DNA of 64,000 nucleotides from Pocillopora damicornis (GCF_003704095.1 NW_020847159.1:62001-126000); one strand, 5' to 3'; counted from the stretch's first letter, positions 1-64,000 are shown. The notes: generated by a model from the letters alone, not told the origin. Translations and numbers: made by a program.

Positions 1-26
1 CAAACTACATGGGATCACTTGTTTTC

Positions 27-126
27 NNNNNNNNNNNNNNNNNNNNNNNNNNNNNNNNNNNNNNNNNNNNNNNNNNNNNNNNNNNNNNNNNNNNNNNNNN
101 NNNNNNNNNNNNNNNNNNNNNNNNNN
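27..126. other. Assembly gap (100 N); probably hides the last exon of the minus-strand lectin
   Basis: Run of 100 N. Bases 1-26 are the reverse complement of the + lectin 3' UTR (~6000-6025), and 127 onward matches its last intron. Confidence 0.95.
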
Positions 127-571
127 TACCACGGTTGGGAATTTTGCCAGTCGTGAATTTCGTCCCACCCCCTGTAATGCGCAAAGTTGGCAAAACAATT
201 TCAGGTACTAGGAATTGGTATTTAAGTAACATTGAACATTGGAAGGAGAGTAGAAGAACCCACGTTAGTTAAGTAACGTGGGCTAAATAGGATGTTTGTA
301 TCTCTTTTCAATGTAATTCATGCATGATTGCAGTTTCTTTAACTCAAATGGTGATCTCTGGCAAACTTCTTTGTGTAAAATGGAGAGGGGGGGGGAATGT
401 GATGTTGTCGTCGTTCAAAACTGTCCAGTCCAGCATTTAAGGGCATGGTAGTGTGTTTCTTGATCAATCATTCACTTTCCATGAAAAGATACGCCCCTGG
501 TAATTTTTAGATCAAAGTTTTGTTTGGTGAGGACTGATAATATCTAAAATAATACAGTGAAACATAATCAC

Positions 572-1387
572 CTCCAAATACTTCTTTGTCCCACGGCAAG
601 GATCGCCAAACTGGCTGTTTGTTGCCTGCAAAAAGCAGCTTCGCTTTCCCTGGCACTTGCTCCTCACTTTATCAATCGACCCAGCAGCTCCACAGTTTGT
701 GGTTTTAACTGGTCCCCAACAGATGTGCCGACCAGTTAAACGACCGTAATTCGCCGACATGATATCGATTTTCTTCGAGGCGGGGCACGAAATGTGCTGT
801 GACCGTCCTTCGCAGATGCGAACGAGCTTATTCTCAGCGCAAAGAACAGTTTTTCCCACACATTCGTACTTCACCTGTGTATGGAAATAGGAACATCTTA
901 TTTTTACAAATTTTACCGAAACAGAACGAGTTTGATATTAGTAAGAGATCTGGATAAAGATCAATGTCCTTAAACGATTATTCGGAAACTGCTTGTGGTT
1001 GAGTCGCGATTGGCTGGCTGGTAACCAATCAATAATCACACTAATGAGGTCACTCGTATCAAAGTTACCATGAACTAAACAATTTCACAGTTGCAAAAAA
1101 AAATAACATTAATCTCTGGAAGCAAGTATTGAAGTGATCCATATCGATTGAATTTTACATGTGAAAAATATATTAGTTATTATTTGCAACATGAGAACTG
1201 GAGCGAATATTTATAATCTAAGTCTTAAGTTGTCCTTCCTTGAGGTGAACTCACCTTTAGATATTTGAAGGTTCCAACACAGGGGTCACCAAACGCTTCG
1301 TTCTTCGCGTACAGAGTACATCTCGTCTGTCCTTGACATTCGTATCTAGCGACGCTCATGGAGCTACCAGCATGGCAGTTTGTGCTT
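572..1387 (-). CDS. Rhamnose-binding SUEL-type lectin, inverted paralogue (partial; two domains visible)
   Basis: Exons 1387-1255 (..STNCHAGSSMSVARYECQGQTRCTLYAKNEAFGDPCVGTFKYLK) and 874-572 (VKYEC...SANYGR...DPCRGTKKYLE), joined by a GT-AG intron. Introns closely match those of the + copy. The 5' end and the last exon fall in N gaps. Confidence 0.88.
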
Positions 1388-1487
1388 NNNNNNNNNNNNN
1401 NNNNNNNNNNNNNNNNNNNNNNNNNNNNNNNNNNNNNNNNNNNNNNNNNNNNNNNNNNNNNNNNNNNNNNNNNNNNNNNNNNNNNNN
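1388..1487. other. Assembly gap (100 N) hiding the 5' part of the minus-strand lectin
   Basis: Run of 100 N that interrupts a lectin exon. Confidence 0.95.
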
Positions 1488-2714
1488 CAATTTCTATTGG
1501 AAAATATTTTACCTTTATTTAGAATCCTCAAGCGCCTCTAGAGAGTGAAAAAACTCGAACGTTGTCCGTTTCGCCGATCCTGTTAACAGAGTATGTAGAG
1601 ATCCAAGCGTGTCACTTAAAAAAATTTCTCTTCGGACTTTACTGGATAAAAATTCAAAATACTGTAGGGAAACTGTAAAATGACGAACGGTTAATGTATT
1701 TACCGTAAAACAATTGACTATATGTACAGGATAGCTCTTGAGAAAGACGATTTTAGAACCGGGTTTTCAGTAATCTTGGAATTTCGAGTCACAGGAAATT
1801 GGTTCGCGGCGCGCGTTGCATCAAGGGTGAAAATGGGCCTTTAAGTAGTCATAACGACAAGTAAAAAAAACAAACAATAATATTCCACAGGTATTTTTAG
1901 ATAAAGCAATTACATAACAGCCACATGTGAGTATTTCTAAATTTCCAAGTTAGTTTTTATGTAGTGACTCACATCAGTTTTTCTTTCCTCAAAAAGAGAC
2001 CCTTTAGAGAACTGATACAGTAAACCACCAAAACAAAAAATCTTATCATATTAGTGTGTGATATTTGTACGTGACTTAACAAAAGTGACAGTGTTTATAC
2101 GAAACATTCAAAATAAATTATTTACTTACGTGGAAAATGTTAAATAACATCTAAGCTTAGATGAGATTCCTTGTATTTAGAAAATGTTCAAACAAAGCCC
2201 TTTGGTAGTCTTCTAAAGATGCACACATAGTTTCTCTCACCACAGTGTCGTTGACGCATTAGACAACAGATCAGAAATTTCAGGGACTTAGAGAGACTGT
2301 TTGAAAACAAAGCAATTAGGTGAGAAGGAAATTTTTCTCCAATTGAATATTTCATCATGAGCTAAGCGAACTCCGGCTCAAAAAAACTTGATCTAAGCTT
2401 ATCCGACTAGAAAACTACGCAATAAAATTTAAACGACCTCATTAAGTCTCGAACTTTCAATCTATAAGATACAATAAGAGGCGTTACATGCGGAAACAAA
2501 AAAAGGTTGGAATGTGTCTAAAAAAATATATCCTTCCACAACTGAAGACATTTTAACTGTTGATTACGAAGAAAATATTCTTATTTCTAAGAAATCAAAA
2601 ATTATTATCTCATTAATTTCACTGAACTTGCAATAATTGTATATATTTGCTCTAAGAAGTCTAAGAACGCTTCATGATTTTCAGATTTCTTTCAGGTTCA
2701 AGTCGAAAGGAAAG

Positions 2715-5700
2715 ATGTTGGGTTTTTTAACTCTCTCCCTCCTTACAGTGGCGTTTGCCAATCCAGGTATAGTTTCCAGTAAAAAAAAGGCTTGATATTA
2801 CCCCTCGTTTTTTTGGTTAAGTAAACTGAAATATCCTGATCTCGGCCATTCTTCGAACTCACCAAAATCACACTCCAGATCTCTTTAGAAAGAAGTTATG
2901 GACACGAAGGAGAGGCTTAGAAATTTTCAGGATTCCAAAAAAATCATAGCCGAGATATAATACCAAGATAATATCACAGAACAGGTAATAAGAAACGTGG
3001 ACGGGTTCGACTTAAGAGAAGGAACTTTTAACAGACACATTTGCAGTAAATTTTGACATGTTTAGTCTTTATCTCAGTTTCCCGGCTAGGAATTCAAAAT
3101 TTCACTTACAAAGCACAAGAATCATCGTTGTATATTGTGGCCGTAATTTATCAATCAGAAAATGTAGTTTTTCTCCTAATTTAAACAAAGATGAAAAAAG
3201 ATCAATCTCTCGGACACATTAACCGAGCCCCTACGTGATGCTCTCTCTTTTTGTCACAGCGGAAAAGACAGTTTGCGAACATGAGCACATGACAATTGAC
3301 TGCAGAGGGTTAGACATCAATATATTGAGCGCATCCTATGGCCGCACCCAACAAGGTGTCTGTGATCGAGGGGGAAGCACAAACTGTCATGCTGATAGCT
3401 CCATGAGCGTCGCTAGAAACAAATGTCAAGGACAGACAAGGTGTACTTTGGACGCGAAGAACGAAGCGTTTGGAGACCCCTGTGTTGGAACCTTCAAACA
3501 TTTAACGGTGAGTTCACCTTGAAGAAGGACAACTTAAGACTTAGATTATAAATATTCGCTCCAGTTCTTATGTTGCAAGTAATAGCCAATATAATTTTCA
3601 CAAGTGAAATTCAAACGATATGAATCACTTCAATAATTGCTTCCAGCAATTAATGTTATTTCCTTTTTGCGACTGTGAAATTGTTTAGTTCATGGTACTT
3701 TGATACAAGTGACCTAATTAGCCTGATCACTGATTGGTTACCAGCCAGCCAATCGCGACTCAACCACGGGCAGTTTCCGAATAATCGTTTAAGGACATTG
3801 ATCTTTATCCAGATCTTTTACTTAAATAAAACTCGTTCTATTCTGGTAAAATTTGTAAAAATAACATGTTCCTATTTCAACACATAGGTGAAGTACGAAT
3901 GTGTGGAAAAAACTGTTCTCGTTCGCATCTGCGAAGGAAGGTCACAGCTGATTTCGTGCCCCGCTCCGAAGAAAATCGATATCACGTCGGCGAACTACGG
4001 TCGTTTAACTGGTCCGCATCTCTGTCCGGGACCAGTTAAAACCACAAACTGTGGAGCCGCAGGGTCGATTGATATAGTGAGGAGCAAGTGCCAGGGAAAG
4101 CAAAGCTGCTTTTTGCAGGCAACAAACGGCCAGTTTGGCGATCCTTGCGTTGGGACAAAGAAGTATTTGGAGGTGATTATAGTTCAGATCTTTTAACCAA
4201 AATCAAACTCGTTCTGTTTCGGTAAAATTTGTAAAAATAACATTTTCCTATTTCAATACATAGGTGAAGTACGAATGTGTGGAAAAAACTGTTCTCGCGC
4301 ACATCTGCGAAGGAAGGTCACAGCTGCTTTCGTGCCCTGCTCCGAAGAAAATCGATATCACGTCGGCGAACTACGGTCGTTTAACTGGTCCGCATCTCTG
4401 TCCGGGACCAGTTAAAACCACAAACTGTGGAGCCGCAGGGTCGATTGATATAGTGAGGAGCAAGTGCCAGGGAAAGCAAAGCTGCTTTTTGCAGGCAACA
4501 AACGGCCAGTTTGGCGATCCTTGCGTTGGGACAAAGAAGTATTTGGAGGTGATTATGGGTCAGATCTTTTACAAAAATCAAACTCGTTCTGTTTCGGTGA
4601 AATTTGTAAATTTAACATATTTCTATTTCAATACACAGGTGAAGTACGAATGTGTGGAAAAAACTGTTCTCATGCACATCTGCGAAGGAAGGTCACAGCA
4701 GATTTCGTGCCCTGCTCCGAAGAAAATCGATATCACGTCGGCGAACTACGGTCGTTTAACTGGTCCGCATCTCTGTCCGGGACCAGTTAAAACCACAAAC
4801 TGTGGAGCCGCAGGGTCGATTGATATAGTGAGGAACAAGTGCCAGGGAAAGCAAAGCTGCTTTTTGCAGGCAACAAACAGCCAGTTTGGCGATCCTTGCG
4901 TTGGGACAAAGAAGTATTTGGAGGTGATTATGGGTCAGATCTTTTACCAAAACAAACTTGTTCTGTTTCGGTAAAATTTGTAAAAATAACATGTTCCTAT
5001 TTCAATACATAGGTGAAGTACGAATGTGTGGAAAAAACTGTACTCGTGCACATCTGCGAAGGAAGGTCACAGCATATTTCGTGCCCCGCTCCGAAGAAAA
5101 TTGATATCAGGTCGGCGAACTACGGTCGTTTAACTGGTCTGCCTCTCTGTCCGGGACCAGTTAAAACCACAAACTGTGGAGCCGCGGGTTCGATTGATAT
5201 AGTGAAGAGCAAGTGCCAGGGAAAGCAAAGCTGCTTTTTGCAGGCAACAAATGGCCAGTTTGGTGATCCTTGCGTTGGGACAAGGAAGTATTTGGAGGTG
5301 ATTATGGTTCACTGTGTTATTTTAGATATTATCAGTCCCCACCAAACAAAACTTTGATCTAAAAATTACCAGGGGCGTATCTTTTCATGGAAAGTGAATG
5401 ATTGATCAAAAACACACTAGCATGCCCTTAAATGCTAGACTGGACAGTTTTGAACGACGACAGCATCACATTCCCCCCCCCCCTCTCCATTTTACACCAT
5501 GAAAATTGCCAGAGATCACCATTTGAATTAAAGAAACTACAATGTTGGGTGAATTGTATTGAACACTGATACAAACATCCTATTTAGACTTCCAACCTAC
5601 TTAACTGGCGTGGGTTCTTCTATTCTCCTTTCAATGATGGATTTTACAAAAATACGAACTCTTGGTACCTGAAGCTGTTTTGTCAAATTTACGCTTTGCA

Positions 5701-5965
5701 GGGGGTGGGACGAAATTCACGACTGGCAAAATTCCCAACCGTGGTAACCAAGGTTGTAACTCACTCATTGTGAGGAAAATTTCATTATGATCAATTGGTC
5801 TTCAAAAAACTTACACAAGGCGAGACTTACAATTGCACAACAACCTTGAACCTAAGCAAAAAGCTAAACAGACTAAAGCATGAACAAACCTGGAGGACAT
5901 ATAAAAGAAACTAACTTGCAATTAATCGTATCGTTTCACAGATCAAATACAGATGTGACTGGTAA
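2715..5965 (+). CDS. Secreted L-rhamnose-binding lectin, 5 tandem SUEL/Gal_lectin domains, ~487 aa
   Basis: Exons 2715-2766 (signal peptide MLGFLTLSLLTVAFANP), 3260-3507, 3888-4172, 4264-4548, 4639-4923, 5013-5297 and 5942-5965 (IKYRCDW*). All are GT-AG and frame-consistent. Each domain has the A-x-YGR and DPCxGTxK(Y/H)L motifs and the SUEL cysteine pattern. Confidence 0.93.
3810..5311 (+). repeat. Tandem array of 4 near-identical ~375-bp intron+exon units
   Basis: 285-bp exons start at 3888, 4264, 4639 and 5013, separated by introns of 91, 90 and 89 bp. Confidence 0.95.
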
Positions 5966-6285
5966 AGGATTCCACTGAGTATTCCAAGCGTCAACCAGTG
6001 AAAACAAGTGATCCCATGTAGTTTTTGTAGTTTACGTATCAGGGACCATTAAAAATAATTTTCGACGCCAATGAATGTCTCCGTGTATTCGTTTCTTTGT
6101 GGAAGTATTGATAGCGTTCCAGCGGGTCATTTTTGGTGTTTTACATGCTCGCCGATTTGGGACGAGTTGGGGAGAGGTTTACTGGGGATCTGGCACTAAC
6201 AATTTCCTCATTACTAGTGCCACCTCTCTCGCTCGCTTGTACTGTTCAAGGCCTCACATTCGCTGGCGTGCACCGATGTGCCACT

Positions 6286-6483
6286 AAACCTTTAACCCCT
6301 AAGAGTGTCTCGCATTTAATTTCTCCTTACCATATCACTCCTGAATCAAAAAATTGAGGTCAGGAGAATAAAGGAGCTGATCACCCACCAAAAAAGCTCT
6401 TGATTGTTAGACAAATTCTCCATGTCGGCATCTCAGGAAATGCTTAGAGAACAGTGTGTAGAATATGCATAGTAAAGGATTAA
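6286..6483. mobile_element. ~200-bp TTAA-CCCT...AGGG-TTAA MITE, subfamily A (piggyBac-like ends)
   Basis: Same internal sequence as copies at ~11250-11450, 13487-13698, 13703-13914, 37692-37825, 44712-44900, 46741-46910, 60731-60940 and 63090-63284. Ends are TTAACCCTT/AAGGGTTAA-like. Confidence 0.8.
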
Positions 6484-6914
6484 TTAGGGCCTGTTCGCAA
6501 GTTAAAGTGTTAAATTTTGTTAAGATTATTCCAGCAGGAATCCTGGCAAAATCCCATCAGGCTCCAGGGAGGAATCCTGCGCAATGCGTGATACAGTTGT
6601 TTAAGTGTAGGTCAGTAATGGCTCCCGTGTAAAGCCTAAAAGTCAGAGAGGGCGAAACTTTCGAGGCGGGGTTCAGATTTAAGTTGAGGGTATATTTACA
6701 CTCTTTTAAAACTTTCGGGTTTTTTTTAACCATTGGTGGATGTTAAATGGAAATTTCAAAACTTTGTTAGAAAAGTGTTTTTGACTGAATAATACCCACT
6801 AGTAAACAACAAACTATCGCTTTCTTTATTTTTGCTCCCACTTCCCGCCCTCTCTCGCCCCCTGTTCTCCCGAGCTCCCGCCCCCCTGTCCCCCTCCACT
6901 ATCTCAGTGTTACT

Positions 6915-7690
6915 AGGTACCTTTTCAGGAACGCTAAGTTTCCTATCAGTATCCTGATAAGATCCTTATGAGAATCCCACGTTGATGCCGGGGAGATTCC
7001 AGTAGGATCCCAGAGGGCTGCAAAGATATTGTATGGGTGTACCTTTTCAGAAACGTTAAGTTTTCTGTCAGTATTCTGGAAGAGGTTGCGTGACGCGTGA
7101 TGGCCCCAAAATTTGCGAGATAACTAATGAGCCATATATGAGATCAAACTACGAAAAAATTGTCAAAACTACGACTACTGACTTATTAAACAATAAACTA
7201 TGATGACTATGATGCCGGGACGAACACCTCAGGTGTTAAATCTGTGTGCGATACTAGTAAAGTACGATTTGATATTGCGATACGAAGCCTAAGTAAACGC
7301 TCTCAGGGCGTCTAGTTTCAACAAGTAAGTCGTCTTTATTTTTCTGGCATAAAGCAATATGACAAGTGATACGCAATTCATTCCAGGATAAGAAAGGTTA
7401 GATGCAATATAATTTTTAATCATACATCCGATAGGTTGAAATCTTACAGTATTAGCTTGGCGGACTTACTCCTTTTTATGTGACGTGTGATTGGTTAAAA
7501 AAAATTTCCGTGATGCGTGATTTAGTAGAAAAATTCAGCGTGATGTGTGACTGGAACCCCCTCTTTGTCACCCTCCAGGCAAGATCCTTATGAGGATCCC
7601 ACAGTGATGCCGTGAGGATTCCGGCAGGATCCCAGCGGGTTGCAAAGAGCTTTCGAACGAGGTACCTTTTCAGAGACCCTAAGTCTATGT
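6915..7690 (+). repeat. ~120-bp tandem repeat (GTACCTTTTCAG...GATCC-rich) interrupted by a ~500-bp GCGTGA-rich insertion (~7080-7578)
   Basis: A unit is seen at ~6917-7037. The next unit breaks at ~7079 and resumes at ~7579 (caagatccttatgag). Confidence 0.65.
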
Positions 7691-9311
7691 CACTTTGGAC
7701 AGTTTCATTTAACACAGACGGACTACCATCTACCACTTTAGTAGTATCCGGTGGGCGTTTATTCGCAGTTTACTCACGTAACTACAAAATTAATGCACAT
7801 ATATGGAAAAACACACGCAACCCCGACTGACACTTGTAGGAAATTTTTTCCTTTTCAAAGTCATAATTAATTTCATAGGGAGGTAGTTTCTCGCTTCAAG
7901 ATTATAATCATGACGCGCCCTGCTAAAAAAAATCGCATTAGTGAAAAGAAACACAATTTTGGAGTTGTCTTTCTTGGGCGGGAATTACTTAATTTTCTTA
8001 CTAGGACAACTGTCGAATATTTTGCCAATATTTTCGGAGGCTTTTAGGCGGTAGCTCTCCCCTTTGAGTTCCGAAAAAAGTAGTAAAATGATGATGATGT
8101 TAAACACCATTTAATTTCTCGTCAGACCGCACAACATCCCTACAGGAAAACAAGTCTTGAAGACATCTTTCAATACTGTGAGATATAGGGCAAGGACGAC
8201 ACCGCACCGGAAAATCGGTGTTCATGAACTCTCAGAAAGCTTTCGTTGGGTTCGGCTTTAGCTGAGCGGGTCTGTACTTTAAAACAAAAATGCGTTCAGG
8301 TGTGAGATTTAAAGTTAAGATTTCAAATTACGCGACTTTGAGATAAAGGTTTAATTTGATTAAATCTATCTCTGCAAAGTGAAGATAAGCGCATGTCGGT
8401 CCGATATCTAAAATTTGGTTTTATAATTATGTCACGTTTCATCCGTCTTACATCACAGTTCACTTCAATCGCTTGACAGGGTCAGGCTAAACATCTCTTT
8501 TGTCGTATCAGGTATACTTCTCATTTGCGGCAAGATATCATAGCCGTTCTGCGGAGGGCACCTTATTATGTAGTAGGTAATAAGGTGTCATAATTCTCAC
8601 TATATCATGAAGACAAATGCTTATCAAGCACACATCCTGTTATCGCTCCTACTTCGGGGAGTTCACGCGATTTACGCGGGTTTCGCGGCGCCATTTTTCT
8701 TGTATTTTAAATTTCGAGTTATCAAGAGGTTCCGGAATTTGTTTACATTCTATTCGCCGTGTTTATTCTGATATTCTCTTTAAGGCTTCGCTTGGGAAAA
8801 ATTACGCCACTCTTAGTACAGAGCAGAGGCGACATTATTCCTTGTGTAAAAGTCGCACAAAAGTCGGAATGCGCAAAACATTGAGGAAGGGGGAGGCACT
8901 CATTTGATTTGTGGGGTATATCCTCCCTAGTCAAACTGTGAATTTCCGTTAAGTTATTTGAAGCAGTTGAGGGAACTTTCAGAAAATTTCAATGATTCTT
9001 GAGAAAATCAAGACATACCGAAACAACTAGCCAGTGAAATAAAAATATTCACGACTTGCGTCTTAAAACCTAAAAATCTGTCTACCCCTCTAAGATATTT
9101 TAAATAACTTCCCTACCACCTACGGGCATGTTATAGGCATTACTCAAGTTTGTTTTTGTGATCAGTCAAAATCAATCATCAGCACTGTGTGCGTAACTAC
9201 TCATTATCGTAAAGCGTCGCGACCGCCTGTTCGCCACACAACGTTACTTGAAGCCTCGAATCTTCAGCATAAGACGTGAAAGAAGGAGAGAGAGAGAGAG
9301 AGATCGTTCCG

Positions 9312-12300
9312 ATGTTGCCCAAAAAGTTTTCTATAGTGGTAGATTTAGGATGTTTTCTGATTGTAAGTATAGTAAATGCCTTTTTGGCACTCATAACCCC
9401 TCCATTCAGACGTGGGTTTTTTTGCAATGATGACAGCATTAAATACCCGTTCGTCAATGAGGAACTTCTTCCCACTTGGACGTTGCTGTTAGTTTCAGTT
9501 ATTCTACCGGTTTTTACGGTAAGTGTTTCTGTTTCAATGTCATTTTATTAAAACAGTGTTGAAATATGTTGTTAGTGATGCTAAGAACACCTTTAAACAA
9601 TAAACAACGCACTCGATTATTCCATTGATATTAATGTCCGCTTATTGTCGAATTAACTCGTGAATTAGCGCATTCCGTGACGAATATTGTTTAAGTTATA
9701 AGCATCGAGGCCATTAGGAGTCACAAAAGCTTCTTTTCACGTTGTAAGCTAAGATTTAAAAGCAATATTAGAGACGAAAAACAATAAAGGATTAAATAAG
9801 ATGCCGTATTAAAGAGCCCGGCGCTTCCTGTGGTAACTCAAAGGGTCTAAAAACATCTCACGTTTACCATTTTTGGGTTTCCAACTGTTTGAACTATTTC
9901 AATCCACAAGTTAAGTAGTGGTTAAAATAAGACTATCGTTTTCACGATTTGAAGTTAGAGAGTTATTGAATCGCAAAATAAGAATGAAAATTTAGCTAAC
10001 AAACCGATTATTGACTGAAGGGAACAACAACACTAGCGCATGAGGAAGTTTCTTTTGAATTTGTTGCCTTGAATTCAAAGATTTCTAAAGGATTGTTTCT
10101 CTCGTTGATAAGCTTCTACCATGACAGTAAATTGATTTCTTGAAGAAATTTCTCACGGATTATCGAGAAATGAACCCGAAACATACTAGTGAGCAATGGC
10201 TGACGTCAGACACGCTGTGAGGGAAAGGGGAGGGGGTCTGAGGGGAGTGGCATTGGGAGAAGTGAAATTTGATTCCCTATTCTTCTCTCCTGTGGGAAAA
10301 ATCTCTGGGAAAAGTACAGATATCATTTGATCTGGGTTGGACGAGTTCAGATGAGTACTTCCCTTGTGTCAGCTGATATACATTTTGTTGTAAATTTGGG
10401 AATTTGATGTTTCATGACTTTTCTATGCTGAGAAGTTACATGTCAGTTACTTCTGGCATCTTAACATTAACAGCTTATTTAGGATTTTGTTTTAGTTTTT
10501 CTGTCTTGTATGCAATGTAGACCTTTTCCCACAGTAAATACTTGACACACCTTTTTCCTATTTTTTTGGTTTACATTTTCTGATAAGAATTATTTAGCTT
10601 TACTAAAATATGACCTTGGCTTCAGGATATTGAAAAAAAAATTGAAACACTAAGAAACACTCCTCTTCAGCCAAACTGGTCCAATATTTGATCATTTTGA
10701 AGGATTAATACTTCACTGTCATGGATCATGTAAATTATATCTTCTAGATGTATTCAATCTTAATTTATCACTGCTGTAGTTATTTTAATGTTGCCACAGT
10801 CAATAAATCCATCAAAAATCAAAATAGCTAGGGAAAATTGCCAGCTCTCATCACAGTTTATTGCAGTTGAATAATATCAGATCATTAACAGTCATAGCTA
10901 AAATTGTATTTTTTTTAACTGAATTAGATCATCATTTGCGAAGTTGGAAGGCAATACCAAAATGGTCAAAATACCAAAAGAGAACAATATCAGAACAGTG
11001 AAAACAGCACTGTCTGCGGGTCATGCATGAAAAAGCCGTTATTCCAGAGGTAACACAAATACAATGATTTTATTATGGTAACAGCACTGGGTGGAGATAT
11101 ATTCAGTCTGTGATCATACAAGTGATTGATGCAACCAGACAACTGCTAGGCAGTAGTTAGATTTGTTAATCTTGTTATATCATTACAGATTGAATTGGAA
11201 GACACAAAGTCCTGCAACCAAATTAGAGATGAAGTGTCTATTGATTTTCTCTTTAAGACTACAAAGCAACTGGCTTCTAATATCTCCTTACAATATCACC
11301 CTTGAATCAAACAGAAAGGTTATCAGAATAAAGGAAATGATCACCACTTTAAAAAGCTCCAGATTGTCAAACTATTTCTCCTTGTCAGTACCAAGGGAAT
11401 ATAGAGAAGACAGTGTGGAAAACATGACTACCAATGTTAGAGTGTTGAGCATATTCAGAAGTAAAAAAAACATCAGTGGTGACTTTTTTTTTACACAAGA
11501 AAATGCTCTAACAATGCACCCAATTTCAAGCATGACACACACGCTGTGTTATTAAAGCAAATTGAGCTGCTTATAACTAATTGCATTTAAGAATTTCATT
11601 ATAATTTTATTTAACTGTTTTATAAGTAAAACATATCAGAATGTGATGATAAATCATAGCCATAAGACCCACCAATCGGATTAATTTCTCCCAATTCTTT
11701 TCAGGTTATTTAAAACAATGTCTTTATTCTTATACGGCTCACTAATTAATCTGCTCATCACACTGCTTGGGAAGACATACGTTGGTGAATTAAGACCCCA
11801 TTTCCTGGCGTTGTGCAAACCAAACATGAGTCTAATTGACTGTAACCAGGGATACATTACAAACTATGAATGTACTGGCAGTAACCTTGATGCAATTGAA
11901 AAAGCCAGGTAAGAAACAGTGTTTAAAATATGTAATGTGAAATTAGGGAGATAAGTCCAGAAATGTATGCAGTAACAAAACTGGAAAAAATGCATCAAAA
12001 CTGTAAAATCTGCCAAGCTGACTTTGCTTTGACGTATTTGATGAAAATTCAACACAATTTTCAATTCCACCAAACTGATTTTCCTTTGAGGAATTTAACT
12101 AAAAATTTGCCAAAATTGTCAAATCCATGAACTTTCTCTTGGTTTGATGAAATTTTGCCAAATCTGCCATTTTCCCTACTGCATGTAATTCTGGACTTGG
12201 GTGAAATTAGGATCTGTCAAAACAAATTTAGAAATATTTTACTCATTGTATTAAGATATCATTATAACAAATCATAAATAAACGTTAATTAGTATTTATC

Positions 12301-14418
12301 ATCAAATGCAGTGCAACCCAATGAGTCTCCATTTTTGGTGTTTGTTTCCTTAACCCTTAAACTCTCATGAGTGAAAGAGAAAGAATTTCTCCTTACAATA
12401 TTAATACAAAATCAAGCAGACAAGAGATGAGAATTAAGAAAATTTTCAATTAAGGGATTACCAGTTGATGCAATACCAAATTCTCAGTATTAAGATCATA
12501 AAAATGTTATAGCAGACAGTAAGGAGAATTACTAATGAGATCTTTAGAGTGAAAGGGTTGATAAACAAAACAGGATTTGACATGGTTATAAACAATTATA
12601 AAACTTATAACCCATACTTGGGTATGTTCATTACTAAAATGGATATCCATGGTGGTAAAAAATTTACATAAAAAAACCTGCTGTACATGTGAACTAAATA
12701 ACATTTTCTTTTAGGAGATCATTTCCCTCAGCACATGCATCTCTCTCTATGTATGGCATGCTCTTCTTAGCAGTAAGTAACCAGTTTTGCTTTCAATGTA
12801 CCTATGTACCTATAGTTATAGTTATCATCTAATATTTAATGAATGAATGTGTGGAAGCCAATGATGTCAATGTTACCAAAAAGAATATGGAACCCTAGTG
12901 AGTTCAGACTGCCACAGTATAAAAATGATATCCTTATGTCTGTGAATTAACCACTTAATGATAGTACCATTTTTAGCCATTTTTAGTTCAAACATTTATG
13001 ATGAGGATATGAAACGAGAAATTACCAAAGAAAAAGCACTGAGTTCATTGTTATCTAATATCACATAAATAACAGTGACAAGATTTACTCCACAGTCTTT
13101 AAATTCAACTTTGAATGTGAGTCATAATGTCACTGATTTTTTTTTCTTGCAGGTGTATTTTGAATCACTCATAAGGGAAGGAGGTTCTTTCCTAAAGCCT
13201 TTCATTCAGTCAGGTTGTTTCATGGTATCACTACTGTTTGGACTGTCCAGGGTGAGAGACCACATGCATCACTGGCATGATGTTTTTGCTGGGTTCTTGT
13301 TGGGTGGATTTTTCGCTGTATACATGGTGAGTCACCTCCACACACCCCATCCTGAGTCACATTCACCCACCCCACCCTGGAGTGGAAGCAAATGTCAATT
13401 CCCTCACAGCTATCATTTAGCTCACACTCTAAATGATGATCATAGAAAATGTCTGGAAATAGACGGCATCTCTCCATGGTGTTAAGTTAATGCTTCACAC
13501 CCTAACATTTGTATGCATATTCTCCATACTGTTCTCTATACATTTCCTGAAGCGCTGATAAGGAGAATTTGTTTAAAAATCAAGAGCGTTATAAGATGGT
13601 GATCATTTCCTTGATTCTTGTGACCTTAATGTTTGATTCAGGGGTGATGTTGTAAGGAGAAATTAGAAGCTGGTCACTCTTAAGGGTTAACGGGTTAAGG
13701 GGTTAACGCTTTGACCCCTAAGAATGATTAGCATCTAAATTCTCCCTACAAAATCCCCCCTAAATCAAACATTAAGTTCATGAGAATAAAGTAAATGGTC
13801 ACAAACTAAAGATGCTCTTAATTGTTAAACAAATTCTCCATGACAGCACCTCAAGAAATGTGTAGTGAACAGTATGGAGAATATGCATACTGATGTTTCT
13901 GAGTAAAGGGTAAACCAGAAGTGGTAAAAAGTCTCTTATCTTGCTTTCCAGTGTGTGAACTCAGGTGTTACTATAAATATTCAGCCTATAATGTTACCTC
14001 ATAAGACTCCAGTCACCCAGACCCACCCAGTAACAGTTATGTTTTTAAGTCTTTTTTTCTTGGAGCGATTGAGGATTACTGTTACAATTTGGAAACTTTA
14101 AAGTTGTAATATTATTGTCTTTAATAAGGAAAACAGAAAAATAGCTTAAAAGTACAAAATATCAAAATTAAAGAAATCCAGTCTTCATATCAATTTGCTT
14201 CACTTTTAACCTAGAAACATTTTGTTTTCCTTTCTGTCTTTCTATTCCATGAACAGGGCATTAAAGTCCTGAAGCTCCTTGAGGAAAGTCATCAAACACC
14301 AAAAACAGGCAATATGCATTGTGAAACCCCGAAGAGCTCAATGGGCAACAGTGAATTCTATCTGCATTCCCCTGACAAACTAATACCAACCACTCCACAG
14401 TTTCCAGTTGCTATATAA
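9312..14418 (+). CDS. Phospholipid phosphatase / PAP2 family (PLPP1-3-like)
   Basis: Exons ~9312-9518, 10928-11049, 11705-11908, 12715-12773, 13153-13326, 14257-14418. Motifs: RGFFCNDDSIKYP, C1 KTYVGELRP, C2 SFPSAH, C3 SRVRDHMHHWHD. Several hydrophobic TM segments. Confidence 0.92.
11955..12197. mobile_element. MITE-like element with 20-bp imperfect terminal inverted repeats
   Basis: gtccagaaatgtatgcagta ... tactgcatgtaattctggac, with internal aaatctgcca/aaatttgcca sub-repeats. Confidence 0.6.
12350..12562. mobile_element. TTAA-CCCT MITE, subfamily B
   Basis: ttaacccttaaactctcatgagtga...gagtgaaagggttga. Related copies at ~18792-18990, 43484-43735 (with an internal duplication) and 49238-49433. 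Confidence 0.8.
13487..13914. mobile_element. Two subfamily-A MITEs back-to-back in inverted orientation
   Basis: 13487-13698 is approximately the reverse complement of 13703-13914. Confidence 0.8.
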
Positions 14419-15351
14419 GCTTGGTAGATCCCTCATGTGAGGGGTGTATTTTGAAGAATTTCCCTTTGCAGCTGTAATTTTTAGTCATGAAAAACTTTAC
14501 GCTGGCCATGACAAAGAATTAACATTTGGGAAAGTGTCAGAGAGGGAGGTATTTCTTAAAGAATGCAAACTGAGGGGTTTGCACAAAGAAATATAGAAGT
14601 AGCAAAAAAGTGTTAAGTAACAGGAGAGAACTAAGGTCATCAAAGTTTGGTTGAATAGTTCTGCATTGTAGGTGGAGAATCCTCCTATATCCAATACCTA
14701 ATTAACATCTTGAAACTATAGTCAAATATTTTTATATAAAATAATTAATCAGTGATTACCATAAGTTCCAATATCAACACATCATGAAATATTTAAGTTC
14801 AATTCTGTAACGATAGGGGTTAAGATAAATTAACAACTTGCGTTGACAGTAGCACAAAGTTATTTTTGTCTGAAATCTCAACTATTATAGAGATTAATTT
14901 CAATTCAGAATAATTGACAAAAAGCAACAATTCCGTTGGCAAATACGTATCATTCTCAAAGATGTATAAAAGTATTGAAAATATGGAAACTGATGCTATA
15001 GAGTACAGGGTTTAAAGTTGGATGAAGCCATAGAAGAGGAGGAAATGGTAGAGGAAGCACTTTATGTTGGGAGCAAGATTCTCAAATGGCATTGACAACT
15101 ATTTAGCTAACATATGTATTGACAAATAACATTTCATAGCACTGAGTGCTATTTAATATATTTTTTCATATAAAAAAAGATGCTTAATTTTTATAAGCTA
15201 CATTTGGAATTGCTGTATGAATACTATGTATAGTGCAGTTATTCATTTGTCAACTGACAGTAAATAATCTTTAAATAAAAAAAAAAAAGCTTATCTTCAG
15301 AGTGGTCTGCACAATTTCTTGTGATGATACTCTGGGTATCACTTCATTGTC

Positions 15352-17396
15352 TCAGTTTTGTGTCTTGTCTTTTTTCTCCTTTAAGATTTTTTCCCACGCT
15401 TTTGCTAAGCCTTCAGTTGTGTTTGGAGGTTTCTATACAAAAATGAGAAGCAAACTGTCATTTAACCATCCTGCAGGCAATTCTGCCATCAAAGACATCT
15501 AAATTGGAGCCCTGTTTAAACTTACTGGTACAGAGTGTACAATAAATAACAAAGTCTTACATTGCACTCTTCATCTGGTGGGTAAAGTTCTTTCTGTGAA
15601 AAAATATCAGCAGAAATATGGATCAGCAAGAAATTTGATATATGTTGTATATGCACTGCTGTATTATAATTATTGCTGGAAGTAATGCTGAAAATGGCTT
15701 AGAGAAGGACAGTTAAAGTCAAAAAGTCAAAGTGTTTGTTCTATTCATTAGTCCAATGAACACAAAAGCCTGATTCAGATGGTCATGGTAGTTGATGATA
15801 GTTTCAATATCCATTCACTATTACTGACTAATATATAGATTTAACCAAGCCTAAAAGCGGAACTCGCATTTTTTCCCGCACGTCTCAAGGGCACAATGCC
15901 TTGCCCTGGCCAGGACTAGAACCCGGGTCGTCCGACTCGGAGCCCAGTGCACTGACCACTGGACTACTGGACAAAGCCGTGGTGTTGGCGTGCCCGCGGT
16001 ACAGTTGACCACTCATGTAGCACCTTGTATGGTCGTATGGTTGTATGGTGGTACATCCAAATTTTTTCGGCTTGATGGGTTACTACTATTTTGTATAATT
16101 ATGGGGCTATGCTCTGCGAGCTCCACTATCATATTTGAGCTCAAATGGTTCATGATGTTTGATGATCATGTGATGGGATTGCTTACTTGTAAACAAATAT
16201 GGCATGTCCTGAGGTCCACAATTTCAATGGCATTTAAAATGTTAGTAAAGAAGTTGTGGGTAGAAGATACTGAAACTTTAATTTAGGTCATTTTATCATT
16301 TGTTGTTTTGGTTTATGCCCGTTCTTAGCAAGACTGCTGACTGAGAAAATATCACTACCTATCAACTGCTTGCTCAAGTAGCAAAAACTATCATCAACTA
16401 TCAGTTCAAATTTGAACATGTCCGAACTTCATGATAGTTGATGATAGTAAATGATACTGCACTGTTGTTTTTAGGTTAGACTTATACTTAACTTCATTTT
16501 TGAGACCTGTATGTTTACTTGTGATTGTCTTTTAATTGAAAAGAACTTTGTAAACACGCCAACCATAAACTAAATTAATGTTAATAGTATTGTAATACAT
16601 GTATCGTAATGTAGTGTATGCATAATTTATGTAAGTATAAGTATCAGTAGTGTTAGTAGCAAGTACAATATAGGTGTAATTAATGCTGTAAGTAGTGTAA
16701 TGTGATCGTCTTGTAAATAAAATTGGTTAAAAAAAAAAAAAAATGATAGTGCATGATAGTTTGTGTTCAAACGCATGTGATATTGATAACTATCATCAAT
16801 TATCATGACTGTTTAAACTGGACCTACTTTTGCCCTAGTAAGAAGTAACAAGTATACCACTAACCTTCTTCTGTGTCATGAAGTCTTCATATGATCCTGG
16901 CATATTAAAGTAGAAGAATATTGCCACAGGAAAAAATACATAAAGAACAATCTGCAAAAATGTTAAATTTCTTTGGCATTGGTTTCAAAATTAATCGAAA
17001 ATCGGGCTATGAGCTCTCAGCCATTCACAGTACATACTTCATGTCAGAGGAAAAAGGAGTAAAACTTTCTTATTTTACTACCTCTAGCCTCTCAACATAC
17101 TAGAAAAAAGTTTAAAATTTGCAGGGAATGGTCACTTTTCGTTACATCTCGTGTAAAGAGGTTAATCAAATGCATTGTTTACGGAATAAAAACCATCAGA
17201 CGTGCAATACCTGTGCTGGAAAAAGAATTCCCGGGCAGTCTTAGCCCTTGCTTGAAAATTTGATGTAATAATAAAAACGACATCACTATTGATCCAAGTA
17301 TAACCTGACCTAACTAAAATTTAAAAAAAGCTTAACAAAAAACACAAAAAGTATAGAAATTACCCGTCCTAGTTCTATCTTCGATCCGATCGCCAT
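15352..17396 (-). CDS. PET100: PET100 homolog, cytochrome c oxidase assembly chaperone, 77 aa
   Basis: Four phase-0 exons not in the ORF track: 17396-17364 (MAIGSKIELGR), 16951-16865 (IVLYVFFPVAIFFYFNMPGSYEDFMTQKK), 15593-15561 (KELYPPDEECN), 15432-15352 (KPPNTTEGLAKAWEKILKEKKDKTQN*). Matches the PET100 pattern KLE..R..Y..FPVA.F...N.....R.ELWPP. Confidence 0.88.
15882..15970 (-). mobile_element. tRNA-derived SINE head inside a larger dispersed repeat (~15833-16130)
   Basis: Minus strand shows A-box-like TAGTCCAGTGG and B-box-like GGTTCTAGTCC, followed by a non-tRNA body (cattgtgcccttg). Confidence 0.65.
16457..16743 (+). mobile_element. 5'-truncated non-LTR retrotransposon 3' end with poly(A) tail
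   Basis: AATAAA (~16716) followed by a poly(A) run. Flanked by a candidate TSD (aaatgata) that splits an ATGATAG-rich palindromic element. Confidence 0.65.
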
Positions 17397-17512
17397 CTTG
17401 GACGAGGAAACTGGTACGTACTCGCGCAGTAGCCTTGATACGCATACATATAGGGAGAAAGCCGCTAGGGTTGTGATTGAAGTATGAGCCTGCGCTATCT
17501 CCGGACATAAAC
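17397..17512. promoter_or_regulatory. Compact bidirectional promoter PET100/EPS15
   Basis: 116 bp between divergent ATGs; CpG-rich. YY1-type AAGATGGCG and AACATGGC overlap the two start codons. Confidence 0.75.
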
Positions 17513-20500
17513 ATGGCAGTCTCAGTTGGTGTTCCATCCATCTCCCAGGTTTGTGTTGTCTTTTTTAATGCATTGTTTTAGATTATCGTCGATTGGAACA
17601 TTTTTTGTCGAATATTCATGTTTCATCTCATAGTACCCCTCCGATCTCGAGAGATTTCTGTCATTTTACCTATCAAATTTCCAGCTTTTCCTTGCTCCCG
17701 TGTAAGCTAATAATTTGCAAAATTAATAGGTAATTTCTAGTTGCACAAATTCAGTCCATCGCTCTTGGCTTATCTGAAATACACCAGGCGGGTTCAGATG
17801 TTTTTTTTTATATACAGAACAATGTATTTAGATGCTCTAAAGAAAATAAATGCCGCTCGTTGGTGAGCTAGTCCGTAACAATATTAATCAAGGCAGGGAG
17901 GAAGATGCGAAGATGTTACCTTGCCATTTAATTGTGAAATTTCTAAAGCAAATTCGGCGCGTAAATTACCATTTTTTTTTAATATTTAGTGAAATTCTTG
18001 CGACTGCTGTAGTTTTGTTTGAAATTGACCCTGTTTCCAGCGTGTTTCTTTCGTGACATTTCCTTATCAGTGCATTGTAAACATAGATTGAATTTTTGAA
18101 AAATCTAATCTTTATAGTAATAACGTGCTCTTCATATGTTCTTCCTTAATAATGGCCTGTTAAATTCACAGCTGTCAGCGGGACATGCGACTGTCTATGA
18201 GAATTTCTTCAGACAGGTATGTTTTAGTTAAGTTTTAAAAAAATCGGCATCATATAATTCGAAACAGAAACAGAAACAGTTACTTAATGAGTTATTACTT
18301 ACATTTTTGATAGCACCAGTATCAACAAGTAAAAGAAATGCGAGCTTGCGGTTCATTTCTTGTCTAAATTTCGGGCTCGACATTTGTTACATTATATTTG
18401 AGAGTTATACTGAAAGTGAGCATTTACTAGATGACGAGAGAAGATCGATTTAATTATAGACAGTTTAGAATAATTATGGAATTACCGACTCGTGCGCTGA
18501 ACAAATACCTGGAAAAAATCAGAATTCATTTGCATAGAGCATTGCCCGAGGAACCAGGATAATTTTTGCTATGCAAAGACCATATGTATTGAGACTATTT
18601 AAAAGCCAACATATGCATATTAGAGAGAAATGAATAATCACAAAACTGTTCATAAAAATAGAAAATTATTTTGTCTTACTATTGTTTTACTCAAGGAGGT
18701 AAGTTTCTAAAGAAACTGTGGTGCAGCATCAATGGGTGATATTTCAAGACAATTTGGTTTCATCAGCTGAGTTGATAACAGGAACTGTATGTTAACCCTT
18801 TAACTCCCAGATCAAATTTGTCATTCTACTTCCTGTTTACCATATAATTCTTATTTAATTTAGTATTGGATCAACTTATTTTCCCCAAATTAATATTTTT
18901 CTTTATTCTCATTTCTTATCTGGTTGATATTGTATTGATATTGTAAGGAGAAATTCTGTCTTGGTCACTCATGGGAGTTAAAGGGTTGACAAGACTACCT
19001 AAATGCTCAGCCAGAATTGTACTTGATAATTACTTTTTTTTCTGTATGTGTCTTAAATTATTTTAACAGGCAGATGTGTCTAACACTGGTCAAATTGGAG
19101 CATCAGATGCTGCAGCCTTCCTTAAAAAGTCTGGTTTAAAAGAGGGAATTCTTCACCAGGTAAGCATAACAGTTTTCCATTGTTAACTGTTTTATGTAGT
19201 GGAGGCAGCTTTTATGGTACATCTTCTATAAATAATAATTATATGTTACCAAAATGGCATGAGGAGCTTTTTCAAAAAGATACTTCGAGTCTTATTGCAA
19301 ATGAGATAATTAAGCTTAGAGCAATAATAACTGACCAAGAGTATTGATCAGTTGGTATGAACTTAATTTTAATATTATGATAATCAGAATTTTTACCAAT
19401 AGAGAAGGGAGTGAACCCAGCAAGCTTCACCAGAGCCCCGTTAGCCAACAGATTTCCTGGTTGATCATAATAAGCCTTTATGGCAACTGTTTGAACTTTT
19501 GTAGATTTGTTTTTTATCAGGCATCCCCATGTTTTGCAATTCCATACTTTGCCTGTTTCCACCTCCCTTAACATGGACTGAGGGTTGGACTTGGGAAGTA
19601 TACGATACATGTGTCTGAGATGATGTTCAATGTTAACTGTATCCATTCATTTTTTACAGATTTGGGAGCTATCTGATCCACAAGGAACTGGATTTCTTGA
19701 TAAACATGTAACAATATATGGAATTACTTTTAATTATAAATTTAGCACTAGTAAATTGTTCTCTTCTTCTTTATCAAATCTTTTAATACTTTTCAGAGAT
19801 GTTCTTATCAGTAAACTGCTTATAATTAATTTTACAGAGATTTTTCTTGGCACTGAGATTGATTGCCCTAGCACAGAATGGTAAAGATGTCTCACTGTCA
19901 AATCTGATGTTGCTAGTTCCAGCACCAAAAGTAGTGAGTATATAATGCTTATCAAATGCTGCTGCAATTTTTACAAATACATTTGGGATTTTTTTTAGAT
20001 TTTTCTGTTTCCCTGCTTTCAAAGGTTTAAGTTTGAAGATCATGTTCAGTTTAACACTCTTGGACTTTGGCTAAGCAGTACTGTATATTCAAAATTCAGT
20101 GTTGTAGTTGGTGTAAAGAAATGCTGTACATGTACCTTATTGTGTTTTTTTTTTGTACACACTCAGTAATCAAGCTTTTGAATAAGTTACCACCTGTAAA
20201 TATAATTTTTTCTTTCTATTGATTGTTTCCTGTTCCTTAACCCCTTACACCCTAGAATCAGTATCCATATTCATATTTTTTTTTTCAGGGTGATGTGATA
20301 CTTCCAGCTGTACCCCCTCCACAGGAAAGTACACTATGGGCTGTAAAACCAGCAGAAAAAGCTAAATATGACAACATTTTTGAAGTAAGTCAACCTAAGC
20401 AGAAGTAGAATCTATGATCTTGAAAAAATGTGGTATTAATTTATTGTTTCAATTTAATATGCCAATAACTTTGCACCTTCAATAATTTGCAAAAACACTT

Positions 20501-23500
20501 TTTCTTAATTTAAGGGGCTACAACCAGTCAATGGTCTTCTTCCAGGAGAAAAAGTGAGACCTGTAAGTTATGAGTTTATTGATTAGTGAATTTTATATAC
20601 AGCCCTGTTATAAGCAGCTAAATAGTAACAAGTCTTTTTGAAAGTGATTTGAATATTTATTTTTTTTGCAGAAAAACTTTTTTTAGCTCAGTCACTTGAA
20701 TAATGTTTTTTCCATCTTGTAGTTAGCTACCTCAAATGGTTATGGTATTTCTGTTCTTTATATTGTCTCTATATTGCCTTATACTGTAAAGCAGATGATG
20801 ATTTGTCTATAACACTGACCTTTTTTTTTCAGGTTCTCTTAAACTCAAAGCTTCCCATTGATGTGCTTGGTCGTGTGTGGGAGCTTGCTGATATTGATAA
20901 AGATGGAATGTTAGACAATGATGAATTTGCAGTGGTATGAAAATATGATTCATTTATCAAGATAAATGGCACATTTAACCCAAGCTTAAATCAAATTAAG
21001 GTTCAAACTCAATTTCTTTCAAGAGTCACTCAGATTTCTTTTGTTTCTGTCATTGATTCTGTCACTGTGAGAGTGTGAAAGGAGGTAACTTAGGTACTTG
21101 TGAAAATACTGTAGTTATTTTTAAGAAGTTCATGGCAGAGTGCTGACTTGTTATTTTATTGTAGGCAATGCATCTTGTGTACCGTGCATTAGAAGGAGAT
21201 CCAGTCCCCCTAACGCTTCATGGCAAGCTTATACCTCCTTCAAAAAGGAAATTAAAATTGTCTTCATCAGCTCCTTCCTCACCATCTCCAAAGGGACTTA
21301 CTCCACCATCAGTCAGCAGTTCTGTTCTCTCCACAGTCACGGTGAGTTTTATTCTGAATCAGTGAATTGTTATTCTCTCTTTGGGTCCTGAAATTATGTA
21401 TGCCCTCCCTTCCCCCCAAAGGATTGTTCAGCCCTCCTTTCCCCCCACTGAAGATTGGTCACTTGAAATTCCACAAGGAACATGATGGGATGTCAACTGC
21501 TTAAGTATTCCAGAAGAAGCAAGAACTAACTGAAATTTCTCAATTTGTGGGTGGCTGAAAACCATTTCCTCTTTAGTGAGGACATAAATGCCCTTATCTA
21601 AAAAGTCAATGTTGTTGCTGTATGAGGTTGCTATGTAGCACATCAAAAAAAAAAGGATTTCAACTTTCAAAACAGCTGGGAAACGGAATGATCATGTTTA
21701 TCTAGAACTACATGTAGAAAGCATATGAACTTGGTTGTCTCAAATTATGCATAAAGGGAAGATTCAGAGTTTAATCCCCAGCCAGATGTCTATTTAGTTT
21801 TCAGCATATTTTGCAAGGTCAGACTTAAGTAATTAGAAGAACGTGCTTAAACAAATTATAACTTGCATTCTTAGACTACTCAGGAAAGCCCATGGGTTGT
21901 TACAAGTGCTGACAAGTTGCGTTATGATGCCATGTTCAAACAAGCCGATAAGGATGCTGATGGACTTGTCTCTGGTATTTTTAAATTCAGTGATGTTCCT
22001 ATTTGTTAAATTTTCTTCAGCGGTCCAGCAATATTGTTGTTCAAGGTGTACACTTTTGAATTTTTTCCCTTCACATGAAGAAGAAAATGTGTGAACTTCC
22101 ACATCTTTAACAGTTATAGAGACTCAGTTGTTGAGATATGGAAATGTTGATTTGATACTTTGGCAGTGCCATTTTGAAACAGGAAACTTTTATTTTCCAA
22201 AACAATGCAGAACAAAGCAAGCTGAATGCATTGAATAAGACTCGCTCTTTGATACACGCTTTTTTCCTTGAACGAAACGCAAAAAATGTATGAAGTTTAT
22301 GCGTATATGTGGGCCATCTACCTCTGAGCTGTACTGTAGGTGTTATTGGATTATTTACACATACAACAGAGTTGTAGACTAAATCATACAAATTATGTAA
22401 CTTATTCAGTCTGTTTTTTTTTCATTTTGTAGGAGAAGAAGTGAAGAGTATCTTCATGGCATCTGGGTTGCCACAACAAGTTCTTGCTCACATATGGTTA
22501 GAAATACTTTTACATGATGCCACATACCATCCATTACATAATCAATTTATTTATTTACATGAGTGTTGTGTCATCCTTTCTTGATCTGCTCTGCTAGTTT
22601 GAAACAACCATAACTCCAGTGTTAAAAATTCTTCTAAAAAGGGCTGACTGGCTTCAGTATGGCATCATGGTGCATATAAATGTATAGTATCTGTAAATGA
22701 TTTGCTGCTCTGTTGATGACATTTTGGCAGTGGCTGTCTTGGATCACTCCATTTCAATTCAGTAGTCAGAAGAGTTTATGTTTGCTGTGTGCAACTATAT
22801 GCAATAGTGGAACATTTTATATTTTTACCATGCATAGTGTTGAGTCACAACTCATATGACTCAACACAAACTTGCCTTATGTTATTTTACTTTTCTTTAA
22901 GGGGACTGTGTGACACAACAGGCCAAGGACGCCTAAACTCTGAGCAGTTTGCCCTTGCCATGTATCTTATACATCAGAAGGTTATGGGTGTAGATCCACC
23001 ACAAGCCTTGCAGCCAGAGATGGTTCCACCCTCCATGAGGAGTGGAAGTGCTGCCAGCCCTGCTGGGGGAGAGGAAAGAGTAAGATTCAGTTTTTTATAG
23101 ATTATACTTGTTAGGGATGGCTTAGTGGATTTACCATCAGTAATAATTTTTCTTGTTTCCTAACTGTTTCAAATGTAATGTTATGGCTAGTTGCTTGAAA
23201 AGTTTAATCTCACATATACAACAGATTTTCAGACATGTTTTGGAAGTTTGATTTATTTACTTTACCACCAACTCTTCATGTGACAATTTATTTTTATGTA
23301 GGGAGAAAGGATTTCATAGGATTTGAGTATTGGAGAGTTTTTTTCTCTTTTGTCCTTCAGGAGGGGGGAGGTGCTGGATCTGTCATTTCAACACTGAGTG
23401 ATTTTTCGGCCATCAAAGAGCTGGACAAAATAACCAAAGAAATTGAAGACCTTGGGAGGTTAGTGTAATACCATTAATATTGAATTAAAATTTGATTTAG

Positions 23501-26500
23501 ATGGTAACTACAATTTGTCATTTAATAATGGACTAAGGAATTTGCCATGATGTGTTTAGATTTTTCTGTTGTTGTATAAGGTATTTCTTCACCTGATTTA
23601 GCTGTTTTTTTTTTTACTTTCAATGAGAAGGAAATATCTTCAGAAGGCCTTCTTGACATATACATTTCAAAATAAAAAATTCACTCAACCTTCTTTAAGT
23701 GTCCCAAAATGCTTTATACTATACATCTTTAATTTCGGTTCCATTATCCTTTTTAGCTCTGAATATATCTCTCTTTTTTTCATTTACCTTGTTATAATTT
23801 TTTTTTGTAGAGAAAAAGCCAGTTTGCAGCATGAGATTGAAGAGAAAGAAGAAATGATCAGACAAAGAAATGGAGAAATACAGGTACATTGTCATGTTAT
23901 CAGTGTCTTATATGAAACTTGTTACTTGTCCAACATCATTATGGCTATCTTACTCTTTGTTTATAGAATCTACAGAGTGAACTTGAAAAAACTAAACTGA
24001 AATATCAAGAATTAGAGAGACAAAAAGCAGATTCACAAGGCAAACTTGATGACTTAGACAAAGAGGTGAGACATGTCTGTACAGCTTTCACTCTTCTACT
24101 TTCTGGCATTCATCTCAACTATGATATTTATAAACAGTTTTCCTTATCAGGCTTTGTGATAAGGTATCTCTCTAATTCTATTCACTATGCTAGAGTTGCT
24201 AGACAAATTCTATTTCAAACTTTGTTTTTAACCCTTAAACTCCCAAGATCTGATTTTTAATTCTCCTTCCAGCTACTACACATTCCCTTGTAAATTAGTT
24301 TCAAGAATTTGGTGTTAGATCAAGATAACAACTTCTACCTGATACATTTGAGTATTCTCATTACCTGTTTGCTGGATAGTGCATAGATATTGTAGGGAGA
24401 AGTTACTTTTTAATCACCTCTGGGAGTTAAGGGTTTATTTGATGTTTTTTATTCTTGCTCAATCCAAGGTATTGCAAAGGCGTGTCAGGGAAGGGTCAGG
24501 GGAGGATCAGGGTATATCTAGCCTCCTCTTTGCAGAGATAAAGGAATATTATATGATAACAAAGCAATTAGACAGTCTAATAGCATCCTCATGCCAATAA
24601 GAAGCTAGTGCAGAATTTCTTGAGGGGAAATTATGTCTGTCATTGTGTTTCTGTGCAGAGCATTTTCTTGCTGTCCTTAATCACACAATAACTGCTTTGC
24701 CTGCCTGATTGTCATTAGTGTTGTGTATTTTCCTTTCTTTTCCAGAAAGCCAAATTGGAAGAAATGTTGAAAGATGCAAAGCAGAAATGCGAGGAAGAAA
24801 CAAAAACGGTTAGAGTAGTTCAAAACAGTAAATACTAATTGGACATCTGTTTCTGCAGTGCATGAATAATTACTAACATTGGGAATTAATGTAAAAGTGA
24901 AAGGAAAATATGATTTTTGCGAATCTCTTTTCCAGATAAACAGTTTGCAGGCGCAGATCGCATCTTCGAGAAAATCAGCCCTGGTATGTGGATCTCTTTT
25001 ATTTCTACACCTTTTACCAAACAGTAGAAAAAATAAATTAATTCAGTTAAGGAAGTATGCCCCTCTCTAACAAAGACTATGGGGATCGAAAGTTTCGTGT
25101 AATTCCCCCTTTCCCCGTCCATGAATCCATGTATAATCTTATGTGCTAATAAGATGCTTGTGAAGGATCCCACCCCTGTCTATAAAACCCTCCCTACTCC
25201 TACTACCTAAATGTTGGTTTTAGTGTGAGGAAGAAAGTAGATCTTATTTTTCACTTTCTGTTTTTTCTTTTTTTACTTGTAAAAGCTTGAACTGCTGATC
25301 CATAAGAAACCATGAACTTGATAGTTTTGTGAGATGTTATCTACAATTTTTGATTAATCATCCCTTTTACAGCAACAAGAAGAAGAACTTAGCGACGCGA
25401 GAGATGAATTGAACAGAATTAGAGAAGACGAAACCAAGCTAGAACGAGAGGTGATCAGAGGATTACATCTTTTTCTGTCATTTAACGTTGGAAATTTTGT
25501 TTCAACGGTGAATTTTACGTCTACAGATCGAGTCCAGTAAAGAACACCTAGAGACAGTCCAGAAACAAATCAAAGCTGTTCAAACAGAAATTTCGCAGGT
25601 AAGTAGAATGAAATCTTTGAGCAAAGAAAGTCCAGGTTATAGACACCATTTACCTCTTTTCTCTCTCCTGAACAAAAATTTCGGAACCAATATTTCATGC
25701 ATTCAAGCGAGCTCCCACTCATATCTCGAGTCTATTTCACTTCGTGAGTTTAGCAAGGATATCAGTTACGAATATTTCTTTTCTAGGTCAGATCAAAGGT
25801 TTCAACACTTGAAGAAACAAACAGTAGCCTAAACGCCAATATCGCACATTACAATTCGTTGATGAACTCCAATAGTTTGTCCAGTGGTCCAGCGTCCATT
25901 CCGGATTTTGCACCCCTGACAGATGCGTTTGACATGACGCCGACTCCTTCAGAAGCCGATGCCATGAGTGTCAGAGCGACGGTAAGTATGGTAGTGAAAG
26001 CAAACGCGATTAAAAAAATAAACACGTCCTCAATTTTTTCATTTGACTGGTCGCCCAAGGCAAGACTTTGACGGTGATTGGAAACAGTGTACTGATTTTT
26101 AACTGGTACTCTGTGGGTGTAAAACCAGATAAAAGATGGCAGCCACTCTCAAGATTGTCAAATATCAAAATTGAAGAATAGTTTAAGAGATGTCGTGGTA
26201 AATGTTAAAAAACAAATAGCACCATGGGGAAGTACGGCTGCCGAAGGGGGTCTTTTGAATGGTCACAGCACAGGACGTCATTAACCCTTCAACTTCCAGA
26301 AGTGATTAACGTGTTAATTATCCCTATAATATCCATTCATTAACCAGCGAACAGGTGATAAGAATACTAAAACTCATCAGGTAGAAGTTGTTGTCTTGAT
26401 CTAATGCCAAATTCTTTTAAGTAATTTACAAGGAAATGTTTAGCAACAAGACCAGAGAATTAACAATCAGAGCTTGGGAGTTTAAGGGTCAACAAGGTCA

Positions 26501-28764
26501 AACCTTAGCACGGTGAGATGCATCTCCATAACTGGCTTATTGAAATTAAAGGGTGGAAGTTTCTTTTTTCGTTTAGGCCGGTAGCAGTCCCGTGAGCAGC
26601 ATAAGCGGCTTTAGTGTTGGATCTGGTCGAGTAGATGAAGCTGTAGATGATTTTAAGGTTGGTTGCTTGTTTGAAATTTATGGAGTTTATCACAGAACTG
26701 ATATGTTTGTCTAAACTCTTTCGAATATTCAAACTTGATTCAACTTTCTAACTTCTTGGTTTCAGGATACAGATCCCTTCAAGAGCAAAGAAAATTTATT
26801 TAGTTCTTCGGAAACGGGTAAGCTGTAACTTTTGTCACATTTTCCATGGTGGTCTTCATTTCGATTTGTTTACCTCTTTTTTTTTTTTTTTGTAGTTAAT
26901 ATTGCTAGGTGTTTTTAGACCAGGAAACAGGGAATATTTGGTATTAAGTCTCTGCCCTACGAGTAAATTTAAGAGTTTGACATGGTATAGTTAGAGTGAG
27001 ATTAAATGAAAAGTTACCACATCGACCTATCAGAACATAGGTATACAACACAAAGAACCAATGAGAAATTCAAGTTAGGTGCATGTGACCGACCTCAAGC
27101 GCGGGAAACAGTAAAGACCAAGTCACGATTGGTTGTATCTGATTGGTTGATAAAGTGGCACGAGTTTTCTGAACCAATCACAGAGCGAAGTAAAGCGTAA
27201 CCATTGCAGCCGACACTAAATCAAATGTTGCTTTTGCTTATATTCTCTTTCAGAATCTAACGATCCTTTCCACGTAGACGATCCTTTTAAAACAGACCCA
27301 TTTCATTACAAGAGCGTCTCGTTCGCGGACCCTTTCCCAGGCGATCCGTTTGAGGTAAGACTACTTTGACGTATACACCACCCCTGTGATTATTACACCG
27401 TCAGTTTTACATGTTTCATACTTAGAACACTGAGGCGCGTCATGACTGGCATTCACGTTCTTCCCAGGGCGAAGATTTGTTCAAAGGTGATCCTTTCAAA
27501 AGTGACCTTCCAGCCAGTGCAGGAGCTAATGGTTCTGGGGCAGGAATAAGCAATGGTGAGTTGGCAACAGATTCTCCTAACTTTACATCTGTTGGAGTAT
27601 AAATTTTTATGATATTGAAGAACAATCTTTTTTAAAAATTTTTTTTCAAGCATGTGAAGAAGATTTTCCCAATTTCTGTCACTAACGGACACGTGTGTAT
27701 CATCTGTATCATCACACTTTGTCGCTTCGCAAAAGGCACAACAACTCAGTTCTTTTCTGTTAACACAGAAATCTAGAGGGTGAAAGACTTCAGGCCCCTG
27801 TTGTTCGAAGGGTAGATAACACAATCTATCCATTGGATGGTGCATTACGTTTTATTAACATTTACCCTCTGGATAGTGATTTATCCGCTGAATAGCGTTA
27901 TCCGCCCTTTGTTCAACTGGTTCCTCTGGTTGTTTGCCGTAAGATTACTAGATTCATCCGCTTCTTTAGCAAAGTGAGAGAAATGTTGTCACAATTGTTT
28001 ACTGAAAGTGCTCTGACAGTCCATCCTGAATTAACTAAATTTTATTATCATTATTATTATTATTATTATTTTACTTTTTTAAGGTTTATCATCTTCACCA
28101 GCAAAATCAGATCCTTTTGCTATGGATCCCTTCCAGAGCACATTTCCAAGCAGCAAAGTAAGTTGTAATGTCTTCCCTCTTGTCAGATATTCTACAAATG
28201 AATCAGAAGTAACTCATCTACGAATTAAATCCCTTCCCACCCCCTCCCCCCCCCCCCAAAAGGAAAATTCTACCTACTCCCCTAAAGAAGTTTCTTAGAA
28301 TGAGCTGTGCTGTGGACTGAGAACAGTTCAGAGCCTCAGTGTAATATCAAAATTTTATTGTATCATGTTTTCCTTATCATTTCAGAGTCCGGCAGATAAC
28401 TTTTTCAGCTCGGATCCGTTTAAACCATCTGGGAGTGGTTCAGATACTAAGAAAAGCACGAATAACTCACAGGATAAAGATTCTCTCTCGTCTGTCAAAG
28501 ATCCTTTCAGCAATCCCTTTGGTCCTGATCCATTTGGTCAGTTTATTTATTACTTATTTTGTCTCTTTCTCTCTCTCTTATTTAAATGATATACTTATGT
28601 ATGTTTTGTAAGAAAACTTTGATCATTTGCTGAGTTCTAATTACCCGCCTGTTTTCTTATGTATTTTAAAATATCTTCAGGAGAAAATAAATTTCGTGCT
28701 TCAATTGTTTATCTCGGTTAAAGTAACGTATCTTTTTTTTGTTTACTTTATTCTAGGTTCCTGA
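17513..28764 (+). CDS. EPS15: EPS15/EPS15L1-like endocytic adaptor (3 EH domains, coiled coil, DPF repeats); last exon uncertain
   Basis: About 27 GT-AG exons traced, e.g. 17513-17548, 18172-18216, 19070-19159 ([11 protein letters not shown]), 19660-19707 (IWELSD), 20833-20934 ([14 protein letters not shown]), 22902-23079 ([13 protein letters not shown]). Coiled-coil exons lie at 23361-25981, and about 12 DPF plus 1 NPF at 26766-28536. The nearest downstream acceptor (28757) gives DPFGS*. Confidence 0.9.
24228..24435. mobile_element. TTAA-CCCT MITE, subfamily C
   Basis: ttaacccttaaactcccaagatc...gggagttaagggttta. Related copies at ~26281-26490, 29370-29575, 38568-38765, 41630-41805, 46318-46543 and 52750-52956. 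Confidence 0.8.
27040..27215. repeat. Dispersed CCAATCA/GATTGG-rich repeat
   Basis: A similar sequence (aagtc.cg...gagttt.tc..accaat.acaga.cgaagt..agc) recurs at ~29125-29270. Confidence 0.6.
27793..27922. mobile_element. Palindromic MITE-like element (GGATA/TATCC-rich)
   Basis: ggcccctgttgttcgaagggtagataac...gttatccgccctttgttcaactgg. A related copy lies at ~40903-41050. Confidence 0.6.
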
Positions 28765-31689
28765 TGAAACTCGACCTTTCCCGATTAAACATGCCGAATT
28801 GTCTGAATGTCTTCAAAAGTGTCGGCAAGAACAAGATTATGGCTCTTGTAGTCTGCGGCCTCAAAAACTTTGTTCAAAGTTAGCGAAAACTAAGCAACGA
28901 CTGTATTGAGAGTCGATGGGAAAAATAGCAGTTTCGGTCAAAAACTCATAAAGTTCGCTCGCTATCCTTTCACATAAACCTATGCAAAGCACATTTTGAG
29001 TGACTGTTGTAAAAACAATAACTGAGTATTTACAACAGCCAGTCAGAACAAAGGTAGTTATTCCAAGCAGTGAGCGAGAGTACAAAGTACAAATGGCACA
29101 CTACTTGTAAGACCAGAAAAAGCAGATGACTAAGTCGCGTTTTGTTTAATTTGGGCATCACATTTCCTGAAAGGATGACTCGAGTTTCTCGTACCAATTA
29201 CAGAACGAAGTCAGAGCGAGGTGTGAACCATAACCGTTGAAATGCCGGCTTTCTTTCGAAAATTGCTCTGGATTGGCCGACCCTGCTTACCTTTATGTAA
29301 AGGAATAGAGTTTGCTATGAGTTCCTTTTGTGAACAAAGTATGTTTTCATTTCGTAATCAAGGAGTTTCCCCTTCACTCTCAGAAAAGATTAACATATAA
29401 CCTCTTCCTATAATATCTATACATTACCCATCAAAGGTAATATGAATACTCGAAGTTATCAGGTAGAAGTTGTTATCTTGATTTAACACCAAATTCTTGT
29501 AACTAATTGAAAGGAACTGTTAAGCAGTTAAAGAAGAGAATTAACAATTAGAACTTGAGAGTTCATGGATTGAGGTTGCATCGCGTTACTATTTTTGGAT
29601 GTTTTTTAGCTGACTCAACTTCTTTGTCAAGTGATTGGTCCAATGCCGAGTTGTTGACAAAAGCTCATTTGATATGTCGGGAACGTATAATGTATTTAAT
29701 CACTGAATTATTTTATTTTTAAACCACAGCAATAAACACATGCTAAGAACTAGGAATTTTATTGAACACACCACAGATGCAACTGATTCTTGCCTTGAAG
29801 TCTTAACATTGCTTGACGTCACTGCTGACCTCAGTGAATGAAGTAAAATGTGAGATAAACTTGAACTATAGTCACAAATGAGTCCATCTTGTTTGAAATA
29901 AAAAGTGTGACGTGACAGTATTACGTTGGATCCTTTTGCAACACAACGAAAGGTAGAGCAATCTTTAAGGCGGAAATTAAGAAACGTGTGGCAGGCTTTC
30001 GATAAAGCGTATTCCAGTAAGACAGCTTGTGGTTAAGTTGCGCAACATAAAAGCATTCCAAGTTGTAAAAAGTGACCAATCTCCTTTCAGTAACTAGCAG
30101 GATGCTGGATCAGGAGGAAATCGTGGCTGCACATCGAAACCGTGTTCATGATTGGAGCTAAACAAGAGTTGTGCGTTACGGCTTTAGTGTCTGGAATCAG
30201 ATCCATGATAACAAAGTTTAAAAACGTTTGCGCGCGTTATCTAACTAAAAGAAAAAATACCGAATCAGTAAAAGTTTAGAACTTCGCCCCTGGCAACAAC
30301 AGAAGCTACGCGAGTAACATTCATTCCTCTGTTCAGTTCCGATAATCTAATCCATGTCGCAGAAATATCTCGTATGCCTTGCGCTGTTTTTTGAGTTCCT
30401 AACTTCAAGCTTGTTCTCCGCGGATTCTTCTTCCCAGCTGAATAGCATTCGGAATGTTAACGTTTCGTCTTCCCCCGAGAACTGGAGACTGAAAGCTTCT
30501 TATTTCACTCAGTGTTCCGTTGTCAGGTCTGTAGCGGGTCATCTTTCTCTCCCCGTTTAAAATTCCGTTTACAGCAGTTTCGTTTTTCTGCTCCATAACA
30601 GATTCTTCTGGCCTGACCATCCTTTGACTGTGTTTCTCGAACGGTACGCAAAGAACACGCAATAACCAATGAATTCACGCTTTTGATTGCAGTTTATGAA
30701 AGGCGATTTTGAAAACCGCACATTCTGCCCAAATGAAGAATTTTCATTGGTCGAAAGAGTAAGGAAGCAAGATTTAATTGGTCGGAGAGATAAACAAAGG
30801 AATTGATATTTTCACACATCCTGCATATCTTATAACTTATAACTTACTCAGAGTTACTCTAGTTCAGTGTTGGAAAATCTGCCCGACACGATAGATTCGC
30901 CACATTTTTTCAGAGTTAGATGAACAAAATATTCCCTAGTTCTTTCCAGTTCTCATTGACTCTGAGCTTGGCTTTCATTGAAGTGCAGTAAAACAGATAC
31001 TAATTACCCTTGAGAAAAGCAATTTTAACTACGTTTTCATTTTAGTTTTTAAGTAGTCGCATGTTTATAAACGTTTTTGTCCATTTTACAATAGACTCTA
31101 ATTTCTTTTGTTAGCCAAGACTCCATCGTTCGTCTGTAGCCTGCCACTAGGCGTTTTACTCTCTCCAAGTTATCCTTTCAAATCATCTACGGTCAGAAGC
31201 ATCTTCCCATCAACTATTGTCCCATTTTGTTAAACTATCAACTTTTCTGCCTATACGCAGCCTTTCTGTCACTTGTATTCGGCGACGACTCTCCTTCAAA
31301 TTACACTTGCCGTCAGTTTCTTTGTTGCGGGCTTCTTTGTCTACCTACGGTCGCTTTTTCTTTTCATGCCGCGCGTCAGAGTTGAAAGAAATGCGCTATA
31401 CGGGTTGCCTTTGTAGCGAGCCACTTCCGAGGAGCTTGTCTACCACTTGAATAACGAACAGTTTGCAACTGATGTGCAAGTTAGTAGATCTCGAGTTACA
31501 AAAAAAGTAAACCTTAACGGTTTCAGTGGTTTTCTGTCATGCTGTTCCACCCTCTTGAAGTGATAGCGTGCTTCGCGCTAATTGGAAGTAATTTCTCCCG
31601 ATGTATGTGTCGTCTTATCTATGCGTTGTATGGAGTTCTTTAACATGATATCTTAAATAAAACTAATGTTTTATGAGTTTTTGTAACGA

Positions 31690-31928
31690 AGCACAACATG
31701 AATAGTTTAATATTTTTGCTGAGTTGTATACTGACTTTTGATATATAGATTTTTATCGCTTTTTAATTTATTGTTAAATATAATTTTGTTTTCATTTTGT
31801 AATCTATCATATTCCCTGCGGTTTCTTTGGATATTTTTTAAGTTATTGTAAAGGGCATTAGATCATATACTTATATATAGGTGCTATATAGGTATTAAAT
31901 TTATTATCATTATTTTATTCATTATTTT
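31690..31928 (+). mobile_element. Probable LINE (L2/CR1-type) 3' tail remnant
   Basis: AT-rich tract ending gtaaagggcattagatca...gctatata, followed by a degenerate (TTA)n tail. Confidence 0.45.
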
Positions 31929-32085
31929 GATCGCAGACGTTCTGGAGAAGTTCAATATCCCTGCGGATGAATGAGCTGTTGTTTTGATAACACGGTCAAC
32001 AAATATCTACAAACATTACTAAAAGAAATAAAAAAAAAATGGAATAACAGCTTCATCTTTGTAATTTGATGCACTGTTTGTTCTT

Positions 32086-32146
32086 CGGGCGGATCGACTC
32101 CCATTCTCGGGCGGATTGACTTCCATTCTCGAGCGGATTGTCTTTC
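32086..32146 (+). repeat. Short tandem repeat (tcgggcggat.gact.ccattc, ~3.5 units)
   Basis: Directly visible 16-22-bp units. Confidence 0.7.
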
Positions 32147-32537
32147 GGGCGGAACGACCGCAATTCGGAGCCACCAAATCTTATAAAAGTCATAACCAGC
32201 TCATAGGCCCCTCACTAATGAATTTCTCTGTTGTTGAGTATAGTTATCCTACCAATGGTTCGTGTGGAAGCCTCTGCTAAGCAAATCTGATCTACTCCTA
32301 AGATCCATCTAGTTTTTAAGGGAAGGTTCCTAAAGAGGAAATTTTCAGAAGTAAACAGATCCCCTACCATTATTAAGATCACAAAGTAAGACCACCCCCT
32401 GTCAGCCAATCAGCTTCGCGTAAATGAATCATTGCATCACTGGTCGAAATCTAAGTTCCGCCATTTTTTGTTTTGGTTACAGTCGCCTGTCGTATTTTGG
32501 CAAACTTTTAGAACTTCAAGTGATTTTCCTCGGTACT

Positions 32538-35500
32538 ATGGGGGTTATTAATGTTAACGAACATTTCCGAAATCGTCGTAACCAAGGAATGATCGAAAAT
32601 TATGGAGCAGATCAGTAAGTACCGCAGCATTACATAACTTGATTTGTTTACCTTGCGCGGTTTTGAGGTGGGAGCCGGCCTTCCTTTCCATCGCCACGAA
32701 TCAGCTGATTTTTTTGTCTAGTCGTTCTAGTTAGCTTTCAAGTGTGATCGTCATTAAGAGATCAAGAAACTGTTTCGAACGATTAAATGCCTGTATCACT
32801 TCTCGTGATCGTAAGATGATAACAGGTGATCGAAACGGTGTTGAAAACAGAATTATTTGGCGTTTTTTCGGCTCAATCGTAATAATTTTGTTTTCGGTGG
32901 ACCACTTTCATCTTCGCTGTACCATGCAGGCTAACAAAACGTTTTAGCTATGTCAGCTGTGGGTTAAAATACACTCAGCTGATATATATTATTAAAAACC
33001 GAAGCCGCTTTGCTCTTTCAGTGCTTCAGAGGAAGAGTACTTAGAACCTACTCCCCAGCAAGACTCAAGTCAAAGGCGACATACACGTAATCGATCGCAA
33101 AAGAAAAAGGTGCAATACAATTCAAGGAACACTGGACGCAGAGTGAAAACCGGAAGCCGGCCGATGAGAAGATATGAGAATTGTAAGCGAAGAGCTGGGC
33201 AAGAGAAAACCTGAGAGCTGAATATCTGTCTCCTAACACTAATTCTATTTGTTTCAAAAGTATAATTTTTCACTATGAAATATTTTAAATGGTGTCAATG
33301 ACTTGATATTCCAACATCCCACATCCATTTGATTGAGTACTCTCACCCTGGTTAAACGAGATTGGGTGGCTGGGGGGGGGAGTATAATCAGGGGATATTG
33401 GATGAGTGAGTCAAACTGACAACTAGTTAGTTTTTGTAGCCATTAGATTGAAGACACCTCTTTCTGCTTCAAAGTTCAACCCCTCAGCCTTCACTTGCTC
33501 AGAGTAGTTTTAAAAAGACTGCAATGGCAAATTTTAAGCTTTCCTTTTTTTCTCCTTAATCTTAAATTCAGTCTGTTTTCTGCTGAGTTTGGTTGACCAT
33601 GAGGAAATTGGGGAACTTGACATCTCTGATTTAGTCAGCAACAACACATCCGTGTTTGCAAAACTTTTGAGTAATGAAGAAAGCATGAAGGTAATGCTCT
33701 TAATTGTTTATTACTCAATGGGAGGTGAACAATCGACACTGCAGTAAACAACTTAATTGTTCACCAATTCCTTGCCGACCAAATTTCATTTATCATCACA
33801 GGAATATTACATTTTTTATCAGGCATGTGATGAGAATCAAGGGAACTATCAACAAAGGGATTCCATCAATCCGTCTTGAAACCAAATTTTCAAAGTGAAT
33901 TATCAATTAAAGCCTTATCACATCACAGCAATTAACATTACAGCTGCGGTATCTTTGCCAGACAACAACTATGTACTTGACTCTGACTATAACTTCTACT
34001 CAGGTTGTGGAAACATTAGTCACTTCTACCAACTACAGTCCTTTAAAGGACCACGCTCACCCAGACAATCAGACTACACTATCACATAAAGCCTTGTCAG
34101 TCAGTAACGTAAGTTTTCATTGAAAAATAGATTTGGAATGGGTTTGTAAACCTCTCTGAAGAAGAACAAGAAGCTTTTATGGTTCCCAAGAGGAAAACAG
34201 CTGCACCTGTTCAGGATGTTGATAGGGGAAACACAGCTGAAGATGACATCCCAACAGAGCGAGGTATTGTGTTTCTCTGCTTTATTTAATAGTGCTTGGT
34301 AAACATGCTTAGTCTTATTGATGCAGGTTTTTCTATATATATTTTTTTTTTACTTAGATGCTGTAGCAGTTGCAGAAAAGGCTTTCAACAGAATTGAAGG
34401 ACGTATCAGAGGAACCCTTACGAAAAAACGTTTCCCAATGGTACTGCAGCTTTTTCAATTAATAAAGCTTTGAGAATTGATAATGGCTCATTTTAAAAAT
34501 GCAAAATTCCCTTTATAGTAAAATTACATTGATGAAAAGAAGAAACAAGATTGCTAAATAAAATTTCATGCTACCTTAATCTTCTAAGTACCCCGACCCC
34601 CTTCTCATGAAAACAAATTATGTTAAAATTTAGAGAGTTTTCTATCATTCTTTTATATTTTTTTATTTTGTACTTTTTTTGTCATCAGGGTGGCCTAAAA
34701 TACCATGAACAGGAGGTGGTTGCATATTTTTCTGAAGATCCCACTGCAGTCATGATTTCCTCTGTTCCATCCAGGTACGTAGATACAAATCATTTTTAAG
34801 GTCTACATTTATTCTTTTTGTTAAGGGTAAAAATATGAAAAAAAAGTTTGAAAATATATCACACTTTTCAACCAACAAATGAAGGGGGAAGTGGTGTTTG
34901 AGATGGATAGTTTACAGTTGGATGTTACATTGACAATAACTAATGACAAATTAAAATAACATAAAATCCTGTTTTTTCTTTAGTTTTGATAGGCTGTTGG
35001 TGCATGGTGTATGTCAGTTCCTAGGTTTGAAATCAAAAAGTGAGTATTTTAGCAGTGAAGCAGTTGTTACTTTATTTTATGTTAAGGAGCAGTCACTGGA
35101 TGTCAAGATTAGCCATAATCATGCAAGTTGTAATGTTTTTATGCTTCACCTGCATCAATTTGAATTTGGCTGTGTGGGACCTTTGAATGTTGTGTGAATC
35201 AATGAATTCCAGCCTAAATTTTATCTCTAAGGACCATTTTATGATCTATAGTCACAAAATGGGAACTTTGGAGGCCTTTATAAATCTAAAGAAACTAAAG
35301 GTTATAACTATGTAAACAGTAATTTCTTAGGGTTAAAACAACAGTTTCACCAAATCATTTGAGGTCTTATCTGCATAGCCCAGGAAATAAATTTTATGTC
35401 AACAGCAGCCCCACAACTAACAGAGCTCTTTGGTAAGAGCTGATCAGGGGCTGGGGATGCAACACTCAAGGGAACCTGTTTGGTGGCTAGCAACCAAAGA

Positions 35501-35696
35501 AGAGAAAACTAGATACATTCCTAATTACTATAGCAAACTAATGTGGCTTTTACTTATAATTTAATATGTGATATCACTTTCTTTACTCCAAGGTACTAGT
35601 CGTAATGGAGACCACATCATGGAGATTGAAAATAAACAAGACACATTTTGTGTTCCATCTCTCCTTCTCTCCCAATACTTGGAAAAGCGTAGATAA
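32538..35696 (+). CDS. R3HDM4: R3H domain-containing protein 4
   Basis: Eight GT-AG exons (~32538-32614, 33022-33181, 33572-33690, 34131-34263, 34358-34440, 34689-34774, 34984-35039, 35593-35696). R3H-associated N-terminal motifs GSRPMRRYEN..FLLSL and IWNGFVNLSEEEQ; R3H motif SFDRLLVHGVCQFLGLKS. CCAAT (32406) and CGCCATTTT (32459) lie upstream. Confidence 0.87.
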
Positions 35697-37562
35697 CATT
35701 ACAAATATGGACCAGTTGTATATACCAGAGGATTATCAGACAACATTGATTATTAGTACAATGGTGTTTATAGAAATTTGATTGTGTTGTAGATAGCATT
35801 CAAAGAAATATTTCATTTTACTCCTGGATGCAGTGGTCATTACATTAATGAAGAAAAGATAACTGTCATTGTCAAACAAATTTAGTTTATATTACCTTGA
35901 TTGACACATACATGGGAAAATGGTCCATAAAATCTTTTGGCCTTTTTCAAATTGTATCATTTTATCAAGTCACTATTTATAGCCTTGTTGGTTCCAAAGT
36001 GGGAGGTGAGATCTTAAGAATTTGATATGGGAAACTAGGTAGTTAAACTTATGTACTGTATAATGTTATAATAAAAACTTATCCATTACAGATTAACAAG
36101 ATGTTTCTTGGAAAATCAATCACACTACACCCTATATATGACCCACCTCCAGTAAGATGTCATTCAGACTTTCTGTCTGACAGTAAACTACCCCCACCCC
36201 CTTATAAAGAGGTCCCCCTATGCTATGACAAACACCTTGAATTCATACGCCCATGATAGTTGGAGTGTGCTTGGAATCAAATGATGATTTTAGTCATGTT
36301 TTTTATAGAGGGCTCTAAAGTAACTACATCTTAAACTGTGTGAACCCTGCCTGATATCAGCAAACAATTAGTGCAAAATGGAAATACATCATAAAAAACA
36401 CCCCATAGCATCTGCATCAATTGCTGTTCTGTTGTTGTTGTTGTTGTCCTTGTCGTTGTTTTTCTTCAATCCCCATAAGCGCATGATTAGGTAACTGCTC
36501 TTTTCTGAATGTGTCAATTGTGGATAGGTAGCCATCAGCTTTGAAGCATCAAGCCAAGGAGCCTTGCTACTCATTCATTGCTCTGCTGCTCAAGGCTTCA
36601 CAGTGCACATCGAACCATTTGCCTTGCAGGCTTTTGCCACCGGCTGAACCTTTTAAAAAGACTCCCAGCTAAGAGTTCTGAATTTACAAGAGGTGAATGA
36701 TTTATAAAGGATGTAGTTAACTCACTAACCAATTTTTCACAGGCAATTCACACCTTAAAAGAATCTCAATTACTTTTATTGTTTGTTAACAATATACAAA
36801 ATTTTGAAGTTAAAAGTATCACACAAAGTCAAGACGATGTATCAGATGCTAATCTTTCAAAAACAAAAATAGCTCTATGGTATTCAAAAGGTTAAATATA
36901 GCTAGCAGCTTTGGCACTTGTTTACTAATGAAGATTTGTATTACTGTTAAACTGTATGCAGGAATGAAAATTTGATATGAAGCTAGACTGCCAAGACCTC
37001 CAAAAACCTTCTTAATTCCTATATTAGCACTTACTAATAAGGATATAACATAGGATAACACAAGTAATGGGAAAGATTCCTGACTATTTCACCAGCCATT
37101 AAAAGGTACATCAGACATTGCATTAGTTATGTCCTGGGCACTTAATTGAGAACTTAGTTAAGGAATGTCCTCGTTTTCAAATTTCAAATTGGGTATATTT
37201 TCCTTGTGCAGAGGTAAATTTGATAATAATTTTGCTATAATGTTTTTTAAAAAGCCTAACTAAAATACGCCATTAAACCCCTGCCTCCCCCCTCCCCCTC
37301 CCCCACCCAAAAAATTTAAACACCAGTATTTCACAAAAGCTTACATCTTGGAGTTACAAGGAACTATAAATCGAACATTATTTGGCACTCCATCATAAGG
37401 GTACAAATGCGTAGAGCACATTTAGCTTTCCAGCAGGTATCAATGCACTCCACTAAACTGGATTACCTTAATTTACCATGGGATAAATTAATATTATCAG
37501 AATCTTAGTCATGATCTCTCCTGAATGTAGAGGTTTACAAGCATGCTCCTTTTAATGAATGT

Positions 37563-40500
37563 TCACAATTCACAAGGTTTGGCTTGAATTCTGTAGAACT
37601 TTGTTCCTACAGGAACTCGAAACCTGTTGTTTGGCTAAAAATGAGGAATGAAAAGAAGATTTTGGTTAGGTATAATGTTACCAATCAGATCAACCCTTAA
37701 CTCCCTAACATCAGTATGCATATTCTTCATAATTTTGTCTACACAGTTCTTAGGGGACTGAAAGGGAAGAGAATTTTTTAACAATCAGTAGCCTCTTTAG
37801 GTTGTGATCATTTCCATGATCTCATGAATGAAGCTAAACATGAGGGTGGTACCTACTATGCATCTGAGCTGAAATTCAAGGCTAATCAAAATGGATAATA
37901 GTCATTCAGGCATTCCTATTTACAAGGTCAGCACTGCTTTGAGCAGTAGAGATTAAGGCAGAGAATATGTAATGGAAACTTCGAGAGGGATTTGAGCAAA
38001 CTTTTCAAGAAGAATTAGTTTAGACCAATAAATATTTCCTATTTCTCACTGCCATAAAATATTTCAGCAATAGTGATTGATTCATGGTCAAAGCAGCTTT
38101 CATAACAAGTATTAACCTATAACTCTACCTTTTTAGCTTGACAGTATTCTTTATCAGTCATCTGTGCAAGCATCCATAGTCTAAGAATCGAAATGGAAAA
38201 GCAGTTAAAGTTTCCACTATGTTCAAATAGGATTATTTGTTTGTTGAACAGGTTGTGTTCAAATCAACTGAAAAAAATCTTAAGAGTAATATAAATAATT
38301 TAACAAGGGGGAAAATAAATCAACAAAATTTGAAACTTACCGTTTTTTAGGGCCACCTAAAAAGGTACAGAGGGAAGGATAATCAGAAAAAGTGCTATTG
38401 TTATATCCTTTAAACAAAAAACAGCAGTTTCCTCTAAAAATATTTGATGTCACCAATTTAAATATTAGCGAAACTTGTTTTAAAACACAATGCTCAAAAG
38501 TGGATGTCACTGTCAAACAAAATGAACAAGCTTCATTGAACACCAAGGGGAGTTCTTCAAAAGCTGGTTGACCCCTTAACTCCTAAGATCTCATTGTTAA
38601 TTCTCTCCTCTAGTTTCTACTCTTTCCCTTGTACATTAGTTTGGAGAATTTGGTGATAGATCAAGAAAAAAATTTCTACCTGTCTAAGTTTGAGTATTCT
38701 CATAACCTGTTTCCTAAATAATGTATGGATATTATAGGGAGAAGTTACATGTTAATCACTTCTTCTATTATCAGCAGCCTCTTAGGCTAAAGGTCAGAAA
38801 GACCACCCTGCTCAATACTCACTTGTTGCAAGATCTAATCCTGCCATTGAGTCTGGGTGTAAAAAGAACAACGTTGGTCCTGTACTCAAAGCTACATAGT
38901 TCTCATATCGTTCATCAAATAAGAGAAGAATCATATCACCACTTTGAAAGCTGTGGGGAAAAAAACAACAACACATGGTGAAGATGCATTTATGTTATTG
39001 AGAGTTTTAATCTTAAAGTGGGAAATTTTAACACTAATGAGCTGCTGTTTTGCTTCTACCCCCTGGATGTGGCTTCCAATAAGAACAGTCCCTCTTTCCC
39101 AGCTAAGTCCAAAAGAACACTTACTGTACTGAGTCGAGCCAGAAGCTTATAACCAAGTAAGTCATGTCACAATGTAAACACTGATGACTGAGTAGTAATG
39201 CTGTTGATACAATTCATTTTTAAGATAATTCAATTTGACTTGTGAAATGAACTAAGCTAAAAAAAAACACCACTCCTAGCCTACAATTTTATGATGCCAG
39301 CACCCACTTGTAATCCTAGATTATCTAAAGTGGAAAAAAATTTTATTCCATAACCAAATTCGGAACCAATTCTTACTCTCTCAGAGAGATTTTATCCATC
39401 TTTGATGACACTGCACTTGCTCCACCTGGTGGTTTTATCTGATTCTGTAAATATAAATGAACAAATATATGATATTGCTATTTGAAGAAAATATCATTCT
39501 TGCATGCTTATTCCCTATATGATACCACTCATCGTCATTAATACAGTAGTACATAAACCCATCCACTCCAAGAACTGACAAATAATTTTATTATTTTAAG
39601 CTCCTTACTTTATTATAAACTTAATGACTGAGTGGGAGGGACAGGTAGGGATATACATGGCTTAAAGTCATGACACATGGACCTCTTGTCAGCCCGTAAG
39701 GATTTTAACATGTGATTGTCCTTCTCCATTTTTTTCTATTCTTATTTCAGCTCACAGCTTTCAGGGCCATATGTCTTGGTATAGCCTTGCTCATGCCAGA
39801 GACTTTGGCCCTGTTCATGCCACAGCCTATGGCCCTCATACAGTATTTTTGGTCACATTTTTTTCAATAAAAGTGTGTATGTGGCTATATGGGTCATAAA
39901 GTAGGGTGGGTTTTGTTTGATTCAACAACACATTCTTAGAGCTACCCAAAAAATGTACTATAAACAATAAGGAGAGGTGATATTAGAATCTGGGAGATGA
40001 AAGAGGTAGGTTAGTTTACTTACTAGCTGTTGCTGAAGAAGTTTAATCTGTTGATCTTTTGCCTCCAGAACCTGTAAAATATAAATATATTTTCAAGATC
40101 TTTCCTGGTTCTCTCATGTTAGTGAATCCGATTGGTGTAAAATACATACCCTCATGGGGTGATCTGACTAGTGTGAGATGTGTAACCTACTGCAGTGATC
40201 TGATTGGTGCATTGGTGCAAACAACATAACACTTGATATACTAACATAGAGTTATTTTATATATCCATTTTAAATATCCATCTTTCCATTTTATATATCC
40301 ATCTTTCCATTTTATATATCCACCATTATATATATAATAACTAACTAAATGCTTCACTTTTTGGACTCACTTGTTTCAGCTGACCAAACTTGTCCACAGT
40401 TTGCTCTGACAATGTTTCAGCCAGCTTTTTGTTTTCCTGTAAAATGAAATGTTAATTGCAATAAGGTTTGTCATCTATATGATACTTGAACCTCCTTATT

Positions 40501-43500
40501 TTAAATACAAATTAAGGACATCAATTAAAAATTTGTAGTACCAAAAAGTTTGCACAGGAACAACATTTAAAGAAGTGTGACTTAGAATTTGGTGATTTTA
40601 ACATGACAGAAAATGTATACTACATCTTAATGAAGAGTTCATCACCTCTTCCAGGAATTTCATCTTCTGTTGATCATCCTCCTCAAGCACAGCATCAGTA
40701 CCACACCTGCAAACAGTGGTTATGATGTAAGATTATAACAGACTATTACTTACACCTTTATGCCTAATAATTAATAAAATTCCCCTTTGCTCAAATGCCA
40801 ACACCCAGAGAACCATCATCTTCAAGAGAACATCTAACAATTAAGTAAATATCACGAATTGACTCCAACAAATGGCTGTGTTTTAGTCACAACTGAAGAC
40901 CTGACCCAGTTTTTTAAAGGGCAGATAATGCTATCCAATGAATTAATGTTGCTTTTCAGCAAATAAGTGTCAACAAACTGTACTGAACTATCCACTGGAT
41001 AGAGCTTCCTCCAGTAGATAGTGTTATCCACTGTTTGAACAACATGGGCCAGATGTTAACTTCTCGGTAACTAATAGCCCAGTATGATTACATTCATCTC
41101 TGACTCACTCAGTTTCTTTATGTTTCCCTGGTAACCCTTGTGCTCTATTTGCTTCCCAAACTTGTCGTTCGACTTGCAGCAATGCCAGTGCTGATGCTTT
41201 CTCCTGTTCAATCTGCTCTAAGAATTCAGCCTCTTTGTTTTTCATTAGCATCTCTGAATTCAGAATACTGGATTCTTTGTCTTGAAGAGCTGAACATGAG
41301 AATTTCCAAAAATTATTTTAAATAACTGGTGTGAAAGGAAAGGTTTTTAATTTAATAATGAAATGCCTCATGACTGCAGGCACAGGAATATCTTCATAGA
41401 GGTGCAGGCATAAGCCCTGGTTGGGGTCCCTGCATTATAAACTTGAGTAAAACACTCAATGGAGGTTGTTGGGAAAATTTCAAAGAATCCTAGAAATAGT
41501 TATAACTGGAGAATCAGCTCTGACAGCTTCTATTTCCCAACAAAGGGAATTCATTGTTTGAAATAACAAGAAAGATCAGAATATCCCTAAGCTTTCAATT
41601 ACATGGAATAACACAAAAAGTGGTCAATATGTACTGTCTCCCTAAAATATCCATACATTGTCCAGCAAACACGTTATGTGAATAGTCTTAACAGTTGGAA
41701 GTTGTTATCTCAATCTAACACCAAATGCTTGTCACTAATAAACAAGAAAATGCATAGCAGCTAGAAAGGAGAATTGACAATCAAATCTTAGGAGTTAAAT
41801 GGTTAACTGGCGCTTTCCAAGGCTGAAGTGACTTTTAGCATCTTATCCCACACTGCAGTTAAAAGACTACGAACAAAATTGTAAAAAAAAAACAACAAAA
41901 AAAAAACACTACCTGCCACAAGCTCCTGTTCTCTTTTGCAAAAGGCACTGCGTGCTTGTCCAAACTCTTCTGTCATCCTGTCTTTTTCCATTGCTAAGGA
42001 CTTCATATCTTTCTCCTGTTGTTCAAGTAACTGTTTCAACTCTCTAATTTTTTCTTGTGCCTGTAAAACAGCATGTTCTTTCTCCCTCTTCAGTTTCATC
42101 ATTATGGCATTAAATCGTATTTGCTGATCTTCCTCATAGCGTGACTTGTTTTCCTGAACCTTCTGTGCTGCACCTTCATGTTCTTCCAGTTTGGCTTTGT
42201 ACTCTGTCACAATTTCACTCCACTTTTCAGTTTCTTCTTTATGTTGAGATTCATTTCTTTCCTTCTCAGCTTGCAGTTGTGTTAGTTGATCTAGAATTTC
42301 TTTTTTTTCAAGCTCAAGTCTAATTTTGATTTCTATGAATTCTTTTTTTTCTTTCTCAAACTTTGCATTCATTTGCACCAACTCTACTTCAAACTCCTCT
42401 TTAGTTTTTTGCAGAATGTGTTTGCCACACAAATCCCCTTTTTCTTTTAAATTGCCGACAGCAAGTAAAACATCCTCCTTCATCTTTGATTGCCACTCTA
42501 TTAACAGTCCTTTGGCATCATTCAGACCCTGACGCAAAAAATTGAGCTCATCCTTCACACAATCCTTGACCTTCATGTTCAATTGTTTAAATGTCTCTTT
42601 TTCCAAAATAGCCTCCTCCCAAGATTCTTGTGTTGATGTTAACTGATCTTGTAGCTGTTGCAATCTTTGAACCACATCATTTGGAATTGACAGAGTAGCT
42701 GTCTCCAGCTCCTGGCTTCCAGAATCTAAAGCTGAAACATCAATAGATCTTTCAGTGCTCTGAGTTCCAGAACTAGCCAGAGTTGGTGTTTGACTAGCTT
42801 CCTCAAGCAGCCCGCTGCAGTCTTCTTGAACTTCACCCACAGGTTGTAGATCAGGTGAGATCTCCTTCTCATTGAAATTAACTTCTAAATCTGCATCAAT
42901 AACAGTCACATAATCCTCATGTGCTGAACGAAAAACTAGGTCACTATCATCAGCTGCTGAGCTTTTCTCTGAAGAAGTATCACTGTTACTTTTCTTCCTC
43001 TCACTAGAGTTACTATCATGAAAATCCTCAGTGGTCTCTGCAGTATCCTGAGTACAATAGTTTTCTGTTGCACCTTGCCTCCCTTCCTGTCCAGGAGTGT
43101 TCTGATTGCCACTACATGTCCATTGAATTTCTGAGGAAGCATCCACACTCATTTGGGTAGCTTTGCTTTCAGAAGAAGACATGTCTACAATTGAAGATGT
43201 CACCTTCTTATCTGTAATACTATCACTAGTTCTGTCAAATTCTGCAGGAAATTGAGCAACACTGCTAACATTTTCAAGTTCTTCTGACTGTAAAAAACTG
43301 TTTTTTGCACCCTCCTCTCCCATGCTGACATTTACTGAACTAGACTCCAGATAAGAAGCTAGCTCTGGAATCTGATCTTTCAATTCTTGTAGGTCATTTT
43401 CAGATATGACTGGAAGCTGTTCATCAAAAGGTCTGGGTGGCTTTTCCTAAAAAAAGGAGGCTAATAAGCATTAATGATTGTTTTAACCCTTGAGCTCCAT

Positions 43501-46500
43501 GAGTAACTAGGATAGAATATCTCTTAACAAAATCAATACAAAATCAAGTAGACAAGTGATATGAATAAACAAAAATATCAATTAGGGGATTTTCTAATTG
43601 ATCCAATACCAAATTCTCAGAACTAACAACACATGAATTGTTTGACAGACAGTGAGGAAGAATTATTGATAAGATCTTGGGAGTTGATTTGGTATTGATC
43701 CAATACCAAATTCTCAGAACTAACAACATCAAATGACAAACTAATATTAATAATGGGAATTAATTTATGTGTAAAATAGATCAATAAGCATTTCTGATGG
43801 GCAATACAGACTGAAAACATACCGCAAATCTAGATGGCCTGTCAGACAAGCCACTGAACAAACTTTGTAAAAAATGCTGGCCTAGAAAAATATGAAAAAA
43901 ATTGTGGTGATTATTGATATTTCAATAGTTTCATAGATGTACATAAATTTTGAAAAAGGCTAGATTGAAGTTTAGTATACTTTAAAATGTATGTCTAGCA
44001 AATCTTGATGAATAATAAATACACACCACACTTTCAAGGTAAAAGAAAGCTATTTCATTTAGATGTGGTAACTCAATTCCCAATGTTTGATTTAAATTAT
44101 AGTTTCTTTTGCTTCTGGTAATGTAACATACATGTCATGCACCTAATTGACATATAATAGCAAGTTTGAAACAAAAGAACAGGCAACATGTTTTTACTAA
44201 CCAAAGAGCAACTCAAATTCCTCTCTCTGCGCTGTTTCCTCTGTCCTTGCTTCTAATGAGCTCTTGCATAATTTACTCGCCCACTGAAAAAAGAAATTAT
44301 TAACAAAAGGATTAATAGGATCTTGAAAATTTAATTTCAGAAAAATATAAAATTATTTATGAACATAGAGTAATTCAGTATGAATTTTTACCTTTTGAAA
44401 TTGTGAAGAAAATGACCTTCGTCTCACAACTTCTGCAACAGCTAGGATGTACATGCGTGGTGCCTCGTTCACTTGTTCAATAATCTCCAATCTAAAACAA
44501 ATTAACTATTATCATTAAAAACAAAAAAGATTTGTAAATCGTCAAATTTTGCTTACCTTCGCTTTATTCTTCTTATATTTTCATGGTACAAGATGATGGT
44601 TCCATCACAATCACAAATTTTCTTCTCAACATACATAATCCATCTAAATGAGACAGGATTGTTGATCAGCATTAATTCAAAATGAAATTTGCGAATTGTA
44701 GAGAATTTAGGGCTGAACCTAAGAGTGACTAGCATCTAAATTCTCCCCTGAATCACACATTAAGGTAACAAAAATAAGGGAAATGATCACCAACTACAGA
44801 AGTTCCTGATTATCAACCAAACTGTCCTTTTTAGTACATTAAAAAATGTATGGAGAGCAGTAGGGAAAATATGCATACTGATGTTTTGGGTTAAAGTTAA
44901 ACATTGTCTAACTTGAGCCACAGTGTTAGACAATCAAAACACCTAAGATTTCTTTTGACATTATTTTTCTGAAGTGAAAAAAGAAAAAAAAAAAAAAAAG
45001 GGTTTTCCAGACTCAGCTAAAATCTTTCCATATTTGATAAAAGTATTCTTAAAACTCAACATTCAAACTTATCATGAAATTGCAGAGGGTTTAGAACATG
45101 ACTAAACTTAGGCTGAGCTTTGTTGAAATAAACAGCTCTACAATTCAAAGCAAAACGTTTTTTCATATATTTCACAAAACTATGATAACAATTATCATAA
45201 GTTTAGTTTTTATTAACATATTTACCTAACATATCATGTGATATCATTTTATTAACATATTTTATTAAGTAAACATATCATGAGACAACCATATACCTTA
45301 ATCTGGTGTGGAGATTAGCGGACAACTCATCCTTGGCTTTGGCACATTTTTTCCTGATATCCCTGATGTTAAATTAAAGGAAAAATAATAATCTCATAAA
45401 ATAATACAGTATAATTGCTGTGTAACTGTACTGTGCAGTATGACTGGTCAAAAATTGTATCATTTTCCCTTTTTAATCTACCCGAGGATCTCATTTTGAC
45501 TTTGATGAATGATTGTTGAATGAACCCTTTTAATCATATGTTGTTAGTTTAATCTAGAAATGGGGAAAAACACAGATTGCTCCGCTGATTTAAGGAGAAG
45601 TAAAAATAACAGGGCAGGGACAAAGCTGAAAGCATGACCACATTTTACCTGAGTGGTCTGTTCTATTCCACACCATTTATTTACTTGATAAGGTGTTTTG
45701 TAGTACATCACTAAAATACTCCCTTTCTTCAAAAATCCTCTGCACCATTTACTAAACAGACCCTTTCACTGATAAGTTTCAATTATTTTCAAAAGATTTC
45801 ACAGATTTTTAAATTAAAAAAAATAAAGTGACTCTTCTTTTTAAGACTAACTATGCTTGCTACATGAAATTTATTCTTGACTTATGTCACTGATAATCCT
45901 GAGGGAAAAATAGCTCAAAACACTGGAATAATATATTACTACAAACCTCAAATAGGAGTGGTTCTTTGTCAACATCAAAAGCTGTTTTTGGTGACTGGCA
46001 CATAGATCATGAAGAACTGACTGGTCACGGCCAATATTTTGAACACTTGTCAAATTCTGTTGCAGACCCTGTGACATGTCTGCTTGGGACTGACGGAAGG
46101 TTTGCACAGTCTGAAGAATGTGTTGAAGTCCAGCTAGTCTTTCATCCAATCCTTTGATTTCTTTCATGTTTGTATTATCAAGCGACTCTGTTTTGATTTG
46201 GGGAAATGTCAAAAGGAAGGGGATAAGGTTATATCTGTTACAATTCAAAGGGAATCCTGGAGCTGTTGAAACCTTGCATTCTAAAAACCATACTCAAAAC
46301 ACACGGTGATGAGCTTAGTTAACCTTTTAGTTAACTCCTAGACATCATTAACAAGAAATTTCTCCCTATAATATCCATACATTACCCAGCAAACAGGTAA
46401 TGGGAATACTCAAACTTTTAAGTTAAAACAGGTGGATGTTGATATCTTGATCAAAAGCCAAATTCTCCTAATTAATTTTTAAAAAAATGTGTAGCTCCTA

Positions 46501-49500
46501 GAGGCAAGGATTAACAATCAGTTCTTGGGAGTTAAAGAGTTAAAGCCCTGGAAAGCTTCTGAGCCAGAAGGACAATCCATCCAAAGCTTTTCCCTATTTA
46601 AGTACCATGAAGTGACTTTGTGCATTGAGACTCCCTCCTGAATATGATGGTAGTCCATCCCAGGGTTACCCCCCAGCATTTTATCACACTTCCCTGACAA
46701 AATGCCAATATCCATACACCTCCAAGTGATGTGTGGCCCCTTAACTCTTTAACCCTAAAAAGTGAGTATCATCTCATCTCTCCTTACAGTCACAAAACAT
46801 TAAGGTCATGAAACAAATTCAATCATTTTATACATATTCTCCTTTTCATCATCATAGGAAACGTAATGAGAACAGTGTGGAGAATTTAAACACTCATGTT
46901 TAAGAGTAAATTGTCCTTGTTAAGAACATTACACCTTAGCATAGCCATCCATTGCACTCAGACCTTTCAACCAAGAGTCAAGCACTTGGCACAAGCCATT
47001 GGGCAACTTCATCTTCCAAATAAAGAATAAGTAAATGAACCGGTTGCAATCAGGAAGTATTAAGGTGTGTGGTTTATTCTTACCTAAAACCTGATTTACT
47101 TCTGTAGTAATTTGAGTCAGATGTGATTCATCAAACTGCTCCACTGCCTCAATACACTGTTTGACCATATCCTGAAGACTATTCTTGTTGTCCTACCAAG
47201 AGAGAAAGGGTAACCTAGGTGCATGTAGACAATTTACTCATTTGCTTTCTTTAGTTCTTGCTTAATGAATTGTAGTGAAATGTAGAATTAAAAAAATCCT
47301 GACAATACACTAAGTAAACAAGTCTTATCTGCTCAAAGGCAAAGATGTTCCCATCACTAGGGCTTACCCTGGTAATTTTGACATAATGTAGTTAGGAATT
47401 GTTTTCTTGCCCTCAATGATCATGGAACTCTAATCCATCATTCCCTCTCCTTCCTCACCTCCCTCCCCTTACCCCTCCCCTGCCCCTATAAGCTTTCTTA
47501 GCACTTCACTAGTATTCAACCATATTCCAGGGTGGAGAAAGGAACCAACAGAATAAAGACTCTTGCCCAACACAATAACTAAGCAGGAACTTGCACCTGG
47601 ACCTCTCAAACTAGAGCACAATACAGCCTGCTGTAATTACACCACTGTTTCTCATTCCAAGGAATATATACTAAAACAGGGCTGTAATTACTGGCTAATA
47701 AATATTATTGTAAGTTTCAAGAAATCTGATCAGAGGGCAAATTTTATTGTTAGATCAAATAAAATTCAAAAGAACATTTTTTGCTTCGTTGCACTTATGA
47801 ATAAAAAAAAAAAACATTCTTTATTATAGGGGCTTCAAACAGCTGTATTTACCTGTGCACTTATCCAGTCCAGCAGACTAACCACATTATGTTGTCTAGC
47901 TTGGGAAAACTGCCTTGAAATGAGGCATGGAAGTACAGGTATTCTAGCCAGTAGAGGCAAGATCTCTTTGAACCTACAAAATCATTAAGTAGCTTTCAGC
48001 TTTCTTGTGATAAAGTAGAGGACAAATGGCTTATCTACAAACTAAAATTAATCGAAGGAAAATTTACATCTGCTTTGCATACCTGTCAAGTAACTCAATA
48101 TATCTCGTCCTTGAATCCAGAAACTCTGAGTAGATTTGATTAACACTACTTGATCTGGCTTTGAACTCACTGGTGAAAAATTTTATTTAAAAAGAAAGAC
48201 AGGCAAGTTACAAAAGTTGAGCATTAAGACGAAAGTATCACAAAAATTATTAAAAATCAGTTCAGCTTAGGTACTTTTAATGCATACTTGTAAGTGTAAG
48301 ACTCTAACTGTGTTCTAAATTGCTTACAAATAATTTAAAATAGAATTCTTATTCTGACACATTCCCATAAATTACTCGCTTCAGTTTAGGGTATCTAATT
48401 TGCTTCCTAAGGATGTATGTTTCATATTAAAATGAATTCAAACTTGTTTGAATAGTGTTTTTCCTTGGTCAAGGATTAGTGCGATAATGTATCAGGAACA
48501 AAGGGAAAGAGAAATTAATCTAGTTTAAAGCCATATTGACCTGAGATTCATTTTAAACTACAACATATATGTAAAGAGGCTTCAAAAGTACAATATAGGT
48601 GGAAGGATTTTTTTGTTTTGAAAAATACCTAGCAATACTCTCCAAATTTGCAACAACTGCTGCCCATCCCTTCCGTTGCAGCTTTTGCTCATACACTAGA
48701 TTTTGACAGCTCTCTGCAATTTGTATGGAAAGTGAATGGAATTCCTAAAATAAAGAAAAGACAATGCATATGAGTCTATTAATTTAGTAACAAGTGTAAA
48801 AAGCGATCAAAATTATAGTAAAATATAAAGTCTAATTAGATAGGGTGCAAGTAAGAAGGACACCATATCATCAAATAAATGCATACACATATCACTAAAA
48901 GTGAAACCTTTCTGTTTTATAGTCAAATATCCAAAAATTACTCTCACTAGTGTCTCTTTCAATTAATAAAAGAGTCTGCTGAGAACATAGGTTGCTATTT
49001 ACTCAATACAACACATCTGGCAGTTTTTATTCACTATAAAATCTTCAAGGAACATACAGATGCTAGCTGAGCTCTGGATACAAGAGTTTCATATGCGGGT
49101 GGTAAATTCAAAGATTTTTCCACTTGCTCCTTCAAATTTGCTTCTACAAAAAATAATCAAATATCATTAGTATCAATCTGTAATCATTACTACATATAAT
49201 AACAAAATATATCTAACACCCCCTTCCCGATTCCCAATAACTCCCATGAGTGACCAAAACAGAATTTCTCCTTACAATATTAATACAATATCAAGGAGAC
49301 AAGAGATGAGAATATCAATCTGCAGGGTATTGGTTGATCCTATATACCAAATTCTCTACATTGACACCATAAGAATTGTATGACAGACAGTAAGAAGAAT
49401 TTCTAAAGAGATCTTCAGAGTGCAAGGGTTAAATTACTGCCTGTAAGTTGAAAAGTGACTCAGTACTTACCTGAACCTAAGGTAAGACTGGGAGATGGTG

Positions 49501-51159
49501 GAATAGAGGACTCAATGGTGGATTTGCTGAACAAAAATATTGGGTTGGTATCCTAAAACAGAAACCTTGTGTTAGAACATCCTTAGCTAATCCAACATTT
49601 TTAGTCTAGGCCTTGGTGCATGGGGCTCAATTACATTCTGATTTTGTGTAAGTAATGATGCTGAAAAGGTTTATCTGAAACATCCAATAAACAAAAGCAT
49701 ACTGACACAAGATTTTGCTTGGTTCGTAATGAAACACTGTTAGTGCTTTTATAAGCTGATTCCCCTGGTATACATGCCCCTTCTCTAATACATCCCCTAT
49801 ATATGTGCATAGGACTCCTAAAGCCTTACAAAGTAAGCAATGAAATTCACTAGCTGCAAGGTGAACATTGATTCTGAAAAGATAAATCTAGAACCAGAAT
49901 ACACCACTGGTACTTACAGTGCCAGCACTGTTATAACTGTAGACTCTTTCTCTGGGATCCAATGCTTCACCATTAGATATTAACAAGACTTGTTTATCCT
50001 CTGGGATCCCTGTTTCAGCAGCCACTGTACTCATCAGCACTTGAACACTGTTTAAAAGAACACACATCTCAACCTTGGGTAAATGAAGGAACTAGGATAG
50101 TTACTAATCCCTCCAAATCAACATTGATTCAACACTTTTGTCTGGTAAAGGCAGTTGTTTAGGTTTTTTTTTTTTTTATTTCCAGAGTTTGAAACTGCCA
50201 ACAGCACCCCAGTTCATCTGCTTAGAAGATGAATGATCTCCAGCAAAAATAGACCAAATCAGCCCAGTTTCTAAATGTTCTCTGTCCAAACTGTCACGCC
50301 AAAATCAGAGTCACAAACTATAATATGGAATCAAAAATCCAATAAAGCCTTGACAGTTGATTTAAAACCCTGAAAAGCATCATCATAAAATAAAAAGCAA
50401 ATTTTTTTTCTTCCGATCTTGATTACTCATCATAGCAACTATTCAATCGCCGCATTTTCTATAATTACTCCCACTGAATGCATAGAAATTCTGTTGTGTA
50501 TGACAAGACAGCACATCCTTCGCTTGGCAGCACTCAAAGTTCCACTAATTCTACTTCATGTTGCATGTCAATGCACAAATGCCATGTTGGATTAATAAAA
50601 ACATGTGTTTTAATACCATAGTCAATCATTGGCTATGGTATTATCATACACAATGTATTTTCCCTTTTTGAAGTTCTATTTTCAGATCTGACATAGGGAA
50701 GTTTTTGAAATTCACCTTTCAGTATGACCTTTGGGAGAGAAATATTTTGCCTCAAAAATGCATTTTATATCATTGATTATTGTATCCACACATACAATTA
50801 TTACTGGGTTCTGGATGTAAACTAAAGCAGACATACATAACACCTAAATTAATCATTTATATGTCGTTCACTCATGGCACACTGAAATATTTTACAACCG
50901 GGACATGAACTGCTTCAGCCAACACCAGGACTGTCAAAACAGAGAGACTAAAAAACAGTTAAACATAACTTCGTCATAAGTTTTGATCAAACTTGTTTGG
51001 TCACGTTTCGATGAGCACGTAGGTGACCTAACATATGCCAAGTAAGAAGTCTTCCCTACCAGTTGTACAACATTATAAAATCCTCTCTCACCTTTCCATT
51101 GCCAGCTCCATTTCAAAAGTGTACGTACTCCCCAGGTCGACATAAAATACATGCAACAT
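37563..51159 (-). CDS. RB1CC1: RB1-inducible coiled-coil protein 1 / FIP200 (Atg11/Atg17 scaffold)
   Basis: About 24 GT-AG exons. N-terminus MLHVFYVDLGSTYTFEM (ATG at 51159); DTNPIFLFSK; LQRKGWAAVVANLE; MKEIKGLDERL..L; one large exon 43447-41913; 16-nt micro-exon 38356-38341; C-terminal Claw KISLRDFQSGD..FDERYENY...KEYCQAKKPNNRFRVPVGTKFYRIQAKPCEL*. Confidence 0.93.
40255..40325. repeat. 21-bp minisatellite (ttttatatatccatctttcca, ~3 copies)
   Basis: Directly visible. Confidence 0.7.
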
Positions 51160-53174
51160 TTTTGTTAAATTTTGACCTTCGAAGCTTCCTTGCCGTAAAC
51201 GTAAATAGCAGTTTGCGCTATTGCAAAAATTTCGTTGAGTCCATATTGCAGTATAGGGTTCTTCGATATGAATACTTCAGACAATGCCCACGAAACCACC
51301 TGTTTCTCTTCATTTTCCCCAAAATGTTCGATTTATTTCGCTGAAGAATTCTCTTCCTTCATTACTAGCGAATGTTTCTGAGAAAACAAGGAACCATAAT
51401 ACTAATTTCGTCGATTCTCTGTCAGGAAATGATGACTTCACTTATACTCTGTTCCAAGTTCATAACAGATATCACGCAAGTAGGCATGCGTGACATGTTT
51501 GACTGCTGACCGGAAATGTAAAATATTGGAGGGTGGTTCAAAAAGTAATTGATAAGGTAACGCAAGATCACCTTGAAACAGGATTGACAACATACAGTTC
51601 CATCACTAAAAATAATTAGTTTCACCACATGGGCTTTTTCCCAAGAAGGTGGGAAAAAGCAGATGTTGTTCTGTGATAAATTTCCCTTCTCAAGGCAAAG
51701 TTATATTCTATATCAAGTTCCTCCTTATATAATCCCACAATCTTTTAAAAAAAAACCATTATCCAATAGTTCTGAACAGTTTCAGCTCTAAAATACCAAT
51801 CAAGCATTGAGTATTCACTAAGACCACTCTGATGATCCCATGATCCCATCTTTCAAAACAAGGTCAATTTTCCACTAGGTCAGCAAAGTTTATAGCCTGC
51901 CCCTAGTATTCTCCAAACTAGGAATTTTAGATATTTTCCAAGTCAATACATTTGAAATTGCCAAATTCATGTTTTATCATAGAAATAACTTATTGCCTCC
52001 ATTGCTTCTCAATCTTTTTGTAATGAATAGCCAAATTCACAACTATGGTACCAGAACAGCCAGTAATTATTGAACGCATTTATACCATACAAATCTCAAG
52101 CAATTTACAATTGTCTTAAAGAATAATGGTGCATACATTAGATTTAGGGTGACCTGGTCTACCCTCCTTGATGTTACAAAATTAATTGCACTAAAATCAC
52201 TTAACATTCAATGGGTACTTAAAATATTTTATTTCAATAAGGACATCTTTGAAATAACATCTCTAAGACATCTGCGATTTGGTCATGGAACTACAGTAAA
52301 GAATTAAAAAAAATTTTAAGACTCTTGGACTATTATAAATACATTTTTCCATATTAAGTGAGTGCACTTTGTGCGTGGTTTGACTTCATTTCAAATGCTC
52401 ACAGTAAGTTAATATCACAGTAAAAATTCAGAAACCATGTAATTACAAGATGTATATTTTCATAGATGATAGATAAAGAGATAAATTCCCTGAGTAAGGG
52501 GAAAGGTTACATATGAAAGAAAATCGAACAAAAAACAAAAGAAAGACTAACTTAAGGAATAGTGCTACACATTCTTGTGAAAAAAAATTGTGATAAACTG
52601 AACTGATACAAATTGTAATTTATGATAAAATAGAGAATATTTCCTTTTAATTGGGTATGGATGCTTTCCACAGAATCATTTCATCTCCCATGCACCTCCT
52701 TCAACTATAGAGTGTTTAACCATTAAATGGTTAAACCATAAAAAGTTAAATTTTAACACCCAGAAGTGATTAACATTTAACTTCTCCCCATAATATTGAT
52801 ACATCTTCCAGCAAAAAGGTAAAGAGAATACTAAGACTTATCAGGTAGACACCGTCATCTTGATCTAACACTAAATTCTCATAACTAATCTACTAATAAA
52901 TGTGTAGCAGCTAGAGGGGAGAATTAAGTATTAGATCCTGGGAGTTAAAGGGTTGAGGGAAACATTGTGTTCTTAACACCACACTAATTGACTTTCTTCC
53001 TCTCAAAAGAAGATTATGATCTGCTATCATTAACAATAATCACATAATGCTGGTAAAAATATGTCTTGTGAATGGATAAAACTATATTGACCCAAACCAA
53101 TGTTTTGCAAATTTGCTTATGACTATCATCATCTTTTCTTCACATTTTGCTATTTTTTTTTTTCAAGGTCTAGT

Positions 53175-54419
53175 TCAAAACTCTAATTTCTTTGGAATTT
53201 CCCAAGTGAAACCTGGCTTAAAATGACCATAAACACTTGTTGCCTTGAAAATGGGTTTGCGCAGGTCTAGATCCCTAATGATAGCACCTGGCCTTAGATC
53301 AAAATTCTTTTGGATGATTCGCAAAAGCTCATCATCTGACATTTCACTACTTCCATAGCTAAAAACAGACACTGACAAAGGCTCTGGAATACCAATTGAG
53401 TAAGATACTTGTACTAATGCACGCTTACAAAGCTTTGCTGCAACCAATGACTTTGCAATCCACCTACAGGCATAACTTCCTGACCTGTCCACCTTTGTTG
53501 CATCTTTACCTGAAAATGCCCCACCCCCATGAGCTCCCCACCCCCCATAAGTGTCAACAATAATTTTGCGCCCTGTCAGGCCACCATCAGCCATTGGACC
53601 ACCGAAGAGAAACTGCCCTGCAGGTAACAGATGATAGACTGTTTGCTCATCAAGGTATTTTTCTGGGATTACACTTTTGACAATTATCTCTTTCAAATAA
53701 TGCCGGATTTCTTCTGCAGACATGCCACGCGCATGTTGACTTGAAATCAAAACAGTGTGCACTCTTTGAGGCATGCAAGCACCATCTTTCATACTGTATT
53801 CCACAGTAACCTGTGTCTTACCATCAGGTCTGAGCCAAGGCAAAGTTCCGTCTCTGCGACACTCTACTAGTCTTTGCACCAGTCTGTGTGATAGAACAGT
53901 TGTTAAAGGCATAAGTTCCTCGGTTTCATTCGTTGCATATCCGAACATCAAGCCCTGATCTCCAGCGCCTATGTCCAAATCCTTCTTATCCAAGTGCACA
54001 ACTCTTGCGATTTCCCCAACTTGCTCTTCGATGGAAAGCAAAACGCTGCATGTTTTGTAATCGAAGCCTTTAGAAGAGTCATCATATCCAATTTCCTTTA
54101 TGGTATTTCGGATAACACTTTGATAGTCAACCTTCGCTCCAGATGTAATCTCGCCAAAAGCCATAATCATGCCAGTTTTTGAAGCAGTTTCGCAAGCGAC
54201 TTTCGCCGTCGGATCTTGTTCCAAATGAGCATCTAAAATCGCATCAGAAATCTGATCACACATTTTATCTGCATGTCCCGGGCAAACTGACTCTGAAGTG
54301 AAGAGAAACTTGCTGCGATCGCTTGCACCAGTCAAGAAAGAGCGATTTAAACAAAATCTTGCTACTGAAGCAGACTTTGTTGGAATGATTCGAGCTAGCT
54401 TTGCTTTAGAACTCCACAT
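53175..54419 (-). CDS. S-adenosylmethionine synthetase (MAT), single exon, with a putative mitochondrial presequence
   Basis: 414-aa uninterrupted ORF with [33 protein letters not shown] and [32 protein letters not shown]; metazoan-type C-terminus WEIPKKLEF. Minus-strand AATAAA at ~52228-52233. Confidence 0.97.
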
Positions 54420-54828
54420 TTTGAAAAGATGTTATCCTCTCGTGACTGAGTATTACGTAGAAATACTCAAACTCGGAAGGAGAAAAGCTTAAAAAAAAAA
54501 AAATTGCGTGAGTAAGCAAACTTGCGTGTGGTGCAACCCTGTCGTGTAAACCCAACGCAATCGCAATGCAACAACAGAAAATCAATACTTTGTCGCTGAA
54601 ATTTGTTTCGTGTACGTTTCACTCTTAAAAACGATATTTTGGGTTAAAATAATGAGCTGATAATGAGAGATATTTAATCTGAAACGAAAGCATTGATTTC
54701 AAACCTGAACTCATGATAATATCCATCTCTGATCCAATCGGAGAACTCCGTAGTAATTCGGGATATTCCGTCTTGATGGTCGGAAATATTTGCCTTATAA
54801 ACAAACTGTATCTCATTTCCGTTTCAAA
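54420..54828. promoter_or_regulatory. Shared divergent promoter region MAT/NALCN
   Basis: 409 bp between divergent ATGs (54419 and 54829); CpG-rich; CCAAT at ~54734; repeated TTGCGTG/CGCAA motifs. Confidence 0.65.
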
Positions 54829-57800
54829 ATGGAAGCAAGAGGACAGTCTGTTGTAATCGAGTCCGATCAGCATTCATCGTCGCAAACTTTATGGCCTCTT
54901 CGCCAGACACTTTATGCAGAATCTGTAGGAACAGATGATGAAGAGAATGAGGACGAGCTATCTCGAACTTGGTGGGTGAAAACTCGCTGGTTTCAGCGTC
55001 TTGTTCAAGTGTGTGCCGTAGTCAGCCTGACTTCTACAGCAATGAATTCGCCGGAGACGTTTAAAGAATCCGGCTCACTTCAATACATCACTCTTGTATT
55101 GGATATTGTTGTTGCAGTTGTATTTATTACCGAGATGATCGCTCAGATAAACATGTGGGGTCTATGGAAAAAACAGAAGGCCTACTTCAAGAAACCGCAG
55201 TGCATATTTAACGCTAGTATGGTTTTCCTCATAATACTATCGATCTTGTTTCAAGTAATTGAAATTTCAGGCCATTCTCCCGATCCGGCAGATTACATTG
55301 CATTTTCTATTCCAAGAGCCCCAAGAGCTCTTATTATTGTTCGATTCTTCAATGTTCTCATCACAATAAGCTTGCCAAAGACAGTTGCTCGCCGATGCAA
55401 GCGACAGATCTGGGCTGTCACTTTATTTTTGTTATACTTCATGGCATTCGCTTCAATCATCGGCGTTCAATTATTTGGACGAAAGAATTACTATTGCGTG
55501 AAAAACGGTGCTGATTTGAATAATGTTACATACAATGATGTTTTACTCACAGACCATCGATGCAATAATGACACCGGTGAAAGAGGCTATTTTTGTCCTA
55601 GAAATTTCAGTTGTGTCTTTGTCGATTTTAATAAAAAGGACAAAGACTACTTCGGCGATTTTCTTCGCAGCATTTTAACCGTGTACGAAAGTTCCACTCA
55701 AGAAGGCTGGGTTCTTGTCATGTACAGAATGACGGACTTTCGATCTCGTCCATTAGTTTATGTTTATTTTGTGTTGCTTATTTTCTTCATTGCCTGGCTC
55801 GTGAAAAACGTCTTCATTGCTGTCGTCTCGGAAACCTTTGCCGATATTCGGAGCCTGTATATGTATAGTCGGAAATCTTCGAAGCGTACTTCGGCTCGAC
55901 TAGCTTCTCAAGTCATCAAGGAGGGAGGAACTGGTTGGCATTTAGTATCGTTAGATCATGAAGCACATAAGGGACACGCACCACTGCCTGTTAGACAATT
56001 AGTTAACTCTAGTTACTTCAAATACACAATGATCTTCTTTGTTGTGGTTGATGCTATCGTACAAGCAGCTTTGAAGTTTCCCTGGAGAAGATACCCACAG
56101 TTCGGGTTTACCATACTTTTCGACTTGGAAGTTCTTCTTAAGATCTCATGTATGGGTTTTCGGCCTTTCCTTCTTCGTAAAATGCAATTGACAGAGTTTA
56201 TATTAGCTGTTGGTAGTACTGTTTTTGCTTTGCCACTTTTGATCTCCGAGAAAGCTACTTTCTTAGCTTTCTTTAATGTTATGAGGATAATACGACTTGT
56301 TGGGGCAATACCGAGTTTGCAAGAGTTCTGTGAAAAAATCTTTGGTACGGGAAAAAAGCTCGGAGCGGCCATTGTATTTACGCTGTTTTTCGTCATGGTT
56401 TCCGCCGTGATCAGTATGCAGTTCTTTCTGACTTTGGATCCTAAGAAATTCGGGACCTTTATGCTGTCAGTCCAGTCCATGTTTCAGATTATTACTCAGG
56501 AAGGATGGGTCGAAGTTTTAGATGGACTTATAAATGCCACTACCAACACCTTTGCCAAGATTCTAGTTGCGATAATCATCTTGGCATGTCATCTTTTCTC
56601 GTCGCTTATCATTATGAGCGTATTTGTTGCAGTCATCCTGGACAACTTGGAACTTGACGAAGAGGTGAAGATCATGAAACAGAAGAAAATGGGCCAAGAG
56701 AGCCGAGAATCCACCGAGGAACTTCCACTGCGTCTTCGGGTCTTCGAGCGTTTCCGGGATGACCCGCGTCTTGTCAAAATGAGTAGGATTAAAATGTCCG
56801 CGGATTTTTCCACGCCTAAGATTCGCGACAGTTTCATGAAGAAGTTTATAGACGGCTCTAGCGTGGAAACAGCACTAGCTGTTGATCCACGAAAGCAGCT
56901 CGGGGAGACTTCGCAGCTAAGAAGGCGGCGGACTGCAATTCCTATAAAGCTTTTAAACTCGACGGTATCTGAGGTGGATAAGCTTTCGAAGTTTGTCCGC
57001 AAGCAGTCGAGTATTACTGCGTTGATCAACGATTCCAATCGCCGAAGAACGTATGCGCTACTTTCACCTACCGAAGTTTCCCCGAGGAGCGCTGCAATTC
57101 AAGGCAGCAACAACAACAAACAGCAGCCGACGTCAGTCTTCCGATCTGCGTCGAGGCGATTCCGGAGCCGCCCGCCTCCGTCTCCGAAACCAGCTCAAGG
57201 TAATCCTCAGGTCATGAGAATGGCCAGCCAAGCTACAGGTCTCCACGCCCAGTTGAATCACGATGACACCAACATCGGGCGAGATTTCGACATCCAGTGG
57301 GTTCGGGTCAGACGTGAAGAGGTTCAGCGGAAAAAGAAAGCTCAAATTGACAAGCTTCGCGAGAATCATCCCTACTTTGACCAGCCTCTCTTCTCCCTGC
57401 AGCGTGACTCATGGTTTCGGATATTTCTTCAGAGCTTAGTGAACGCGCGTTACTCAATTCCTCCTGGTTATACGGAGCGGGCGTCACGCAATAACATTGT
57501 CACGATGGCACGGCTTCAAAAGTGTCTCGCGTCACAGACGTACCTGGAGTGGATAATGATCATTGTTACGCTTATCTCTTGCATTGCTATGATGCTCGAG
57601 ACTCCAACCCAGCGAACCTTTATGAATTCTTCAACAGAAGTCGTCGAATACATTTTCGTGGTTGCCATGAGTTTGGAACTGGGTGTTCGAATCCTTGCGA
57701 ACGGTTTGATCTTCACGCCTAATGCCGTTATTCAGAACTTTGGGGGTGTCCTTGACGTCACTACGTACCTCGTGGCACTTGTCTATGTTTCCTGGCAACC

Positions 57801-60093
57801 ACATCCGATACCTGCCCGCTCAGGGGCTCAAGTGTTGATGGTTTTAAGGTGCCTTCGTCCATTGCGCATTGTCACATTGGTGCCTAAGATGCAAAAGGTG
57901 ATTCTCGAGCTGGTGGGTGGCTATAAAGAAATACTTAAAGTTAGCGCACTACAGTTGCTGCTCATGTTCATCTTTGCCAGCTATGGTGTTCAAGTATTCG
58001 CTTTCAGATTTGGAAGCTGCAACGATCGCACGAAAAATACCCGAGAGGAGTGCATTGGAACCTTCGAAATAGAGATCGCCCCACCTCGTGAACTACGCGA
58101 CCTTTCAGGGACGTCTACAATCCTTGTTCCTCGTGTATGGAAAAAACCCAGAAATTTTGACTTTGATAACGTCATCCACGCATTTCTGGCTTTGTTTGAA
58201 GTTCTTTCCTTAGAAGGTTGGCTGGAAGTGCGAGATGTGATCCAAGCAGTGGTGTCTCCTGAGTATAGTCTGTATGTCCACATTTACGTACTCATTGGAA
58301 GTATGATCGGACTAACTTTGTTTGTTGGAGTAATTGTTATGAATTTTAACGAGAACAAAGGCATCGCGCTTCTCACTGTTGATCAACGTCGCTGGCAAGA
58401 CTTGAAGAAGCGCTTGCGACTCGCACAACCTCTTCATATTGCGCCAAGACCGAGAAAAGAGGGGATTCGTGCCGTATTATTCGACGCCACACAGTCAAAA
58501 ATATACAAAGGTATCGAAGTCATTTTGGTGGTTGTTATCTGCTTGACTGTTACGATTGCTCAGTGGACCACTGAAGACAACCTGCGCCTGCGAGACGGCT
58601 TGACCAGCACTGCAGCGGCGTGTTCGATATTCTTCGTTGTAGACATGGTTCTCAAGATTATCGCCTTCACATTTCAAGGATACTGGCAAAGCCGGAGAAA
58701 CCGGTTTGACCTGTTTTTGACGAGCCTTGGAGTGTTGTGGGTAACTCTGAATTTTTCTCTTAAAGGGAGTGGTATGCCGTACACAGTCACCACCGTGTTT
58801 GGAATGGTGATAATCCTGTTCCGTTTCTTGACGCTTGCTGGTAAACACGACACGCTCAAGATGTTAATGTTGACCGTTGTCATGTCGCTAGTAAAGAGTT
58901 TCTTCATCATCTCTGTTCTTATCATCATTATGGTAAGCTACTCGCTCGCTGGTGTGATCTTATTCGGCACAGTCAAATACGGAGAGGCGTTAAATCGCCA
59001 TGCCAACTTCAAGACAAGTTTCTATGCTATGATACTGTTGTTTCGAATCACCACCGGAGAGGACTGGAATAAGATCATGCATGACTGTATGATATCGAAA
59101 CCGTACTGCACAGAAACGCCTGATACGCCGAATTTCTGGCAAACCGACTGCGGCAACAGTGCAGCAGCGCATATTTACTTCATTTCGTTCTACATTTTCG
59201 TAACATTTGTCTTCCTGAACCTTTTCATCGCTGTCATCATTGAGAATTTTTCGCTTTTCTACTCCAGCGACGAAGATTCTCTTATAAGCAACACAGATCT
59301 GAAGGACTTCCAGTTGACTTGGAACTTGGTGGATAAGAGTCGTAAAGGCGTTTTATCGGTCCGACAAGCTAAGCTTGTTCTTCGCTTACTCAAAGGCCGT
59401 TTAGAGGTGGACACAGGGTCGCTCTTGTTCAAGCACATGTGCTGTGAGATTGAAAAGCTTCGCAATGGCTGTGATGTTTCATTCCATGATGTCTTAGGAG
59501 TGCTAGCCTATCGATCTGTTGACATCAGCCGCAGCTTGCAACTCGAGGAGCTGCTCGAGCGAGAAGAATTAGAATACCAAATCGAGGAAGAAGTTGCCAT
59601 ACAAACAATTCGTGACTGGTTCGTCAACCTTCGTAAGAAGCGCGTCGAGCGGGAATGGATTCGACATTTGGAGCAAGGAGGAATCCCATTGGCTGGCGGT
59701 TTCCAGTTTGATAAAAGCCCTGGAGCTTCAAGCGTAGAGAGCTTGGAACACTCAGCAAATGAAGACCAAGATCGAGAAGACCGTGACACAGAACGCGAGA
59801 TTCGTGATCACGAAAGCAGTGAAGATGACGATATTTCACTGTCATCCCCTTCAAAAGGACCGGCGATTCTCCTTTCGGCCCCACCTCCGGTTATGAAAAC
59901 AGAGCGCAGCATTTCTACACCTCGTAAGAATTCTGTTACGTTTCCAGAAGAAGTCTCGATGTCACCAAAACGAAGAAAGAGTTTACCCGAATCTCTAGCT
60001 AATTCTAAGTCGCGAAGGAAAAGTTTGACTGAAGTGAAGGAGTTCGCGGGAGAAGTTCGTGATTGGTGGAATACACAGGAAAATAATCCGTAG
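54829..60093 (+). CDS. NALCN: NALCN sodium-leak-channel family, four-domain channel, single exon, 1754 aa, EEEE filter
   Basis: First ATG is at 54829 (the track start at 54790 is TTG). Four 6-TM repeats with charge-poor S4s; pore motifs STQEGW, ITQEGW, LSLEGW, TTGEDW. NALCN signatures VILDNLELDEE.K.KQ, LRENHPYFD.PLF, LLTVDQRRW.DLK.RL..AQPLH, ENFSLFYS, EREELEY.IEEEVA.QTIR.W. Confidence 0.97.
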   Translation: MEARGQSVVIESDQHSSSQTLWPLRQTLYAESVGTDDEENEDELSRTWWVKTRWFQRLVQVCAVVSLTSTAMNSPETFKESGSLQYITLVLDIVVAVVFITEMIAQINMWGLWKKQKAYFKKPQCIFNASMVFLIILSILFQVIEISGHSPDPADYIAFSIPRAPRALIIVRFFNVLITISLPKTVARRCKRQIWAVTLFLLYFMAFASIIGVQLFGRKNYYCVKNGADLNNVTYNDVLLTDHRCNNDTGERGYFCPRNFSCVFVDFNKKDKDYFGDFLRSILTVYESSTQEGWVLVMYRMTDFRSRPLVYVYFVLLIFFIAWLVKNVFIAVVSETFADIRSLYMYSRKSSKRTSARLASQVIKEGGTGWHLVSLDHEAHKGHAPLPVRQLVNSSYFKYTMIFFVVVDAIVQAALKFPWRRYPQFGFTILFDLEVLLKISCMGFRPFLLRKMQLTEFILAVGSTVFALPLLISEKATFLAFFNVMRIIRLVGAIPSLQEFCEKIFGTGKKLGAAIVFTLFFVMVSAVISMQFFLTLDPKKFGTFMLSVQSMFQIITQEGWVEVLDGLINATTNTFAKILVAIIILACHLFSSLIIMSVFVAVILDNLELDEEVKIMKQKKMGQESRESTEELPLRLRVFERFRDDPRLVKMSRIKMSADFSTPKIRDSFMKKFIDGSSVETALAVDPRKQLGETSQLRRRRTAIPIKLLNSTVSEVDKLSKFVRKQSSITALINDSNRRRTYALLSPTEVSPRSAAIQGSNNNKQQPTSVFRSASRRFRSRPPPSPKPAQGNPQVMRMASQATGLHAQLNHDDTNIGRDFDIQWVRVRREEVQRKKKAQIDKLRENHPYFDQPLFSLQRDSWFRIFLQSLVNARYSIPPGYTERASRNNIVTMARLQKCLASQTYLEWIMIIVTLISCIAMMLETPTQRTFMNSSTEVVEYIFVVAMSLELGVRILANGLIFTPNAVIQNFGGVLDVTTYLVALVYVSWQPHPIPARSGAQVLMVLRCLRPLRIVTLVPKMQKVILELVGGYKEILKVSALQLLLMFIFASYGVQVFAFRFGSCNDRTKNTREECIGTFEIEIAPPRELRDLSGTSTILVPRVWKKPRNFDFDNVIHAFLALFEVLSLEGWLEVRDVIQAVVSPEYSLYVHIYVLIGSMIGLTLFVGVIVMNFNENKGIALLTVDQRRWQDLKKRLRLAQPLHIAPRPRKEGIRAVLFDATQSKIYKGIEVILVVVICLTVTIAQWTTEDNLRLRDGLTSTAAACSIFFVVDMVLKIIAFTFQGYWQSRRNRFDLFLTSLGVLWVTLNFSLKGSGMPYTVTTVFGMVIILFRFLTLAGKHDTLKMLMLTVVMSLVKSFFIISVLIIIMVSYSLAGVILFGTVKYGEALNRHANFKTSFYAMILLFRITTGEDWNKIMHDCMISKPYCTETPDTPNFWQTDCGNSAAAHIYFISFYIFVTFVFLNLFIAVIIENFSLFYSSDEDSLISNTDLKDFQLTWNLVDKSRKGVLSVRQAKLVLRLLKGRLEVDTGSLLFKHMCCEIEKLRNGCDVSFHDVLGVLAYRSVDISRSLQLEELLEREELEYQIEEEVAIQTIRDWFVNLRKKRVEREWIRHLEQGGIPLAGGFQFDKSPGASSVESLEHSANEDQDREDRDTEREIRDHESSEDDDISLSSPSKGPAILLSAPPPVMKTERSISTPRKNSVTFPEEVSMSPKRRKSLPESLANSKSRRKSLTEVKEFAGEVRDWWNTQENNP

Positions 60094-60944
60094 AGCATCT
60101 GAACGTCCAAGCCGACGAAACTGACACATGTTAAGGATGGAAAGACCTGAGATGAAGTCTATGATCGTCAAGATGTTTTTGCCGAACTTTTGATGTCATT
60201 AAGGGACTTTTGACTCCGTTCCGTAAGGTCACGTCTCGTAAAATTTCAAACAATGACTTTTCCCGTCGATAAAGACAGAAAAGAATCCAAAACCACTTTA
60301 CAAAGCAGGCAGTGTGTCAAATTTTTGTCCTTAAGACGACGAGCTTAAGTTTACTTGAGTGTTTAACTTATAGGTTGCCAAGATAAGCTTAGGTGACATT
60401 ACAAAGCTATCCGTGAAAAGAAACTCAGAATATGAAGACCTCAGAAAGTAATTACATATAGAAAAACTTTTTTAAATTGTTTTCCTGGTTAGATTTTGCC
60501 AAACGTCTTTCCTGTCAGATGTATCGTTAAAAAAAGTGTACAGTATCACAAAAGCACCTTTTTCGTTGAATTAAATGTTTAGACACCAAAAATGTAAAAC
60601 GAATGTCTATTTTTTTGGTGTTTAAACATTAAATTCAACGTATCATGAAAAAAGCATGAATCAGGCTTTTTAATCTATATTACAAGGTGAATTTATAACT
60701 TGAAAAAGTGTTTTTTTTTTCTTGAATTTAATTAACCCTTTTACCCCTGGGAGTGATTGGCGTATAATTTCTCCCTAAAATATCTCCCCATATTTAAACA
60801 TTAAGATCACAAGAATTAAGGAAGTGCTCACAGACTGAAGAAGCTCTTGATCATATAAATTCTCCTTGTTAGCACCTGAGGAAATATATAGAGAACAGTA
60901 AGGAGAATGTGCATACTGGTGTTAGGGTGTAAAGGGTGAAGCCG

Positions 60945-61215
60945 CTGGCCACCCAGTCGGAGCTTCTCCCTGTTTCTGTGGCATGTAGTGACAAGAGGTT
61001 TGGCTTTTCTCTTTAGACACTTTCCTTCTCCTTTCTTTTCCAATCCCTTGGATATTCGCCAGGCTTCTCTGATAGCTCGCCGGTACTCGTTTAAATTCCT
61101 GGGTGGAGAGAGACACTAGGAGTGAAGTGTTTTTCCCAAGAACATAACACTTGTCCAGGACCCGAATCCAGACCACTCGTTCCGGAGTCCTGGGTACCAA
61201 CTGCCAGGCCACCAC
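60945..61215 (-). mobile_element. tRNA-derived SINE with conserved central domain
   Basis: Minus strand: gtggtggcctggcagttgg (A-box-like), ggattcgggtcc (B-box-like), then ...gttcttgggaaaaacacttcactcctagtgtctctctccacccagg.... More decayed relatives at ~46545-46730 and 47360-47640. Confidence 0.7.
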
Positions 61216-61392
61216 TTTTCCACAAATATTGTTAAAGGATACTTCAGACGAGAACAAAGTTGGTGACCCTTGGATGTTAAATTTACCGGAATAAGGGAGT
61301 CTCCTCAGTGGAAGTGACTGATGTTGAGGTTCTAGGAGCAATTTGATTTAGTTGGGACCATTTTGAGCATTGTTATGTGACTGGGGTATACA

Positions 61393-61630
61393 TCCTCGGA
61401 GACCCAAGGGCTGTAAGTCGATTTCAAGTTAGGGCGGGAGAGCCGGGCTCTCCCGTCCTGACTTGAAATCGGACGCTAGTGTCCTTTTTCGGATTTTGGA
61501 CACAAGGGTCCGATTGTTTATTTTGGACGCTGGTGTCAGATTTTGAACACTAGTGTCCAATTCTGGATTTGGACACTAAATTCCTATTTTGAATTTTAGA
61601 GACTAGAGTCCGATTTTGAATTTTGGACAG
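61393..61630. repeat. Palindrome plus ~20-27-bp tandem repeats (ttttggacactagtgtccga-like), likely composite TE remnant
   Basis: Inverted repeat at 61419-61470, then about 6 degenerate units. Confidence 0.65.
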
Positions 61631-62394
61631 TTGAACAAATTGTTTTTATGCGAGCAATTTGTATTTGATGAAAGCAATTTGTTTTCGATGTGACACGTGG
61701 GCCGCCGAGACTGGGCCACCCGGGCCACCATACATTCCCCCTCTCCACTCCCCCTCTTTTTCCTTACGCCTCCAACCAACCAGAAAAGACTGGGTAGAAG
61801 TTTGGGGAACAAGACCGTGCGCAATAATTACCAAGCGTGATTAATTACCAAGAACTTTCCACTGGAGCCTCTAACAGTTTAGGCTGTGTTTCGCTTGTAA
61901 ACAGGTAAAAAATTGTCATCTGTCTTCAGTTATGTTACAGAAACTATTGTTACAGCGATAAGCGATCTCCGTCTAAGCCAAAGGCAATGACATAACTTAC
62001 TTGCACGTTGTCGATATCGATATCACGACAGTTTCTTATCTGTCTGTTTTGCACTGTGTCTGGAAATTTGAACATTTAATAAAGCCTCTATTTCTGATTT
62101 GTGGCCCAAAGCCAAAGCATGAAAATTAAATCTAGATTACTGCAATAAGAAATACTCGGGAAAGTAGTGAATTTTATTGTGATTTCTTAAAAACTTTCCG
62201 TCAGATCGAAAGTGATTACTATGTATGGTTCAACGAAAGTTAAAGGGAGGTTTTGGTTTTTCTGTATTAATAGAAATCTTAATTTCTTTTTATAAAAGTT
62301 CTAATGATGTGATTTCTCCTGTAAGTTACTATCAACTATTAGGCTTTTTCGTTAATTGTTGTAGCACCTCTGCTTAGTTAGCTGACTGAAACTT

Positions 62395-62583
62395 TCAAGA
62401 TATTTTGGTTTTGTCAACTGAGTTGATACTGTGAATTGGCCAAAGTAGAGAGTTTCTAAAGCTGAAATTTCAAGCATTACCCATTTGTCATTCATTCTGA
62501 TGATGCTTGAAACATCAGCTTCAGAAACTCATTGCAGTGGCCATTGTACATTATCAACTCAGTTGATGAAACCAAATTATCTT
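62395..62583. repeat. Palindromic repeat resembling tail-to-tail Penelope-like element ends
   Basis: Arms aagatattttggttttgtcaactgagttgata.. and ..tatcaactcagttgatgaaaccaaattatctt. A related fragment is at ~18700-18780. Confidence 0.55.
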
Positions 62584-63402
62584 ATTTTATAACCCAACTA
62601 TTAATTTTCACGCCACTCTGTTGGCCTCTTTATGTCATGCAGTCCAAAATCAAGGGACAGTTATCATGTGATAACCCCAATCTACATTGATATTTGTCCC
62701 CCAGTTTATATCTGTTGAAAAGTTACAAAACCAGCAGGAAAAAAGCCAGCCCAAGATTTTCACTTTTTCGTATCTGTTACTTTTACATGGAAGAAAAATG
62801 AGCTTGTTTTGTGGAGTCCAGTGCCAGTGATGTTAAAAAGATTATCTCAAATACTGCTCTGGAAAGTACACAAAGTTATTTGATCCCCAAAGTTTCACAT
62901 TTGTCCTCAAATTTTTACTTCCTGGCCAAATATTCCTTGGACAATCTCTTAGCTGCTTACATTTTCAGCTAACATACATGTTTTCCAAAAGGGTTTATTT
63001 ACTTAATACCACTCCCTTCCATTGATGAAAATTTCTTAGGAAACTTTCCCCCTATATTCAACTAAAACTTACACAAGAACAAGATCTCTAGTTAATGTTA
63101 TATCCTAATTTCTTCTTATAATATCATCCCCAAATCATACATTTAGGCTACAAGAATAGAGGAAATGGTCACCAACTAAAGAAGCTCTTGATTGCTAAAC
63201 AAATTCTGCTGGTCAGCACTTTAGGAAATGTATAGACCATAGTATGGAGAGTTTGCATACTGATGTTAGGATGTAAAGGGTTAATGATTTCAGTCTTTCA
63301 ACTTTCCAGTATGCAGGTGTCCTTCTATAAGAATGTTTTACTCTTTGGTAAATATTTTTAGCTGCTCTTATAAAGGGTCAGTGGTTTCTTTTTATTATAG
63401 AA

Positions 63403-63648
63403 ATGGGTAGTACCTCATCAGCACCAGTTGCAGCAGACTCAGGTGCCGGTGTTGCCATTGTCGCCCAGACCCCTTCTGCTGGTTGTCCAGTTCAACACAG
63501 TACACCTGTGCCATCGGTCAGTGAGTGTCCTGCCCATCAAGGTGGCAGTGTAAAACTACAAGCTAGCCAATGTCCTATCAGCAGAGGAGCTGGCTGTGAT
63601 AGTGCTGCTCTTGATAACAGTTCAGATGCGTTGGATCCAAGTAACATG
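63403..63648 (+). CDS. HCCS: Holocytochrome c-type synthase, first coding exon (gene continues beyond the window)
   Basis: MGSTSSAP (MGxxxS myristoylation-type start), three CP heme-regulatory motifs (CPV, CPA, CPI) and LDPSNM before the GT donor at 63649. An acceptor lies just before the ATG; a likely non-coding exon ends at ~61904. Confidence 0.85.
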
Positions 63649-64000
63649 GTAAATATTCTTTAGTACCCTTTGGTTATTGATTTGGTTGCCATGGCATGTT
63701 GAAAAAAAATATTGGTGACTGAAATTGTACCCAAATTTATTCCAAAGTCGTGAATTTGGTGACCTATATTTGGTGATCGTGTTGCAGCCTGTTTTCATTT
63801 TTGTTACATAGTGTTTATGGTCTCAAATTATAGTGTGGCTTGAGCATTTGGTTATAATACTTTGTACTACTCAGTACAATATGTTTGTCTCCATTTTTTT
63901 TCATTCTATTTTTAACTTTTTTTCCTGTCAACAAAAATTTTATTTCTGGCAGCCATGTTATTTTGCAAGGTATGGAAAATATTTTACGCTTGAAATACTC

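What the first reader, a model, noticed from the sequence alone, without database searches (positions are those of the whole stretch)
53175..54419. SAM synthetase with an apparent mitochondrial-matrix presequence: candidate intramitochondrial SAM synthesis in an animal
Seen: 37 residues precede the conserved FLFTSESV start ([37 protein letters not shown]). They are rich in S/A/K/R, with no acidic residue until D34. R26-S-F28-L-T-G31 exactly fits the R-10 motif R-x-(F/L/I)-x-x-(S/T/G)-x4, so two-step MPP then MIP cleavage would leave S36-K-FLFTSESV, precisely the start of the catalytic fold. The next Met (M53) lies beyond the catalytic His, so leaky scanning cannot give an intact cytosolic form. 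Established: animal and yeast MATs lack cleavable presequences, and mitochondria import SAM through the carrier SLC25A26/Sam5. Inference: this is a dedicated mitochondrial MAT paralogue that could feed matrix methylation, lipoate and ubiquinone synthesis or, speculatively, methylated sulfur/osmolyte pathways.
Basis: partly seen in the sequence, partly recalled or inferred. Interest (0 to 1): 0.9.

Follow-up and report, generated by a model that had tools for sequence, protein, structure and literature searches.

The report
Coral SAM synthetase with mitochondrial-type presequence
This stony-coral genome, like other hexacorals, carries an extra intron-free gene for the enzyme that makes the methyl donor SAM. 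Its conserved N-terminal extension looks like a mitochondrial import signal, which suggests these animals make SAM inside mitochondria as well as importing it.

Summary
Positions 53175-54419(-) are one uninterrupted 414-codon methionine adenosyltransferase (MAT) gene. Its 37 residues before FLFTSESV are basic and Ser/Ala-rich, with the first acidic residue at D34 and the next Met (M53) after the catalytic His49.

- **Start codon:** poly(A) RNA assemblies from three studies cover ATG 54419 and about 270 nt upstream without a splice. An in-frame TAA lies 5 codons upstream, and there is no other ATG within 273 nt.
- **Clade:** the gene belongs to a monophyletic clade of 16 protein clusters. The named members are Acropora and Nematostella, so it spans Scleractinia and Actiniaria.
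- **Gene structure:** every member with genomic context is single-exon and head-to-head with NALCN.
- **Extension:** all members carry a 35-57 aa extension with net charge +5 to +10. Its sequence is almost free to vary (17-41% identity against 73-85% in the core). None of 144 other MATs has such an extension, apart from three mis-annotated vertebrate models.
- **Other genes in this genome:** two intron-containing, cytosolic-type MAT loci and the SAM carrier SLC25A26 are also present, so the enzyme adds to import rather than replacing it.

Mitochondrial localisation remains a prediction. The exact R-10 cleavage fit holds here but not in the anemone sequences. I found no paper describing this.

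The parts
53175..54419 (-). Complete single-exon CDS of the presequence-bearing MAT (414 aa plus TGA stop)
   Evidence: Full-length alignment to human MAT2A and rat MAT1A structures, E about 1e-180.
54309..54419 (-). Codons 1-37: N-terminal extension with the character of a mitochondrial presequence (net +7, one acidic residue at position 34)
   Evidence: The same character is kept in all 19 clade sequences examined.
54315..54344 (-). R26-S-F-L-T-G-A-S-D-R35: candidate MPP/MIP (R-10 type) processing site
   Evidence: for the sequence. alignment: an Arg followed by [YFV]-x-[TSA]-G is kept in most clade members, but the register differs in anemones. Cleavage itself is inferred.
54264..54284 (-). 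CPGHADK: catalytic His49 / Asp51 / Lys52 motif, changed from the otherwise invariant GEGHPDK
   Evidence: G26 and P30 (MAT2A numbering) are 100% conserved in 143 other MATs. They are replaced in 15 of 17 clade members.
53178..54308 (-). Catalytic core F38-F414 (MAT N, central and C domains, [22 protein letters not shown])
   Evidence: Core dN is 0.09-0.20 with saturated dS against five orthologues.
54420..54690 (-). Transcribed 5' leader: no ATG, in-frame TAA at 54432-54434, A at -3 of the start codon
   Evidence: run X7, record 31 spans 52897-54690 as one piece with no joint inside the gene..
52651..53174 (-). Probable 3'UTR down to an ATTAAA signal at 52651. It holds a high-copy repeat at about 52704-53006
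   Evidence: RNA contigs continue to 52300; depth in the thousands over 52704-53006. for the ATTAAA. The end of the transcript is not shown.
54829..60093 (+). Divergently oriented, intronless NALCN gene. It is the conserved head-to-head partner and is used here as a synteny marker for orthology
   Evidence: 1441 bits to human NALCN. The same arrangement is seen in Nematostella and five other contigs.

Best explanation
This is a functional, nuclear-encoded MAT (SAM synthetase) paralogue specific to hexacorals. It is translated from ATG 54419 with a cleavable N-terminal presequence, imported into the mitochondrial matrix, and trimmed by MPP, possibly followed by MIP/Oct1. That leaves a mature enzyme starting a few residues before FLFTSESV. 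In the matrix it would make SAM from methionine and ATP for methylation and radical-SAM reactions, in parallel with SAM import through SLC25A26.

**Shown:**
- The ORF is intact and the MAT domains and catalytic residues are present.
- The start codon is transcribed.
- The clade is old and under purifying selection.
- The presequence character is conserved while its sequence drifts.
- Separate cytosolic-type MAT genes and the SAM carrier are present in the same genome.

**Inferred:** import into mitochondria, the cleavage site, catalytic activity of the variant HADK motif, and the physiological role.
For: - **Gene and start codon:** the ORF and its domains are confirmed. RNA contigs from poly(A) libraries of three studies cover ATG 54419 and its upstream leader with no splice joint in the gene. 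An in-frame TAA lies 5 codons upstream, and ATG 54419 is the first ATG in at least 273 nt of leader. The next Met falls after His49, so no truncated cytosolic form with an intact active site can start at an AUG.
- **Clade:** 16 clusters score 795-868 bits against the clade profile, followed by a gap to 729 bits. The clade is monophyletic with SH-aLRT 98 on core columns only. It includes A. millepora XP_044164095.1 and A. cervicornis KAK2554612.1, both 418 aa, and Nematostella P0013, 428 aa.
- **Gene structure:** all members with genomic context are single-exon and head-to-head with NALCN.
- **Extension:** it is 35-57 aa with net charge +5 to +10 and 0-3 acidic residues in all 19 sequences. Cytosolic paralogues have net charge -5 to +2. 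None of 144 other MATs is comparable.
- **Selection:** extension identity is 17-41% against 73-85% in the core, with core dN 0.09-0.20 and saturated dS. The extension's composition is conserved while its sequence is not, which is how presequences typically evolve.
- **Other MAT loci:** cytosolic-type, intron-containing MAT loci lie at C905 and C3277.
Against: - No dedicated predictor (MitoFates, TargetP, DeepLoc) and no localisation experiment was available.
- The hydrophobic moment of the extension is only moderate (0.42 over 11 residues). A low-confidence AlphaFold model (mean pLDDT 50.5) shows residues 1-35 as unstructured rather than helical.
- The R-10 register is not conserved in the anemone sequences.
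- RNA evidence is from assembled contigs, which cannot show the transcription start or the strand. In three runs the contigs run on into NALCN.
- Pro30 of the otherwise invariant HPD motif, and Gly26, are replaced, so activity is assumed and not shown.
- SLC25A26 is retained, so no gap in SAM supply demands a matrix enzyme.
Confidence: 0.7

Rival explanations
1. The extension is translated and conserved in character, but it does something other than matrix import. It could be a basic disordered tail for nuclear or nucleolar localisation, membrane binding or regulation, or a signal for dual or other targeting. In that case the enzyme works outside the matrix.
For: Only composition and motif evidence supports mitochondrial targeting. 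The AlphaFold model gives no amphipathic helix. The cleavage motif register varies between orders.
Against: The extension has no hydrophobic core like that of a signal peptide and no clustered K/R block typical of an NLS. It has near-total exclusion of acidic residues, Ser/Thr/Ala/Arg/Leu richness, and an Arg followed by an aromatic or hydrophobic residue and then small residues 10-16 aa before the fold. This is the standard presequence pattern, and it is kept in 19 of 19 sequences while the sequence itself drifts. The cytosolic paralogues carry a different, acidic extension with a PxKR[FY]K motif.
Confidence: 0.14
2. The protein is imported into mitochondria but no longer acts mainly as a SAM synthetase. 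It could be a regulatory or moonlighting MAT-like protein, given the changes next to the catalytic His.
For: G26 and P30 of GEGHPDK are 100% conserved in 143 other MATs and replaced in 15 of 17 clade members. S114 in the gating loop and N161 are also replaced.
Against: His49, Asp51, Lys52, GAGDQG and the full [16 protein letters not shown] loop are invariant in the clade, along with about 190 other positions. Core dN is 0.09-0.20 with saturated dS. The two basal clade members keep GEGHPDK.
Confidence: 0.1
3. The start codon is mis-called, or the gene is a passively expressed retrocopy driven by the NALCN promoter. In that case the extension would have no biological meaning.
For: The gene is intronless and shares a 409-bp intergenic region with NALCN. 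RNA contigs in three runs merge the two genes. Some automatic gene calls in public assemblies start at M53 (362-aa cluster members).
Against: A start at M53 would remove the first strand and the catalytic His. There is no other in-frame ATG, and an in-frame stop lies 5 codons upstream. The frame stays open from an upstream ATG in six lineages whose extensions are near saturation in dN. NCBI gene models for Acropora and Nematostella include the extension. The core is under strong purifying selection across Scleractinia and Actiniaria.
Confidence: 0.05

Closest known systems
Animal cytosolic MAT (human MAT2A / MAT1A; the hexacoral cytosolic MAT at G000:C905)
   Same: The three-domain fold is the same and the core is 66-69% identical. 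The catalytic His/Asp/Lys, GAGDQG and the phosphate-binding loop are all present.
   Different: It carries a 37-aa basic extension in place of a short acidic N-terminus. It is intronless and has clade-specific replacements at G26, P30, S114, N161, V204 and V361 in MAT2A numbering. It forms a separate clade.
Mammalian MATalpha1 found in hepatocyte mitochondria (PMC8799735)
   Same: This is an animal MAT reported inside mitochondria. It challenges the view that SLC25A26 is the only source of matrix SAM.
   Different: MATalpha1 is the ordinary cytosolic/nuclear isoform, and part of it reaches mitochondria. Its targeting is regulated through Ser114 phosphorylation and PIN1, and the paper never mentions a presequence. 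Here a separate gene encodes a form that always carries a classical presequence-like extension. Position 114 is Val/Ala/Glu in 16 of 17 clade members.
SLC25A26 / Sam5 SAM carrier route
   Same: It serves the same end, supplying SAM to the matrix.
   Different: It transports cytosolic SAM in exchange for SAH (PMC9239748 abstract) rather than making SAM in place. The carrier gene is present in this genome too (L057), so the two routes would coexist.
Paralogue pairs with one presequence-bearing member (for example cytosolic and mitochondrial MDH, GOT, SHMT); from general knowledge
   Same: The logic is the same: duplication, followed by gain of an N-terminal presequence on one copy.
   Different: I know of no such pair described for MAT in animals or yeast, and six literature searches found none.

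Membership tests
S-adenosylmethionine synthetase (MAT; Pfam PF00438 + PF02772 + PF02773) | All three domains are present, in order and full length | tested here: met
   N domain 37-133 (1.1e-40), M domain 150-270 (1.3e-44), C domain 273-407 (3.7e-60), all far above the gathering scores.
S-adenosylmethionine synthetase (MAT; Pfam PF00438 + PF02772 + PF02773) | Catalytic His and Mg-binding Asp/Lys of the (G)HPDK motif, GAGDQG, and the [16 protein letters not shown] loop | tested here: met
   H49, D51, K52, G151-G156 and G298-S313 are invariant in the clade and align with human MAT2A. The roles assigned to these residues come from general knowledge of MAT structures.
S-adenosylmethionine synthetase (MAT; Pfam PF00438 + PF02772 + PF02773) | Invariant Gly26 and Pro30 of GEGHPDK | tested here: not met
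   both are 100% conserved in 143 other MATs. Here they are Cys46 and Ala50, and they are replaced in 15 of 17 clade members. This is a variant motif and not grounds for exclusion from the family.
S-adenosylmethionine synthetase (MAT; Pfam PF00438 + PF02772 + PF02773) | Enzymatic synthesis of SAM from Met and ATP | not testable with these tools
   Needs a recombinant enzyme assay.
Cleavable N-terminal mitochondrial matrix presequence | 15-60 residues, net positive, almost no acidic residues, rich in Ser/Thr/Ala/Leu/Arg | tested here: met
   37 aa, 8 K+R, 1 D+E at position 34, 9 S+T. This holds in all 19 clade sequences (net +5 to +10).
Cleavable N-terminal mitochondrial matrix presequence | Ability to form an amphipathic helix | tested here: inconclusive
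   The maximum 11-residue hydrophobic moment is 0.42 for the window and 0.35-0.92 across the clade. The AlphaFold model is too poor to judge (pLDDT below 30 over residues 1-35).
Cleavable N-terminal mitochondrial matrix presequence | MPP-type cleavage motif (R-2 / R-3 / R-10) | tested here: met
   R26-S-F28-L-T-G31-A-S-D-R35 fits R-x-(F/L/I)-x-x-(S/T/G)-x4; most scleractinians read R-S-Y-V-T-G-P-Y-S-A (Tyr at -8). Anemones read R-N-V-S-G-P-Y, which does not fit R-10. The motif definition is from general knowledge.
Cleavable N-terminal mitochondrial matrix presequence | Demonstrated import and processing | not testable with these tools
   Needs a GFP fusion, an import assay or N-terminomics.
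Retrogene (retroposed copy of the intron-containing MAT) | Intronless copy alongside an intron-containing parent | tested here: met
   The window gene is a single ORF. The C905 copy matches exon by exon over about 4.3 kb. Orthologues are single-exon in six other contigs.
Retrogene (retroposed copy of the intron-containing MAT) | Nested within, or sister to, the parent lineage's clade | tested here: inconclusive
   The free tree places the clade outside the hexacoral cytosolic MATs. The AU test does not reject joining them (p = 0.20).

The most novel reading that the evidence does not exclude
Hexacorals (stony corals, sea anemones and their kin) have for hundreds of millions of years run a second, organelle-internal SAM supply. 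A dedicated matrix MAT with a canonical presequence works beside the SLC25A26 carrier. If so, the rule that mitochondria of animals depend wholly on imported SAM has a lineage-wide exception. The enzyme is locked in a conserved bidirectional gene pair with the sodium-leak channel NALCN.
Probability: 0.6. Interest if true: 0.72.

Novelty: new variant of a known kind. Interest (0 to 1): 0.62.

Why it matters
SAM is needed in the matrix for rRNA, tRNA and protein methylation, ubiquinone synthesis and lipoate synthesis. [quoted passage not shown]

A separate, always-presequence-bearing MAT gene kept across Scleractinia and Actiniaria would be the first clear genetic case of dedicated in-organelle SAM synthesis in an animal. 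It would give a natural system, including the tractable Nematostella, for asking what the matrix gains from making its own SAM and how SAH is then removed.

It also bears on coral stress physiology. Methionine, betaine and DMSP metabolism are actively studied in corals, and two coral MATs are already seen to respond to salinity (PMC5557254) without being told apart by compartment.

Tried and rejected
1. **AlphaFold2 on the 14-sequence clade alignment.** Mean pLDDT was 50.5 and pTM 0.48, too poor to say anything about the extension or the variant active site. No fold search was run on it.
2. **ESM Atlas look-up of the SAM-carrier exon.** It returned only generic "mitochondrial carrier" clusters and did not help identify the exon. 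The sequence search settled it.
3. **Looking for the SAM carrier among the Pfam Mito_carr hits.** A motif screen of 36 fetched loci found none. An exact degenerate DNA pattern for D-T-I-K-T-R-L-Q also found nothing. One mismatch was needed, because the coral reads D-T-L-K-T-R-L-Q. Absence would have been a wrong conclusion.
4. **dN/dS.** Synonymous sites are saturated in the core for every pair, so no ratio could be given, only dN.
5. **Rooting and dating the duplication.** The free tree puts the clade next to two sea-star MATs (SH-aLRT 91). I read this as unresolved or a long-branch effect. The AU test leaves a hexacoral-specific origin open (p = 0.20). A second AU test that also included the octocorals did not finish in time.
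6. **Promoter scan of the intergenic region.** It uses bacterial sigma-70 patterns, which are irrelevant for an animal gene, so I ignored it.
7. **Taxonomic identity of the unnamed clusters (P0009, P0010, P0014, P0015).** This could not be established. Only sample accessions are given.

Full report
**1. What is at the coordinates**

Window 53175-54419 on the minus strand is one uninterrupted ORF of 414 codons. It carries the three Pfam domains of S-adenosylmethionine synthetase (MAT) in order and at full length, with E-values of 1e-40 to 4e-60. It aligns end to end with human MAT2A and MAT1A and rat MAT1A structures at E about 1e-180. Window residue n corresponds to MAT2A residue n-20.

They hold eight Lys/Arg, nine Ser/Thr and one acidic residue, at position 34. 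R26-S-F-L-T-G-A-S-D-R35 fits the R-10 pattern. The next Met is M53, after His49 and Asp51.

**2. Is ATG 54419 the real start?**

An in-frame TAA lies five codons upstream, at 54432-54434. The start codon has A at -3. No other ATG occurs in the 273 nt upstream; the nearest is at 54693 and is out of frame.

I laid assembled contigs of four poly(A)/oligo-dT RNA-seq runs from three studies on 52300-55300.

- In run X7 a single 1775-nt contig covers 52897-54690. That is the whole CDS plus 271 nt of leader.
- In X1, X2 and X6, contigs of 6.7-7.0 kb run from inside the MAT CDS across the intergenic region into the neighbouring gene.
- No joint (splice) lies inside the gene.

Contigs cannot give the transcription start or the strand. 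What is shown is that the ATG and its upstream leader are present in RNA libraries and that no splice removes them. The exact 5' end is not shown. NCBI gene models of the Acropora and Nematostella orthologues include the extension.

**3. Which organism, and which other MAT genes?**

The window's genome (234 Mb, 4393 contigs) has a second MAT locus at C905:87375-91639. That locus matches exon by exon. Its first exon reads [46 protein letters not shown], identical to the N-terminus of the Pocillopora meandrina protein P0036. The genome is therefore a Pocillopora-like stony coral.

A third, partial, intron-containing locus lies on C3277.

**4. Relatives**

A protein search returned 16 clusters at 69-83% identity that all carry long basic extensions. 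After them came hundreds of ordinary animal MATs at 66-70% identity. A profile of the 14 best members recovered exactly the same 16 clusters at 795-868 bits, then a gap to 729 bits.

- **Named members:** Nematostella vectensis P0013 (428 aa), Acropora millepora XP_044164095.1 and A. cervicornis KAK2554612.1 (418 aa). The clade therefore spans complex and robust Scleractinia and Actiniaria.
- **Unnamed members:** the other clusters come from unnamed coral or anemone assemblies.
- **Outside Hexacorallia:** two annotated octocorals (Dendronephthya, Paramuricea) contribute only the short form to the listed hits. I have no evidence for the clade outside Hexacorallia, and I could not search those genomes.
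- **Tree:** on the core columns only, with the extension trimmed off, the clade is monophyletic (SH-aLRT 98).
- **Age:** its position among animal MATs is unresolved. An AU test does not reject uniting it with the hexacoral cytosolic MATs (p = 0.20). A duplication in the hexacoral stem and an older one both remain possible.

**5. Gene structure and synteny**

The orthologue is a single exon lying head-to-head with a large Ion_trans gene in every contig examined:

- Nematostella chromosome OW051985.1
- Three long ENA contigs
- Two metagenome scaffolds
- One contig for which no DNA was served

In the window that neighbour (54829-60093, +) is NALCN, at 1441 bits to human NALCN.

The conserved pair is strong evidence that these are true orthologues. 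It also shows the gene is old and not a recent retrocopy. Being intronless beside intron-containing paralogues fits an origin by retroposition, but the tree neither confirms nor rejects that.

**6. The extension across the clade**

All 19 sequences examined have an extension of 35-57 aa with net charge +5 to +10, 0-3 acidic residues (mostly at its C-terminal end) and 6-14 Ser/Thr. The cytosolic paralogues and other animal MATs have net charge -5 to +2.

Among 144 other MATs the median N-terminal region is 15 aa with net charge -2. The only strongly positive ones are three vertebrate models that translate a GC-rich 5'UTR ahead of the normal start.

Between six lineages for which I had DNA, the extension is 17-41% identical with dN of 0.57-1.43. 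The core is 73-85% identical with dN of 0.09-0.20. Synonymous sites are saturated in the core. The open frame, the length class and the charge pattern are thus maintained while the sequence itself is almost free. That is how mitochondrial presequences typically evolve (general knowledge).

The C-terminal third of the extension is better conserved (R-x-[YF]-V-[TS]-G-P-Y-S-[AT]-[ST]-D-R in scleractinians). This fits a processing site or the mature N-terminus. The window's own sequence lacks three residues there and fits R-10 exactly. Most scleractinians have Tyr at -8. The anemone sequences (V-R-N-V-S-G-P-Y) do not fit R-10 and look more like a loose R-3 site. The two-step cleavage to S36 is therefore plausible here but is not a clade-wide feature.

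**7. The catalytic core**

His49, Asp51, Lys52, GAGDQG and the whole [16 protein letters not shown] loop are invariant in the clade. Six positions that are at least 93% conserved in 143 other MATs are replaced clade-wide:

| MAT2A position | Usual residue | In the clade |
|---|---|---|
| 26 | Gly | Cys/Asn/Ser |
| 30 | Pro | Ala/Ser/Thr |
| 114 | Ser | Val/Ala/Glu |
| 161 | Asn | Thr/Cys/Ala |
| 204 | Val | Leu |
| 361 | Val | Ile |

Gly26 and Pro30 turn GEGHPDK into CPGHADK in the window. The two basal members keep GEGHPDK. Ser114 is the residue whose phosphorylation controls mitochondrial targeting of mammalian MATalpha1 (PMC8799735). I record that as a coincidence worth noting and not as evidence. 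I take the enzyme to be active, but that is an inference.

**8. Is the SAM carrier still there?**

A Pfam Mito_carr scan gave 102 exon-level hits, and a motif screen of 36 fetched loci found no obvious SAM carrier. A degenerate DNA pattern with one mismatch then found an exon at G000:C2223 (L057, minus strand). It reads ...[28 protein letters not shown]... Downstream exons in the same locus contain NPFEVVKQRAQ and GVRGFYRGY.

A search with the open frame of the first exon returned 142 short proteins. Every one that identifies a specific carrier calls it the S-adenosylmethionine mitochondrial carrier, SLC25A26; the mouse fragment is 74% identical. The carrier is retained, so a matrix MAT would add to import and not replace it.

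**9. Literature**

Six full-text searches found no paper describing a presequence-bearing MAT in cnidarians or any other animal.

[quoted passage not shown] The paper never mentions a presequence.
- PMC5557254 notes two MATs in Acropora millepora, both up-regulated in low salinity, without addressing their compartment.
- Predicted mitochondrial proteomes of two protists list the SAM carrier but no MAT.

**10. Verdict**

The feature is real, old and conserved. The best reading is a dedicated, mitochondrially targeted MAT paralogue of hexacorals (confidence about 0.7). What is missing is any direct evidence of localisation, the true 5' end of the mRNA, and enzyme activity of the variant motif.

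It is a new variant of a known enzyme family and not a new kind of system. Its interest lies in contradicting a widely held rule about where animal mitochondria get their SAM, in a lineage with a tractable model (Nematostella).

The scan's other notes on this window (intronless NALCN; the MAT/NALCN head-to-head cassette) agree with what I found. My calls extend them to six other hexacoral contigs.

Noticed in passing
window 54829-60093 (+); L011, L012, L013/L014, L015/L016, L017: The neighbouring NALCN gene is a single 1754-codon ORF. It is head-to-head with the MAT gene across 409 bp. The same divergent pair is kept in Nematostella and five other hexacoral contigs. In one contig (the P0014 contig) the channel is called in two pieces.
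   Followed up: partly
window 52704-53006: Summed contig depth in all four RNA runs jumps from about 50 to 1000-12000 here, with many short contigs and loose ends. This indicates a high-copy repeat, probably a small transposable element, sitting in or just after the MAT 3'UTR.
   Followed up: no
G000:C905:87375-91639 (L007, L002); proteins P0025, P0027, P0034, P0036, P0049, P0058: The cytosolic-type MAT of stony corals and Nematostella has an upstream Met. It adds about 23 acidic residues ending in P-x-K-[RK]-[FY]-K-M just before the usual start. This may be an alternative-start isoform with an NLS-like patch.
   Followed up: no
G000:C3277:7709-8623 (L004, L006, L008): This is a third MAT locus, intron-containing and cytosolic-type. 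It resembles the 391-aa Stylophora form P0053 (GKDFSKV). Only its C-terminal exons were matched, so it may be partial, a haplotig or a second cytosolic paralogue.
   Followed up: no
L057 = G000:C2223:18732-21755 (-): This is the SLC25A26 (mitochondrial SAM carrier) gene, with at least four small exons visible. The Pfam Mito_carr genome scan did not list it, which is a reminder that exon-level family scans miss genes with short exons.
   Followed up: yes
window 54469-54503: The T12 tract and its flank in the MAT 5' leader vary in length between RNA data sets: deletions of 14 nt and 4 nt in X7, and of 1 nt in X1. The A11 run 14 nt after the stop codon also varies by 1 nt (53153).
   Followed up: no
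window residue 134 (54018-54020, -); clade alignment: Ser114 (MAT2A/MAT1A numbering) is Val/Ala/Glu in 16 of 17 members of the presequence-bearing clade. In mammals it is the CK2 site that gates MATalpha1 entry into mitochondria.
   Followed up: partly
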